64,000 nucleotides of DNA from Octopus vulgaris (Eukaryota): the NCBI GenBank assembly GCA_951406725.2, contig OX597834.1, forward strand, positions 4,464,001 to 4,528,000, read 5' to 3'. The notes under the pieces were generated by a model, which was given only the letters and a program-made list of their open reading frames with translations, did not search any database and was not told the origin of the DNA. This document shows, in pieces, positions 1 to 64,000 of the stretch. How positions within the stretch are numbered: the first letter of the stretch is position 1; each line of letters opens with the position of its first letter. The position numbers and the translations under genes were made by a program.

Positions 1-285
1 TTAGGGTTTAGAGTATTCAGCTCACAATTGTAAGATCATCAGTTTGATTCCCAGTGGTGTGTTGTATCCTTGAGCAAAACACTTTACTTCATGTTGCTCC
101 AGTCAACTCTACTATCAAAAATGAGTTGTACTTCTAACTCCAAAGGGGCCAGCCTTTGTCACATTCTGTGTCATGCTGAATCTCCCTGAGAATCTACATT
201 AAAGGTGGACGTGTGTGTCTATGAGTCGGCTGTTCCATTGATCGAACCAACTGGAACACCTGGTGTCATAGCTGACAGAGAGAGC
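1..285 (+). mobile_element. Diverged tRNA-derived SINE, family A, cut by window start
   Basis: Head and body (ccttgagcaaaacactt...aaaggggccagcctttgtcacattctgtgtcatgctgaatctccctgagaa) align by eye to 40719-41030 and to the reverse complement of 4166-4533. Confidence 0.75.
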
Positions 286-489
286 CAGAAATAAGAGGAT
301 ATAACAAATTAGTAACGTTTATAAAATCCAGGTAATTTCTATTGTGTAGGAAACATGAGTCCATGTTCATGATGTCATCAACAAACAAAGAAGCCTAATG
401 AACAAATATGTTAATTGGCGTTAAGCAATTAAAACTGATCTTAACATTTCAAGATCATTTAATATCAACTGTTTTTGTTTTTCTGGCTT

Positions 490-985
490 TTTCTCTCTCT
501 CTCTCTTTCTTGTACTTCCTTTCTCTCTCTTCCTTGTACTTCCTTTCTCTCTCTCTCTTGTACTTCCTTTCTCTCTCCCTCTTTCTTGTACTTCCTTTCT
601 CCCTCATCTTCTTGTACTTCCTTTTTCTCTGTCTCTCTCTTTCTTGTACTTCCTTTCTCTCTCTCTCCTTGTACTTCATTTCTCTCTCTCTTGTACTTCC
701 TTTTTTTCCCTCTATATCTCTCTTGTACTTCCTTTCTCTCTCTCTTGTACTTCCTTTCTCTCTCTCCTTCTTGTACTTCCTTTTCTCTCTCTCTTTCTTG
801 TACTTCCTTTCTCTCTCCCTCTTTCTTGTACTTCCTTTCTCCCTCACCTTCTTGTACTTCCTTTTTCTTTGTCTCTCTCTTTCTTGTACTTCATTTCTCT
901 CTCTCCTTGTACTTCAATTCTCTCTCTCTCTTGTACTTCCTTTTTTTTTTCTCTCTCTCTCTTGTACTTCCTTTCTTTCTCTCTA
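490..985. repeat. Pyrimidine-rich minisatellite, unit about CTTGTACTTCCTTTCTCTCTCT (21-26 bp)
   Basis: About 20 copies of cttgtactt separated by (CT)n; explains the overlapping ORFs at 408-1035. Confidence 0.95.
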
Positions 986-988
986 AAG

Positions 989-1320
989 CAGTGGTTCTCA
1001 ACAATTTTTTACCTATAGACCCCCTTTCATTCTGATTTCATTCTGGTCGACGCCACGGGGCCATTCGATGTTTAAAAACTAGTTTTATAGAAACTTCTTT
1101 GCTTTTCAAACATTCATTTCTGTAGGTTGAACTCTGTAAAATGTCGGAGAAAGAAACCTGTCTCTTCTAATAAATACATCTAAAGCAAAAGTTGTTCATA
1201 GACCCTTAATACACTACTGTGGATCCCCAACTTACTATTTTGCTTGTGTGTCTCCTTCCCCGCCGCCCAATCTTATATGGACCTGCAGAGGTCAAAGGGA
1301 CCCCTTGTTGAGAACTACTG
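989..1320. mobile_element. hAT (Charlie/MER5-like) MITE
   Basis: TIRs cagtggttctcaac / gttgagaactactg; 8-bp TSD ctctaaag (981-988) / ctctaaat (1321-1328). Confidence 0.85.
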
Positions 1321-1436
1321 CTCTAAATAAAAGGTGTTACTATCTGTAGATAAAAAGATCAAAAATATACAAAATTAGACAAAGGGGAATAACTTAAATA
1401 AACCAATGGTATGTTTTATGTGCAAATTCTTTTCTT

Positions 1437-1600
1437 TTATTCTTTTACTTGTTTCAGTCATTTGATTGCGGCCATGCTGGAGCACCCCCTTTAAGGGTGT
1501 TTTAGTCAAAGAAATTGACCCCAGGACTTATTCTTTGTAAGTTTAGTACTTATTCTACTAGTCTCTTTTGACAAACTACTGAGTTATGGGATGTAAACAC
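1437..1600 (-). mobile_element. SINE family B, 3' half
   Basis: Reverse complement of the family tail gctccagcatggccgca...tgactgaaacaagtaaaaga. Confidence 0.8.
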
Positions 1601-1705
1601 ACCATATATACATACATCTATATATATATATATATATATACATATAAAACATAATACATACATGTAATATATATATATATGTATGTGTGTATGTATGTAT
1701 GTATG

Positions 1706-1736
<31 letters not shown>

Positions 1737-1742
1737 ACATAC

Positions 1743-1775
<33 letters not shown>

Positions 1776-2325
1776 CATGTGTATATGTGTGTACCTCCGC
1801 CATTTGATAACCAGTGTTGGTCTGTTTATGTTCCCTACTTGGTAAAAGAAACTGACCAGATCTGATGGCTTTTAAGGTCTGTATTGCGCCCCAAACGTTG
1901 GATTGGAAGTAGAAAAATTAAAACATTTGCATAGAATTACAAAGTTATTTCCCTTGAAAACGCTTTCTGTTGAATATATTATTTAATTAAAGATTATATA
2001 TTTTAAAAAAATTCGATTTTCCTCCAATGGAGGAGCAAATAACTGAATCATAAGAAGCAAAGACAGGAAATAACTTCGTTTAGGAAGTGACAATCAGTTT
2101 GTAGCGATGTTAGCCGACAAGAACTGAGTTGGAAACGGGAAGTTTGTTGTTGCTGTTACCATTAACAAAAAGTATGTGTGTGTGTGTGTTTGTATGCTGA
2201 TATTACTTTATGCGGAAATGTTTATTACATGCATATATATCTGTATTTAAGAAAAAATGCGTGTATATCCAATAAAACCAATATTCTCAGTGGGAAAAAA
2301 AAAACGAATTTATAATTTGTAGATA

Positions 2326-2649
2326 TTACGGTGATGTACTTGCATAGCAAGTGACTTGATCTGAGATCGTGTGCTGGAACAAACACAATTGCAGCGTGGA
2401 AGGTGTTTATAAGCCATTTAAAAACACACAAAAACCGTTAGATTTAATTTAATAAAATATTTTCGTCGCTTTGAGACCCCGACCTGTTCACTGACAAAGT
2501 TCTGTGTTGCATTTTGTCAGTGAACAGGTCGAGGTCTCAAAGCGGCGAAAATATTTTGCTAAATTAAATTTAAATGTTGAAGTGAATCTAACGGTTTTTG
2601 TGTGTTTTCAAATGGCTTATAAACCTTATAAACCTTCCACGCTGCAATT
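2326..2649 (-). mobile_element. Fold-back PLE-like insert with two opposed hammerhead-like motifs
   Basis: Inverted arms 2387-2498 / 2513-2649 plus a one-sided 60-bp tail; 12-bp TSD aatttgtagata (2314-2325 / 2650-2661); homologous to 21834-22177. Confidence 0.75.
2513..2563 (+). ncRNA. Type I hammerhead-like motif, G3-C8 variant, 3' arm of stem I mutated
   Basis: TTTGTCA-GTGAACA-G-GTCG..CGGC-GAAA-ATATTT-TGCTAAA. Confidence 0.55.
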
Positions 2650-2884
2650 AATTTGTAGATAATTATAAATAATAAACAGTCTAAGGGAAATAACCCAGTT
2701 TTTAGACTGCGTAAAAAGTTATCTCCCTTGCGTACAAGCAATTTTAAAAAAAAGTTAGTCAAACGTGGATAAAGCAGTTGACATGGCATTTTGTAAGCCC
2801 TTTTGAAGTGAGAACCATGCTATTGTCGATGCTTATTTACTGTTTAACGTTCTCAGTAAATATAAATCTGGAGAAATTAGACGT

Positions 2885-3200
2885 AGGCGTGGCTGCGTGG
2901 TAAGTAGCTTGCTTACAAAATACGTGGCTCCACTGCGTAACACCTGGGGGAAGGGACATCTACCATAGCCTCGGCCTTGTGAGTGGATTTTGTAAACACA
3001 CACACACACACACACACTCACTACCGCTTGACAACCGGTGTTGTTGTGTTTACGTCCCTGTAACATAGCAGTTCGGCAAAAGATATTGAGAGAATAAGAA
3101 CCGGACTTAAAAAAAAGTACTATGGTCGATTCATTCCACTAAAATTCTTTAAGGTGGTGCCCCAGCATGGCCACAGTCTGAAACAAGTAAAAAGTAAGAG
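2885..3200 (+). mobile_element. SINE family B, diverged
   Basis: ggcgtggctgcgtggtaagtagcttgctt head through cagcatggccacagtctgaaacaagtaaaa tail. Confidence 0.8.
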
Positions 3201-3256
3201 ATACAAAAATAGAATAACTATATGTAATATAAATAATAATAATAATAATAATGATG

Positions 3257-3297
<41 letters not shown>

Positions 3298-3328
3298 TTA
3301 ATAATGATAGTATTTTATAAGCTGATAG

Positions 3329-3425
<97 letters not shown>

Positions 3426-3427
<2 letters not shown>

Positions 3428-3638
3428 ACGGGAAGCTTTATGAAAATAGACAAAAGACGAAGGCAGGTGGGAAACAAACAAACTATTGTATTAGTATGGC
3501 GCTCAGGAAATATGAATAAAACAAGTCTTTAACGTTTCGAGCCTACGCTCTTCAACAGAAAGATACACAGAGAGAAAAAAAAACACAGAAAGAAGGAGAG
3601 AAAAAAATGCCTGCAGTAACTAACGAATCAACATGGCG

Positions 3639-3641
<3 letters not shown>
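3426..3641 (-). mobile_element. About 215-bp hammerhead-bearing element inserted in (TA)n
   Basis: Near-identical in reverse orientation to 29850-30062; (TA)n on both sides. Confidence 0.75.
3526..3563 (-). ncRNA. Minimal type I hammerhead-like motif, A6U variant
   Basis: Minus strand reads TCTTT-CTGTTGA-A-GAGC GTAG GCTC-GAAA-CGT-T-AAAGA. Confidence 0.6.
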
Positions 3642-3706
<65 letters not shown>

Positions 3707-3744
3707 TACATACATATATATACACACACACACACACATATATA

Positions 3745-4735
3745 TGAGAGCTGCACTTATAGAGATGCCTCAGTAGCCCAGTTTGCAAAAGTGTTTTTCA
3801 GTTTGGGCCAATGATCAACTACAACTTGACACTGTTAGAGGAAATATCAAAATACCTCACCTTTCAAAAGATTGTGGAGCAGTAATCAAAACATCTCAAG
3901 AAATGTCCTAGCCTCTTACTGAATTATGGAAATCACGAGTGGGTTTCTGAACGAAGCCTCTTAGCTTCCAACCATGATATTGTCCAGAATACAAATGCAC
4001 ACACACACCAGTCAACATTTGTCAACCAAATACAGAGGGTATTATCCATATTCAGCAGCTGATGTTAACGAACCTACCAAACTATCCATCAGAGTTTATC
4101 AATTCACGTCAGCCCCCCGGGGTCTCTTCTTACAGCCAGCACGTGAAAGTAGGACCCCCTTATGTCACGACGACGAGGGTTCCGGTTGATCCGAATCAAC
4201 GGAACAGCCTGCTCGTGAAATTAACGTGTAAGTGGCTGAGCACTCCACAGACACGTGCACCCTTAACGTAGTTCTCGGGGATATTCAGCGTGACACAGAG
4301 AGTGACAAGGCCGGCCCTTTGAAATACAGGTACAACAGAAACAGGAAGTAAGAGCGAGAGAAAGTTGTGGTGAAAGAGTACAGCAGGGATCACCACCACC
4401 ATCCCCTGCCGGAGCCTCAAGGAGCTTTAGGTGTTTTCGCTCAATAAACACTCACAACGCCCGGTCTGGGAATCGAAACCGCGATCCTATGACCGCGAGT
4501 CCGCTGCCCTAACCACTGGGCCATTGCGCCTCCACCCCCCTTATGTGTTGGATGCACCAATATGTACCAATATTTTCTAATGGCGCAACAGCTGCTGTAA
4601 AAACGTTTATGCTCCATTATGAATGGTTTCGAAAATTGAGATGTTTCCCCGTCACATCTTCTCTTCATCCCATCAGATATTCTATCTCAGTTCCTTTCAA
4701 GTGCCACAGTCTTTATGACTATCAACAAGTTTCGT
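3745..4735 (+). pseudogene. Decayed Helitron PIF1-like helicase fragment, interrupted by a SINE
   Basis: Frameshifted peptides NHEWVSERSLLASNHD, NYPSEFINSRQPPG..VKVGPP, FSNGAT, LFIPSD, FMTINK follow the order of Helitron helicase motifs (W..ERAILAP, YP.EFLNSL.P.G.P...LKVG.P, LCNGT, AMTINKSQG). Confidence 0.7.
4166..4533 (-). mobile_element. SINE family A, near full length, young
   Basis: tRNA head with A/B boxes (tggcccagtggtt...ggtttcgattccc); TSD cccccttatgt; near-identical to 48818-49197 and 62752-63100. Confidence 0.9.
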
Positions 4736-4758
4736 TCTCTTTCTTTATGATCATCATA

Positions 4759-5168
4759 GGCGTAGGAGTGGCTGTGTGGTAAGTAGCTTGCTTACGAACC
4801 ACATGGTTCCGGGTTCAGTCCCACTGCGTGGCACCTTGGGCAAGTGTCTTCTGCTATAGCCTCGGGCCGACCAAAGCCTTTTGAGTGGATTTGGTAGACG
4901 GAAACTGAAAGAAGCCCGTCGTATATATGTATATATATATGTATGTGTATGTGTATATGTTTGTGTGTCTGTGCCCCCCCAACATCGCTTGACAACCGAT
5001 GCTAGTGTGTTTACGTCCCCGTAACTTAGCGGTTCGGCAAAAGAGACCGATAGAATAAGTACTAGGCTTACAAAGAATAAGTCCCGAGATCGATTTGCTC
5101 GACTAGAGGCGGTGCTCCAGCATGGCCACAGTCAAATGACTGAAACAAGTAAAAGAGTAAAAAGAGTA
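4759..5168 (+). mobile_element. SINE family B, full length (CORE/V-like block, internal TA/TG microsatellite)
   Basis: tRNA-like head, caccttgggcaagtgtctt block, (gtaaaaga)n tail; many copies in window. Confidence 0.9.
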
Positions 5169-6035
5169 TATCTTAACAAGGATATTATTTTACAGTTGTT
5201 ATGATTGAACTTCTCATGTGGTCGACACCATGTGGCATGATCACGTGTTTCGTTTTATCGGAATATAGAACCACAGAGAAAGAAATGTCGACCACCCTTG
5301 AGCTCTTTGTTGAATAAAACATTTCTGATAGAATTGTTTTCGTTTTGTGCATTGCGTATCAGTTGGAGATTGCAAGAAAATATGTAAAGCAAAATACATG
5401 GTGTGTTCTTAAATCACAAAATTAGCATTCCCAATAAATACAGCGTCGTATGATATAAAAATATGGGAAAATTCAACTTTAGGCATTTATCTACGTTGCA
5501 ATGAGAATATATGTAAATAAAATTATATCCAAAAAGCATCACCCCACCCACAAAAAAAACAAAACAAAAACACTTGCAATAAATTAAATAATTTAATGTC
5601 AAGAGAGAAATATCTCGAAGCACACACACAAAGCTATAAATAATAGCATGTAAATATTGCACAGAAAGAAAAACCGAAGGAAGCTCGCTGAACACGAACC
5701 CGCATCTGCTGTAGATATAACAGGAGGCCTAGCACTGTGTCAAAGAAACCCTTCGGATTGGCTGCATCCATTTTAGAAACTTTATTCTTATCAGCGAGAA
5801 TTATATGTAGCTGACGTCATAAGATTTTGTAAACTTTCGAGAGAACGGGAGTAATTCTTATTTGGAATATCCCGAATCACACACAGGAGATGTGGGTTCG
5901 AGTCCTACGAGCATCCTTCGTTTTTTTCTATCCAAAAGAGTTGTTCAACCCAGCCTCGAGATATTCTCCAAAAATAAATGATTTAAATTCAACGCACATA
6001 TTTTTACATATCTGGCCCCCAGAAGAAACACCGGT

Positions 6036-6285
<250 letters not shown>

Positions 6286-6295
6286 ATATAAATGA

Positions 6296-6512
6296 TTTAT
6301 TTAAAAGCAGCAGAAATTTAACAAAAGCTGTTACTCGGACTTTCACGTTCCCCCTTTTTTTTAAACAAAACTGTCCGACGAACGGGAACGTGAAACTCCG
6401 AGTAACAGCTTTTGTTAAATTTCTGCTGCTTTTAAATAAAACACATTACTCTACCTCTGGTATTTGAGTACTCTTTTTTCCACCTTGTTTCACATTTATG
6501 TGTTTACTACAG
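6296..6512 (+). mobile_element. Fold-back PLE-like insert between (TA)n tracts
   Basis: Inverted repeat 6296-6440 plus about 70-bp one-sided tail. Confidence 0.7.
6364..6416 (+). ncRNA. Type I hammerhead-like motif, U4C variant
   Basis: AACAAAACTGT-CCGACGA-ACG GGAA CGT-GAAA-CTCCGAGT-A-ACAG(C)TTTTGTT; all three stems pair. Confidence 0.65.
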
Positions 6513-6598
<86 letters not shown>

Positions 6599-7259
6599 CA
6601 GTGTTGTAGTTTAAAAAATATTGCAAATATCTTTCCCTATCGGTTTTGATTTTTCTTATTTTCATAATAATAGTCTTCTACAACAATAGCGCCAACAGCC
6701 ATAACAATACCATGACGAAATAGAATAACACTCAGCAAAAGCAATCACAAAACTGAATAGCGCGATGTTAACCGTGTAGAATGAGTTACAGTTAGGACTG
6801 AGCAGCGAACATAAATCGCATAAGTACAAGAGTATGGGAAACAATAATATTATACTATTAACACAAACCCCCCTATTTGATGCAGTTTCTGAATAATCAA
6901 TCGAAAACCAAGACAATCAACCGAACATCCATTCTCAAATGAATCATCGTATTTGTTTCTTCTAATAAAACAATTTCACAGTATCGAATGAAATTTGGTT
7001 CTGAAACAATAAACAAATTTTTTTATACAAGTCACTTTCACTAAATTATGTATATCCAATGGAAAAATAGTAGTTTAAAGTTTATGGTACAATTATTAAT
7101 CAGGTAGAAGAAGAAGTTCCCAATTCTTCAACAGAAACTTGGACATATGCTTACAACTGCTGAAAAATTCAGATCTACTATAGAGTTCAACAGTGATTTA
7201 GTGATCTTAGTTCTGAAAAGGATCTGAGCTTTTTCAGCTAAGCAGCTCTAATCCACTAT

Positions 7260-8471
<1,212 letters not shown>

Positions 8472-9074
8472 CACACACACACACACATATATATATGTGC
8501 TTGTGGATGTGTGGGTGTGCATGTGTGTGCGTGAGTGTGTGCATGCGTGAGTGTGTGTGTGTATATATGTGTGCGTATACACACACACATTCAATCAAAA
8601 ATGAAACCAGGAAAAAAACAACAGACGTGAAATAAACCGTACACAGTAGAAATATTAGGATTGACGCTCAAGGAAAATTTTAAATGGAGAAATAGGTGCG
8701 GAAATGACGTTTCGAGCGTGGCTCTTTGTCGGAAAGAGGAAAACGTCGAGAGAGGAGAGTTTAGACATAGCAACAATAACAACTCAATAAAAAAAATGCT
8801 TCAACACAAAGCGGTGGTCGAGTAGAGAGCATCAGCTTATAGCTTCCTGGAGGTGCACTCGCGATGCAGAAACATCTGCAAGCCTATGAAGTTGATTACG
8901 CAATCCCTTTTCTCTTGCCATTTATTAAAATTCATATTATGCTCTGTGTATAATATACATCCCTAACTATATACATGTAAGTATATATATACAAATACAC
9001 ACATACATGCATACATGCATACATGCATACATACAAACATACATACATACACGCATGCATGCACACACACACGC

Positions 9075-9128
<54 letters not shown>

Positions 9129-9159
9129 CAAAATAAGCAACAAGGATATCCAAAGGTAG

Positions 9160-9247
9160 TGTAGTAAAATCGTTTCATGCTACCTCATTTAATTAAACAA
9201 TGTAAGTATTACATCAGTTGTAAAATGTAGAGCACTCTTCAGCCACA
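9160..9247 (-). ncRNA. Hammerhead-like motif with canonical core and long stem II
   Basis: Minus strand TGTGG-CTGAAGA-GTGCT...(about 55 nt)...AGCAT-GAAA-CGATTTT-A-CTACA. Confidence 0.55.
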
Positions 9248-10727
9248 TATGGAATTTTAAAAATTAAATTGACTATTGATATATATATATGAATAATTGT
9301 TACAACTACAAAGACGAATCAAGTTATTACTCTTTGGCATATTTTCTAAAAAGCTGTTCCCTCTAAAAATGTGATGTCTTGATCATAAGTAACAGGATTT
9401 CAATAAAATTTCGTAAGCAGATTCTGTGAGGACCTTAAACTTTAGACATAACTATTTCTGTCTCATACGTAACTATATAAAAGCGTATTGGATAACGTGT
9501 AGTCGGGCTAAGAGCATATGAACATTATCTACTCACCTAAAGACCAATCGCTTTTGTTTGTCGAGTTCTGTAAACTGAAAAATTCTGATATATCTATGAA
9601 TCAACCAGACAAAACCCAAACGGAATTGAAGGCAATGCAACTTCAGTCATCGACAAGTGAAGTTCTTCAAATATTACAGCAAAAATATGGGTTACAGGTC
9701 ATATATTAATATAATAAAATCGAAGTCTGTTCCATTTAGAAGGAAGTACATTGTGGCGAGTATCAAAGAATACTGCGGTATATCTTTATTAATTGAAGAC
9801 ATCTGCTGAATATAATCAGCAAAAGTATGTGAAATCAGAACCAAAGTTCCATTTTAAAGCACCGCAACTGATTAATGCAGTAAAGTGTGTTACATCTTGG
9901 TAACTGCAACACGATTTGTATGCTCAGTGTTAAAAAATAGTGTCTTGGTATTAAAACACTAGAGAAAAACAATAATTCTATATTAATTATCGTCTGCGAT
10001 TCTTTTGACTGAGCTATCTGCAACTCACATATTTCTGCAGATGAATATATTAATTTCCTCATACAGATAACCATATCGATTTTACATGTCAGTCGAGAGT
10101 TTGTCGAACATTCAAAAATAGTAATAATAATAAAAAAATAACTATACGTATTTGTGTTGCAGTATGTATCTGTTCTTATATGTTTAAATTAATTAATGTG
10201 TGCGTTAGGGAATGGTGTGTTTGTGTATGTGTATGTCGTTTGAGAGAAGCATAGCGTAACAAATGAATATTGATGTTCTTTGTTTTTGTTTTCGCCTTTC
10301 TGGCAAATAGCTTCTGGTTGGCACTTTTATTAGGTAGCTACTTGTAATTCGGCACCAATTGCAACGTATATGAAAGCTTTAATCAAGGCGTAATAGCTTA
10401 TATCAAGAAATAAATTGTTTGAGTAGAATTATTTAACGGTTAACGATTTGGATAAAGGCCCAGTTAAGATAACTGTCTCGAAAATTGGTTGAGCAACGAG
10501 TGTAAATAAGTAATTGATTATAAAAAAAGAAAAACAAAATCTGTAAAGAAAACGAAACTGATAACAAAAATATGAGAAAAATAATTTAATGTCGTATTAA
10601 ACCAAAATATTGACGTTTCGCTTATCAATTAGCTGTGGTGCCCGGCGATTGCCAAGTATTGCCAAAAACAAACAAACAAACCATTATGCAGTAATGTGGA
10701 AATCTCGTCAAGCATAACAAGCCATAG

Positions 10728-11169
10728 AGGTGTGGCTGTGTGGTAAGAAGCTTGCTTCCCAACTATATAGTTCCAGGTTCAGTCCCACTGCGTAGCCCTG
10801 TCTTCTACTATAACCTCGGGCCGACCAAAAGCCTTGTGAGTGGATTTGGTAGAAGGAAACTGAAAGAAGCTCGTCGTATATATATATACATATATATAAT
10901 ACAAATAAGAAAATGGAGAAGCAATTTAGTTTGTTCATCAACTTTCGGATATTAGAATGTCGACTTATTTATTCATTTAAGAAAATGAGAACCTTAATAG
11001 CATACATATATACACTATAATTCAATACATATAAGATAAGAATACAAATTATAAAAGTCATAATATAAATTATGTAAATCATTAAAATCACTCCTTACAG
11101 CTGTTTCAGCCTATGGTCAAAAGTAGTTTTTATTTTTATTGCCTATAGATGTCAATTATATTGAGGTTG

Positions 11170-11216
<47 letters not shown>

Positions 11217-11242
11217 GTGTGTGTGTGTGTGTATGTGCGTAC

Positions 11243-11273
<31 letters not shown>

Positions 11274-11481
11274 TGTCTGTGTTTGTTCTCGCGTCATTGT
11301 TCCCTCAACATCGTTGACAACTGATGCTGGTGTGTTTACGTCCCCGAAACATAGCGGTTCGGCAAAAGAGACCGATAGAATAAGCACTAGGCTTACAAAG
11401 AATAAATTTTGGCGTCAAGTTGTTCGACTAAAGGCGGTGCTCCAGCATGGCCGCAGTCAAATGACCGAAACAAGTAAAAGG
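10728..11481 (+). mobile_element. SINE family B split by a ~270-bp insert (about 10898-11171) in its internal (TA)n
   Basis: 5' half 10728-10878, 3' half about 11215-11481. Confidence 0.8.
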
Positions 11482-11530
11482 TGAAACAATCTTTGTGTAT
11501 TGTCATTGTAGAAGAAATTACAGTGTAATG

Positions 11531-11715
11531 GGATCTTTTCCTTTTGAACGGCAGTTTTCAACACAATTTCTAGGTAACTAAACACTTTTAAATTTCGTAT
11601 ACTGGTTGAATGTGTTTATAAAACATCATTTTTTTCTTGGTTTTATTGAGAAAATTCTATATGTTGTAACATATTTAGACTTTGATTTCGAGCATTTCGG
11701 CAATTTTAACCAATC
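11531..11715. mobile_element. One end of the GGATC-TIR MITE family seen complete at 46094-46505
   Basis: ggatcttttccttttgaacggcagtttt...tttctaggtaac matches the reverse complement of the 46505 end. Confidence 0.75.
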
Positions 11716-11753
11716 GCCCACCTCCTGTCTGTCTGTCTGTCTGTCTGTCTGTC

Positions 11754-11871
<118 letters not shown>

Positions 11872-11899
11872 ATATATGTGTGTGTGTGTATATATACAA

Positions 11900-12105
11900 G
11901 GAGGTACTAAAAAGTTCTTGGCTTTAAGGGTTTCGCGAAAGGCCTGATTGGAGGCCCAATCTTCCGAGTTCTTTTATAGGGCTTAGAAAAACTGAAGGAC
12001 CGCTGCATTATGTCAATCTGAGAGGAATATTTTAAATAAAATCATAATTAACTGATCCTCCTCTATTTTCTTTTATTCAATGCCAAGAACTTTTCAGAAC
12101 CCTCT
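11900..12105. mobile_element. Mariner-derived MITE; second copy at about 30745-30958
   Basis: TIRs gaggtactaaaaagttcttggc / gccaagaacttttcagaaccctc in TA context; internal aaaactgaaggacc.ctgca shared by both copies. Confidence 0.7.
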
Positions 12106-13492
12106 TATATATACACACATTGTTTTTCTCCTTTTTGTCGTTTTTCTTTTCTCTGTCTTTTCGCTATTTTTTAGGGTGTCTTACTACTTTTGGGCACAGA
12201 AAACCGGTGTCAGTAATATGGAGAAATAGTGGTATCATAAAAGAGACATCTGATGCATTTTTAAAGAACTAGACATTTGTATGAATATTGAGGTGGAGAG
12301 ATCTCTTCATGCAAAATGTGACGGGAGGGAGCCCTAAGGCCCACCATATCCATGGGTATGCTTGGGGCAATTGCTCCGTTTGTTCTCCTATAAATCCAGC
12401 TATGGTCTAACCAATTCGACTCAAAAGGTATGCAAAGCACCACGTTATGGTTACAAATCTGGGAGCCCATGAGTGCAAAGCGAGCTCCTTAGCCAGTTGG
12501 ATTTTCTTGCTTCTACAACGTGAATAGGTCAGACAGCAAAGCCTATAATATTTGTAGTTTACTACACAGTGTTCATACTTCATCAACTTAGAATAGAAAT
12601 AATGCTACGCAAAGAAATAGTTGTTATGAGATGTATATTTATTGAGACAGGAGTAATATAATCTTGGCTGTCGTGTGAAAATAACAGAAGCGTGATATGT
12701 TTTATTAGTTTTAAATATCAGTTTGCTATCGAGAGAAATAGTTTCTAGTAGCTAGTTATTCGGCAAACAATTAGAATGTCACCACTTGGCCAGTAAGTGT
12801 AACGATTTAAGGAGCTGTCTGTTTGTTAAGCAAGTTTCCCTAGTTAACTACCGGCTGGTCATTAAGCATAGCTCTATACCTTACACGTGTTTATGGCCTT
12901 TAAAAGCTTTCTAAATGGGAAATTATTTAACACGCAGGATTTTTACTTTGATGACTTTTGCTACAATCAACTCTAATGAAGCACTATTATTTCGCTATTA
13001 GTTTTACAATTTCCTAAGTTATTGATCTACTTCAGATAAATTGGATGAGTGTGAATGTGTGAATGTGTGAATGTGTGTGTGTGTGTGTGTGTTTGTGGTG
13101 TGTGCGTGCGCTTATGAATCTCCAGAGTAATACTCATAAGGGAAAAAGCAATCAGGATCGACTATTTCACAGATGATAAATAACGCTTTCTTCTTCTTCT
13201 TTTAGATTCATTATCTAATTACTCTTTGTGAATATGGGGCTCTTGTAATTAGTAAGTACGGAACAAGTCAAATTGCCTAACCCATCGTTCAACGAATTAC
13301 TCACGCAAAAATCACTTAATTTCAGCACAAAAACAAAGGAAAAACAAACCAAGGTAGGCTATACCCACTGCGTTGCCAATGTGTTGCCAACAGTGATTTT
13401 TCTACCCGGAGGAAGCTAGCTACAGCAAAGTACTCTGGTTCTTTGAGAACGAAATCTTTAGTTATATACGCAGTGAAATGATGAGATCTAAA

Positions 13493-14823
13493 CGAGGTGG
13501 GACCCAAAAGAAACCCGAATTTTGGAATTTGCTATTTTATTCACTTAATTTTTTACATGGTTACACTTTTATCGCCTTCAAAGTATTCTCCATTCGAAGC
13601 AATGCATCGGTCCAGACGCGTTTTCCATTGTTCGAAGCCGTGCTGGAACTCTTGCAAAGTGATACCTTTTAACTCCTCCGTCGCTTGTTTTCCTCGCCTC
13701 TTCCACATCTGCAATTTTCGTATCACCAGCTTTCGTCACCAGTGATGACCTTCGAAAAAAGGTCTGGATCATCTTCCAACTGTTCTTTCAGTTTACCACA
13801 CGCATTCAATCGTGACTGCTTTTGATCTTCCGTCAGTAAGCGACGAACAAATTTTACTGCAACTCTTTTCATTCGCAATTCCTCGTTCAAAATTCGTTGG
13901 CAGAAGTTCCAGGACATACCAGTCATATCAACAAGTTCATCAATTGTTCAGTGACGGTCCTCCAAGATTACTCTTTTACTCTTTTACTCTTTTACTTGTT
14001 TCAGTGATTTGACTGCGGCCATGCTGGAGCACCGCCTTTAATCGAGCAACTCGACCCCGGCACTTATTCTTTGTAAGCCCAGTACTTATTCTATCGGTCT
14101 GTTATGCCGAACCGCTAAGTGACGGGGACATAAACACACCAGCATCGGTTGTCAAACAATGCTAGGGGGACAAACACGGAAACACAAACATACACACGCA
14201 TATACATATATATATACATATATACGACGGGCTTCTTTCAGTTTCCGTCTACCAAATCCACTCACAAGGCTTTGGTCGGCCCGAGGCCATAGTAGAAGAC
14301 ACTTGCCCAAGGTGCCACGCAGTGGGACTGAACCTGGAACCATGTGGTTGGTAAACAGGCTACTTACCACACAGCCACTCCTGCGCCTATTAGTTCATGA
14401 ATTTTCATAATGTTTTCATTCGTTCGGGAGGTCGACGGTCATCCTGGACAAGGTTGGTCTTCAAGCGACAACTGACCATTCCTAAAGTGTGGGAACCACC
14501 CGCAAACTTGCGTTTGCTCATGGCAGTCGTCCTTGTAAGCTTTTTGAAGCGTGACAGCTGTTTCGGTTGTCGTTTCTCCCGGTAGAAAACGGAATTTCAC
14601 GGAAGTACGCTGTTCCTTTGTTTTCATCCACCGCAAAAATCGACGAACAGAGGAGAAGCACCGCAAAACAAAGACGCCACCCACAGTATGGCCTCAATAG
14701 ATAATGCCGGTCGGTATACTGATGCCGGAGGGTCGCATCAAGTGGCTTCTAGCGGTGGAAGTGCGAACTACAACGGGCTTGTCCCACAAAAAACGTTTCC
14801 GGTTACTTTTGGGTACCCCCTCG
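13493..14823 (-). mobile_element. Internally deleted mariner transposon with both TIRs, interrupted by a SINE
   Basis: TIRs cgaggtgggacccaaaagaaacccgaa / reverse complement of ttccggttacttttgggtacccctcg, followed by TA; peptides EQRTSVKF..LQKAY..WF..FRNG..LED.P..GRP and KFVRRLLTEDQK..VITGDESW. Confidence 0.9.
13969..14387 (-). mobile_element. SINE family B, full length, inserted in the mariner ORF
   Basis: Reverse complement of 4759-5168; short atta duplication at the junctions. Confidence 0.9.
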
Positions 14824-15139
14824 TATACTAATAGCTAAGCATTAGGATATGCATATTTGCAAACAATTTATAAAATGGTACTGGACAATGAAGGAGCAAA
14901 TGTCCCATCGCCGTGACTCGAACCTTGTATCAATTCCTTGCCAGGTGACATTACCAAGTCCCGTCTTCAGTTTTTAAATTAGCAATGACACACGATTGCT
15001 TAATCTGCTAAAAATAGCAGCCACATCTTAAAGAATGAAAGACATTAAGCAATGAAGTCTTTGTCAGTCCCAGCTGTAATTTCAAGAATAACAACACAAC
15101 ATAAACAGCCGTTGTAAATAATATCGATATTTGTTCTAA

Positions 15140-15272
15140 AACAATTGCAGCCTGGAAGCCATTTAAGAAACACACAAAAACCGTTAGATTCACTTCAACA
15201 TTTAAATTTAATTTGCCAAAATGTTTTCCTCGCTTTGAGACACCGACCTGTTCACTGACAAAATTCCGTGCT
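15140..15272 (-). mobile_element. Single arm of the G3-C8 hammerhead family (motif 15212-15262)
   Basis: Minus strand TTTGTCA-GTGAACA-G-GTCG..CGAG-GAAA-ACATTT-TGGCAAA plus the shared downstream sequence. Confidence 0.7.
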
Positions 15273-15989
15273 GTTCTAAAATGATTTAAGATTTTATTCC
15301 CTGAAATGAAATATTCTTGGTAGATATTCAAACAGTCGTTAGAGCTATTTGTGTTTTACTTAGCTTCGATGGAGTCAGAAGCATGCCTGGTCTCATAGCT
15401 TATATTGATACAGGAGATTGAGATTAGCCAGTTGGATTTATGTGTTGGACCACAATTAATGGAAGCAATAAGATAAAACCGCTTAATATGATATGTAGGG
15501 GAAGTCCATGTTAGCCATTCAACAGAGGGGTTAGTTTTTATTTATATGTCGAGTAGATATTCAGGTATCACGACGTGTCTTCGATTATCTTCGATTAAAT
15601 ATACAGCTGTGAGAATAGCTACAAGGAGGATGTAACACAACTCGACCCCAAACACTGAATTTTGGCGCTCAGTTTGACTGTATTTATAGGCTGTGTTTAC
15701 AGAAAATTGTAGCTGGGCCACCGAACTACCACGTGAACATCAACCGTTCAGTGGATAAAATCTCGATTGCGCACATTTTCTAATTATGACTGAATTGCAG
15801 GTTGAATTTCGTATGTGACAAAACGCGGGATCGAATCCAGTGTTATAATATATTGTGTCCCATTCGACACTAGTTCACTCTCATTTTGTTGATTGTGTAA
15901 CCATTGGGATCTCGAATATACATTCCAGTTATATGTAGGGGTTTCAATTCCAAATTTAAATTGGACGACGTATATGCAGCATTTCTTTG

Positions 15990-16258
15990 AAGTATACTCC
16001 TCCAGTACTCTTCTGACCTCGTCAACAGAATTCATATTTTTTTCGTCGAAATGATTTTGAAGACTGCAGAATAAATGATAACCAGATGAAGCAATGTCCG
16101 GCGATTATGGTGGGTGGGGCATCGTTTCCCATTCCAACTGCTCCAGCCTTTGGAATGTCATCCTTGCTGTATGTGGCCGAGCATTATCCTGATGGAAGAA
16201 CACCTTTCGCCTTGAAACCAAAGATGGTCATCTTTCTTCTAGCGCTGATTTGAACGAC
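15990..16258 (-). mobile_element. Mariner transposase C-terminal fragment
   Basis: Minus-strand FHQDNARPHTA and a decayed HPPYSPDIA..YHLF region. Confidence 0.8.
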
Positions 16259-16530
16259 TAGTTGAAAGACTAGTAATCGACTTACCCCCTCACCCCCAAA
16301 TTTCAGGCCTTGTGCCAATGGTAGAAAGCATTAATATTTTTTAGTTTTTCTATTTTAAATTAACGTAAAGTATACTAGCCATCTCAATATGGCTAGCCAC
16401 TAGGGGTGGGTGTTACTGTAGTTTTTAGCCCCTGGAGATCATCGTCTCCAGCTGGCTTTAGGCACATTTTTCTGTGCCCTTATGGTATTTGCAAAGGGAG
16501 GTCATCCCTCTCTCGTAAACCTAAGTGATA

Positions 16531-16575
16531 CGCACGGACTGCAGTTTCTAGGTATTTGCCTGTCTTCGGCGTACG
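16531..16575 (-). ncRNA. Type I hammerhead-like motif, U4C variant, palindromic stem III
   Basis: Minus strand CGTACG-CCGAAGA-CAGG CAAATA CCTA-GAAA-CTGCAGT-C-CGTGCG; GUC triplet. Confidence 0.65.
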
Positions 16576-17809
16576 GCAATCACCGATTTACGATGAAGGG
16601 AGACCTGTTTGCAAATACTTATTGTTTTTCTAGTAATTTATTTTAAATTATTCTTATGTTTTATTGAGTTGTATTCGAGAATCATTTCTGATATCTCTTA
16701 TTGCATGTTTGATTTTATATGTTATGACGAGGCCACTGGGATTAGACAGTTTTTCATCTTAGTTTGAGGTCATTTTTGCATTTGTGCTTTGCGGGATTAA
16801 GATTTTGATATTATTTCTATTATGATAATCTGATGATGAAATGCTTTAATTTTATGAAGGTACTTTTTGATAGATGTAACCATCGTAGAAATACTGGAGT
16901 TTTGTCATCTTTACGTTCTACATTTGCTTTTTTGTTCTTTTATATATTTTCTTTGTAAAGTATTTGGTTTTATACATCTTAAATCTTGATCTTATAAACT
17001 CGATAACTGATAAAACGCTGTTAGTTTCTACATCAGGGTTCTCCGTTATTTTGGTATTTCACATTTGAGCAACAGTTTCATTCCAATATTTTTAAAAACT
17101 TCAAAGCAGGTCTTAGTATTCAGTGTTGGGTTAATTACCAGGAACCATCATTACCATCTACCTTCAGTTAGTGCTATTGTTGCCATTGTTCCTGTCTTTG
17201 TTATCACTATTTTTGGTTATTTCAATTGTATTTTTTCCAGCTCAGTTTTATGCAAAACTTTGCAACTGGCTGTTATTTTGTGTCTGAAGGGAAAGTGAAA
17301 CCGGAAGTAAAGCATACCTAAGTACTGTTCCGAATGCATGTTTGAACTTCTGTCGGTCACTAAATAAATTCATAGTAGTTAAGCTAGTTTTGTAAATACA
17401 CCTCTTAAAAATATCAAAGTTGATCACCTCGCTTTCTACAGTTTCTCAATATACAACTGTTTATCATTACAGCCACAATGTATTCGGCATCCTTTCAAAT
17501 AGAATATTAAACTGAAGGTGACTCACATGCATACAAGTGAAATCTATAATGTTTTGATTATATTAGCGTACATAAACCTGCTTAGTTTGCAGATAATTAT
17601 GTAGCACAAGTGTATTCTTACACGGTTTGATTTATGAGACGTGCTGCTATGTGTAATGTATAGGTACTTAATGCAAGATATTAGTATGCAATTATACCGA
17701 ATTCTGTGTCTTAAACGTTCCATAAAAGTGGTTATTTTATTGATTTAAATAGTAAAAATAGTTATGTGCTACCGTAGCATGGTGCGGTAACAGTTATATC
17801 TGACATCAC

Positions 17810-18312
<503 letters not shown>

Positions 18313-19324
18313 TCAAAGGTTCGAACTTAGACGTAAAATTAAATTTGGATTTTATTTATTGTATTTCATTAAAACCTATTTTTATGATTTTTTTTTATGG
18401 TACTTATTTCATTTTCACTATTTTCGTTTCTTTTTAACCTTTTTTTTCTTCGTACATATAATTTTAAAACGAATAAATTTAATTCGCTTCGTTGAAGCGA
18501 GTAATAATAGTCTAAAAAGCTTCTAGGTTTTTCTTTTTTTAGGATTAAGTAAAGGGCTACCTGCATTTGGCAAGATATATGTGTGCAGCATGTAAGGTTT
18601 CATCTGTTTTTATTTGATTGCGTATGTTGCAGAATTTGGTATCTATCTTGTGTGTGTGGTTGGTTTCTGAATATTACATGCGTACGTATGGGCGAGAACG
18701 TTGCTGTATGAGATTGTGTTTAAGTAAATGTGTGTCTATGTATGTATATAAGTATTTACGTGGACGTATCAATGATTGTTCGATTTAATGGGGCTATCGA
18801 TTTGTATACATCAGTAATGATGTAAAAGTGCACGTATGCTTTAATATATGTGTTAGAATTTGGCATGTGTGTGTACCTGTTAGTTTGTGCGTTTGAACAT
18901 ATCCGTTAACGTGTTTTTGTGTCATAATTCTCCATGCATAACTGTTTGTTATAGAGTGGGTTTTTTTTTCTACATATATTTAATACTTTATAAATTTGAA
19001 CGAGACTCTGTATGCCTTCTCCTAAACTAGTTTCAGAAAGCAGTGTTCATGTGTCTATCAAGGAAATGGTATTCTTTTCATCAAGAAACTCGGTAGAGAT
19101 TTTGCAGAAAAGAATTCAGCGTATACAAGCAAAATACCATGGTTTACCAGGAATAATGACTCAAGAAATATACGAAAGAATTACAAAGAAATTTATTTAA
19201 AATATTACAAAGTTTGTTGAAAAAAACTTGGTCAAAATTCAGTCTAACCACCCAACGTACATTGCCTTTTTTAAAAGATCTTATGCATATCATTACAGGT
19301 CCAGTCAGCCTGTAATGATATGCA

Positions 19325-19800
19325 TAAGATCTGATCATCAAATCTAAGTAGAGATTTCAAACTTAAAATCTTCAAAGCCACAGTCGAAACAATTCTACTA
19401 TATGGCTCAGAAACCTGGACGTTATCAAAGAAGCTTGAGAGGCGGTTGGATGGAACTTACACTCGCCTCCTTATGAGAGCTCAAAATCTCTCGTGGAAGC
19501 GTCATCCAACCAAAGTACAAATATATGGGAAACTACCACCTGTATCATCTCTTGTGAAAGGTAGAAGAGTCCAGTTTGCTGGACATTGTTGTAGAGCTGA
19601 AAACGAAGTAATTTCTACTCTTCTCCTCTGGAAGCCATCTGCTCGTGATACCAGAGGGCGCACACTCTCCTACCCTGATGTAATCTCCAGGAATACAGGC
19701 ATCCAGCAACAGGACCTCCGTAATGCTATGATGGACCGTGAGGTCTGGCGTAACATAGTAAATTCCATTGTTTCGACCACGATCGAACAACGAATGATGA
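19325..19800 (+). mobile_element. RTE-clade LINE, 3' fragment
   Basis: KIFKATVETILLYGSETWTL..RLDGTYTRLL..FAGHC..LLLWKP..M.DREVWR; short atgatga tail. Confidence 0.9.
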
Positions 19801-20678
19801 ATGAATTTTTTAAAAACGGCTTTCCATTTTTCTATGTTTTAAATATTGCGAAATATCATTCAGCAAAATTCATAATTTTTTTCATAAACTCACTTCGCTT
19901 CATTGTTGCTATCACTTTTCAGAAATGACCCTTATCTTAATCCTACTTAGAAACCTGACCCTAAACCCAGTAATAGATTCTTGTGAAACAGTTACTGAAG
20001 TTACGCTTGTTCTGAGAATTCCTTTGCCTTCTCACATTCTGACAAAGTACTGACTACGAAATATACTGGAGCCAAGTTAACAGGAAGTTTTTGCGACGGC
20101 GACTGAACGAAATCTCAAATAGGAGATTGATTAAAAATCAAGACAAAACAAAAACAGTAACGAACATTTGTACCGGTCAAATTATGGAATCACATTTTAG
20201 ACAATTTTCCTTTTTAAAAGGTTCTTGGAATTCACTGGAATATTAATAGCTGTGATGGGGGCCAATTAAAAAAAAAATGAATTCCGAATTTAGAAATTTC
20301 CCGATAAACAAATGGCCATGCTCCTCCATACCATGTTAGGAATCCCGGCTCGGGTCGATAAAATAAAGGTTAAATAGTAGTGTTGATTTAATCGACTTCT
20401 TTTCCTAAATTTCTGGCGTTGTGTATTTATCAGACACTACCTGAACCCTGGACCCTACAGATCTATTGTCACTGCAAGTTTTACAAATATTTTCTGCTGA
20501 TTTTGCTTTAAAAGGTTATGTTCAAGTCTTTTTCTCGATGACTTTATTGAAAAACTGAATCGCATCAAAAACGAGCGGTTTTCCTGCTACGAAACAAAGC
20601 CTTAAGTGTGCGCTTTTATAAAGGAAAACTTCACATTATTTTGTTTTAAATAAGGTCGAAAGAAAACCTGTTTCTTTA

Positions 20679-21070
20679 TTGCCCAGTGGTTATGGCAGCG
20701 GACTTGCGATCGGAGGATCGTGGTTTCGATTCCCAGACTGGGCGTTGTGTGTGTTTATTGAGCGAAAACACCAAAAGCTCCACGAGGCTCTGGCAGGGGG
20801 TGGTGTCGACCCCTGGTGTACTCTTTCGTCCCAACTTTCTCTCACTCTTTCTTCGTCTTTCTTGTCCCCGACTTCCTACGCAACCGTTGAGCCTGGATGC
20901 ACATTCATCCATCCGTCGATGCTCTTGGTGTCGGGGGTTGACCTGCTTTCTCTTCTGCGGGCCTTACGAATAGCAAAGGACCACGTTTCGGACTTCTCCC
21001 ACTACAGAGGCACGATCTTGCGAGCTCTGGGACGAAGACCACTTCGCTCAACAGCAACAGCAACAACACA
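20679..21070 (+). mobile_element. SINE with family A head and an alternative 3' half, (CAA)n tail
   Basis: Matches family A up to ctttctctcactctt, then unrelated sequence. Confidence 0.8.
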
Positions 21071-21281
21071 ATGCATCTACCGTGGTAGTATCGTTAGTAG
21101 ACAGCCTACGAAGTTGGGGCGGAGTTTCAGTTGATGATATCGTAGCGTAGGAGCATAAACTCGGCTTAGTCTGACCCGATTATCTCGCGATTTCGGAAGC
21201 AGAAAGAACCCTCGCTTGCAAATGCAGTTATAGAAAGACCAGAAACACACACACACACACACACGCATGCACACACACGCA

Positions 21282-21322
<41 letters not shown>

Positions 21323-21334
21323 ACATACACGCAT

Positions 21335-21399
<65 letters not shown>

Positions 21400-21833
21400 C
21401 AGAATACGTGGCGTGAGGAAAAGAGAATATGGAACGGAAGTGACCCTCTGTCTCATTGAAACGGATGTACAGAGGACGGAGAAATAGACACGCGCTGCCG
21501 ATGAGGACGGTTGAGCAAAAGAACATTTGGTGGTTCAGCCAGGAAAAAAAAATCAAAATGATCTTTCAAGGGCAAAGAAAACCCATCAGCCACAAAAATT
21601 GCTTCGATCGGGAAGAGTGTTATGATTTTGAGTAAGGTACTTCGTCTTACGCATTTCTTCTGTAGGCACAGTCGGAATGTATGTATGTATGTATGTATGT
21701 ATGTATGTATGTATGTATGTATGTATGTATGTATGTATGTATGTATGTATGTATGTATGTATGTATGTATGTATGTATGTATGTATGTATGGATATATGC
21801 ATGTATGTGTGTGTATGTAAATAATATATATAT

Positions 21834-22175
21834 AATTGCAGCGTGGAAGGTGTTTGTAAGCCATTTAAGAAACACACAAAAGCCGTTCGATTCACTTCAA
21901 CATTTAAGTTTAAATTTGTCAAAATATTTTCGTCGCTAAAATCCGCGACCTGTTCACTGACAAAAATCCATGCTGCATCAGAGAAAGTAACAGTGAACAG
22001 GTCGCGGTCTTATAGCGACGAAAATATTTTGACAAATTTAAACTTAAATGTTGAAGTGAATCGAACGGCTTTTGTGTGTTTCTTAAATGGCTTACAAACA
22101 CCTTCCACGCTGCAATTGTTTTCGTTTCAGCACACGATCTCAGATCAAATCACTTGCTATGCAAGTACATCTCCG

Positions 22176-22177
<2 letters not shown>
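21834..22177 (+). mobile_element. Fold-back PLE-like insert between TA-rich microsatellites
   Basis: Near-perfect inverted arms 21834-21959 / 21991-22117 plus 60-bp tail; homologous to 2326-2649. Confidence 0.8.
21915..21964 (-). ncRNA. Best-preserved G3-C8 type I hammerhead-like motif
   Basis: Minus strand TTTGTCA-GTGAACA-G-GTCGC GGATTTTA GCGAC-GAA-AATATT-T-TGACAAA: 7-bp stem I, 5-bp stem II, palindromic stem III. Confidence 0.7.
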
Positions 22178-22245
<68 letters not shown>

Positions 22246-22248
<3 letters not shown>

Positions 22249-22556
22249 CATGATCACCGTGACTGACCAGGCTATCAGATGTTGCTACACATCGTTGGTC
22301 ACAATGCGTTTCGCATTGTTTTAGCCTTCAAATGACGCCACCCCACTGGCTAAGCGAGCAAGCCAACAGAAGAAAGAGTGAAAGAAAGTTGTGGTGAAAG
22401 AGTACAGCAGGGATCACCACCACCCCCTGCCGGAGCCTCATGGAGCTTTTTAGGTGTTTTCGCTCAATAAACACTCACAACGTCCAGTCTGAGAATCGAA
22501 ACTGCAATCCTACAACGGCGAGCCCGCTGCCCTAACCACTGGGCCATTGCACCTCC
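22246..22556 (-). mobile_element. SINE with family A head and a third type of 3' half
   Basis: 22375-22556 matches family A; 22246-22375 does not. Confidence 0.8.
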
Positions 22557-22820
22557 ACACACACACACACACTCACACTCACATAAAGTAACAAACTGAG
22601 GAAAAGAAATCCTTGAAAGGGGTGTGTTAAACATAGAATTCACTAGTACGTGAGTTGGATGCCATATAGATATTGGTATAATTCAATTAAAAGATAAACT
22701 GAATATAGAGATACACTATTAACAATCCAAAAAAATTATTTATATTACAATATTACATTAAATACTATCAATATGATATTACATTATATTATATAACATA
22801 AATAATTGTAAAAACCATAA

Positions 22821-22910
22821 AAGGTCAACAAATTGTTTCGACTTATATACATATTTTTTCTGATATACATAATCACAGTTCCATTATATATAAAGTCACT
22901 TCAGGGTCTT
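22821..22910 (-). ncRNA. Decayed hammerhead-like motif with long stem II
   Basis: Minus strand AAGACC-CTGAAGT-GACTT...AAGTC-GAAA-CAATTTGT-T-GACCTT. Confidence 0.45.
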
Positions 22911-23096
22911 GGCTTTAGAAAAAGGCGAAATTCCGTGTGAAAGGACGGCTGGATTGTAAAACTTAATTCAAATGTTTATGTGTTATGAGCGTAACCATTC
23001 ACTCATGCATCAATTACAATTAAAAAAAACAAACCAAAAACACTTTAACGGACGAAACAATCCAGTAAATACAAACATACAAATCTCATTATTTGG

Positions 23097-23098
<2 letters not shown>

Positions 23099-23183
<85 letters not shown>

Positions 23184-23321
23184 GTCTGTCTGTCTGTCTA
23201 TCCGTCTATCTATCTATCTATCTATCTGTCTGTCTGTCTGTCTGTCTGTCTATCCGTCTATCTATCTATCTATCTATCTATCTGTCTGTCTGTCTGTGTG
23301 TCTGTCTGTCTGTGTCTAGCC

Positions 23322-23389
<68 letters not shown>

Positions 23390-23468
23390 GCCTGCCTGCC
23401 TGTCTGTCTGTTTGTCTGTCTGTCTGTATATCTGTGTGTCTGTCTGTTTGTCTGTCCGTCTATCTCTC
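23099..23468. repeat. (TATC)n/(TGTC)n microsatellite
   Basis: Direct reading. Confidence 0.95.
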
Positions 23469-23742
23469 TGACCGCTAACATTAATTTCGTGGTTCTGCAG
23501 AAAATTTCCAAAACAGAATGGGGAATACGAAGAGTTGTAAAGCCCACAACTTTCAAGAAACGATGACTAACAAGTATTTTCTGAAATGGTTTTTCAATCA
23601 CGAACAGAAAGTATGCGGATAATTTTCTCGTTAAAAGAACTTATCTTTCCAATGGCTCGATACCAAAATCTACCAATCTGATGGGGAAAGCTTTCGTTTA
23701 AAATGAAAGTTGAAACAATCATACAGTTTATATGACAGTCGT

Positions 23743-24166
23743 ATCTATCTATCCGCTCAGTCGAAGTCGACTCTTGGTTACTCGATGGATCAGTGTCCTC
23801 CAGTCAGTTCTATCCTGGACCGCTTCTTTCAGATTGGCCATGTCCATTCCGGTATCACTCTTGATGGTGTCAAGCCAGCGGGTTCTTGGTCGGCCTCTTC
23901 CTCTCTTGCCACTGACCATTCCGAGCATGATGTCCTTCTCTAGGGATTTTCTCAGCATAATATGACCGAAATATGCCAATCTATGCCTGGTGATCCTAGC
24001 TTCTAGCGACAGTTTCGGCTTGATCTGCTTAAGAACTTCTCCATTGGTGAGCCTCGCTGTCCATGGAATCAGTAAAAGTCTTCTCCAACACCAAAGCTCG
24101 AATGCATTAATTCTCTTCTGGTCAGCTTTGTTTAGTGTCCAGGTCTCGCATCCATAGGTTGCTATT
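23743..24166 (-). mobile_element. RTE/BovB-like LINE, 3' fragment
   Basis: YGCETWTL..RINAFELWCWRRLL.IPWTAR..YFGHIM..SLEKDIMLG..GKRGRGRPRTRWLD..VTKSRLRLSG*, (TAGA)n tail. Confidence 0.92.
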
Positions 24167-25009
24167 GTAGGCAGATTGAAATGGAAACTAAAGGTAAAAT
24201 TTCATCTCGTGTATCTCAGAAGTTTTTCCACACGCATAAAGGACTATGTTCAAACTCATTTAGGAAGATGTCTTTATACAATAAGGATGGTATTTTAGAA
24301 TATTTAAGTTTATTTTGTGTATGCAAGAGATATAGTTTATATACCTTAGCGACAAGGAAATTCAAAGTTTTACCAAATGGAAAAATTTGAGTTTCCCCAG
24401 GAAAGTTGGATAATCAACAGTGCTCACCACAGGACGAAACTGTATCTGAAGAACATAAGATCTATGCTCGGTGTGAATATTTTTCAACCACTTTTATCCT
24501 TTCATTTCTATTTATTTTCTTTTCCCCGACAAGATCGCAACCCTCCTCTCTGCAACTGACGTTCCATTTTGTAGCAAAGATGTGATTACTTAAAATATTT
24601 TACAGCTAAAGTGATGATCAGTTCATGATGTGTGTCAGTGTCACCTGCGAAATGTTAAATGGAGAATTTTCTTTGCGAAAAAATAATAGGAACAGTATTT
24701 GACTTTGAATAGAACCAAATCTATTGAAGTAGCTAAAATTCTGATTTTTCGATTTTCTCTGTCGTTGGGAAATGTGTGAACGTACATAATATACTTTAAT
24801 TTTTGTATTCTATGCGAGTGAAAGAGAGTTCGTTGATGCGACTGTAGACGGTTACCTTTTTAAAACTGCCATTGTTAAAGTTGCAAGACTGATACGAATG
24901 AATAAGTGAAGTGCAATACTAAGAACCAATAACACATTGAAATAATATCAGATATTTCACAGTGTCATACTGACGAAAGAGGGAGAGAGAGAGAGAGAGA
25001 GAGAGAGGG

Positions 25010-25044
<35 letters not shown>

Positions 25045-25051
25045 AGAGACA

Positions 25052-25086
<35 letters not shown>

Positions 25087-25124
25087 CAGAGATATCGATA
25101 GATAGACAGATAGATAGATCGATT

Positions 25125-25234
<110 letters not shown>

Positions 25235-25868
25235 TAGAGATAAAGAAAGAAAGAGAGAGGATGTGTATTCAGAATGCTGCAATCATGCTATCTTTTATTG
25301 TATATGTATTTTCGTTTGTAAACCTGAAAGATCAATGTCTATCAGGAGACTTATGTATTTTGCGAGGCCTTTTCATTATAGAAGCTTCGTGTAAACAGTC
25401 AGTAATACTTCTCTTTGTGTTTTTTTTCTTTTAATTCCTTACAGTTCAACATGTTATTGTGTTTGCCACAAGATAAACAGTGTACTTCAATAATAAACGT
25501 TTTAACATACCAATATGACAATGGCAAACATAAATATCACATAGCCAACGCAACATTCGACTCTGGTAAAAATAAATATCACACTTCGGTGAAAAAGAGT
25601 TATAACTATTGAACTGGCTTTCTTCATAAGTGGAAACTATGAAAGGCAAAATCAACACCGATTGATTTGAATGGAAAAAACGGAGGAAGGAAATATGCAC
25701 GTCATCTTTTAGTTGCTGTTTCAATAATAATAATAATATTGTTATGTACACAGTGGTGGCGTGTGTAACGGTGTACAAAATTCCGTGTATATGAACAATG
25801 TATTTGAAATGAATTTCGTAACTCATTCAGTCTGATCAGAAGTTGGGTATTTTTCACCAAGAAATTTA

Positions 25869-25973
25869 TTTAGGTGTTTTCGCTCAATAAACACTTACAA
25901 CACCCGTCTGGGAATCGAAACCGCGATCCTACAACTGCGAGTCCGCTGCCCTAACCATTGGGCCATTGCACCT

Positions 25974-26020
<47 letters not shown>

Positions 26021-26155
26021 GAGTAACAAACTGAGGAAAAGAAATCCTCGAAAGGGGTGTGTTAAACGTACTTCAGTTCGATGCCATATAGATATTGGTT
26101 TAATTCAATTAAAAGATAAACCGAATATAGGGATACACTACTGGCAATCCAAAAA
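25869..26155. repeat. Local duplicate of 22449-22733 (SINE A head + (CA)n + ~150-bp flank)
   Basis: Shared agtaacaaactgaggaaaagaaatcct.gaaaggggtgtgttaaac...gatgccatatagatattgg..aattcaattaaaagataaac. Confidence 0.8.
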
Positions 26156-26326
26156 CAGGAAAAAAGCGTAAAACAGGAAAAAAGCGAAACGTTATATTAA
26201 TCTTTATAGAATTATATTAATCTTTATATTAATCTTTTATGCATTTAGAAGCCAGAGACACCATAGACTCAGAAAATATCTTGATATTTAGTAATATATC
26301 CACAGAGAAATAGAGTATAAAAAAAC

Positions 26327-26770
26327 TGAAGTTTCAGTAAAATTGTATTATATACATATTAGAGGGAAACCACTATGTGGACACCCTTATGCGGACGTCC
26401 TAGTATGCAGTCCTGCAAATTAAATTCATTTGGACGGTCACACCGAAGATCTACAGACATCTTACGTAAGTAAAATTACGTAATATGTTGATAGTGAAAC
26501 ATGTATGGGAATAATCCATATTTTTATTGCTTTTCTTTTGTTTTGCTCGATTACGTTTTGGTTGTTTTGCTAAGTTTTTCTTGAGAACATTTCTTAGTGG
26601 TAAGACCACAGCGGATCTATTTCTAGCATAAGGGTGTTCACATAGTGGTTTCCCTCTAATATGTATATAATACAATTTTACTGAACCTTCATTTTTTAAT
26701 ATGCTAGATCACTGGTGTGAAATCGATGTTAATTAAATTAATATCTATTTTCTTCCCCTCATTTTAAATT
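26327..26770 (+). mobile_element. Inverted-repeat insert (arms 26327-26392 / 26626-26691) with tail; related to 59150-59459
   Basis: Shared ttttcttgagaaca..ttctt.gtggtaa...tctat.tctagcata...tagtggt..cctctaa and atgctag..cactgg tail. Confidence 0.6.
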
Positions 26771-26799
26771 TAAATTTAAATTAATAAAAAATTGTAAAA

Positions 26800-27135
26800 A
26801 ATTGGAAGAGTCAAGAAAACGGATAGGCTTGTTTCACATCAGCTGAACAAGATTCAAAAGAACAGACGTCTTGAAGTGTGCTCCTTATTGCTTTCTCGAC
26901 TGGAAAAAGACCATTTTTGCATCAAATCATTACTTGTGATGAGAAATGGATGCTCCTTGACAACAACAGAACAGAACAGTGATTATATGCAGTCACCTAA
27001 AGACTACTCGAACTCACCATTGCACACTAAAACGTCAGTGGCCACTGTATGGTGGTCTGCGAACGAAGTTGTTCATTATTCATTTTTGCATCAAGGGAAA
27101 ATAGTAACAGTAACATCGTATTACCAGGAAACCTA
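26800..27135 (+). mobile_element. Mariner transposase fragment
   Basis: HQLNKIQKNRRLEVCSLLL, IITCDEKW, ATVWWS..VVHYSFL..G..VT..YY. Confidence 0.8.
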
Positions 27136-27139
27136 ATAT

Positions 27140-28250
27140 TTTACTGTCTCCACAGTCTTACATGGAGAATTCAGTATTATCCTCTGATATGAATTCTGCT
27201 CTTGTGTGAGATTTCTTAAGACGTTTTGGATGACGTTTGCTGTTCTTTATGAGATTTTCTTCAACCAGATTTCTCATTTTGGTGTTTGAAAAAAGTATTC
27301 GTAGATTTGTTTTTATTGCATTGAATATGTTGTTCTTTTTAATGGTAACGAAGTTAACTGCGCGCTGACGATCTTTAATTTTGAAAGCCGTGTTTTATGC
27401 TTGTAATAATCAGCAGCAATATACGAAAATGTAAAAATATATTGATTCGATCTATTTCAAAATCTATTTAAACAAAACAGACATCGATTGCAAATAATGC
27501 AAAGCATATTTTTTTCAATAGTAAAATAATTTGTTTTATTTTAGTGGAAATATTTTAAGACTAGCTTACTAAAATTCGGTGGCCATCAAATCTAGAAAAA
27601 CACCTTTGTACTGCAAAGTATGGCATTCGTAAAATAATAAAAGCTATAGAACGAAAAGGAATTTGAATTAAAACTGAAACATAAATTAATACACAAACAA
27701 AATGTAAATTAATACATTGATTAAATAATAAATAATCAGATGATATACATAAATGCATACAAATTTTTATTTTTACGAGTTCGTTAAAATATGTTCTGAA
27801 ATTGTTACAGAACGAACGATATTTTGATTGGGAATTATATACAAAATTTCCGTCTGTCTTAAAACATAATAATATATGGACAATTATTACAAGATATATG
27901 GGAGTTATGTCAAGTTTAATGGTTTCGCTTCTTAAAAATAATTCTTACATTTATCTCAGCTTTTGTTGTGGTGATGGCTGTTCTTAATGAGGATATCGTT
28001 CTTAAAAAGCCTATTGTTTGAATTGTTTATATCTTAATTTCTATAATTGTTGATTTTTGTTTTGGTCTTTTGTTTTTACATATTTTCAGAAATATTTTAT
28101 AGATATTGCTTTGCAAGTTTCCAAGATAAAATACTGCTTTTTGACATATCCAAATAAATTCAATATTTCAAAACAATATTTTATAATGGTTCTAATGAAC
28201 ATAAATATAAGGTATTAAGTGGCAAAGAATAAAACCAAATTTTTCAAAGA
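27140..28250 (-). mobile_element. Heavily decayed PLE RT/linker remnant
   Basis: SKRHPKRLKKSHTRAEF resembles the PLE linker SKRQP.NLK..LTRA.F; otherwise AT-rich decay. Confidence 0.35.
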
Positions 28251-28337
28251 AACACGTACGTTTATATCTGTATTCCTGCACACGCATATATTTCTATAGC
28301 ATGATTCGGACGGCGAAGATAATAAAAATGAGCGGGA

Positions 28338-28341
28338 GAAG

Positions 28342-28373
<32 letters not shown>

Positions 28374-28470
28374 GAGAGAAAGAGAGAAAGAGAGAGAGAG
28401 AGTGAGAGATTGATATATATATATATATAGAGAGAGAGAGAAAGAGAGAGAGAGTGAGAGAGTGAGAGAT

Positions 28471-28523
<53 letters not shown>

Positions 28524-28531
28524 TGAGAGAT

Positions 28532-28587
<56 letters not shown>

Positions 28588-28595
28588 TGAGAGAT

Positions 28596-28653
<58 letters not shown>

Positions 28654-28715
28654 TGAGAGATTGATATATATATATATAGAGAGAGAGAGAAAGAGAGAGG
28701 GAGAAAAAGAGAAAA
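28338..28715. repeat. Higher-order repeat: [(GA)n-TGAGAGATTGA-(TA)n] about 5 times
   Basis: Constant linker gagagattga between variable GA and TA tracts. Confidence 0.9.
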
Positions 28716-29746
28716 AGTAAACGAAATAAACTAATGAGTATTATGCTAATTTTTGTTGATTAGATTTCCTTATGTTTTATACATGCTGTTGTAGTTAGGG
28801 TACACTTGGATAAAAGAGATTGATTAATGATCAAGTTCATTGAAAACAAATATTGATTACTCTTTGTCTAAATGACTCGTTCATGCGATTTAAAAATTCT
28901 GATAATATGTATTTATATTTAATCGAAACAAGTTATTACAAATACAACCAGGTGAGTGGCGAGGTTTCCACATGAGTGGTTGTCAATCTGTTATATACTA
29001 ACCTCCCACTTTTCTATATTAACGACATTTTTGTTAGTCCTTCTTTATGAAAGAGAATAAATTATTATCAAAGTTAGCCGCCATGTTTCTTCCGCCGCCA
29101 TCGTGTTGGAAAGTTTAAAATATTTAAAACTAACTCGTAGTCATTAACGTAAACACGACAACTAGTCTGATCCCTTTCAAATTTACAGGACCACACAGGG
29201 ACCCCCTCTAAGAAACACTGACATCAACAGAGAAGGAGTCGTCATCTCTATCTTGGTTGTTTGCATTTACGGCTTAATCCTTAAATCTATGAACGTAGAT
29301 AAGATTAGTATTTGCGCTAAACCAACGTTTTGTCCAATATGGAGTCTATTGCACTTCTAAACAAACACTTAGGTTTACTACCAGGCTTAGGTTTCCCTGT
29401 GATACTAAAAGTATATATATAATAATATTAGGGAGTATAACTCCAAACTTACAGGGAAACTTCATTTTAGTATTAAATCAAATTTCAGAGTATAAATACA
29501 TAAAATATGAATTAGAGATAAAATTACTATTATGCAACTAAAAAAAAAATTATAATTATATATATATTATTTGTTATTTATGTATTGGTTTATGTCTATC
29601 ACTGTTTGAGTTGCATAATAGTGGTTTTATCTCTAATTCATATTTATTTCTTTATTGTCCACAGGGGGCTAAACATAAATTAAGTCGATTATATCGACCC
29701 CAGTGGTTTACTGGTACTTATTTATTCATATTATATATATCTATCA

Positions 29747-29820
<74 letters not shown>

Positions 29821-29849
29821 ATATATATATATATATATATAGATATATA

Positions 29850-30062
29850 GATCGCCATGTTGATTCGCTACCCTCTGCACGCATTTTTTCTCTCCTTGTT
29901 TCTTTCTGTGTTTCTTTTCTGTGTATCTTTCTGTTGAAGAGCGTAGGCTCGAAACGTAAAAGACTTGTTTTATTTATATTCCTGAGCGCCATACTAATAC
30001 AATTGTTTTTTTGTACTCCACCTGCCTCCGTCTTTTGTTTATTTTCATAAAGCTTCCCGTTA
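29850..30062 (+). mobile_element. About 215-bp hammerhead-bearing element in (TA)n (motif 29926-29963)
   Basis: TCTTT-CTGTTGA-A-GAGC GTAG GCTC-GAAA-CGT-A-AAAGA; copy of 3426-3641. Confidence 0.75.
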
Positions 30063-30159
30063 TATATATATATACATACATACATACATACATACATACA
30101 TACATACAACATACATACATACATATATATATATATCTTAATGTATATATATACAAGCA

Positions 30160-30281
30160 TGGCTGTGTAGTAAGAAGATTGCTTCCCAACCACGTGGTTC
30201 CACTGTGTGACACCCTGGGCAGCTGTCTTCTATTATAGCCTTGTGAGTGAATTTGGTAGAAGGAAACTGAAAGAAGCCCGT

Positions 30282-30343
<62 letters not shown>

Positions 30344-30713
30344 TGCAGCGTGGCAATGTGGTACGAAGCTTGCTTCCCAACCACATGGTTCCAGGTTCAG
30401 TCCCACTACGTGGCACCTTGGGCAAGTGTCTTCTATAAACTCGGGCTGACCAAAGCTTTCTGAATGGATTTGATAGAAGGAAACGGAAAGAAGCCCGTCG
30501 TATATATATATATTTTTGTGTGTGTGTCTTTGTCCCCCCACCATCGCTTGACAGCCGATATTGGTGTACTTACGTCCCTGTGGCCTAGCGGTTCGGCAAA
30601 GTGACCGATAGAAAAAGTACTAGGTTTAAGAAGAATAAGTTCCGGGGTCGATTTGCTCGACTAAAGGCGGTGCTCCACCCTGGCCTCAGCCAAATGACTG
30701 AAACAAGTAAAAG
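30160..30713 (+). mobile_element. SINE family B: a 5' half (30160-30285) followed by a full copy (30342-30713)
   Basis: Two heads separated by (TA)n. Confidence 0.8.
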
Positions 30714-31202
30714 ATGCACACACACACACATACATTATTTACTAACGGATATTGGAAAGTTCCTGGCTTTAACGGTGTCGCGAAAGGCCCGGCTGGAGTC
30801 TCAAACTTCCGATTTATTTTACTGGGTTTCGAAAAACTGAAGGACCACTGCAATAAATGTGTGAATCTGAAAGGGGAATATGGTCAATAAAATGATAAGG
30901 AACTGATCCTGCGGCATTTTCTTTAACCCAAACCCAGGAACTTTACAGCAATCTCTCGTGTATATATTAGGCCGCTGACATTCGTTGACGCTGCATGGAA
31001 GACGACGTAACCAAAGAACAAAAAAAAAGAAAGAAATGCACTCAATACCAGCCACCTCCAAAAGGTTGGGGTGGCGGGCGGCGCCACGTTGGAAAATGGT
31101 TCCTCCTGATGACGCCCTTAGCTACTGGATCCTTTAAAGGAGTTATTGAGTTAGCGAACCACAAAACGTGGTTGGAATTCCTATATATATATATATATAT
31201 AT

Positions 31203-31471
31203 AGCAATAATAATTCTCTAAACGAGGTATATACAGTAATTGCTCCATAACATAAGGGACGTTAGCCATCCGAATATGGCTAGGGACAGGGCAGGGCGGT
31301 GGGGGTGTTACTGATGCATTTAGCCCCAGGCGATCATCAACGTCACCAGGAGGGCGGCGTCAGCCCTCCTGGTGACGTTGATGATCGCCTGGGGCTAAAT
31401 GCATCAGTACCACCCCCACCGCCCTGCTCTGTCCCTAGCCATATTCGGATGGCTAACGTCCCTTATGTTAT
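31203..31471. mobile_element. GC-rich near-perfect fold-back (31247-31471) between (TA)n tracts
   Basis: About 110-bp arms, 7-nt loop ggcgtca; arm resembles 16375-16452, which lies downstream of the 16531-16575 motif. Confidence 0.7.
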
Positions 31472-31947
31472 ATATATATATATATATTATTATATGTAGA
31501 AAAATACAAACTGGGACAAGAACGCAAAACACTTAGAAGACGACACAAAAAACACGGACGGGACATTCGAAGCCCTCAATCTTCAGTCAAGAACCGGATC
31601 ATCCTAGCAATTTCGGCTGATTAATCTTGAGATCGCTCCGATCCGGCCAGCCCCAAGGAAAAACTAAGCTACGAGCATTAGATTTCTTGGAGAAGGATCG
31701 AATGTATACGAAACAGGGACAGAAAAACGGACGATGCCACACGAATATAAAATACAAAAAAACAATAATGAAATACAAAAAACAAAAATGAAATACAAAA
31801 AACAATAATGGTAAAAACAGGACGAAAACATCAGGTGTCTTACGACTAATCACAGTACAACAAGTTTAGCTGGCGTATTTGGAAAAAATGCCTTTTCGTC
31901 AGACAAAGACAACGATGTTCTCACGGCGCTGGTCGGAGGCAAAAAGG

Positions 31948-32003
<56 letters not shown>

Positions 32004-34367
32004 ATATATATGTATATATGTATAAAAAATATATATAAAAATACAAAATGGGACAAGAACGCAAAACACTCAAATAGACGACACAAAAAAACGGACGGGT
32101 CATTCGAAGCCTCTAATCTTCAGTCAAGAACCGGATCATCCTCGCAATTTCGGCTGATTAAGCACACATATATATATATATATATATATATCTACACACA
32201 CGCATAAGTACATATCTGTGAATAAAATACAGGTGTTGACGTAATCGACTAACCCTTGTGCCTCAAAGTTGCATCTTGTTCCTAACTGAGAAATCATGTT
32301 ACTAGCATTATCATTATCTCTTTATAGCTGTTAGAAGGAAATATTATTCTCTCAGCTGTTACATTTCTGAATTTTAATGTATCTTAACGTTTATTCTTGT
32401 ATCATTTTCAGAATTAACATTGCAATCCGAGTCACGTCATCTAATTTCAAGTAAAGGTTCCAGGTTCATCTGAACATAGAAACTATTCATTCAGATCTCG
32501 TGCATCAATTCGAAACTATTTTGATGGTATTTATCGAAGCATAATTTTCATGGTGCTTATTGTAGTTATTTTGGACCGTGTCTACCTATGTATAAACCAG
32601 GAATCCTGTTTCGTAAATAAGAAATTATTAGCTTGATACAAAGATACATATTTGTGCCGAAGCGAGAAACCAGATGTTTCGATATTCATCCTTTTTGAAT
32701 TGAATTTGTGATATAAGTAGAAATAGATTGTTTCGACGTGGATATGGAACCATGATTACTGGGAAGTTCCTGCTTCTTGTTTTCAACCGAACATCTTCCC
32801 AGTAATAACTGACATTGAATCTTTTCCCTTCCTTTCGTACACTGTTACAATATTTTCTTACTTAGACTTGAGCCTGACACTTTCATATTGACGAAAGAAG
32901 GAAGTACTTCCAATATTTACAGCAGTTGATTTCATGAATTGGTGTGTTCTCATTTGCAATGAAATGAATTTAATTTATGACCTATCTGACGTTATGCACC
33001 GGGTTAGAATACAAGTCAATGATCATCTGTTGTAGTGCAGTACCTATTCACTTACCCAGATTACTCCGCGTCAAATAGTTCCTCTAATTGCAATATAAGA
33101 ACATTAGGGTAATAAATAATCAAAATGGTAAATATCATTAATAAAAGCATAAAATACTTCTGTAATCATGATTCAAAAGTACGAAAATATAAACGTTAAA
33201 AGATGATGATTACAAGTTTCGTACCGTAAATTCCGTTTGTCTTTTATATCATTTTGAAAATATCTTCCACATTCTAACAGATAGATTTGCATGAAAATTC
33301 ATACATGAAATTATGGTTGGGGTGTAATGTGTTGTGCTTGCGTATGAATATCTGTGGAAATATGGAAAAATAAACGGTAAACATATTTTATGATATATTC
33401 ATTTTCACATCTTAAGAACTGGTTAATGATGGTCATGTAATGCTCTCACTGGAAGCCGAAGACTTTTCTTTTAGTCTATTGATTCATTAATGGCAATTAA
33501 TAAAACAACAATAATGATCACTGTGATGGCGGGAAGACAAATATAAACGGCATTCACCAGAAATATAATGTAGATAGAAGTAATTTTCTCGTGAAAGAAG
33601 TAAACGAATAGAAAACAAAATGGAAGAAAAAAAATGGAAACAACAATATCTTAAACAATAGCTAAATAACTAAATAAATACATAATTAAATGACAAATAA
33701 ATAAATGAAATAACATGCCAAAAATATCTCACAAAATCACAATTAGAAAGAGCGAAAATAAAAGAAAAACCGCGCCACTGAAGAATAGATTGATCCCCCC
33801 CCCCGCGTTCTCTCTTATATAAGGTCATTTGTTACACGTTATTTTTTTTCTCATGTAATGTCGGACCTCAAAGGAACACAATTTCTATTTAATTATGTCT
33901 GGAAATTATCAAACGTTTCTCTGTGTGATTCTGTATGTCATTATATAATCTGTCATATACTTGGTTTTATATCTTTTATTTTTCGTCAGTGGAAGCGTAA
34001 TTAAGGTTTGTGTGTTAGTCTTGTGCTGGTTTTTGTTTTGGGTATTTTTCGTTATATATTTAATGTTAGTGACCGGGATTGTTATTGGAAGTCTTCTCAA
34101 TCGTATTTGAAGTATTTCTATTTGTGTTGATTTTTTCAGTGTGTTTGTGGTAGTGTTTTTTTTTTTTATTATTGATGGAATAAGATTGAACATTCTCTGT
34201 TATGATGATAAAGGCATTGCAATTCTTTGGCGTTCATAAATCTCATTTTCGTTATTGAGCTCCAAATATATATTTTTTTATTGCTGATCATGTTGTTTTT
34301 TCAGCCCCGGGTTAGCTCTAATTGGCCAGGCTTATTTATCTAAGACTACATTATCCAAAGTGTTCGT

Positions 34368-34602
34368 CTGTGTGTGTGTGTGTGTGTGCGTGCGTATCTT
34401 TGTGTTTGTGTTTGTTCCCCACCACCGTTTGACAACCGGTGTTGTTTTTGCGTCCCTGTAATTTAGCGGTTCGACAAAAGAGACCGATAGAATAAGTACC
34501 AGACTTAAAAGATGTCCTGAGGTCGATTCATTTGACTAAAACTTCTTGAAGGCGGTGTCCCAGCATGGCCGCACTGTGATGAATGAAACAAACTATAAAA
34601 GA
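34368..34602 (+). mobile_element. SINE family B, 3' half
   Basis: ttagcggttcgacaaaagagaccgatagaataagtac...cagcatggccgca. Confidence 0.8.
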
Positions 34603-34689
34603 TATGTTGTTTCATATCAATTAAGGTGTTGGATCTAAGTTCAGGGAATTCGCCATTCTTAATGCTAACAAAAGTAAAAAAACAACAGC

Positions 34690-34930
34690 AAAAACTCTGG
34701 GATAAGATGCAGAAATAAAATAGTGGGTTTCGTCCAAGCATTTGCTGTCTTTAGCACAATCAGATTCGTTGAAAGCATTTGGACCGTATATCTTGTATAA
34801 TAGTAACACCTTCTCAGCCAAGGATATCTTGCAAGTGGGCCCCGTGTACTGCTTTAAGAATATATGTCATAGGTCAAACTGTGGTTAAGTTATTGGAATT
34901 TATCCATTAGAGTCTTGCAATAGAATGATT
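34690..34930 (-). mobile_element. PLE GIY-YIG endonuclease C-terminal remnant
   Basis: TCKISLAEKVLLLY..NAFNES..SKCLDETHYF resembles the PLE C-terminus C.LCL.EK..I..LN.RSE..SKCRH..F. Confidence 0.5.
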
Positions 34931-35702
34931 ATTGTATTGAATTTTAAAAGAATAAATGGATAAAGTTATATCTATAATTACATTTGTTTGTTTTTCTCAT
35001 CGTTGAAACAACCCCATATTGAACTCCTTTGTCAATTACCGTGGTGACAAATAGTATGTTTATAGTATGAGAAGCTGCGACATTTTGCACCTGGAATGTT
35101 AAACAACATTATTACTAAAATAATTTTGTAAATGAGCTTATCTAATATTCATAGAATTTAACCTGTTTAAATCACACTTTTTTTTACTTCAAAATAAAAT
35201 AATATTCGTATTCTCTCTGCAGCCTGGAAGGTGACGTCGCGATAACAATTTTGTAAGTTGTTTTAGCTTATGAATCAGTTGCTAAACTGCATTGCTTATT
35301 CTTTATTAAAGACAATATTTGTCAGTAATTGCTTAAGTTAAATTGATTTTTTCCTGGCAGAAACCCTTGAACTTTATAATGGAATAATATGCAAACGTGT
35401 GACATGCATAGTTAGCTTTTCGTTAAAATACATTGAATTAGCTGCATCAGGTGATTTTATTCATGCAGTTATGTAAAGTCTCAAAAAGCTGGGGAGATGA
35501 TTTCGGAAATCCATATAGATTTCTACAGTGTTATACTAACTGCAGGAAATTGGTAAAAATAAGTATACATCGGTATTCAAGACACAGGATTTACTTAAAG
35601 AATTCAACAACGAAGGTACGTTAGATAATTATTATAAGAAAACTACTTCGGTCTTAGATCTAGGCCTTGATAAAATATGATAGAGCTGCAATAATGATTT
35701 CA

Positions 35703-35897
35703 ATGTTTGGCACAATGACAAAAGGCCAGCAATTTCGGGGAAGGGGTTATGTCGATTACATAGACCCCAGTGTTCAACTGGTATTTATTTTATCGACCCA
35801 GGAAGGATGAAAGGCAAATTCAACCCTGGTGGAATTTGAACTCAGAACGTAAAGACGAATGAAATGTCGCTAAGCGCTTTGCCCAGCATGCTAACGC
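35703..35897 (-). mobile_element. SINE family C (Meta-domain-like)
   Basis: Reverse complement of ttgcctttcatcct..gggtcgataaaataa.taccag block. Confidence 0.8.
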
Positions 35898-37519
35898 ACA
35901 CACACACACACTTTGGGATTGTAGTCAATAAGTTAAAAACCGATCTATATTTTGTTGGCTTGGAGTTAAACTGAACTGAATTCTTTAGTTATTGATCCAT
36001 TTGATAATGGCTTATTTGAAATCGATGAGAAACAAAGTACTGTATAGAGTAAGATGTGTCGATATTATATTTCGATGTAGCAATTACTGGCGGAAAGCAC
36101 GAAAGGATAATTCTCTTTGTTCCGGGCTGATATCATTTTTCAAAAGATCTCTCAAATATAAAACTGACCACATATTTATATATACCATGAATCTAGTATT
36201 TTTCTAAATAATTTTTCTACTTTTGAAACAATCGACGAAAGAGCACGATTTAATGATGACATCCATTGCGGTTTTTTCCCTGAGAAATATGCTCAAAGCA
36301 AAATGGAAATTTTATAGAAACTTAGTTTTAAAATCAAATTATGATGTTATCAAAATTATATTAGCTATACGGCACTGTAATTATGTTATCTGTAGTCAAA
36401 TTATATTTTAAAAATTATAATCCTTTAATTGGATATGTATGTAATTGTGTATTCTAATACCTTCAGTTAACTGTGGCAAATGATAGAACGAAAATATCAC
36501 TAACCCAGACAGAGACCAGTTAATTTCCCAAGCGAAAATAAAATTGATTTTGCCTGGACTTATTAACCCCCTCCAACCCAATTTAAGTGGCCTGGCATAG
36601 TTTGTAAAATAATGAGAATAGCATGATATGATGGTGGAACTAATAAATTATCTGATGAGTTGTAGCGTTACTGTATATTGAAGGTAATGTGCGACGATTA
36701 GTGCCGTAGTGAAATGAATGGAACTAATTGATATTGTAACCATGTTGCACTTACATTTCAGTGTTTGTTGATCAAATAACAATAAGCCTGAGGTCCCTTT
36801 ATAAAGGAAATGAGAAGGTGGGATATCGTGTATACATCAGGAAACTAAAACACATAGAGCCTTCAGGAACCCAAGTACTCTACAAATATCCACTAGCGGA
36901 ACTGTCGAATTCTTAAAACATTGGAAATTATCAGAAGCTTGGAAAACTTTTAACAATTCCATAGCTTAAAAAGAAAATGCAAGTGGCATCATACAGAAAC
37001 ATTACTCCACTGCAGACTCTCAAATACTCCGGAAATCCATACATGACTCTCTCGAGATTTAGTCCATAACACACAACCACTAAACTGCGCACAACTTTAA
37101 CATAAAATGTAGTGAAACTTAAAAACACTTCTACATGCACCGTTACTATTATTGAAATCAGCAAAACTTTCAACTCCATGCTTTCAACGAAAATATAAAA
37201 TTGAGCTGCCAAGCGTATGTATTATACGAGAACTATACTTCCAGAATCTGCGATATTCCAACAGGAGTACAACTAGATCCGACCTCTCACACACTCTCTT
37301 CAACTGAAACCGACGTAACCTTCTCACATTTTCTCGAAACATACAAATGATTTTGTTAGCAGATTATATTGCGTTCACTCCCCACGCAATTTTCCAAACA
37401 TAGCTATACAAAGTTTCTTGTTTAGTGCTACAGCGTGGTACGTTGGGAAATATTCTTGTGACTGGATATGGTGGAAACTGAAAGAACCCCATCCTATATA
37501 ATAATATAAAATAGTATTC

Positions 37520-39550
37520 AATAACTTCACGGTGTGTCTTACAAATCTTGTGGTATTTGTTAGATTTTAGAAAATACTTACCTAAGGCAACAATTACTTA
37601 GTAATCCCGGATGATATTCGTGATCCGAAGATTGGATTAGGCCACAAAACATTAAATATTTTATACTTTTTGTTCGGTCTGTGACTACTAATATAAATTG
37701 TGGAAGGGTCATTGCCCAAGGAGTTACGTTCTACCTAATATTTAGACTAATACTGTTTTCACTTCTAATTTTATTTAATGTGTCAATTTTCACTCTTAAT
37801 TAGTCTGACATGACCACCTCCCTCTATTGCGTGCTTACAATTTTATCTATTAAGGTAAGGCTTAGTTCTATTACTATTGTGGCTCTGTAGATTAATTAGA
37901 TTATTATTAAGCAAATATTTCCTTTTCTCTGTATAAGCAACCCTGGCCAATGCTGCACTGCAATAGTGTCCATGTGTGTTATTTAACTTCTTTCCTTAGC
38001 CAAAAGTTTGGGTATTCGATTAGATATGTTTCTTACAAGTCCGTTCATAATAGAGGGTGGGTGATTAGATTTTACATTTATATATCTCAGGTTTTCGTTT
38101 GGCTTATGGTGTAGTTCGAATGATCTTGCATCCAAATTAAATGTTAGATCGAGAAAATTTACTTCACGGTAATTATTTTCTGTATTAACGGATTGTCCAA
38201 AATTTTTGAAGAATTTAAATAGTCGTTTCTTGTATCTCTCCATTTCTACCTTATTAAACCTATAAGTTATGAAGAATGTGTCGACCCTATACAGGTTATT
38301 CCCCATCCGTGAAAACCAGGACCAGATCTGGAATAGGATATATATTCTGACAAGCTCAGTGACTTTCGCTGAGTCACTAGATCCCATTGTAATATCGAAA
38401 GAGTCTATTCTATCTGATCTCGTCCCTAGTTTATTATCAAAATCTATCAGAATACCATGTGCAGCTAGTATAATATCTAACTCTGACCTAGAAAAATCAG
38501 AATTGCGCATGGCAAAAATTAAAGCCTTGTTCAGAAGAACCAGACTAACAGTAGAATAATAATTTGATATGTCGAGTTGTGTAAATTTGCTACTTTTAAT
38601 CCAATTCAGTCTTTTGAACCATCCAACAGACCATAGAGAGTGTTTAATCTTCGATCTAAAATTTGGAAGTATTCTGTCAATAATACTTTTACTAATCCTA
38701 CCAATATCCAATTTAGAGGGGCACACTTGTCTATCTGTAGGGTTATTATCAAAGTTAGTATTATACAAAGTTTAGTTAATTCTAGCTTTTTTTGAGGGGG
38801 CATATGGCTCAGTTCTATCTTCTATTCCGTGTTGTGTAAATATTTCAAAGCTCTTATTTACACCAGTTAATGCATCTCTAGTTCTTTCATGATTAGTAAA
38901 AAATAGTGTTATTTTAACAATGTATGACTTACCAGTTTTATCCGCCGGTACTAATATGCCTAAGGCGTCGAGCTGGCAGAATCGTTAGCACGCCAGGAGA
39001 AATGCTTAGCGGTATTTCGTCTGTCGCTGCGTTCTGAGTTCAAATTCCGCTGAGGTCGACTTTGCCTTTCATCCTTTCGGGGTCGATTAAATAAGTACCA
39101 GTTACGCACTGAGGTTGATATAATCAACTTAATCCGTTTGTCTGTCCTTGTTTGTCCTGTCTGTGTTTAGCCCCTTGTGGGTAGGAAAGAAATAGGTATT
39201 TCGTCTGCCGCTACGTTCTGAGTTCAAATTCCGTGGAGGTCGACTTTGCCTTTCATCCTTTCGGGGTCGATTAAATAAGTTCCAATCGACTTAACCCATT
39301 TGTCTGTCCTTGTTTGTCCCCTCTGTGTTTAGCTCCTTGTGGGTAGTAAAGAAATAGGTACTAATATGCCTGATGCTCTTTGGAATTCCTCCAGTGGTTT
39401 TCTCAATTTTTACTGGCGTTGTTGTCTTCTTTTTGTTGGTAGTTGATGTCTTCTTGGATTTTATAATTTTTATGATTTTATACAATTCCTCCTTAAAAGT
39501 TCTAGGCGTTGATATGTTGGTAGGATTTTCAGGTAGTTAAATTGTCTCTT
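37520..39550 (-). mobile_element. Decayed Penelope-like retroelement RT, interrupted by a SINE
   Basis: LVPADKTG, DIGRISKSIID, QLDISNYYS, FDITMGSSDSAKVTELV, LYRVD (decayed YRDD), VNFLDLTFNL, KPNENLRYINVKSNHPPSI; outer limits approximate. Confidence 0.85.
38962..39356 (+). mobile_element. SINE family C dimer
   Basis: 15-bp TSD ggtactaatatgcct (38947-38961 / 39357-39371) flanks the whole dimer. Confidence 0.92.
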
Positions 39551-39668
39551 ATTGAATCTACAATTAGTTCCGCCGGTAAACTGGTAAAATGCCACCTCAA
39601 TTTAGGTATACATTGTGAAACTGACGAGAAGACATGACGAGAAGATATTTCGAAGAACTTGTTTAAAT

Positions 39669-39777
39669 AGTCACCCTAGGAAGCGCATTCTACAACTATG
39701 ATGTAAGATAATTGACTTCACAACACCTCACCTATGAACTACAGGGGCGAAAATGCGTCGAAACAATTGTAGTGGCT
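39669..39777 (+). ncRNA. Decayed hammerhead-like motif beside the PLE RT
   Basis: AGTCAC-cctaggaa-GCGCATT...AATGCGTC-GAAA-CAATTGT-A-GTGGCT; stems pair, 5' core damaged. Confidence 0.45.
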
Positions 39778-39800
39778 TTGAATAAAGAATGTCGCTCGCT

Positions 39801-40133
39801 GGCGTGGCTGTCTGGTAAGAAGTTTGCTTCCCAACCACATGGCTCCGGGTTAGGATCCGCTACATGTGGAGCCTTCGGCTAGTATTTTCTACTATAGCCT
39901 CGGATCGACTAGAGACTTGTGAGTGGAAATGGTAGGCGGAAACTGAAGGACGCTCATCGAGTGTATATATACTTATACATATATATGTATGTGTGTGTGT
40001 ATGTTTGTGTGTGTGTGTCTTTGTTTCCGTATCTGTCCCTCACCATCGCTTCACAACCGGTGTTGGATTTATTTACGTCCCTGTAAATTAGCAGTTCGGC
40101 AAAAGAGAGGCCGATAAGATAAGTACAAGACTT
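39801..40133 (+). mobile_element. SINE family B, diverged, 3'-truncated
   Basis: Head and internal blocks match the family. Confidence 0.75.
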
Positions 40134-40718
40134 GATAAATATATATATATAAATTTCTTTATAAAAGATATTAAACTATGTGAAACGAAGTAATTTCTCT
40201 TCCACTTTTTATGTTTTCCACATATTTTCAATTTATATACATATATCTACACACACACACACATATACATATATAATTTCCTTTGGGCGCTAACACTGGA
40301 GTTTACTTTATTAAACTCAACTGTGAGTGAGGCTACCAGATAGATGATAATCCAGCTCACGAAATTGATGTTCAATGAAGATATTGTAAATCAATGAAAT
40401 AAAAGGATTTGCTCACCCCATTCTCTTGCACTCATACATAGACATATTCTTACATTGAAGCGTACACCAATAAATAAACGTATTTACATATTGGATGGAC
40501 AATAAACGGACACGTATATACACGGAAATAAATTCGCCAATATACACCCAATGGAATATATACGAGAGCACAATTATGTTTTCACACTTTTATAAACCAT
40601 CAAATATATATTTACAAACACATTTTTATACGCATGGGTTTAGAACCAGTGTTGTCATCATGTCTAATTACGATTATAAATACTGTGGTAGATCATAATC
40701 AAGTTGCACATAGAACAA

Positions 40719-41030
40719 TGGAGGCGCGTGGCTTAGTGATTAGGGTATTAGTTCACGGTCGTGAGTTCGATTCCTGATGCCATGTTGTGTCCTTGAGCAA
40801 GACATTTTATTACACATTACTGGAGTTCACTCAGCTGGCAAAAATGAGTTGTACCAGTAATTCAAAGGGGGCCAGCTTTGTCACATTCTGTGTCATGCTG
40901 AATCTCCCTGAGAACTATGTTAAAGGTTTGCCTGCGGAGTGCTCGGCCGTTTGCACGTTAGATTTACGAGCAGGCTTTTCTGTTGATTGACTCAACTGGA
41001 ACCCTCGTCGACATAACCAACAGACTGTCC
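40719..41030 (+). mobile_element. SINE family A, older subfamily
   Basis: ggaggcgcgtggcttagtg head; gtgtccttgagcaagacatt block; family A 3' body. Confidence 0.8.
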
Positions 41031-41836
41031 CCAGTTAACTAAGTTAACATAGAACAGAGAATGTAAAATAGATCATAACTCAAGAGTATACCCAGTATAT
41101 ATCTTATAGACAATCAGCAATAACTCACATGATAGACATGTAATGAAACTTGGATAAAATAACATGAGAGAATATGAGACCAATCGTTGTCATAAAACGA
41201 AGTTGTGAATGCAAAGTTCAAAAGCATAGTTGTAAATACTAGGAAAGATAAAGAAATCCTAAGATAAACATGATTGATACTAATTAACAGTTAACATATG
41301 AACAGTCAAGTAGATAATAAAATTTAGAATTGTTGCATAATCAAAACTAGCTGAATAATTGATTAAGTAATTAGTTGAATGATGGGCAAAGCGAATGTAG
41401 CACTATTGAGTCGTAGCAATATGGAATCGTTGGTCGTAGATTCTATTAAAAATGTAAATGTCATCCATATCATTATTATTTGCAAGTGAATTTGAGATAA
41501 AGCTCAACACACTTGCTACAATATGGATGTTTGGTTTGCAAATAATTAGCAGATGATATGAGTTAATGAGTATAAGTTAATTACATTACATTAATCAATA
41601 GCAAAAAAAGAAAACGTTACGCATAGGTGAGGATAGGGGGATGAGACTTGTAAGTCGTATTTTAATGTTGTCCTAGCATATTGCTGACATTATTGCTACT
41701 TTTGTGCAGATTTATAGAGAAATTCGTACATGCCTATGACATATGGATACAAATCAATCTAAAGTATATAGATATTATTCGATACCATCGCGTATGTTAT
41801 GATTATTTTTATAGTTTTCAATATTAAGCATATTAA

Positions 41837-42040
41837 AGGCGGCGAAATTGCAGAATCGTTACCCTGCCGGGTAAAATGCTTAGCGGCATTTTGTTCGTCT
41901 TTACGTTCTGAGTTCAAATTCCACCTTTGCTTTTCATCCTTTTGCGATCGATAAAATAAATACCAGTTGAACAGTGGGGTCAATGTAATCGACTTATTCC
42001 CTCCACCGAACTTACTGGTCTTGTGGCCAAATTCGAATCC
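41837..42040 (+). mobile_element. SINE family C
   Basis: aaggcggcga..tgcagaatcgtta...gttctgagttcaaattcc. Confidence 0.8.
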
Positions 42041-42537
42041 AATATTAATTATATTTATTACCTTTATGCCTGCATTAAATTACAAGTTCACTCATTGTCT
42101 TTAATAAATTAAGATCTCAAGTGTTTCATGTGTACATGAGTGATAGACTTTTCTATTTCAGTGTACTTTGGCTGAATTTGATGTAGACCATACCAGAATA
42201 TAATCTATTATTTTTCGTTTTAAAAGAAATACATATAATCCACAAGAGGGGTCGAATTCTTAAGTTTAGTGTTTGAGTATGAGTATCGGTACGTATGATA
42301 ACGTTCATTAAAATACTGTTGCAATCCCTATGCAATATTTACATGCATTATGTATTTTTAATGTACACTTATAAAAGGTGGTTTATTCGCTGACATTTTA
42401 CTTCCAAGGGGCAATTATTTGCAGTCCTACAGTTACAGCTATAATTTATTATTGTTTATTGTTTATGAAACTGTTATGTGGTTCTAAGACTTGAATAGGT
42501 TTTAGACTTGTAGGAGAATTATTATTTACATTTTCTA

Positions 42538-42752
42538 AGGCGGCCAGCTGGCAGAGTCGTTAGCACACCGGGCAAAATGCTTAGCGGCATTTCATTCGTC
42601 TTCTCGTTCTGAGTTCAAATTCCGCCGATATCGACTTTGCCTTTCATCCTTTTTGGGACCGATAAAATAAGTACCTGTTGAGTACTCGGGCTCGATGTTA
42701 TCGACTTATCCCCTCTCCTGAACTTGCTGGCTTTGTGACAAAATTCGAAATC
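42538..42752 (+). mobile_element. SINE family C
   Basis: Head plus ctttgcctttcatcctt..gataaaataagtacc block. Confidence 0.85.
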
Positions 42753-43289
42753 AATATTAGTGTTACTTCTATTGTAATTAGAGAGCGAGTAATTATTACA
42801 ATGGTGGTTTAAATGTTCTATTATCGATGATTCATTCACGATAGTTATCTCAGCCCTGCTATATTACATTTTGTTTCGAATCTAAGATCGTCATATTACA
42901 TTTATTTAATGTTTTAGCAACAAGCTGAGCTTGATAAATTACTTTACAATAGTTACTGTCCCTGTTAAGTTTATGACTATTAAAGGTCGCTATACTAGCA
43001 AAGAAAGTTGTGGTAGTAGACTTCAGATAGATTTAAAGTAGACGAGCTAAAATGATAGGGGTATTTATATTGAGAAGCAAAGTTGTTTTCGAGAATTCTG
43101 TACAACTTACTTTTCGGTAAGTATGTTTTGATTTGTACGATGAATAGAGGATTATATCAGACAATGTTCTGCTTTCTGTTACTTCTATCATAAGAAATTA
43201 GTAAACCAGAGAAATCTCTCTCACACACACAAAACTCCCCCTTCTCCCTCTTCTTTCACGTATACATTTTCACTCGTATACGAGTGAAA

Positions 43290-43750
43290 AAATATATATT
43301 GAAGATAAAACAGATGTTTACATTTTTCATGGTTTGCTATTTGTCTAAATTTATTTAGGGTTTTAATTCTATTATAACTAATAGTCTTGTTTACTATTAA
43401 CATACATAATACTATTACTATCGGAAATATCTGGAAGCCTTCTTATATTATCTTTATATTTAGAAAATTCATTTGTACTTATTAGTGGACATACTGGTTC
43501 ATTGACATGCTGTTCATTATTTACGGGTGCTTTAGTTTGTTTAGGTCTGCATTTGGGGCCAGCCATTATAATTCTGAATTTGGAACTACGCAGGTTACTT
43601 TTCTTTGTTTGCTTATTCTCTTGTCCCTTGATTTTTGTTTATTCTGTACTATTTACAAGGGCCGTTGTGTTTCTAAAACTTATTGGAAATATGATTTATT
43701 ATGTCATACATAATTATGTAATTATTTAATTATTTAGTTGTATTAAGTGT
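43290..43750 (-). mobile_element. Decayed PLE RT N-terminal remnant
   Basis: KFRIIMAGPKCRP resembles the PLE RT motif FRPI.AGP.CP. Confidence 0.35.
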
Positions 43751-43961
43751 AATGATGCGTTAGAATTATTGAAGCAACTGTAGGAACTGAATATTTGGAT
43801 ATCATTATTGTTGTTTGACATACATACATATGCACATATATGCATATGTTTATACATATATACACACCTTCATATTTGTATATATATATATATATCCACA
43901 CACTTTTACATCTCTCTCTCTCTCTCTATCTATCTGTCTCTCTATATATATATACACATAC

Positions 43962-44005
<44 letters not shown>

Positions 44006-44059
44006 GCATACATACATACATACATACATACATACATACATACATACATTCATACATTG

Positions 44060-44146
<87 letters not shown>

Positions 44147-44721
44147 TTTACATATATTCTTCTTAATTTCTCTTCCAAGATATCAGACATTACTTTCTAA
44201 TAGTTTTCGTAGTTGTATTTCTTTTGGTTTCTTTTTCATAAAATCTTTACAGAATTCAGTTTTTTCCCCAATAGATTTTGCGATCCCAGTTCTCCTTGAA
44301 GATAAAAATTTGTTTGTGCAGTGTACAATTTTATCTTTTCTTCTTCCTTAGAGTCGCAGACATCCGACAGAGCAACCATCTATCAACTGAATACTTCAAA
44401 TAGTGGAGGAAATTTCATACTGTGTGACTGTATTCCTAGTTGGAAAGAAAAATAATTTATCTTCAGCTGATATATTTTCTTCTCATTATTCTGGACATCT
44501 TCCTTACGACATTGTATTTATTTTACAGATTGAATTATTGACATTACTTTTCGTCGACGCTGCGCATCACTAAATTCCCAGGATTCTACTGTTTATTCTA
44601 TCCGCTAATATTCAACTCATGTTTTCCATGGTCAATGAACAAGTTTGTAAAACCACTCGCGAAAAGTCGTCTTGTGTCCTACTGTAGTTTTGATGATTGT
44701 TTCGTTAGCTTGCAATAAAGA

Positions 44722-44930
44722 TTTCAAATTTTGGTACAGGACCAACAATTTTGGGGAAAGGGGTAAGTCGATTACATCAACCCCCAATGCTCAACTGGTC
44801 CTTATTTTATCAATTTTGAAAGGATGAAAAGCAAGTCGACCTCGACGGCATTTCAACTCTGTACGTAAAGACGGACGAAATGCCGCTAAGCATTTTGTCC
44901 GGCATGCTAAAGATTCTTCCGGCTCACCGT
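44722..44930 (-). mobile_element. SINE family C, diverged
   Basis: Reverse-complement match to family. Confidence 0.75.
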
Positions 44931-44977
44931 TTTGTTACCTTGTAGCAATTAGTTCAGCACCTGCTTTGGGTATATCC

Positions 44978-45627
44978 GATTTCTTTACTACCCACAAGGG
45001 GCTAAACACAGAGGGGACGAACAAGGACAGACAAACGGATTAAGTCGATTATATCGACCCCAGTGCGTAACTGGTACTTATTTAATCGACCCCGAAAGGA
45101 TGAAAAGGCAAAGTCGACCTCGGCGGAATTTGAACTCAGAACGTAACAGCAGACGAAATACCGCTAAGCATTTCACCCGGTGCGCTAACGCTTCTGCCAC
45201 TACTTAATACCTATTTCTTTACTACTCACAAGGGGCTAAACACAGAGGGGACGAACAAGGACAGACAAACGGATTAAGTCGATTATATCGACCCCAGTGC
45301 ATAACTGGTACTTATTTAATCGACCCGGAAAGGATGATAAAACAAAGTCGACCTCGGCGGAATTTGAACTCAGAACGTAGCGGCAGACGAAATACCTATT
45401 TCTTTACTACCCACAAGGGGCTAAACACAGAGAGGACGAACAAGGACAGACAAACGGATTAAGTCGATTATATCGACCCCAGTGCGTAACTGGTACTTAT
45501 TTAATCGATCCCGGAAGGATGATAAGCAAAGTCGACCTCGGCGGAATTTGAACTCAGAACGTAGTGGCAGACGAAATACCGCTAATAATTTCGCTCGGCG
45601 TGCTAACGATTCTGCCAGCTCGCCGCC
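44978..45627 (-). mobile_element. SINE family C trimer
   Basis: Three tandem bodies; 13-bp TSD tttgggtatatcc (44965-44977 / 45628-45640) flanks the whole array. Confidence 0.92.
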
Positions 45628-46093
45628 TTTGGGTATATCCTGGAAGAAGCAAGGGTCTAACATGATTTATAATCGATGTGTGTAATTCTATACAGAGATA
45701 TACTGAAACTGTATGTCGTTAGAGATTTATATTAGGTTAAACAATAAACTTAATTTTACATGTCTCATTCCGTTTAAGCTTTTGACTATTACTTATTACA
45801 TACTAATCTGCTAGATAGTGTGTAGTTTTTAACTTTAACCACAATGGAATTTAGAGGTGATGATTAACTTTAAAATCACGAGCTGATCGTTGTGATATTT
45901 ATAATTATTATCGGAATTGAGTGGCACTATAAATCCTCTTAAAAATCGGATAAATGTATTTTTTAAGTACTTAAGCTTATCATAGTTTCGGTGTATGTTA
46001 TAACTACTATAGTTTAGTTCACAGCATTTAAAAAAAACCCATAATTACCATAATTAACAAATGTCTTATTCTTATTATCCAAATGTATATCTT

Positions 46094-46505
46094 GGATCTT
46101 TTCTGTTTGAACGGCAGTTTTTTCTAGCGGTGTCATATGAAATTGTCACCCATAATTATGACCCTAGTATCGGTCTATTGCATTTCAATCTGTTTTAAGG
46201 TTACTGTTAGGGGTGGGGGGAAGGGTATCTTTTTTTCTTCACAAATGTAAATAAACCCAATCTGTTTCTTAAACGAGGGAATATTCATACGGTACAGAAT
46301 GTTTTTTTTTTTACCTCAATAGACGTCAGTGATTGGTTGAAATTGAAGAAAAAACCCAACAAATATCTTACAAACTATAGAATTTTCTCAATAAAGCCAA
46401 GAGAAAAAGATGTTTTATAAATACATTCTACCAGTATACAAAGTTTAAAATTTTTTTGTTACCTAGAAATTGTGTTAAAAACTGCCGTTCAAACCGAAAA
46501 GATCC
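46094..46505. mobile_element. MITE with about 28-bp TIRs
   Basis: ggatcttttctgtttgaacggcagtttt / aaaactgccgttcaaaccgaaaagatcc. Confidence 0.85.
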
Positions 46506-47156
46506 TATATTTTAACTAAAGTGAACGTCTGAAGCATACGTATGTTCTAATTTCACTTGCCTCTTGTTAATGTCTTTTGCCTCGTTGTGTCGTTGTATGT
46601 GCTTTAAAATGTTTTTTCCTATTTTCGTACATACCCTATATAGTTACCGACTCCCACCCAGCCACGTTTATTCCAGCTCACCCGCTTATATGAATTTAAG
46701 CAAATGTCCAACCCACCTGGTTATTCCAACCTCGCCTATTATTTGGGTAGATAAGAAGATAAGAATAATTTGAAAAATTACTGACTTTCATATATTTAGT
46801 GAATGAACTAGAATATGTAAAAAAATAGACAAATGAAAGAAAAGGTTAAGAAAGAATAATGCGAAAAGGAATAATACTTAAAATAGAATAAAATGGAAGA
46901 ATAACTTAATGGCTATCATTATCTAACTTCCTCAACAGGAAGTCATAAAACTGGAAAAAGATCTTTAAAAACAGGAAAAGAAATTATTGAATTTAGAATA
47001 TCCCACATAAAATCTGACACGGAAAGATTATATCTACGGGACTTTTGTCACTGTTATAAAATATTCACTGAAGAGCTAAAAAATACCCGGTATTCAAAAT
47101 CCTTAAAAGCATGAAGAAAACAAAACAATAAAGTCCCAAAGAATTTTTTGTTTTTT

Positions 47157-47555
47157 CTCATTTACTCTCATTTACTCATTTACTTGTTTCAGTCATTTGA
47201 CTGCGGCCATGCTGGAGCACCGCCTTTAGTCGAGCAACTCGACCCCGGGACTTATTCTTTTTGTAAGCCCAGTACTTATTCTATCGGTCTCTTTTTGCCG
47301 AACCGCTAAGCTACGGGGACGTAAACACACCAGCATCGGTTGTCAAGCAATGCTAGGGGAACAAATACAGACACATACACATATATATACATATATACGA
47401 CAGGCTTCTTTCAGTTTCCGTCTACCAAATCCACTCACAAGGCATTGGTCGGCCCGGGGCTATAGCAGAAGACACTTGCCCAAGATGCCACGCAGTGGGA
47501 CTGAACCCGGAACCATGTGGTTGGTTAGCAAGCTACTTACCACACAGCCACTCCT
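47157..47555 (-). mobile_element. SINE family B, near full length
   Basis: Reverse complement of 4759-5168. Confidence 0.9.
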
Positions 47556-48242
47556 GATTTAGCACTGAAGTAGCAAAATATTGTAGGGACTCACCAATAC
47601 GCATTGCGAATGAATAAAACCTAATATGTACTTGGAATTACAAGAAGTCCCTATATAACGAATTGCCGAGAAAACCCCATTGATAAATAAATAATTTGTA
47701 ATATTAGCTGTGACCGAGGAGACTGAAATTTGATTACGGCACAGAAACTACAAAAGTAGAATGCAAACAGAAAAACATTAAATTACCTGCAGACCAATTG
47801 GAGGTCGAGAAGAAGCATTTTACCAAATCGTGTCTAGTTGCATAGTCTTGAGTAAGAAAGGCGATGCTCGTAGGTATGAGAAAGTTCAAAAATTATACTA
47901 ATATTATAAAATACTTAAAGAAAAGAATGGATATAAATGGAGGCCAGAAAAATTTCAATATTTTGTAGTCAAATGACGCTTGTTTCTCTTAAGTTGTCAC
48001 GTGACCAATGTGACCTTCCGTAAATTATTTAGCCTTTTACGGATGAACGTAGCGATAAGCTGCTTTTCTCAGTGAGGCCAATTAACAAACAATCACGTGA
48101 TCATTATTGTGTTACTTTTTGTTGCAGAAAATTATCTTCACCTCATAGGGTCTATTGCCATTAACAGCCGACGAGAATGTATCGTAGCTCTTAGCTACGA
48201 CATTTGAAACTCCGAGTACTGTTATGGCAATTTATTATTCTA

Positions 48243-48286
<44 letters not shown>

Positions 48287-48404
48287 TAATATTAAGGGAT
48301 CAGCAAAAGAAATGCATCACCACATACCGAAGTTCAGAAATAGCAGCCAAAATCTAAGCCATTTCTTCTACTTAAAAAAGGTCTACTAGAGAAACCATAA
48401 TACT

Positions 48405-48572
48405 TGAATCTTATTCATCGAGGCAGAGGGTAACGTAACGAAAATCAATCAATATCCGATTATTCATAGACGCGCGTTTATTTAAAACCTGATTCCGAAA
48501 CGCGCGTCTATGGATAATCGGATATTGATTGATTTTCGTTACGTTACCCTCTGCCTCGATGAATAAGATTCA
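48405..48572. repeat. Near-perfect fold-back whose arms begin with (G)AAACGCGCGTC
   Basis: About 75-bp arms, about 18-nt spacer. Confidence 0.85.
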
Positions 48573-48817
48573 TTAACACTAAATTTTGCTTTTGGAGCAA
48601 AAGATGACATTACACATTTGACTATCATTAATGTTTATTGCAGAAATTTTTCTGCATCTCTCTCCTCACAAAATTCCTTTTAATCTCATTTACAAAAAAC
48701 TCGATTGTTTTAGCAAGTATTATATTTTTTTGTACCAAATGACTTCGCTTAGATCCTGCTTAATTTTGTATCATACGTAATGTTGTAAAGTCAGATTTTT
48801 CCCCATGCTTCTTCTTG

Positions 48818-49197
48818 AAGCACTCCGTCGGTTACGACGACGAGGGTTCCGGTTGATCCGAATCAACGGAACAGCCTGCTCGTGAAATTAACGTGTAAGT
48901 GGCTGAGCACTCCACAGACACGTGTACCCTTAACGTAGTTCTCGGGGATATTCAGCGTGACACAGAGAGTGACAAGGCCGGCCCTTTGAAATACAGGTAC
49001 AACAGAAACAGGAAGTAAGAGTGAGAGAAAGTTGTGGTGAAAGAGTACAGCAGGGATCACCACCACCCCCTGCAGGAGCCTCGTGGAGCTTTAGGTGTTT
49101 TCGCTCAATAAACACTCACAACGCCCGGTCTGGGAATCGAAACCGCGATCCTATGACCGCGAGTCCGCTGCCCTAACCACTGGGCCATTGCGCCTCC
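48818..49197 (-). mobile_element. SINE family A, full length
   Basis: TSD cccatgctt; near-identical to 4166-4533. Confidence 0.92.
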
Positions 49198-50211
49198 ATC
49201 CCATGCTTATACGTACTGAATTTCTAACGATCGCTGTCTATATGGATACTCTCCCAGTGAAACACTAATTTCTAATGAATTTAGTTTGGACCGACTTTAC
49301 CAATTTACACATATAATTATGAATCTGCTATTCCGATCATTTAGCACGCAACAACGAACATTTTATTTGTTTTCAAATGACAAAGCGACAACGTTCAGGG
49401 TTATGTCAAATCTCACAGACAGTATGATGAATCCTAATCAACCGGATGCTGTTGCCAAGGACAACTAAGAGCGGATGTGCTTCTCAACCGAAGATTCAAT
49501 TCCAATTGAACACAATGTATCTGTAAAGGAAATGAATAAATTCGTCTAAAATGAAGATCTGGAAGGGAAGATGTCTCTAAAAGAACTGGATGGATTGTAA
49601 AATCTAGGTATAAAAGTGTGTGTGTGGGATTCAAATAGAAACAGCCCTTCTAATAATAAACGTCTTGGCAATGGTTACAAATATGCCAAACATCGGGATT
49701 TACACCGAAATACTTGGAGAAAATAGCATAACTCATAGAAACACAAACAATAGAGGTCTTTGCTCATCTGCGCTCTGAGACACAAAATAAAATAAGATGA
49801 ATGGGGAAAAATTACAATCCAGCTTGGCTAAACGATGAAAATTGCTGGAAAGTCTGTTGGAAAGAAGACCAATTTCCTGTATTGACGAAATAGAAACTTC
49901 TGTAAACAAGGTTTTGGCTCAATAACACCGGGATTTCCTGTTTTTTAAAGATTTTTATGGAGAACAACGAAAGTTAAAATTTATTCATTGCATCAAAAAT
50001 GTACGTGTGTATTTGTGTGTATGTATGTGTATTACGTGTATGTGTATTATGTGTATGTATGTGTGTGTGTGTGTGTGCGTGTTAGTGTGTGTGCATGTAA
50101 GAGTTTGTGCCTGTATCAATTTAAGCAGTTACGGAGACTAGGAGAAATTTCCCTTGGAATATTTGTTTCTCACATATCCATCCGTCCGTCCGTCCGTCCA
50201 TCCGTCCGTCC

Positions 50212-50267
<56 letters not shown>

Positions 50268-50403
50268 ATCTGTCTATCAGTTCAAAACAAAACGTAGCTT
50301 GAGGTGTATATATAGTTGAATTGATATTGATGAGATGATACATACATACATACACATACATGCACACGCACGCACACACATACACGAAAATATATATACA
50401 TAC

Positions 50404-50470
<67 letters not shown>

Positions 50471-51307
50471 AATACTAATTGAACATATATAAATTACCTA
50501 TAAATTTTTATTTCATGCTGACTACCTGTTAAGAATCATTAACGTGATTCTATCCTTCTATTCTATCATGAATAAATAAAATAAAATAAAATAAAATAAA
50601 ATAAAATAATATTCTTACTCCTGATGAAAATCGCATTTCCTGCGGAGCAATTTTGATAATATATTCACTGAAGAGCTAATATAATCACGTGGTTGTCGTG
50701 AAAATGTATAAATCTGACTTATATTTGATCTATACGTGCAAATATTTGTATGTAGACGTGCGAGCTCGTTTTGTACGGGTATATATACTTATTTGTATGT
50801 ATATTTCTCGTGCATTGGTGTTGACCAAGGAAAAAAGCCTCTTTATGGTTTTCATCCAGAAACTGGACCCAATTCACGATTAATGTGAAGCTTTTTCTAG
50901 TATTACTTCACTCGCCCGACTACAACCTGTGTGTTTTTTTGGAGTTTTTCGGTAGTTTCTTAGGGCCACGCCTTTAATTTCAAGTATGCTGGAGACAGGT
51001 GTTTCGCCTTGCTGCCTTAATATAATTATATATATAATTATATATAATTTACAAGATAAGGGCAGAAGAAAAATTCTAATGCCAGATACGCCGAAACAAA
51101 AAATTTGTCGATAACCATTAAATTTATGCGTCTCGAAACAAACCGATAGAAATCTCTAAAAAATTCGTTATTACCGTATTGGTCCAATTTCGGGGTTAAT
51201 TCACAAGAAATTTTCCCCACTTCAGCGGCAAATACGCGAGATATGAATGAAATACTTATTCATACCCATGGAAGAAGCAAGCACCAAGTCTTGTAAATTA
51301 TGTATAA

Positions 51308-52092
<785 letters not shown>

Positions 52093-52094
<2 letters not shown>

Positions 52095-53052
52095 GAGAGC
52101 AAATAATGCAGATGTTGACAAAGCCCTGACCCATCAATGGCTAATGGCCTCTGGCTTAAAATCTGAAACAGAGGGGTTTATCATAGCAGCTCAAGATCAA
52201 TGCCTACCAACAAGAAACTACCAGGCCAACATATTAAAGATCAGAAGCAGTCCAACGTGTCGTGTATGCCAGCAACAAAATGAAACCATTGACCATGTGG
52301 TCTCCAAGTGCAGTCTTCTAGCGCCTACAGCGTATCTCAACAGACACGATAGAGCTGCACAATATATTCACTGGGTAATCTGCAAAAACCTGGATTTGCC
52401 CCATGAAAAAAACTGGTGGGAACACAAACCACCCCCAGTGCTTGAAAATGACCACATCTCACTCCTCTGGAACTTTACCATTCAAACTGACAGAAAGATA
52501 GATGCAAATAGGCAGACATCATATTGAAAGACTTCAAACAAAGAACATGCCTCTTCATTGATATGACTGTCCCAATCGATATAAACGTATCTGTCAGGAC
52601 CTACCAAAAACTGAGCAAATATAAAGATCTTGAAATAGAAATCAGCAAAATGTGGAAGCTGAAGACTAAAACAATACCTGTTGTCATAGGTGCCCTGGGA
52701 ATGATAGCAAAAGGGGCTGATAGCTACCTAACTCAGATACCAGGAAACCCAAAAATGGCAGAAATTCAAAAGATAGTGCTCATGGGAACTGCTCATATCC
52801 TACGAAAAATACTTTCTATGTAATCTCAAGGTTTAAAACAGACAATTTTCGGTTTAAAAAAAAAAACTTCTTTTAAATAAAAAAAAAATTTTTTTTTAGA
52901 CATTCATTAGTACAACACCAAAAACTCCCCCCACCCAAATATATGGCACACTAGGCATAACAACAACATGAACTTCCAACCTGTTGTCTCTTGAGGTCTC
53001 TGGGTGAGACTTGGAGCCAACTTGTACAAATATAAAGCAAAAGTCAAACATA

Positions 53053-53053
<1 letters not shown>
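52093..53053 (+). mobile_element. R4/Dong-clade LINE, 3' fragment with REL endonuclease, inserted in (TAA)n
   Basis: ETEGFIIAAQDQ, CCHC knuckle CRVC..ETIDHVVSKC, RHD, frameshifted NRPDI..IDMTVP..KY.DL, IPVVIGALG; (TAA)n on both sides. Confidence 0.92.
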
Positions 53054-53114
<61 letters not shown>

Positions 53115-53198
53115 TTAATATATAAATTACCTATTAATTTTTATTTCATGCTGGATACCTGATAAAAATTATTAACGTGATTTTATCTTTCTATCCTC

Positions 53199-53279
<81 letters not shown>

Positions 53280-54113
53280 ATATCAATACAGCTACCATCA
53301 ACACTCATTTGTTATCGATTTGTGAAACATCCGATCGGTTACCTTCAAATTACCACATTCTACAGATTAATGACTAATTGAATGATTTAAACCAAAAATG
53401 TCACTCCTTACAGCATACAGTATCCAAATAAAGAGCTGGTGTCGCTGTATATATCATCCTGTAGAACGATCACAAAATGCGCCAAATCTCTCTCTCTGCA
53501 CAGCGTGAACTTAAATTAACTGATGTACGATATGATGGCAAAATACCATGACCTGAACTGACCGTTAGAAGCATGAATGTCTGGGAAGCCATTTTGAATT
53601 TCTATTAAACACTCTCCTCACTCTTCGAGCTTCTGGTAAAGTCGACGTTCCAACGCTCCCCTTAATTGTAGAGTGTGAGTGTGTGCCTGAGTGTGTGTCT
53701 GTGTGTGTGTATGTGTGTGCATGCGCGTGTGAGTAAGTATGTTTGTATGAATACGCCTTTATACTGACATTGTGTGCGCTCCTAGAGTCTTCTGCTCAAA
53801 TGAATCTTTACCCATTCGCTTTCATCATCTTTATTTAGGTTTTATTTAATCTCATCTACTTTACCTAGTTTTGTCATTCGATTTGGTGTTTTGTTCATTC
53901 CGCCAGTTTCCTCTTAGTGTTGATGGCTTTGTATGTGTGTGAATGTACGCATCACTGCGTATGCGAGCATGCTTCAATGTGTTCATGTTTATACACCTGT
54001 GCCAGGTGTGCGAGCGTACGTACGTCGACAGTAATGGCCACTATTACCTCTTCAACCATTTCTACCACTTCTACCTTCACGGGCCGCAGTTCTTTTGCCA
54101 CCCCTAACATTCG

Positions 54114-54346
54114 TATTTCTTTATTGCCCACAAGGGGCTAAACATAGAGGGGACAAACAAGGACAGGCAAAGGGATTAAGACGATTACATCGACCCCAGT
54201 GCGTAACTGGTACTTAATTTATCGACCCCGAAGGGAGGAAAGGCAAAGTCGACCTCGGCGGAATTTGAACTCAGAACGTAACGGCAGACGAAATGCCACT
54301 AAGCATTTCGTCCGGCGTGCTAACGTTTCTGCCAGCTCGCCGCCTT
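54114..54346 (-). mobile_element. SINE family C monomer
   Basis: Full reverse-complement match to the 38962 unit. Confidence 0.9.
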
Positions 54347-54802
54347 AGAAAAAAAACCCTGAATACCTTTACAAGGATTGAACCTTTGTCCAAGGGGTAT
54401 ATGTGTTGCTGTGTCCAGTCTTTACCCACAAGACCATTAACATTCGTCCCATCTCATTCTCTCCCACAACCAACCTTATGTCATCATCAACACCAAACAC
54501 TTCACCATCAGCCAAATCGTCATCAGACTCTCCTCACTGACCGCCCATAAATCAACCACACCACAAACTACTTTCCCCTACTCCACCATCATCGACATCA
54601 TGTACACCTCCACTATTTCTACCACCACCTTCCTGAAAATACAGCTTAACAATCACCTTAACAATCCACCTGACAGTTCCATCGGTAGTCCAATCTTTCT
54701 GCCTAACTAGACGGGAAACACGAAAGTCCCAATCCGCCCCCGACGGGGCTATCGAGCGAAACAAGATATTATATGTCAGACTCACGGTTAAGGATTAAAC
54801 CA

Positions 54803-54832
54803 ACACACACACATATATATACATATATACAT

Positions 54833-54881
<49 letters not shown>

Positions 54882-54934
54882 AATATATGTATGTTATGTA
54901 TGTATGTATGTATGTATGTATGTATGTATGTATG

Positions 54935-54992
<58 letters not shown>

Positions 54993-55060
54993 TATATATA
55001 CACACAAACATATGTCTGTATTTATGTATGTAATTATATACATACACTACACACATATAT

Positions 55061-55096
<36 letters not shown>

Positions 55097-55370
55097 GATA
55101 TATATTTATATATACAGTATATATATATGTATATATATATATATTTATATATACATATATAAATTTACATGCATGCATATATACATAAATACACACAACT
55201 ATAAGCATGTATATATATATACACATATATGCATGTATATATATATATATATATATACATACCTACATACATATGCATGTATATAATATATATATAACTA
55301 TGTATCGAAGTACACACATATATATCTACACACATATATATATATCTACACATATATATCTACAAATATA
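54803..55370. repeat. Compound TA/CA/TATG microsatellite
   Basis: Direct reading. Confidence 0.9.
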
Positions 55371-56519
55371 TGTTCATTAATATGCGTGTATGAATGTATG
55401 AATGCATACGGGTATATGTTATATTCAGATGAATAATCGATATTTTATGGTTATAACCGTGAATCTTTAAAGAACTCTATATCAGGCTGGCCATATTCAT
55501 TCATTCGGGCAATTTCTCCAACTGATGAGAATATTTATAATGTCAAGCATGTGAAATATAAAGGCGGTGAGATATTTGGCATTTAATGTTAACAACTTTC
55601 TGGTACTAAAACAAAAGAAAACTTTTCACAATACTCACGCCAATAAATTGAACACGGCCGTATTTTTCTTATCAAAATCTTATTGACATAAAGACTTGAA
55701 ATATATTGTGTTTTTGAGTCAGATTGCGCTCTCATCGAAAGACATAAAAGTCCTTACAAAGAAAATTTCCCCGTCCTTTCGTTCTGATTTATGTTAGTGT
55801 AGATATAAAACTTTATAACCTGTTTTACCACCACCAGCCAGAACCACCACCGTTTTGAATAGAACAGCTCAAGCCATCGCCAAGTCTGCCGCCACAATCA
55901 ACACCAGCAACATTAAAAACGCTAATAATCTTTCAGTTCTTCAGACACAAATCACATAACACCATTCATACCGAACCGAGTTGTGTATTATCTTTTTGTG
56001 TTGAAGATAGCAGAGCAGGAGATGAAGGTGGCGCTGTAAAAGTTGGTGATGGGAGGAAAACGCTGGGGACTATGGACTATGAAACCGATCATTGCCAACG
56101 TGGTTGTTGTTCTTTGTTTTCATATATTATCTATACGCCTACATCTATATGCATACACCTATGTATACAGGCACTGGTGTAACATATGTCTGTAAAACTA
56201 TATAACGTATAATTGTATATGTACGTGTGTATGTGTGATTGTATGTCTCTTTCTATTCAAGTAAAGACGCACAGCATATTCCTTAAATTAGAGTGTTCCA
56301 GTTAATTTCGATATTATTATCATTGCTGTTGGCATAAACATTACAGTTTGAAAAAGATGTCTTGTGATATTTGGTTATGTCCCTTTACCTCCTGAAGTTG
56401 GACTATTTGCTTTTCCCTCGGAAAGATGAGAGAGCAGAGATATCCTGAGCGAGATTTACATTAACTGTATCTGCACGAAGAGCATTTATGTAAGGCGAAT
56501 CCGCACTGGAGGTATTTTA

Positions 56520-56918
56520 CCAACGCTCGACCTTTATTCGTTAGAAAAACGACGACGCCGTGGTGATGTCATTCTTGCTCACAACAGCATAAGCGGAAGT
56601 GTAACCTCTCGAAAGAGCTGTTCTTCACTCCTGCTCCAGAGCGTCGGCTGCGGGGTCACTCCGAAAAGCTATATCTGCGACGATTTCATCTCAATCGAAG
56701 GAGAGGGGCTTTCTCCGTCCGGGTTGCGGATCCGTGGAATAAGCTGCCGGACGAGATAGTGAAGATGTCGACAACCGCTCGATTCAAAGTCTCTCTTGAC
56801 CAGAAATGGCCTGAACTCTTTGCCTGAACATCCTCCCTGTACATAACTCCATGTCCCCCTACATGGCCTTGTTTTTTGCTTTTTGAGCCAAAAAATTAAC
56901 TTAACATAACTTAACTTA
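56520..56918 (+). mobile_element. CR1/L2-type LINE, 3' fragment
   Basis: LDLYSLEKRRRRGDVI..RLRGHSEKL..FSVRVADPWNKLP..FKVSLD; (TTAAC)n-like tail. Confidence 0.9.
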
Positions 56919-57262
56919 TATAAGAAATTTCTCTTTCACTATCAGTTTTCTCCACTGTTAGAAGAACAAGAAGCAAAAAAATAAATTTAACTTGTTTTCA
57001 GGCCTCTCTACATTTCCAGCTCTTTTCTCTACTGTTAGCAGCAGCAGAAGAAGAGAAAATAAATTTAATTTGATTTCAAGTCTCCTGTTATGTCGTGCTG
57101 ACAAGTCCAAAAGGAGAACGAAATACTGCTATTCGCGATTGCCAGTGACTTTAAGTACTTCAGAAATATATGTATGCTCTTCATTGTATATTGTAATATA
57201 AATTCCTCAACAAGCTTAAAACTTGACACGATTTTCTCCGCCCCCGTAGCAGCATCAGTGAA

Positions 57263-57263
<1 letters not shown>

Positions 57264-57330
<67 letters not shown>

Positions 57331-57524
57331 ACTTACATACATACATACATACATACATATATACATACATAGATACATACATACATACATATATACATAG
57401 ATACATACATACATATATAGATACATACATACATAATACATACATACATACATAGCTACATACATACATACATACATACATACATACATACATGCATACA
57501 TACATACATACATACATACATACA

Positions 57525-57556
<32 letters not shown>
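57264..57556. repeat. (CA)n and (TACA)n microsatellite
   Basis: Direct reading. Confidence 0.95.
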
Positions 57557-57557
<1 letters not shown>

Positions 57558-57888
57558 GACTGAAATTCAAATTTTGTGTTTCGCAATGTTGACCGCAATC
57601 TATTGAGGTTAAACGTTATGACTAATGTACTTATAAGCGCATGACTTATTTCGTGTGTGTGTGTGTGTGTGTGTGTGTCTGAGTGGGGAGATGTTTGAAT
57701 GTGCTTGTGCGTAGATTTATATCATTTTCCTTTTTTGAACTACCTATATTTATGGACGATAACTATTAATATCCAGTACCGCTGCCGTAGTCTCCTTTAG
57801 AGAGACTTAGAAATAATAATATTTCTATTTTTGAAAACCATTGGATGTATTCCACTGAATTCCACTTAGTGCTCTTGTTATATATAAG

Positions 57889-57960
<72 letters not shown>

Positions 57961-58079
57961 AGAAACACACATACACATATGTTTTGATATATGCGTCATT
58001 CTCCTTGATTTTATGGAATAGCGCACTACGTTTAGACACTCAAAGGGCTTTGAGAAGCTATTAAGACCATAAAAGAATT

Positions 58080-58400
58080 TGAAAAATATCCACTTTCACC
58101 ATGACAATGCACGATTACTCTTTGGCAAGGAATCAGACAAGTTATTGAAATGATCAGTGGTTACCAATCCACTGTACAGCCGGAATATGATGCCTGCTGA
58201 CTTCCGTTTATTTGCTTCAATGAAGGACACGTATTCTATGACCACAATTTGGTGGCATGAACAAGACGAAAATGGCCTTGAAGAAGTATGATCAACAGTG
58301 CATTCGCAAATCCTTTCAAAGAAAATTCAAGATTTGTGTGCTAGCAAATGCATCGTTTGTGATGCTGAATGGTACGATTCTATAGAGGAAATGTCTACTC
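58080..58400 (+). mobile_element. Decayed mariner transposase fragment
   Basis: FHHDNAR and a later PADFRLFASMK. Confidence 0.6.
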
Positions 58401-58978
58401 TAGTAATCAGTGCAATTTAAACGATCTGTGTCAGTTAATAGAATTGTTACATTAACTTTCGTATCTCTTTCGTAGGGCATAAAATCGAGTCTCTACATTT
58501 ACGCCACATTAAACTTTTACGCTCCAATAACGCAAGCTTAAGCAAGTAAAACGTAAAAGATGCGAGCCAAATACAACTGAAAGACTAATAGAACAGACGA
58601 TTGATATTTCGAAGCTTTCATTTCTACGAAGAATTCGAGAAAACAATGATTTATCTTACAATTATATTTGGCTCTATTCCTACCGTTTGGTGGTAAAAAA
58701 AGAAAAAAAAAAAAATTGCCAAGCGTCACCGGAAGCGGAGATAATTCCCCACAAAGTGAAGAATTTTTGTAAAAAGTATTATGAACATGTTAACATGGTT
58801 ATATATTGCGTAAAATTGTGTCTGTGCGGAAGGTTCCTCTACCCCCTCATTGAAAGATGTCGGCACGTTTTGCATTCTCCAAACTTTTAGTAATATGGGA
58901 ACGAGTCAACCCGATATTCTTTCGCTATTTTACTCTTTTACTTGTTGCAGTCATTTTGACTGTGGCCATGCTGGGGCA

Positions 58979-59026
<48 letters not shown>

Positions 59027-59043
59027 ATATATATCTATATATA

Positions 59044-59145
<102 letters not shown>

Positions 59146-59149
59146 CATA

Positions 59150-59454
59150 AAATTAAATAAGGGTAGAAATTGATATTAATCAATTAAAACCAGTGGCCTA
59201 GCATGTTTTTAAAAAATTCGAATATTAAAAATTTTTCTACATACAAAATTTAAAGGACTGACCACTAAAAGTGGACAGCCTGTATGCTAGATATAGACGT
59301 CAAACTCGCCATTTACCACGAAGAATGTGTTCTCAAGAAAAAATTCTTTGCTGAATTGTTTTCTTGAGAACACATTCTTCGTGGTAAATGGCGAGTTTGA
59401 CGTCTATATCTAGCATACAGACTGTCCACTATTAGTGGTCATTCCTCTAAATTT

Positions 59455-59459
<5 letters not shown>
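59150..59459 (-). mobile_element. Fold-back (59241-59459) with one-sided tail between (TA)n tracts
   Basis: About 105-bp arms, short loop; homologous to 26575-26770. Confidence 0.75.
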
Positions 59460-59513
<54 letters not shown>

Positions 59514-59705
59514 AAAATACTATTCGGAAATATGATGTAGAAATGTAAATATCATTATTTTTTATTTTCGTTCACTAATTTTGGCCACAGCAGTATACAT
59601 ATATAATAAAGGGTAAAATTAATCAATTAATTGATAATTAATAATTTTACCAAGTAGTTCGGTATGTTAAAAGAACTATTATCGGTAAACTTATACAAAA
59701 ATTCA

Positions 59706-59804
59706 ATAATTATGAGTATAATTATAATTAGGGTTCAGCAAATTTCGGTATGTGGTAAAGTAAATTTTGCCGAACCCTAATTATGATTATACTCATAATT
59801 ATAG

Positions 59805-59901
<97 letters not shown>

Positions 59902-60122
59902 ATACGAAAGTATTGCTTTCCAGTAAACGATAGCTCGTAAGGGTAAAATTATACATATATAAGTAAATAAATGATACAACGAGGCACCGATATTTACTGG
60001 AAAATAGCAATCGTAATAAATATCGGTGCCTCGTTGTACCATTTATTTACTTTTATATGTATAATTTTACCCTTACGGGCTATCTTTTACTGGAAAGCAA
60101 TACTTTCATATTGCATTATTAT

Positions 60123-60176
<54 letters not shown>

Positions 60177-60604
60177 TATAATTATGAGTATAATTATAAT
60201 TAGAGTTCGGCAAAACTTACTTTACCACATACCGAAATTATTATTTTCATTGAAACTTCTTCACTGTTATCGTTCTGTTAACGTTTTGGCGTTCAGACGA
60301 GTATACTGGCATTGATGTGGCAACATTTGAAATCTTGTCTAGGTAAATGCAGCTGATGAAGACTAATCAGATTTACGTTGTCAAACGTATTTGAAGAGTC
60401 AGAAACCGGTCCTGCATTATCCGATTCTAGGTTGTCCATTTATCAGATGTTCTTCCAAGAGGTAAGACAATTTTTTTCATGTTTGTTGCACACACGCGTC
60501 TTTGCTAGTATATACGCAGTGAAGCTATACAATAGCGTCGTATTTATTACGATTGCTATTTTCCAGTAAATATCGGTGCCTCGTTGTACCATTTATTTAC
60601 TTTT

Positions 60605-60606
<2 letters not shown>
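59706..60606. repeat. Nested inverted repeats separated by (TA)n, with a decayed CTGATGA motif near 60352
   Basis: Inverted repeat 59896-60116; 59739-59805 versus 60176-60240; further copy at 60543-60606. Confidence 0.8.
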
Positions 60607-60665
<59 letters not shown>

Positions 60666-61327
60666 AGTGTTGAGAAATTTATACACACAGAGAAGACTAC
60701 ATGCTAATGAGGACAGTCAGATCCCAAACCATGAGGAAACATTCTTATTTACGGCACATTGATTGTAAGCGAGCAGGACACTCGATTGAATAAAAATCTC
60801 AGTTAACTCTATGCCTCCGAGTTTCAACATTAATGATCAAATAGATCAATTAATTAGTTAATTAATTGATGAATTAACTATCCGTGTCCCATCAGTAGAG
60901 TCGCTGGAAAATATAGTTATGAAACTCGAACACGTACCGGAAGCACAAAGTAAACACATGCGTATCTAGTTCCATCTTTATACATCAAGAATTCAAATCG
61001 AATGTCCTCAACCAACGTGCCGAGTCAGAATATCACAGCAGTGGATAAATTCAGCCGCGAATTATCTGGCCCATGAATTGAAATATTTAAATATATAAAT
61101 ACTAGGGTAAAATTTATTAAAAATGATGATTTATAATAATCTATAATAATTCTTTCGTGGTTTTACATCTGACTGCCCCCTTTAGCATGTAAGAAGTTCA
61201 CATTGTGGTCTTCTGTCTGTATAAACTTCTATACACTTATATATATCATAAAAATAGTCATGTCTTCTGACTTTTTTATGTTTGTTAACCTCTGGTATAA
61301 ATTATAATTTTTAATAATTTTTACTCT

Positions 61328-61364
<37 letters not shown>

Positions 61365-61368
<4 letters not shown>

Positions 61369-61582
61369 AATGAAATAAAACGAAATAAAAAACAGAACAC
61401 AAAGGATGTCACGGTAGACGTGTTTCAAGCTTTATAAAACAACCTATAAAGCTTGAAACACGTGTACCGCGATATCCTTTGTGTTCTGTTTTTTATTTCA
61501 TTTGATGTATATAATCTCTCATCTCTGCTACTAGCTGGCATATACAGGTGCTTACACTTATCAAGTATTCACCCTGAATTTA
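61365..61582 (+). mobile_element. Fold-back (61365-61506) with tail between (TA)n tracts
   Basis: Arms begin tataaagcttGAAACACGT(C/G)taccg; 8-nt loop. Confidence 0.75.
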
Positions 61583-62457
61583 TATATATATATAACTTGT
61601 TAAGTGTTCGGAAGTAAATATCTAGTTATCGGCTCTGCATTGTGTACTGTTAAGACTATTTATTAATGACTGCTCGACGAATTTGACGAGGTGTTACCTA
61701 ACTTGTGAAGTTGAGAGTTCGAAGGAGATGATATATTGATTATATCTTAGTGTTTTATACAGCGGGAAATTTGTATATCGTAAATAACGCGAAAGAAACC
61801 ACAAAATAAACATTTGATCACGGATCATACGATATAAATATTATTATAGAATATACTTCGATTATGAAAAGTATAATCCAATCAAATAGAAATTGAATTC
61901 AGAATTTGAGTTATAGAAATAAGCTATATTGCAAAATAATTAATTGACCTTTGACCTTTTATGCCGAGTTCATGAAACTAAAGAGTATATTAGTTTCTTA
62001 ATTGTTACTGCTTTGTATGTGGAATCTTGATTGTTGGTCTCTATTGGAAAGGCGTCTGTTATGGATTATTTACAATACACCAAGTGATAGGCCTAGCCAC
62101 GTAAAATATTATACAATTACTTGATTTTCATCTCTTTGCATCAGGTTGACTCGTTCCCATATTACTAAAAGTTTGGAGAATGCAAAACGTGCCGACATCT
62201 TTCGATGATACTTATGTGAGAGGGTAGAGGAACCTTCCGCACAGACACAATTTTACGCAATATATATATCCATGTTAACTTGTTCATAATATTTTTAACA
62301 AAAATTCTTCACTTTGGGGAGAATTATCTCCGCTTCTGGTGACGCTCTTTGCAAGAAGAAGGTTAAAGTCTATGTTTTGATGAGGAGAACCAACAACAAG
62401 GAAACATGTTCAGAATTGTTGCTTGTACTTGCCGGAGTGCTTGACATTAATATTCAT

Positions 62458-62672
62458 TCCAAATGTTGTCACAAGGCCAGCAATTTCGAGGAGGGAGGGT
62501 GTAATTTGATTATATCAATCTCAATACTTAACTGATACTTATTTTATCGACTCCGAAAAGATGAAAAGATAAAGTCGAACTCGACAGAATTTGAACTCAG
62601 AAGTTAAAGACGGACGAAATGTCGCCAAGCCTTTTGTCCGGCGTGCCAACGATTCCGACAACTCACCACCTT
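62458..62672 (-). mobile_element. SINE family C, diverged
   Basis: Reverse-complement match to family. Confidence 0.75.
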
Positions 62673-62751
62673 GATGTTTCACATAATATTACTAATTGAC
62701 TAACATTATCTTTTCAACAACTTATTATTTGTGACTAGCGTTTTAATCTTC

Positions 62752-63100
62752 TTAAGCACTCCGAATCAACGGAACAGCCTGCTCGTGAAATTAACGTGTA
62801 AGTGGCTGAGCACTCCACAGACACGTGTACCCTTAACGTAGTTCTCGGGGATATTCAGCGTGACACAGAGAGTGACAAGGCCGACCCTTTGAAATACAGG
62901 TACAACAGAAACAGGAAGTAAGAGTGAGAGAAAGTTGTGGTGAAAGAGTACAGCAGGGATCACCACCATCCCCTGCCGGAGCCTCGTGAAGCTTTAGGTG
63001 TTTTCGCTCAATAAACACTCACAACGCCCGGTCTGGGAATCGAAACCGCGATCCTACGACCGCGAGTCCGCTGCCCTAACCACTGGGCCATTGCGCCTCC
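62752..63100 (-). mobile_element. SINE family A with a small 3' deletion
   Basis: TSD agcgttttaat; near-identical to 48818-49197. Confidence 0.92.
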
Positions 63101-63857
63101 AGCGTTTTAATATTCACTAAGGCAACAATAACTTGACAAAAGTATATATATATAAACAGCTGTCTCATAAACTGCTTAGGGATTAGGTTTTGTTTTTGAA
63201 GAGCGATAGTTCTGTTTTCATCAATGACGTCATACAGCAATATATAATTTGCAAAATGAACGTAATGTAGATAAAATATTAGAAAAGGAGATAAAACGAT
63301 CTATTGTGGTGGTTGTGAGCAAATCTAATTAGGTATTGATTTCTCAAAATTGCTTAAAGCTATGCTTATTTGCAAGAAAAATACCCAGCAAAAATACTAT
63401 CTCGGTGCGCAGCTGGTACTTATTGGTACTTATACAGGGAGGCTAAAACGCAAAGGCATCCTCTGTATGACTTAAAACCTGATTAAATGAACACTATAAA
63501 TTCCTTTATACAGTGCACCGACATTTTTGCCTCTCATATGCTCAATATTGACACGCACATATATTTTATCGGCCCTGGAAGCATAAAAAGTGAAATTAGT
63601 TTCAGCTTGATTAGATCTCAGATCACGAAGATACACAAGTAAAAAACATTCTGACAGACTTTATCCCAATTCTGCCAATCAGCAGTTCTAAAGACAAGAG
63701 TTTCTCTCACGAGAATAGAACATATATACCATACTACCGATAAACCCGTTACAAATTGCGCCATAAATGTATTGTGAATATAATTAAATACTGATTTTTC
63801 AATACAGGAATAATATCTGAAATGTGACTCAAAGTATGGGTAATTATATCATTTCCG

Positions 63858-64000
63858 AAGACGGCGAGCTGGCAGTAACGTCAGCGAAATGCTTAGCGGT
63901 ATTTCTTCTGCCGTTACGTTCTGAGTTCAAATTCCGCCGAGGTCGACTTTGCCTTTCATCCTTTCGGGGTCGATAAATTAAGTACCAGTTTTCACTGGGG
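63858..64000 (+). mobile_element. SINE family C, cut by window end
   Basis: gcgagctggcag...gttctgagttcaaattccgccgaggtcgactttgcctttcatcctttcggggtcg. Confidence 0.9.

What the first reader, a model, noticed from the sequence alone, without database searches (positions are those of the whole stretch)
2314..2661. Whole fold-back flanked by a 12-bp TSD, with the same short-arm boundary as the copy at 21834
Seen: aatttgtagata is duplicated around 2326-2649. Here and at 21834-22177 the short arm stops at cacgctgcaatt while the long arm continues 60 bp to ccgtaa; the central junctions differ between copies. Inference: each fold-back formed during its own integration, using a fixed pLTR boundary and a variable truncation near the ribozyme. 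That fits RT self-priming or template switching rather than a cut-and-paste MITE.
Basis: partly seen in the sequence, partly recalled or inferred. Interest (0 to 1): 0.75.

Follow-up and report, generated by a model that had tools for sequence, protein, structure and literature searches.

The report
Penelope retrotransposon end, inserted as hairpin
This is a short scrap of a Penelope-like jumping gene in an octopus-type genome, pasted in twice back to back at one spot; that layout is already described for these elements, but this family carries an unusual version of the hammerhead ribozyme core.

Summary
2326-2649 is a fold-back with a 12-13 bp target duplication. Its short arm and that of the copy at 21834 stop at the same base, and both long arms run 61 bp further. 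It is not a MITE. Each arm is the terminal repeat (pLTR) of a Penelope-like element. It holds a minimal hammerhead motif and the first 10 codons of an ORF, and the tail holds codons 11-30. That peptide matches the N-terminus of an Octopus predicted protein at 29 of 30 residues; an overlapping Octopus protein runs on into Penelope-type motifs. A third copy (15142-15271) is a single arm with its own 10-bp duplication. The two arms of a copy resemble each other (3% apart) more than the arms of the other copy (10%), which favours formation at insertion, though later arm conversion is not excluded. Two corrections: the 5' ends cluster upstream of the ribozyme, not at its cut site, and the second copy's loop fits two separately primed cDNAs better than self-priming. 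Inverted pLTR, one-sided tail and short TSD are published Penelope anatomy. Less ordinary: a G3:C8-swapped hammerhead core in 5 of 5 arms, and a 61-bp tail.

The parts
2314..2325 (+). Target-site duplication, left copy (12 bp; 13 bp from 2313)
2326..2386 (-). 61-bp one-sided tail = codons 11-30 and part of 31 of the element's ORF
2328..2417 (-). First 30 codons of the PLE ORF (ATG at 2417, preceded by a stop codon); 26 of 30 residues identical to the N-terminus of P0007
2387..2512 (-). Long (tail-bearing) pLTR arm; has an 18-bp deletion relative to the other arms; its 5' end carries the loop sequence
2448..2498 (-). Decayed minimal type I hammerhead motif in the long arm (G3 at 2491, G12 at 2464, position 17 at 2455)
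2511..2512 (.). Head-to-head junction; 2 nt shared by both arms
   Evidence: read
2511..2649 (+). Short pLTR arm, inverted; has a 7-bp tandem duplication; ends 31 nt into the ORF
2513..2563 (+). Decayed hammerhead motif in the short arm (G3 at 2520, position 17 at 2556)
2650..2661 (+). Target-site duplication, right copy
21822..21834 (+). Second copy: left target duplication (10-13 bp, boundary ambiguous in (TA)n)
21834..21978 (-). Second copy: short arm; here it is this arm that carries the loop sequence
21915..21964 (-). Best-preserved hammerhead motif: stem I 7 bp, core GUGAACA plus one extra G, stem II 5 bp, GAAA, palindromic AUAU, UU
21979..21990 (.). Second copy: 12 unassigned nt at the junction (filler, further upstream element sequence, or a spliced first exon)
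   Evidence: origin not determined
21991..22117 (+). Second copy: long arm, starting 2 nt before core position 3; ATG at 22087
22118..22178 (+). Second copy: 61-bp tail; ORF codons 1-30 match P0007 at 29 of 30 residues
22176..22188 (+). Second copy: right target duplication, running into (TA)n
15132..15141 (+). Third copy: left 10-bp target duplication
15142..15271 (-). Third copy: a single pLTR arm with no inverted partner and essentially no tail (solo pLTR insertion)
15272..15281 (+). Third copy: right 10-bp target duplication

Best explanation
A pLTR-only insertion of an endonuclease-type Penelope-like retrotransposon (PLE), made by target-primed reverse transcription at both strands of one staggered cut. 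Shown in the sequence: each arm is pLTR (hammerhead motif + 5' UTR + codons 1-10), the tail is codons 11-30, the arms are joined 5' to 5', and a 12-13 bp duplication frames the whole. Inferred: the PLE protein nicks AT-rich DNA on both strands about 13 nt apart; one 3' end primes on the element RNA at a distal internal site (ORF nt ~92, giving the tail), the other at a proximal site (ORF nt ~31); each cDNA runs about 130-210 nt to, or nearly to, the 5' end of a transcript that starts just upstream of the ribozyme; the two cDNA ends are joined by 2-nt microhomology (this copy) or through filler (second copy). The monomer at 15142 is the same reaction with one priming. The product cannot code for protein. 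My odds: PLE pLTR identity about 0.93; fold-back formed at insertion about 0.75; by two separately primed cDNAs about 0.55.
For: Peptide from ATG 22087 hits P0006 (Octopus bimaculoides, A0A0L8I3W9) residues 1-26 at E 2.2e-5, the only hit among 1.84 billion proteins, and P0007 (O. sinensis) at 29 of 30. P0007 overlaps P0008 (O. vulgaris) at 78% over 151 aa. P0008 has PKF at 145, DK at 293 and YGLxKxHK at 364, the order and spacing of the GxKF/Y, DK and RT1 motifs in PMC8557442 Figs S4/S7 (compared by eye). 29 of its 30 Atlas hits are clusters with DUF8422/PF28514 (16-41% of members in the three shown), a domain also listed on the PLE RT protein P0005. Hammerhead descriptor: best of 2 hits in the window, score 13, against 0.03 hits per shuffled window at score 11 or more; the free fold gives stems I and II, z -3.4. 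Arms within copies differ at 7 of 233 sites, between copies at 46 of 462; 9 of 9 informative columns group by copy. The monomer has its own TSD. In PMC11167929 a purified PLE protein cleaves and extends both strands, is predicted to be a dimer, starts reverse transcription at two internal sites that delimit the tail, prefers AT-rich DNA and uses uncleaved RNA. A. vaga Pen2a has 12 codons in its pLTR, 22 with the tail, an inverted pLTR and a 9-bp TSD (PMC3846280).
Against: Only two fold-backs and one monomer were available; no eukaryotic genome collection and no empty allele could be searched. The link to a PLE RT rests on motif inspection and a chain of two proteins. Direct tests were weak or blank: Pfam found nothing on P0008, BLAST to five PLE RT proteins gave E 0.14 at best and their profile E 0.0035 in a two-sequence database, the second Atlas search gave no usable hit, and neither the RT core nor GIY-YIG lies in the fragments found. 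P0007 is a chimeric gene model that ends in a methyltransferase domain. The hammerhead descriptor was written after I saw the motif, Rfam gave no hammerhead hit at these coordinates, the core is non-canonical, and only 1 of 5 arms passes the descriptor. The second copy's arms are identical over the first 105 bp with all differences in one 5-nt patch, and the tails look somewhat more diverged from P0007 than the arm-to-arm distances predict (4 and 1 residues); both hint at some arm conversion, on very small counts. The tail is 61 bp, against 30-40 bp in print.
Confidence: 0.58

Rival explanations
1. Same PLE, fold-back made at insertion, but by self-priming or template switching: one cDNA is primed at the tail end, folds back at its 3' end and copies itself (the first reader's version; also proposed in PMC3846280, there on an antisense template).
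For: The copy at 2326 fits: the extra 5' sequence is on the tail-bearing arm and the arms share 2 nt at the junction. Arms group by copy. Published support from palindromes at inverted junctions.
Against: In the copy at 21834 the short arm holds 19 nt of 5' sequence absent from the long arm, so the long-arm cDNA could not template it, and a short-arm first strand could not template the tail (inference). It gives no reason why the short arm should stop at the base where the independently primed monomer also ends. It needs a later loop inversion or an antisense RNA.
Confidence: 0.2
2. A non-autonomous palindromic PLE derivative formed once or a few times and is copied whole; the arms of each copy are later homogenised and the loop flipped by recombination or template switching between the inverted repeats (mechanism recalled from the quasi-palindrome literature, no call).
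For: Explains the shared outer ends, the narrow spread of inner ends, by-copy clustering and the opposite loop orientation together. 105 bp of perfect arm identity in the second copy.
Against: The first copy keeps 5 substitutions, a 7-bp duplication and an 18-bp deletion between its arms, so conversion is far from complete. About 55-85% of the between-copy distance would have to be erased. The junctions differ by more than an inversion (12 extra nt; different breakpoints). The monomer shows that the unit moves as one arm. At least four other families in the window show the same one-sided build.
Confidence: 0.19
3. A MITE or foldback DNA transposon (for example Mutator-like, long TIRs and a 9-12 bp TSD; recalled) moved by cut and paste.
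For: 324 bp, long inverted arms, flanking 12-bp duplication.
Against: The termini are not inverted repeats of each other (61 bp on one side only); the TSD length varies; the centre is not shared; a one-arm copy has its own TSD; the arms encode a PLE-type ORF start and a hammerhead motif.
Confidence: 0.02
4. An assembly or amplification artefact (chimeric fold-back read).
For: Fold-back chimeras are a known artefact (recalled); the window holds about ten local fold-backs.
Against: The arms differ by substitutions and indels, the insert is framed by a TSD, and the same outer boundaries recur 19.5 kb away in the opposite orientation.
Confidence: 0.01

Closest known systems
Adineta vaga Pen2a_Av / Pen2_Av (Penelope/Poseidon group; PMC3846280, passages and part 3 of 5 read)
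   Same: Inverted 5'-shortened pLTR head to head with a direct pLTR; optional tail on one end; first codons in the pLTR (12; 22 with tail) against 10 and 30 here; TSD 8-10 bp framing the whole; solo pLTRs.
   Different: There the inverted pLTR sits on a full ORF-bearing copy; here two arms of about 130-145 bp are the whole insert. Tail 61 against 31 bp; TSD up to 13 bp.
Poseidon of Anolis carolinensis, PAc (PMC11167929, parts 1-2 of 4 read)
   Same: Hammerhead in the pLTR; two internal RT start sites inside the ORF start that delimit the tail; both strands cut and extended; AT-rich target; ribozyme cleavage not needed.
   Different: In PAc the ORF starts within the ribozyme and RT starts 111-118 nt into the ORF; here the ATG is about 58 nt after the cut site and the ends are at ORF nt ~31 and ~92. 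PAc has the canonical C3:G8 core; C3G/G8C was made as a mutant and partly rescued cleavage.
Minimal PLE hammerheads (min-HHR; PMC4209133, parts 1-2 of 4 read, 2 of 3 supplement files searched)
   Same: Type I topology, an extra base between positions 9 and 10.1, G10.1-C11.1, short palindromic helix III; pairs of motifs 100-700 bp apart on opposite strands were already noted there.
   Different: The reported core covariation is U3:A8; here it is G3:C8 in 5 of 5 arms. Cleavage is untested.
Naiad and Hydra PLE clades, including Octopus families (PMC8557442; passages, sections 11 and 15, supplement parts 2 and 57)
   Same: Inverted 5'-truncated copies, one-sided tail, (TA)n insertion bias.
   Different: Naiads have an N-terminal endonuclease and lack canonical hammerheads; Hydra has DKT and lacks GxKF/Y. 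This family has a hammerhead motif, PKF and DKS. Its clade was not determined.
Non-LTR retrozymes (bioRxiv 10.64898/2026.07.22.740005, part 1 of 5 read)
   Same: Short, non-coding, type I hammerhead, derived from PLE pLTRs.
   Different: Retrozymes are head-to-tail tandems; these copies are a monomer and two head-to-head pairs.
L1 twin priming (recalled; no call)
   Same: Two target-strand primers give an inverted 5' segment inside one TSD.
   Different: In L1 the two primers copy different parts of one RNA; here both arms cover the same sequence, which needs two RNAs or reuse of one.

Membership tests
Penelope-like element (EN+, canonical) | pLTR contains the first codons of the element ORF | tested here: met
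   ATG at 22087/2417; 10 codons in the arm, 30 with the tail; 29 of 30 and 26 of 30 identical to the P0007 N-terminus
Penelope-like element (EN+, canonical) | N-terminal GxKF/Y, DK and RT1 motifs in the ORF | tested here: met
   P0008: PKF 145, DK 293, YGLxKxHK 364, compared by eye with Figs S4/S7 text; DUF8422 link. Statistical support weak
Penelope-like element (EN+, canonical) | Telomerase-like RT core (YxDD) fused to a GIY-YIG endonuclease | tested here: inconclusive
   The proteins found stop before the RT core; Pfam blank, PDB blank, model pLDDT 34.5; no such ORF for this family in the window
Penelope-like element (EN+, canonical) | Type I hammerhead motif in the pLTR | tested here: met
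   Descriptor hit and free fold for the arm at 21915-21964; core is G3:C8, not canonical; no Rfam hammerhead hit here
Penelope-like element (EN+, canonical) | Ribozyme self-cleaves (as a dimer or with protein help) | not testable with these tools
   Needs an in vitro assay
Penelope-like element (EN+, canonical) | Inverted 5'-truncated copy joined head to head | tested here: met
   2 of 3 insertions
Penelope-like element (EN+, canonical) | Tail at one end only (30-40 bp in print) | tested here: met
   Present on one arm in both fold-backs, absent from the monomer, but 61 bp long
Penelope-like element (EN+, canonical) | Short TSD of variable length at AT-rich or (TA)n sites | tested here: met
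   12-13, 10-13 and 10 bp
Naiad clade | GIY-YIG endonuclease at the N-terminus; no canonical hammerhead | tested here: not met
   No GIY-YIG match in P0006, P0007, P0008 or P0009; hammerhead-like motif present
Hydra clade | DKT and RWK motifs, GxKF/Y not conserved | tested here: inconclusive
   P0008 has RWR but DKS and PKF; only weak similarity to Hydra-type proteins P0001-P0005; no tree built
MITE / TIR DNA transposon | Inverted repeats at both termini | tested here: not met
   61 bp outside the repeat on one side; a one-arm copy exists
MITE / TIR DNA transposon | Fixed TSD length and a shared internal sequence | tested here: not met
   TSD 10-13 bp; centres differ
Non-LTR retrozyme | Head-to-tail tandem units, each with a type I hammerhead | tested here: not met
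   Five arms only: two inverted pairs and a monomer; tandems elsewhere in the genome unchecked

The most novel reading that the evidence does not exclude
This family encodes a working hammerhead with a natural G3:C8 core, the swap I found only as a laboratory mutant (PMC11167929, PMC3884650; natural covariation reported as U3:A8 in PMC3088659 and PMC4209133), and so invisible to standard ribozyme searches; and its pLTR-only hairpins are direct records of twin priming by a PLE dimer on the 5' end of the mRNA, so their inner ends map the transcription start and their outer ends map the two RT start sites. A bolder add-on (about 0.1): G3 is forced by a splice acceptor (pyrimidine run + CAG ending on G3), and the 12 unassigned nt in the second copy are a spliced first exon, which would mean its two arms came from two different RNA molecules.
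Probability: 0.25. Interest if true: 0.65.

Novelty: new member of a known kind. Interest (0 to 1): 0.4.

Why it matters
How PLEs make their inverted ends and tails is named as an open question in PMC8557442 and only partly answered in vitro (PMC11167929). Inserts of about 330 bp with both junctions, a clean TSD and a known ORF register are easy to collect by the hundred, and the side on which the extra 5' sequence lies separates twin priming from self-priming. Practically, such inserts look like MITEs or microRNA hairpins to automatic annotation (the best Rfam hit here is a plant miRNA model below threshold), and octopus-type genomes seem full of them. A natural G3:C8 hammerhead would widen the ribozyme consensus.

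Tried and rejected
The repeat finder over the whole window was swamped by microsatellites; replaced by BLAST. Rfam: no hit above gathering score; MIR6140 and mir-358 hits at 2428-2583 reflect the hairpin only. The 117-aa stop-free frame over the second copy (21825-22178) has no Pfam match and is not the real frame. The PLE RT remnant at 37992-38951 was examined as a possible partner and set aside: its relatives are Hydra-type and barely resemble P0008. Single-sequence AlphaFold of P0008 gave pLDDT 34.5 and was not used for a fold search. PDB sequence search: two chance hits at E 1.3. Bacterial and archaeal genome contigs: 0 matches to a 32-nt family motif, as expected for an animal repeat. Cluster members of P0003-P0005, P0007 and P0008 stayed unlisted. 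Six family motifs were not found in the PMC8557442 supplement, but long sequence runs there are cut or line-wrapped, so this is weak. Rejected: ribozyme cleavage as the source of the central junction (0 of 5 inner ends at the cut site); Helentron/DINE-type element (recalled as lacking a TSD and having short subterminal repeats). Searches for a natural G3:C8 core (passages; tables) found none. All 34 rows of the File S2 table have C3, but they were found with canonical descriptors; Lunse et al. 2017 on PLE hammerhead variants is not held, and file 1 of the PMC4209133 supplement was not searched, so absence from print is not established.

Full report
Observation. The 12-mer lies at 2314-2325 and 2650-2661 and nowhere else in the window; it extends to 13 bp if t2313/t2649 is counted. 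Among 3000 random pairs at the same spacing, 1 had a flanking repeat of 10 bp or more, with a smaller slop (3) than was used for the element (6). The insert folds at -177.6 kcal/mol, z -24. BLAST and a profile search find five arms of this family in the window: two here, two at 21834-22117 in the opposite orientation, and one at 15142-15271. Both short arms end at ...cacgctgcaatt, and both long arms go on for 61 bp to ccgtaa. The second copy has a 10-13 bp duplication in (TA)n. The single arm has a 10-bp duplication that occurs only twice in the window; 3 of 3000 random pairs reach 10 bp.

Setting. The window is 29-42% GC, rich in microsatellites, with no long ORF. All named protein matches of this family are from Octopus species, so the host is most likely an octopus; I did not try to identify the assembly.

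What an arm is. Read from the centre outwards, every arm has: up to 21 nt of leader, a minimal type I hammerhead motif, about 58 nt of spacer, a stop codon, an ATG and ten codons. The tail continues the frame to codon 30-31. The 30-residue peptide found one protein among 1.84 billion, P0006, at residues 1-26 (E 2.2e-5), an uncharacterised O. bimaculoides protein. P0007 (O. sinensis) matches the second copy at 29 of 30 and this copy at 26 of 30 residues; it is a chimeric model ending in a methyltransferase. P0007 overlaps P0008 (O. vulgaris) at 78% over 151 residues. P0008 carries PKF, RWR, DK and YGLxKxHK at 145, 170, 293 and 364, the order and spacing of the PLE GxKF/Y, DK and RT1 motifs in the supplement of PMC8557442 (by eye). 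Its Atlas neighbours carry DUF8422, also listed on a PLE RT protein. Against this, Pfam, PDB, a second Atlas search and direct comparison with five PLE RTs gave nothing or weak scores, and the RT core and endonuclease were not seen. I put PLE identity at about 0.93; the clade is open.

The ribozyme. A descriptor allowing any Watson-Crick pair at core positions 3 and 8, written after I had seen the motif, returns two hits in the window: the short arm of the second copy (score 13) and a canonical C3:G8 motif at 60353 (score 11); shuffles give 0.03 hits per window at 11 or more. The free fold of that arm gives stems I and II (z -3.4). The motif has the extra base after A9, the G10.1-C11.1 pair and the palindromic helix III that PMC4209133 lists for PLE hammerheads. 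The core reads GUGAACA in 5 of 5 arms: G3:C8 instead of C3:G8. The other four arms have damaged stems and fail the descriptor. Rfam has no hammerhead hit here. Activity is untested; the engineered C3G/G8C double mutant partly rescues PAc cleavage.

Were the fold-backs built at insertion? Arms of one copy differ at 5 of 107 and 2 of 126 sites; arms of different copies at 46 of 462 (Fisher p 0.0008, sites not independent). All 9 informative columns group arms by copy, none by long/short position. The copy with closer arms is also closer to P0007. This rules out a fixed palindrome decaying passively. It does not rule out conversion between arms after insertion: the second copy's arms are identical over 105 bp with the differences in one patch. 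The monomer shows that the mobile unit is one arm, and its 3' end lies 1-5 nt from the short-arm boundary, with up to 4 nt shared with the target.

The inner ends. Relative to core position 3 they fall at -21 (this copy, long arm), -9 (this copy, short arm), -21 or up to -33 (second copy, short arm), -2 (second copy, long arm) and -16 to -18 (monomer) (read). None is at the cut site, 35-36 nt downstream. Five ends within about 30 nt suggest a near-fixed 5' end of the template, most simply the transcription start (inference). In this copy the longer 5' end is on the tail arm, with 2 nt shared at the junction, which suits either model. In the second copy it is on the short arm, 19 nt beyond anything in the long arm, with 12 unassigned nt between. 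A cDNA primed at the tail cannot fold back and copy bases it never made, so this copy needs two separately primed cDNAs, an antisense template, or a later flip of the loop.

Mechanism. Best reading (0.58): a PLE endonuclease-RT nicks both strands about 13 nt apart; each 3' end primes on the element RNA, one at the distal and one at the proximal internal site; both cDNAs run to about the RNA 5' end and are joined head to head. This follows the in vitro behaviour of PAc: both strands cut and extended, predicted dimer, two internal start sites bounding the tail, uncleaved RNA as template (PMC11167929). Rivals: self-priming or template switching at insertion (0.20), a palindromic master with conversion and loop flipping (0.19), MITE (0.02), artefact (0.01). 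The parts and their order are shown; the nicking, priming and joining steps are inferred. In search 43 none of the four PLE-specific papers listed contains the term twin priming (20 of 30 papers listed); the L1 analogy is recalled.

Generality in the window. Other fold-backs with one-sided extensions between (TA)n tracts lie at 31247-31471 (44-47 bp), 59238-59462 (92 bp), 61367-61506 (about 74 bp) and 6293-6443 (about 70 bp, no exact TSD found). The 92-bp extension is element sequence, since it aligns with a relative at 26540-26790; in that pair the short arms end about 45 bp apart, so a fixed boundary is not universal. Three others tested (48405, 26303, 19276) gave no TSD above 6 bp.

Comparison with what is known. 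Inverted 5'-truncated pLTR, one-sided tail and (TA)n bias: PMC8557442. First codons in the pLTR and tail, 8-10 bp TSDs, solo pLTRs, and self-priming proposed from head-to-head palindromes: PMC3846280. Hammerhead pairs on opposite strands 100-700 bp apart: PMC4209133. Active Penelope families in O. vulgaris: PMC13282606 (passages). General description of pLTR oddities: PMC8969392 (passages). So the structure is known. What differs: no ORF body at all, a 61-bp tail, and the G3:C8 core, which my searches (passages 29, 32; tables 71, 78) found only as an engineered variant; one key paper was not held and one supplement file was not searched.

Verdict. Real, correctly seen, and largely explained by published Penelope biology: a new member of a known kind. 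Interest 0.40, above routine because the copies give a cheap test between twin priming and self-priming and because of the possible natural G3:C8 ribozyme.

Noticed in passing
window 15132-15281: Single-arm copy of the same family with its own 10-bp TSD and an 11-bp deletion near the 3' end; used as evidence in the report.
   Followed up: yes
window 21958-21964 and 21979-21990; 22118-22131: A pyrimidine run plus CAG ends exactly on hammerhead position 3, and a second acceptor-like stretch lies early in the tail. PMC4209133 reports an intron end at helix I in D. virilis Penelope. Splicing untested.
   Followed up: partly
window 2313-2325 and 21822-21834: Both 13-bp versions of the TSD begin and end with TA, as a symmetric cut would give; the 10-bp TSD of the monomer does not, and the second site is (TA)n, so this is weak.
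   Followed up: no
window 6293-6512: Fold-back of another family between (TA)n tracts with a ~70-bp one-sided extension; the long arm has a hammerhead motif whose stem I and stem III read like the Hydra-2_aMil / Hydra_aJap rows of File S2 in PMC8557442, with C at core position 4.
   Followed up: partly
window 59146-59462 and 26303-26790: Two fold-backs of one further family; the 92-bp extension of the first is homologous to the second, but their short arms end at different places.
   Followed up: partly
window 31201-31471; 61367-61580; 48405-48572: More fold-backs: 44-47 bp and ~74 bp one-sided extensions between (TA)n; the last two have GAAA + palindrome + UH half-hammerheads next to the centre.
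   Followed up: partly
window 59692-60613: Nested fold-back containing (TA)n tracts, followed by a canonical C3:G8 hammerhead at 60346-60418 (Rfam HH9, E 0.21; descriptor hit) and a partial repeat at 60541-60613.
   Followed up: no
window 37992-38951 (-): Decayed PLE reverse-transcriptase remnant; relatives have a C-terminal GIY-YIG-like region and it reads like Hydra-1_Obim in the PMC8557442 supplement (by eye). Not the partner of this family.
   Followed up: partly
window 26798-27136 (+); 52003-52823 (+); 19335-19928 (+); 23749-24201 (-); 15784-16104 (-): Other transposon remnants: mariner-type DDE fragment (PF01359) and zf-RVT fragment; the other three have no clear Pfam match and look like LINE or mariner tails from recall only.
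   Followed up: partly
window 4164-4538, 48831-49202, 62760-63101; 4756-5171, 13968-14390, 47154-47556; 38959-39364, 44764-45632: Three abundant dispersed repeat families of 200-400 bp, 75-98% alike, probably SINE-like; not examined.
   Followed up: no
P0007 (not in the window): An Octopus sinensis gene model that fuses this element's ORF start to a methyltransferase domain; misannotation or a real chimeric transcript.
   Followed up: no

Follow-up and report, generated by a model that had tools for sequence, protein, structure and literature searches.

The hammerhead core contains a tertiary pair between positions 3 and 8 that belongs to the active site of the ribozyme. Search patterns for hammerheads take G8 as invariant, and the G8C exchange is a standard 'dead' control. 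On the minus strand of the window (the whole stretch of 64,000 nucleotides of Octopus vulgaris DNA analyzed here), a hammerhead-like motif is found with G at position 3 and C at position 8. This raises the question whether the motif is a natural hammerhead with a swapped core pair that searches for CUGANGA overlook, as an earlier note on this DNA had claimed, and whether such a ribozyme could still cut its RNA.

The motif and its predicted fold

The motif occupies positions 21915..21964 (-) and is laid out as a minimal type I hammerhead with a G3-C8 core. Stem I comprises 7 bp (21958-21964 with 21915-21921) and encloses the core GUGAACA, with G3 at 21957 and C8 at 21952. The core is followed by an extra G, a 5-bp stem II (GUCGC/GCGAC), GAA, the palindrome AAUAUU and U17 at 21922; from hammerhead numbering, a cut is predicted between 21922 and 21921. 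The fold that had been described for this site, from stem I to the palindrome, is thus present. The motif shows the features of the minimal type I class, namely stems I and II flanking the core, the extra nucleotide, G10.1-C11.1, a palindromic stem III and an N-U-H site. It departs from the literal CUGANGA core, and GUGAACA is found in 6,842 exact matches. Watson-Crick pairing at 3-8 is found as G-C in the family to which the window copies belong and as C-G or U-A in five relatives, with ~2% of copies carrying G3·G8.

As a 50-mer, the motif reached a folding energy of -14.7 kcal/mol (z = -3.4) and was more stable than 199 of 200 shuffled sequences. In the minimum-energy fold of the monomer, G3 is paired to U17 and stem III is absent; the probability of the G3-U17 pair in the monomer ensemble is 0.67. 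This mispair is the mirror image of the C3-G17 pair in an inactive hammerhead fold (PMC3884650). The AAUAUU duplex by itself amounts to -0.2 kcal/mol. When two strands were folded together, the best structure differed from the active dimer. Rfam returned no match at gathering score for the whole window, with just long-hairpin miRNA models below threshold, and no hammerhead family around the motif at E<=10.

The host retrotransposon and its copies

The motif is part of the pseudo-LTR (pLTR) of a high-copy Penelope-like retrotransposon (PLE). A 19-mer covering the core accounts for the exact matches noted above in the 2.8-Gb genome, with 0 matches for the reversed control, and a 23-mer from further downstream in the element had 7,892. 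Upstream of the motif, longer copies contain ~1 kb of microsatellite-rich sequence and then a frame with reverse transcriptase (RT), CX3CxxC linker and GIY-YIG endonuclease. At locus L149 this frame is open over 1025 aa, and its GIY-YIG domain scored 25.4 bits in Pfam against a cut-off of 22.6. The RT motifs of L149 are visible, with Pfam RVT_1 found below cut-off and in homologues only; Pfam searches on six short fragments gave nothing at useful E. In L353 the motif is followed by 92 nt and then by the ATG of the RT-endonuclease frame, in tandem arrangement. Tandem pLTRs overlapping the frame start were found in L353 and L351, and in a sister family in L171 and L169. The copies are 5'-truncated, often have an inverted truncated partner and mostly lie beside (TA)n; among 89 arms, the 3' end was long in 44, short in 31 and of another kind in 14. 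Endonuclease-bearing PLEs are marked by 5' truncation, an inverted 5' copy, a tail and (TA)n targets (PMC8557442), and PLE pLTRs carry minimal hammerheads (PMC4209133). The Neptune/Nematis-type CX2-5CxxC linker before GIY-YIG, a criterion taken from PMC8557442, was found in L149. It is this linker that points to membership of the element in the Neptune/Nematis group, our tree having been built without a named Neptune or Nematis element.

Within the window, the 12-mer GTGAACAGGTCG occurs exactly five times, at the positions where the earlier note had placed five arms with an invariant core. All five arms do carry it, but the stems are intact solely in the arm with G3 at 21957 (-). The 21993 (+) arm has just 2 nt left of the 5' strand of stem I, the 2491 (-) arm has lost the 3' strand of stem I, stem I is damaged in the 2520 (+) arm, and the 15255 (-) arm combines a G10.1/G11.1 mismatch with a broken palindrome. 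The fold z of these four damaged arms ranged from -0.16 to +1.27.

The intact motif lies in a 5'-truncated pLTR arm at 21834..21994 (-), which has a short 3' end adjoining (TA)n and a putative transcription start at ~21980. An inverted second arm, in which the hammerhead is broken by loss of the stem I 5' strand, extends over 21991..22178 (+) and ends in a long 'tail' followed by (TA)n. The two arms are joined over a 4-nt microhomology (21991-21994). The 'tail' (22087..22176, +) corresponds to the first 30 codons of the RT-endonuclease frame, 28 of the 30 residues matching the N-terminus in L351 and L353. Another inverted pair from this family lies at 2326..2649 (no single strand), with cores at 2491 (-) and 2520 (+) and both motifs damaged, and a third copy, single and truncated, lies at 15138..15273 (-) with its core at 15255 and its motif damaged. 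A read-through RNA across the inverted repeat would form a single extended hairpin with a folding energy of about -213 to -216 kcal/mol. Because of this predicted hairpin, the copy at 21915-21964 is unlikely to be a working one; the window holds truncated, inverted insertions only. Note that a decayed frame of 262 aa at window 37983-38771 (-) resembles, by eye, another Penelope-type RT/endonuclease and has no Pfam match. Canonical C3-G8 hammerhead-like motifs are also seen in unrelated repeats, in the window at ~51225 (-) and in L007, L039, L094, L097 and L103.

Conservation among copies was assessed on the 89 arms, which come from 82 loci on one chromosome and were picked with an anchor lying 3' to the motif, so that starts beyond +51 are invisible. 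Non-CpG mismatches amounted to 10/724 in the core and 77/3983 in the flanks (p=0.37). The core is thus not more conserved than the flanks among genomic copies, an outcome that had been named beforehand as evidence against the hammerhead. The comparison is not valid as a refutation, because neutral decay is what one expects of copies once they have inserted. By the same token, the invariance of GTGAACAGGTCG over five arms, correct as an observation, carries no weight as an argument for selection, because in young copies the core varies no less than the flanks and the same invariance results. The loops of stem II do differ, as had been noticed, with the two main types representing differences between subfamilies. 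In the commonest young loop type, C8 is present in 73/76 full motifs, a count from fetched loci and hence from a biased sample. Seven of the 89 arms (L105, L108, L248, L250, L251, L254 and L275, all on G000:C1) share a start inside the core together with 15 upstream letters; they derive from an inverted pair that was itself copied on in one piece and thereby became a secondary fold-back element, in which one motif is broken.

Among 21 copies of the 19-mer changed at both positions, C3-G8 was absent. Position 8 alone is changed in 405 copies, and the first 100 of these listed include 39 with G3·G8, an excess over the 21 C>G among 165 background changes (p=1.6e-6). Among the G3·G8 copies are the two arms of one inverted pair as well as the frame-linked copies L154, L162 and L358; no common diagnostic letter was seen in those inspected. 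Since they are in excess, occur in both arms of one pair and are linked to frames, unpaired G3·G8 masters, at ~2% of the family, have probably moved too. Four assembled runs under three organism labels showed no alternative letter at a frequency of at least 5% in the core or GAAA, in contigs that hide RNA ends. Element sequence was present in 21 runs, all contigs, of which 15 were guessed to be RNA; these were not counted as evidence of expression.

The 5' ends of the copies bear on transcription and cutting. The entire motif is held by 61 of the 89 arms; 86 begin upstream of the predicted cut and 1 at its first base, and there is thus no footprint of cut templates. In 42/89 arms the 5' end falls into a cluster 20-27 nt ahead of G3. 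Moreover, 13 of 21 AGATG junctions show an extra G that is absent from the element (p ~1e-5 against 18% G, with two junctions perhaps from one duplicated locus). The cluster and the non-element G, as expected when a cap is reverse-transcribed, suggest that capped transcripts start at -23 (window 21980) and are copied uncut. A splice acceptor could also account for the cluster, given a branch-point-like motif, a pyrimidine tract and an AG ending at -22; however, the sequences upstream of the junctions have no exon in common, and we rank this explanation below the capped start.

The 3-8 pair across lineages and the rival readings

A loose genome-wide pattern for other G3-C8 families gave no excess (1,775 matches against 2,062 in the reversed control) and led only to an older subfamily of the element. 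For judging core conservation, 186 matches selected on the core itself were set aside, and the subfamily was sampled with an anchor outside the motif: 30 of 75 matches were fetched and 17 could be aligned, 13 truncated or unalignable ones being dropped; two of the kept rows, L310 and L327, look misaligned. Despite CpG decay, G3 is found in 12/17 and C8 in 13/17 of these copies, and G8 in 0/17. The subfamily differs from the young copies at N7 (C), in loop II and in the length of the palindrome (AAUU), and has G-C in place of U-A at the stem I pair 2.6/1.6.

A sister family in the same genome has 54% identity over 814 aa and grouped with the window family in a quick tree (SH-aLRT 100). At the homologous place before the start codon it carries a motif with C3-G8, the extra G and U17, with A-U for G-C in stem II and G-C for A-U in stem III. 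It departs from the class in having C9 for A9, a bulged stem I and a non-palindromic stem III; owing to C9 and the bulge, the motif was missed by the strict descriptor and was located by eye. The sister family is young and has an intact frame of 1312 aa; its motif lies in L171 at minus 1985-1930 (G000:C1:59391000-59400900), and C9 was present in 22/22 matches seen.

Among 11 metagenome relatives, 4 have the motif, at a distance of 100-150 nt past the matched frame; no motif was found behind the frame in the other 7, of which 3 are short fragments without the frame 3' end. The pair is C3-G8 in L339 and L340 and U3-A8 in L341 and L342, together with C9 in L341. All four have the extra G and a perfect palindrome, and 3/4 have U17. 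L339 (position 4973) shows a U15.1-A16.1 inversion inside a perfect palindrome. Compensatory changes in the stems, the covariation that had been proposed as a check, are thus found between lineages (older subfamily, sister family and metagenome relatives).

Taken together, six lineages show three Watson-Crick states at 3-8 and zero mismatches, which 12 of 720 permutations also achieve; the lineages are related and this is not a clean p value. The pLTR position and the Watson-Crick covariation at 3-8 support the view of a natural swapped-pair variant overlooked by CUGANGA searches. Most simply, G3-C8 would be the derived state of the lineage of the window family. The core may be relaxed in the clade, because C9 occurs in the sister family and L341 and stem III is non-palindromic in the sister family.

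We favor, as fairly probable from sequence comparison, the reading that the motif is a PLE hammerhead of the minimal type I class in which G3-C8 occurs naturally, a weak cutter that would act in dimeric form or assisted by the protein of the element. Weak cutting is proposed because 1/89 arms starts at the cut, G3·G8 is in excess and G3 mispairs with U17. Descent from hammerheads is nearly certain; measurable, pair-dependent cleavage is a good deal less so but still probable; and cleavage is likely to be dispensable for individual jumps. A more specific version, in which a working G3-C8 hammerhead was retained through many subfamilies as a tuned, slow switch at the mRNA 5' end that would take the cap off a share of the transcripts ahead of the frame, is tentative and rather doubtful.

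In the proposed mechanism, an internal promoter ~23 nt before G3 would start transcripts, yielding capped RNA whose 5' end carries the motif. Stem III would form by pairing of two RNAs through AAUAUU, or with assistance of the element's protein, and G3-C8 would preserve the tertiary pair responsible for positioning the 2'-OH of nucleotide 8. The cut after U17 would be slow. Most RNA would be reverse-transcribed uncut in a target-primed reaction that begins inside the frame, and new copies would retain the whole motif. Selection would act on a few master copies and not on inserted fragments such as those in the window. For the Octopus element, we infer every step past transcription.

The main competitor holds that the motif descends from hammerheads but has lost the ability to cut, its fold being retained because it serves as a signal, structural or for protein binding, or as promoter sequence, with G3-C8 fixed by drift. 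Nearly all templates were uncut, G3·G8 copies are in excess and A9 is missing in two relatives, all of which would fit. Moreover, ribozyme-dead mutants of an Anolis PLE insert in vitro, with no RNA-seq reads ending at the cut (PMC11167929), and Naiad PLEs do well although they lack canonical hammerheads (PMC8557442). Three Watson-Crick states at 3-8 in six lineages are, however, hard to obtain unless the pair is selected, and G3-C8 was retained over the old and several young subfamilies although N7 changed; the prevalence of C8 in the commonest young loop type, from biased loci, also speaks against drift. We consider the loss of cutting unlikely, if worth serious weight.

Much less probable still is a non-autonomous retrozyme replicating via circular RNA made by the hammerhead. 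Animal non-LTR retrozymes are proposed to originate from PLE pLTRs (bioRxiv 10.64898/2026.07.22.740005), and locus L002 (G000:C28:5211072-5213587) contains 16 cores and a head-to-tail array of 167-177-bp pLTR units, laid out like these retrozymes. However, the L002 units contain (TA)n and have the look of a single insertion that was amplified in place. L002 was the sole array of this kind among 77 matches, and tandem units are absent from the window and from most copies. The dispersed copies start close to -23 and stop at one or the other PLE 3' end; the cut is not where they terminate. The near-perfect inverted repeats of the window copies and the lack of an Rfam hammerhead might suggest a MITE-like palindrome or a chance fold unrelated to hammerheads. 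This is barely credible, as arm lengths vary between copies, the arms continue into the PLE frame, and related PLEs have canonical cores in the same position and layout. For the family as a whole, such a fold is ruled out by the PLE frame, the tandem L353 and the motif in related PLEs.

Relation to known hammerheads and Penelope-like elements

If the favored reading of a weakly cutting G3-C8 hammerhead is true, a natural family in thousands of copies would mean that pattern searches miss a hammerhead class. One retroelement clade would provide an evolutionary series at the core (C-G, U-A and G-C; A9 or C9). It would also be a test case for the role of PLE hammerheads, with templates mostly uncut, unpaired variants apparently mobile and the pair nevertheless kept long-term. 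The gain is moderate, because PLE minimal hammerheads, natural U3-A8 and the laboratory rescue by C3G/G8C are already in print. A full-text literature search, with incomplete coverage of hammerhead-variant papers and supplements, found no natural G3-C8. None is present among the 56 motifs of Fig. S3 in PMC4209133, or in the accessible parts of PMC6765202, PMC6155905 and bioRxiv 10.64898/2026.07.22.740005, and the accessible part of a 2026 octopus repeat annotation does not mention ribozymes.

The closest published counterparts are the minimal type I hammerheads of metazoan PLEs (Cervera and de la Pena 2014, PMC4209133). They share with the present motif the place in the pLTR, the extra nucleotide between 9 and 10.1, G10.1-C11.1, a short palindromic stem III, the occurrence in inverted pairs and many solitary copies. 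They differ in that 56/56 motifs of Fig. S3 start with CUGA or UUGA, whereas the window family has GUGA and G3-C8, and in that the extra nucleotide is H in the published consensus and G here. The PLE hammerheads of that study include U3-A8 as a natural covariant at 3-8 (PMC4209133). Natural core variants with a compensatory 3-8 change, as here, were also described by Perreault et al. 2011 (PMC3088659), but as U3-A8 only in the part of that paper available. Like the present element, endonuclease-bearing PLEs of the Neptune/Nematis type have an RT, a CX2-5CxxC linker, a C-terminal GIY-YIG domain, (TA)n, a tail and an inverted 5'-truncated copy (PMC8557442); the likeness to this clade is by domain layout, and the accessible part of that account does not mention a core variant.

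The swap itself has been engineered. In the hammerhead of an Anolis PLE, C3G/G8C partly restored cleavage (PMC11167929), cleavage was likewise partly rescued in PMC8495972, and an engineered G3-C8 is also described in PMC3884650. The PLE hammerhead that is partly rescued by C3G/G8C requires its protein (PMC11167929; PMC8495972). The Anolis PLE shows in vitro each feature of the mechanism proposed here, including insertion without cleavage (PMC11167929). Like the Octopus element, the Anolis element (PAc) has its hammerhead beside the frame start and an optional 3' tail from an internal RT start within the frame, and its main template is uncut RNA, as demonstrated there and deduced here (PMC11167929). 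The start codon lies inside the ribozyme in Anolis PAc but 56 nt past the predicted cut here. Finally, the G3-C8 swap is a laboratory mutant in Anolis PAc (PMC11167929), whereas in Octopus thousands of copies carry it naturally.

What the first reader, a model, noticed from the sequence alone, without database searches (positions are those of the whole stretch)
29850..30062. 215-bp element with identical ends in two (TA)n tracts and a 38-nt minimal hammerhead-like motif (CUGUUGA)
Seen: this element and 3426-3641 share both ends. The motif UCUUU-CUGUUGA-A-GAGC GUAG GCUC-GAA-ACGU-H-AAAGA differs between copies only at the H17 position (A versus U, both permitted). Stem III is the 4-nt palindrome ACGU, which cannot close intramolecularly. 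Established: minimal PLE-associated hammerheads can cleave as dimers through palindromic stem III. Inference: a discrete non-autonomous unit or solo pLTR. A decayed relative lies at about 8595-8760.
Basis: partly seen in the sequence, partly recalled or inferred. Interest (0 to 1): 0.72.

Follow-up and report, generated by a model that had tools for sequence, protein, structure and literature searches.

The report
Penelope-type element with altered hammerhead core
This is a real, very abundant 210-base jumping element of an animal genome that carries the small self-cutting-RNA motif known from Penelope-like retrotransposons, but with one normally fixed core letter changed across the whole family, so it may spread without cutting itself.

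Summary
Observation confirmed. 29850-30060 (+) and 3428-3641 (-) are 88% identical, share both ends, sit in (TA)n and carry the same 38-nt minimal type I hammerhead-like motif; 8612-8737 (-) is a true, decayed relative with A6. Public contigs (4 runs laid, 3 coded organisms; 3,000-22,954 contigs each) show a very high-copy family in which U6 is the consensus: no A6 at 4% or more in any run, and N7 is the only core position that varies. So the copies are not dead mutants of an A6 family. The same architecture with A6 lies about 100 nt after a GIY-YIG endonuclease in 16 of 83 metagenome loci, which ties it to Penelope-like elements (PLEs). No tandem array or end-to-start joint was seen. Best reading: a dispersed, non-autonomous pLTR-derived unit moved in trans by a (TA)n-targeting PLE protein, whose A6U motif cleaves weakly or not at all and is kept as an RNA fold. 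Cleavage, the partner element and the host (octopus by recall only) are untested. The scan found PLE minimal hammerheads before in other genomes, but no note holds A6U or CUGUUGA.

The parts
29850..30060 (+). Element copy A, 211 nt, non-coding, no terminal inverted repeats
29926..29963 (+). Minimal type I hammerhead-like motif of copy A: stem I 29926-29930 with 29959-29963; core C3-A9 29931-29937; unpaired A 29938; stem II with 4-nt loop 29939-29950; G12-A14 29951-29953; palindromic stem III 29954-29957; H17 29958
29934..29934 (+). U6, in place of the canonical A6; family consensus
   Evidence: no T>A row at 4% or more in 4 of 4 runs
29935..29935 (+). N7, the only position of 29931-29958 that varies at 4% or more (C in 15-24% of summed depth)
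29818..29849 (.). (TA)n tract 5' of copy A (one interruption)
30061..30074 (.). (TA)n tract 3' of copy A
3428..3641 (-). Element copy B, 214 nt, same ends as A
3526..3563 (-). Hammerhead-like motif of copy B (U at H17)
3412..3427 (.). (TA)n tract 3' of copy B
3642..3698 (.). (TA)n tract 5' of copy B
8612..8737 (-). Copy C, decayed older relative; motif remnant 8706-8732 with A6, changed U4 and G8, 3-nt loop II, no stem I; ends not defined

Best explanation
The 211-214 nt unit is a dispersed, high-copy, non-autonomous derivative of the 3' UTR/pseudo-LTR of a Penelope-like element. SHOWN: fixed ends in two copies, (TA)n flanks, no ORF, no TIR, no A box; a PLE-type minimal hammerhead architecture; U6 as family consensus; the motif is the part shared most widely between subfamilies. 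INFERRED: its RNA is bound in trans by the RT/GIY-YIG protein of an autonomous (TA)n-targeting PLE (Neptune-like, going by the motif type), which nicks a TA microsatellite and starts reverse transcription at a fixed internal site about 100 nt 3' of the motif, giving the common 3' end; a master copy or internal start site gives the common 5' end of this subfamily. INFERRED: A6U leaves little or no Mg2+ self-cleavage, and the motif is kept as an RNA fold that the PLE protein recognises, cleavage being dispensable for insertion.
For: Family size and U6 consensus: 22,954, 21,183, 6,060 and 3,000 contigs laid in runs X1, X2, X6, X9; no T>A change at 4% or more anywhere on the stretch. Copy A has only 2 sites where over 90% of depth shows another letter (30009, 30028), so a U6 master made copies fairly recently. 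Summed depth over the motif is 3.4-6.6 times that of the 3' part, and loose ends pile up at both edges of stem I (29927, 29966) in 4 of 4 runs: other subfamilies share the motif and differ in the flanks. One loose-end consensus shows U6 with G7. PLE link: the same core, stem II and stem III with A6 in 76 of 76 complete motifs among 83 metagenome hits, and a GIY-YIG piece ending 83-137 nt upstream on the same strand in 16 of 83 loci, the query locus L042 included; here C3 lies 81 nt from the 5' end. The motif fits the metazoan PLE consensus except at position 6 (PMC4209133 supplement). In the anole PLE, RT starts internally 85-92 nt 3' of the hammerhead cut site (here 102 nt), targets are AT-rich, and hammerhead catalytic mutants do not affect insertion in vitro (PMC11167929). 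In a complete single and double mutant scan of a type III hammerhead, changes in the CUGA region had low activity and no rescue except the C3/G8 swap (PMC9901934). (TA)n preference is reported for Hydra, Naiad and microsatellite bias for Neptune PLEs (PMC8557442).
Against: No autonomous partner was found: no whole genome is held, and no ORF is attached to any of the 3 window copies. The PLE link rests on a 26-nt pattern in another host; the flanks of those loci do not align with the element and 0 of 76 have (TA)5 within 150 nt. Constraint on the core is not significant by counting variable sites: 1 of 28 in the core against 19 of 185 elsewhere, Fisher p 0.48; A against B: 1 of 38 against 24 of 176, Fisher p 0.09, binomial p 0.027. 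All other catalytic positions are invariant, which fits retained catalysis as well. No cleavage or binding was measured.
Confidence: 0.5

Rival explanations
1. Same element, but the A6U motif is a working ribozyme: it cleaves as a dimer through the palindromic stem III, helped by the PLE protein or by Mn2+, and cleavage is what selection keeps.
For: C3, U4, G5, G8, A9, G12-A14, A15.1, U16.1 and stem II show no variant at 4% or more in 4 of 4 runs while the free position N7 varies. A natural A6C hammerhead is slow in Mg2+ but cleaves well in Mn2+ (PMC7151607; PMC3088659). The anole PLE hammerhead cleaves only with its protein (PMC11167929). The active dimer can be drawn with 5-bp stems I and a 4-bp stem III (-15.9 kcal/mol).
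Against: Low activity of position-6 mutants. U6U7 lets U4-U7 pair with A14-G16.2 in the monomer (pair probabilities 0.8-0.98 against 0.1 or less with A6), and the predicted best dimer is an inactive duplex at -28.0 kcal/mol; but the A6 motif of L039 also misfolds in prediction, so this does not separate the cases. Copies are dispersed monomers, so dimers would have to form in trans.
Confidence: 0.22
2. Not a separate non-autonomous family: these are 5'-truncated 3' ends of an autonomous PLE that itself carries U6, with a preferred truncation point.
For: 5' end depth is only 10-39% of 3' depth; hundreds of contigs leave the alignment upstream of 29916-29928 with other sequence. Most PLE insertions are 5'-truncated (bioRxiv 10.64898/2026.07.22.740005).
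Against: 2 of 2 intact window copies share the 5' end to the base although they are 12% diverged and belong to different 5' variants; no GIY-YIG coding remnant in the first 80 nt.
Confidence: 0.18
3. A non-LTR retrozyme: tandem arrays of the unit are transcribed, cut to monomers and circularised; the window copies are stray monomers.
For: Size fits (monomers of about 170-400 nt; families with many monomers exist; PMC7229834, bioRxiv 10.64898/2026.07.22.740005). In copy B the first 78 nt weakly resemble the last 77 nt (2 of 2000 shuffles), as a partial tandem of a 135-nt unit would.
Against: 0 of 3 window copies are in tandem; no end-to-start joint among the joints listed for 4 runs (contigs can drop rare forms). 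The partial-tandem signal is absent in copy A (449 and 670 of 2000 shuffles). Core is non-canonical.
Confidence: 0.05
4. A tRNA-type SINE, MITE or other short repeat whose likeness to a hammerhead is chance.
For: Stem II/GAAA overlaps a 9-mer one mismatch from a B box. Rfam hammerhead models gave no hit on the element.
Against: No A box within 1 mismatch on either strand, ends match at only 3 of 15 positions as inverted repeats. Near-identical 26-nt architecture downstream of GIY-YIG in other genomes. Copy C carries A6.
Confidence: 0.03

Closest known systems
Minimal hammerheads (min-HHR) in pseudo-LTRs of metazoan Penelope-like elements (Cervera and De la Pena 2014, PMC4209133)
   Same: Type I topology, U-rich 5' flank, short helix I, unpaired base after A9, G10.1-C11.1, palindromic helix III, AU-rich 3' flank, mostly single dispersed motifs at high copy.
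   Different: U6 instead of A6 as family consensus; the core variant described there is U3-A8. The published consensus is CUGANGAH, and the core strings quoted for such searches in PMC8557442 require cuganga, so these searches would miss this family.
A6 minimal hammerhead 3' of a GIY-YIG ORF in metagenome loci L042, L075, L069 and others (Neptune-like by the CX2-5CxxC linker before a C-terminal endonuclease)
   Same: Identical stem II arms, G12-A14 and stem III; similar distance from the start of the non-coding part.
   Different: A6, other loop II and stem I, unrelated flanks, not in (TA)n, another host (not determined).
PAc, Poseidon PLE of Anolis carolinensis (Frangieh et al. 2024, PMC11167929)
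   Same: Fixed 3' end about 90-100 nt past the hammerhead cut site; AT-rich targets.
   Different: PAc is autonomous with a cleavage-competent, protein-assisted hammerhead; this unit has no ORF and a non-canonical core.
Non-LTR retrozymes (Cervera and de la Pena 2020, PMC7229834; Li et al. 2026, bioRxiv 10.64898/2026.07.22.740005)
   Same: Short non-coding unit with one type I motif, probably pLTR-derived and moved by PLE proteins.
   Different: No tandem array seen; dispersed in (TA)n with fixed ends; core not canonical.
Natural A6C hammerhead of phage Bcep176 (PMC3088659, PMC7151607)
   Same: Natural change at core position 6.
   Different: C not U; a single phage motif rather than a multi-thousand-contig repeat family; activity measured there, not here.
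Hydra-1_Obim and octopus Naiads (Craig et al. 2021, PMC8557442 supplement)
   Same: (TA)n insertion preference; fixed termination site noted for Hydra-1_Obim.
   Different: The Hydra-1_Obim hammerhead has A6, a 7-bp stem II and a looped stem III; this element's motif strings were not found in that supplement (line breaks in FASTA can hide a match).

Membership tests
PLE minimal hammerhead (min-HHR) | Core C3 U4 G5 A6 N7 G8 A9 | tested here: not met
   U6 in both copies and in over 96% of laid depth in 4 of 4 runs; the other six positions fit
PLE minimal hammerhead (min-HHR) | Helix I of 3 or more pairs closing a type I motif, U-rich 5' flank | tested here: met
   5 bp, 29926-29930 with 29959-29963
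PLE minimal hammerhead (min-HHR) | Unpaired base after A9; helix II opening with G10.1-C11.1; G12 A13 A14 | tested here: met
   29938; 29939-29950; 29951-29953
PLE minimal hammerhead (min-HHR) | Short palindromic helix III with A15.1-U16.1, then H17 | tested here: met
   29954-29957, H17 29958
PLE minimal hammerhead (min-HHR) | Self-cleavage at H17 as a dimer | not testable with these tools
   Folding only; published position-6 mutants are slow
Penelope-like element (pLTR / 3' end) | Motif lies in the repeat flanking an RT + GIY-YIG ORF | tested here: inconclusive
   No ORF attached in the window; no genome held; same architecture follows GIY-YIG in 16 of 83 loci of another host
Penelope-like element (pLTR / 3' end) | Insertion into microsatellites or AT-rich targets, fixed 3' end | tested here: met
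   2 of 2 intact copies in (TA)n, which covers 3.6% of the window; identical 3' junction
Non-LTR retrozyme | Tandem array of two or more units, each with a complete hammerhead | tested here: not met
   0 of 3 window copies; no end-to-start joint listed in 4 runs; rare arrays not excluded
Non-LTR retrozyme | Unit-length linear and circular RNA | not testable with these tools
   Only contigs were available
tRNA-derived SINE | Pol III A box and B box | tested here: not met
   No A box within 1 mismatch; B-like 9-mer lies inside the hammerhead motif (box patterns recalled); no tRNA call there
MITE | Terminal inverted repeats | tested here: not met
   3 of 15 terminal positions match; no terminal inverted pair

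The most novel reading that the evidence does not exclude
A lineage-wide natural A6U hammerhead, fixed across several subfamilies and at least three organisms' contigs and still amplified, that selection keeps although textbook mutagenesis calls it crippled: either a ribozyme turned into a non-catalytic docking fold for a Penelope reverse transcriptase, or a ribozyme that works only with its protein or another metal. Searches that demand CUGANGA would have missed such families altogether.
Probability: 0.35. Interest if true: 0.7.

Novelty: new variant of a known kind. Interest (0 to 1): 0.46.

Why it matters
What hammerheads do in Penelope-like elements is open: they are nearly universal there, cleave poorly, and in one in vitro system are not needed for insertion. 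A successful family with a fixed change at a supposedly invariant core base, next to an older A6 relative in the same genome, is a natural experiment that separates catalysis from fold recognition. It also shows that descriptor searches with a strict core can miss very large families, and it gives an identity to a short repeat that would otherwise be filed as unknown or SINE. If the motif is simply dead baggage on a truncated PLE end, the finding is ordinary.

Tried and rejected
Rfam: no hammerhead model among the 150 of 194 matches shown for the window and none on the element alone; not taken as evidence against, because the motif is minimal and non-canonical. No whole genome held, so copy number, ends and partner could not be mapped. 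U6 pattern: 0 hits in viral contigs, 0 in genome contigs; in metagenomes the 4 of 83 hits without A6 all lack U16.1-H17 and are taken as chance. Expression: no RNA holder is on record; X9 is RNA by guess only, so it is not used as evidence of transcription. The PLE RT remnant at 38007-38843 (-) was considered as partner: no related motif was found near it, and a protein search gave 2 unnamed hits. A YY1-like 9-mer (motif recalled) at the 5' end: 3 matches in the window against 1.5 expected, 2 being the element itself; dropped. Folding z-scores of the motif are modest (-1.6, -2.2) and the 3' part has no stable fold. Folding energies do not separate U6 from A6, since an A6 motif also misfolds. 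Octopus repeat papers (PMC13282606, PMC8967140) hold no 'hammerhead' or 'ribozyme' in their main text and no library sequence in the supplement held. Earlier scan notes: none by sequence or in this genome.

Full report
Observation. The element is real. Copy A runs 29850-30060 (+) and copy B 3428-3641 (-). They differ at 25 of 214 aligned columns, begin and end at the same bases and lie in (TA)n on both sides; the 3' junction has the same TA phase and the 5' junction differs by one base. (TA)5 or longer covers 3.6% of the window. The 38-nt motif at 29926-29963 and 3526-3563 (-) differs only at H17. The core pattern has 2 matches in the window and none in 100 shuffles. The third copy (8612-8737, -) scores 64 against the motif-plus-3' part of A; the best unrelated tile scores 52 and 0 of 2000 shuffles reach 64. 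It carries A6, with changes at U4 and G8 and no stem I. A profile of the three copies found no fourth.

Anatomy. Stem I is 5 bp, followed by C3 U4 G5 U6 U7 G8 A9, one unpaired A, a 4-bp stem II with a 4-nt loop, G12 A13 A14, the palindrome A15.1-C-G-U16.1 and H17. This fits the consensus for metazoan PLE minimal hammerheads in the supplement of PMC4209133, including the U-rich 5' and AU-rich 3' flanks, in everything but position 6. The element has no long ORF, no terminal inverted repeat and no A box. Rfam gives no hammerhead hit on it.

Family. No whole genome is held. Of 24 runs listed, 22 hold part of the stretch, from 9 studies. I laid 4 of the 24 (X1 and X9 of organism A, X2 of B, X6 of D; one may be the window's own source) at 80% likeness, listing differences from 4%. 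22,954, 21,183, 6,060 and 3,000 contigs were laid: a very high-copy family, though contig depth gives no copy number. No T>A change is listed at any place in any run, so A6 is below 4% of laid depth everywhere. Within 29931-29958 the only listed variant is N7 (U to C in 15-24%), and one loose-end consensus in each of the 4 runs shows U6 with G7. H17 is A in the family; the U of copy B is rare. Copy A has only two sites where nearly all depth shows another letter (30009, 30028), so it is close to its master. Summed depth over the motif is 3.4-6.6 times that near the 3' end, and the 5' end has 10-39% of it. Loose ends with other sequence gather at both edges of stem I (29927: 306, 315, 222, 66 contigs; 29966: 305, 358, 272, 76): several subfamilies share the U6 motif and differ in the flanks. 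No joint from the 3' end back to the 5' end is listed.

Link to Penelope-like elements. A metagenome scan with positions 6, 7 and loop II left free gave 83 loci. 76 continue with U16.1 and H17, and all 76 have A6 (69 distinct contexts); the 4 hits without A6 lack that ending. In 16 of 83 loci, the query locus L042 included, a GIY-YIG piece ends 83-137 nt upstream on the same strand (Pfam GIY-YIG E 0.002 and 0.02, below the curated cut-off). The L042 protein shows a CX4CxxC linker before the endonuclease, as described for Neptune elements (PMC8557442). In the window C3 lies 81 nt from the 5' end, so the unit is about one 3' UTR/pLTR long. The flanks of those loci do not align with the element, none of the 76 has (TA)5 within 150 nt, and their host was not determined: this is architectural kinship, not the partner. 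The U6 pattern is absent from the viral and prokaryotic collections. A decayed PLE RT lies at 38007-38843 (-); by eye it resembles the Hydra clade proteins in the supplement of PMC8557442, and nothing ties it to the element.

How it most likely works. Shown: a dispersed, non-coding, TA-inserted unit with fixed ends and a family-wide U6. Inferred from PMC11167929: a PLE protein binds the RNA, nicks AT-rich DNA and starts reverse transcription at an internal site; there it lies 85-92 nt 3' of the hammerhead cut site, here the 3' end is 102 nt from H17. In that system hammerhead catalytic mutants inserted normally, and the ribozyme cleaved only with protein. Inferred from mutagenesis: in PMC9901934 all single and double changes in the CUGA region but the C3/G8 swap had low activity; the natural A6C variant has kobs under 0.1 per min (PMC3088659) and is rescued by Mn2+ (PMC7151607). 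No paper I saw measures A6U in a minimal dimeric motif. Folding shows that U6U7 allows an inhibitory pairing of U4-U7 with A14-G16.2, but an A6 motif from L039 also misfolds in prediction. I therefore favour a unit that spreads without efficient self-cleavage and keeps the motif as a recognition fold (0.5), over assisted catalysis (0.22), plain truncation of a U6 autonomous element (0.18), a tandem retrozyme (0.05) or chance likeness (0.03). Copy C suggests that A6 is ancestral in this lineage and U6 derived; that rests on one decayed copy.

Host. Microsatellite load and the SINE-like repeats look like an octopus genome; this is recall, not a tool result. If so, PLEs are reported as 6.83% of Octopus vulgaris (PMC13282606 supplement) and octopus Hydra and Naiad PLEs prefer (TA)n (PMC8557442 supplement); the Hydra-1_Obim hammerhead is a different motif.

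Novelty. Minimal hammerheads in PLE ends and pLTR-derived non-autonomous units are in print (PMC4209133; PMC8557442; bioRxiv 10.64898/2026.07.22.740005), and earlier scan notes report such motifs in other genomes. I found no report of a U6 family: searches (25 of 66 listed; no hammerhead paper with 'A6U'; 30 of 802 listed; none on hammerheads); every core in the hammerhead table of PMC8557442 has A6, as its descriptor demands. Lunse et al. 2017 on PLE hammerhead variants is not held (seen only as a reference in PMC6765202), one supplementary file of PMC4209133 could not be searched, bioRxiv supplements are closed, and repeat libraries such as Repbase or Dfam were not available; any of these may already hold the family or the variant. 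Because A6 is a defining feature and is not met, I file this as a new variant built like a PLE minimal hammerhead, not as a proven ribozyme.

What I saw of each paper. PMC4209133: parts 1-2 of 4 and a search of one supplementary file. PMC8557442: passages, supplement searches, supplement parts 2 and 52 of 59. PMC11167929: passages and the whole main-text section. bioRxiv 10.64898/2026.07.22.740005: parts 1-3 of 5. PMC3088659: passages and section 8. PMC7151607, PMC9901934, PMC7229834, PMC6765202, PMC8967140, PMC6962438, PMC11014351: passages. PMC13282606: passages and a supplement search.

Verdict. Real feature, known kind, with one unusual and testable property: a fixed non-canonical core in a large, fairly recently amplified family. 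Interest 0.46.

Noticed in passing
window 29850-29925 vs 29984-30060; 3428-3641 (-): The 5' 76-78 nt weakly resemble the 3' 77 nt, in register from the first base, as in a partial tandem of a 134-137 nt unit. Significant in copy B (2 of 2000 shuffles in two tests), not in copy A (449 and 670 of 2000); post hoc.
   Followed up: partly
window 38007-38843 (-): Decayed Penelope-like RT, 33% identical to P0001 (E 8e-35), resembling Hydra clade proteins by eye; no hammerhead found beside it.
   Followed up: partly
window 4756-5168, 13968-14390, 47154-47556, 30339-30716, 39797-40133 and others: A 400-bp SINE-like family with an internal microsatellite, many copies at 70-90% identity.
   Followed up: no
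window 4164-4538, 48831-49202, 62760-63101: A 340-375 bp repeat with copies 97-98.5% identical, so young; older copies at 20678-20862, 22365-22558, 25869-25977.
   Followed up: no
window 31247-31471, 59238-59462, 59741-60239, 21720-22244, 48405-48572, 2387-2649: Long inverted-repeat elements (76-96% self-complementary), MITE-like or fold-back.
   Followed up: no
window 38959-39364, 41835-42047, 42521-42763, 44711-45632, 54092-54352, 62444-62672, 63843-64000: A second abundant short family of about 230 bp, partly in nested or tandem form.
   Followed up: no
window 26798-27133 (+), 14442-14693 (-), 52003-52524 (+): Mariner transposase fragments (Transposase_1 E 5e-9, HTH_48 E 7e-6) and a LINE zf-RVT fragment (E 9e-6); the single ARAGORN tRNA-Leu call at 26957-27037 overlaps the mariner fragment and is probably false. 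No host gene domain among 150 of 226 open frames scanned.
   Followed up: partly
window 22596 (+) and about 26031 (+): A CUGAGGA...GAAA string inside a two-copy repeat passed my loose motif scan with a 3-bp stem; it lacks the stem III ending and looks like chance.
   Followed up: no
L001-L083: A high-copy A6 minimal hammerhead family in host-derived metagenome contigs, several loci with inverted GIY-YIG pieces as in PLE head-to-head insertions.
   Followed up: partly
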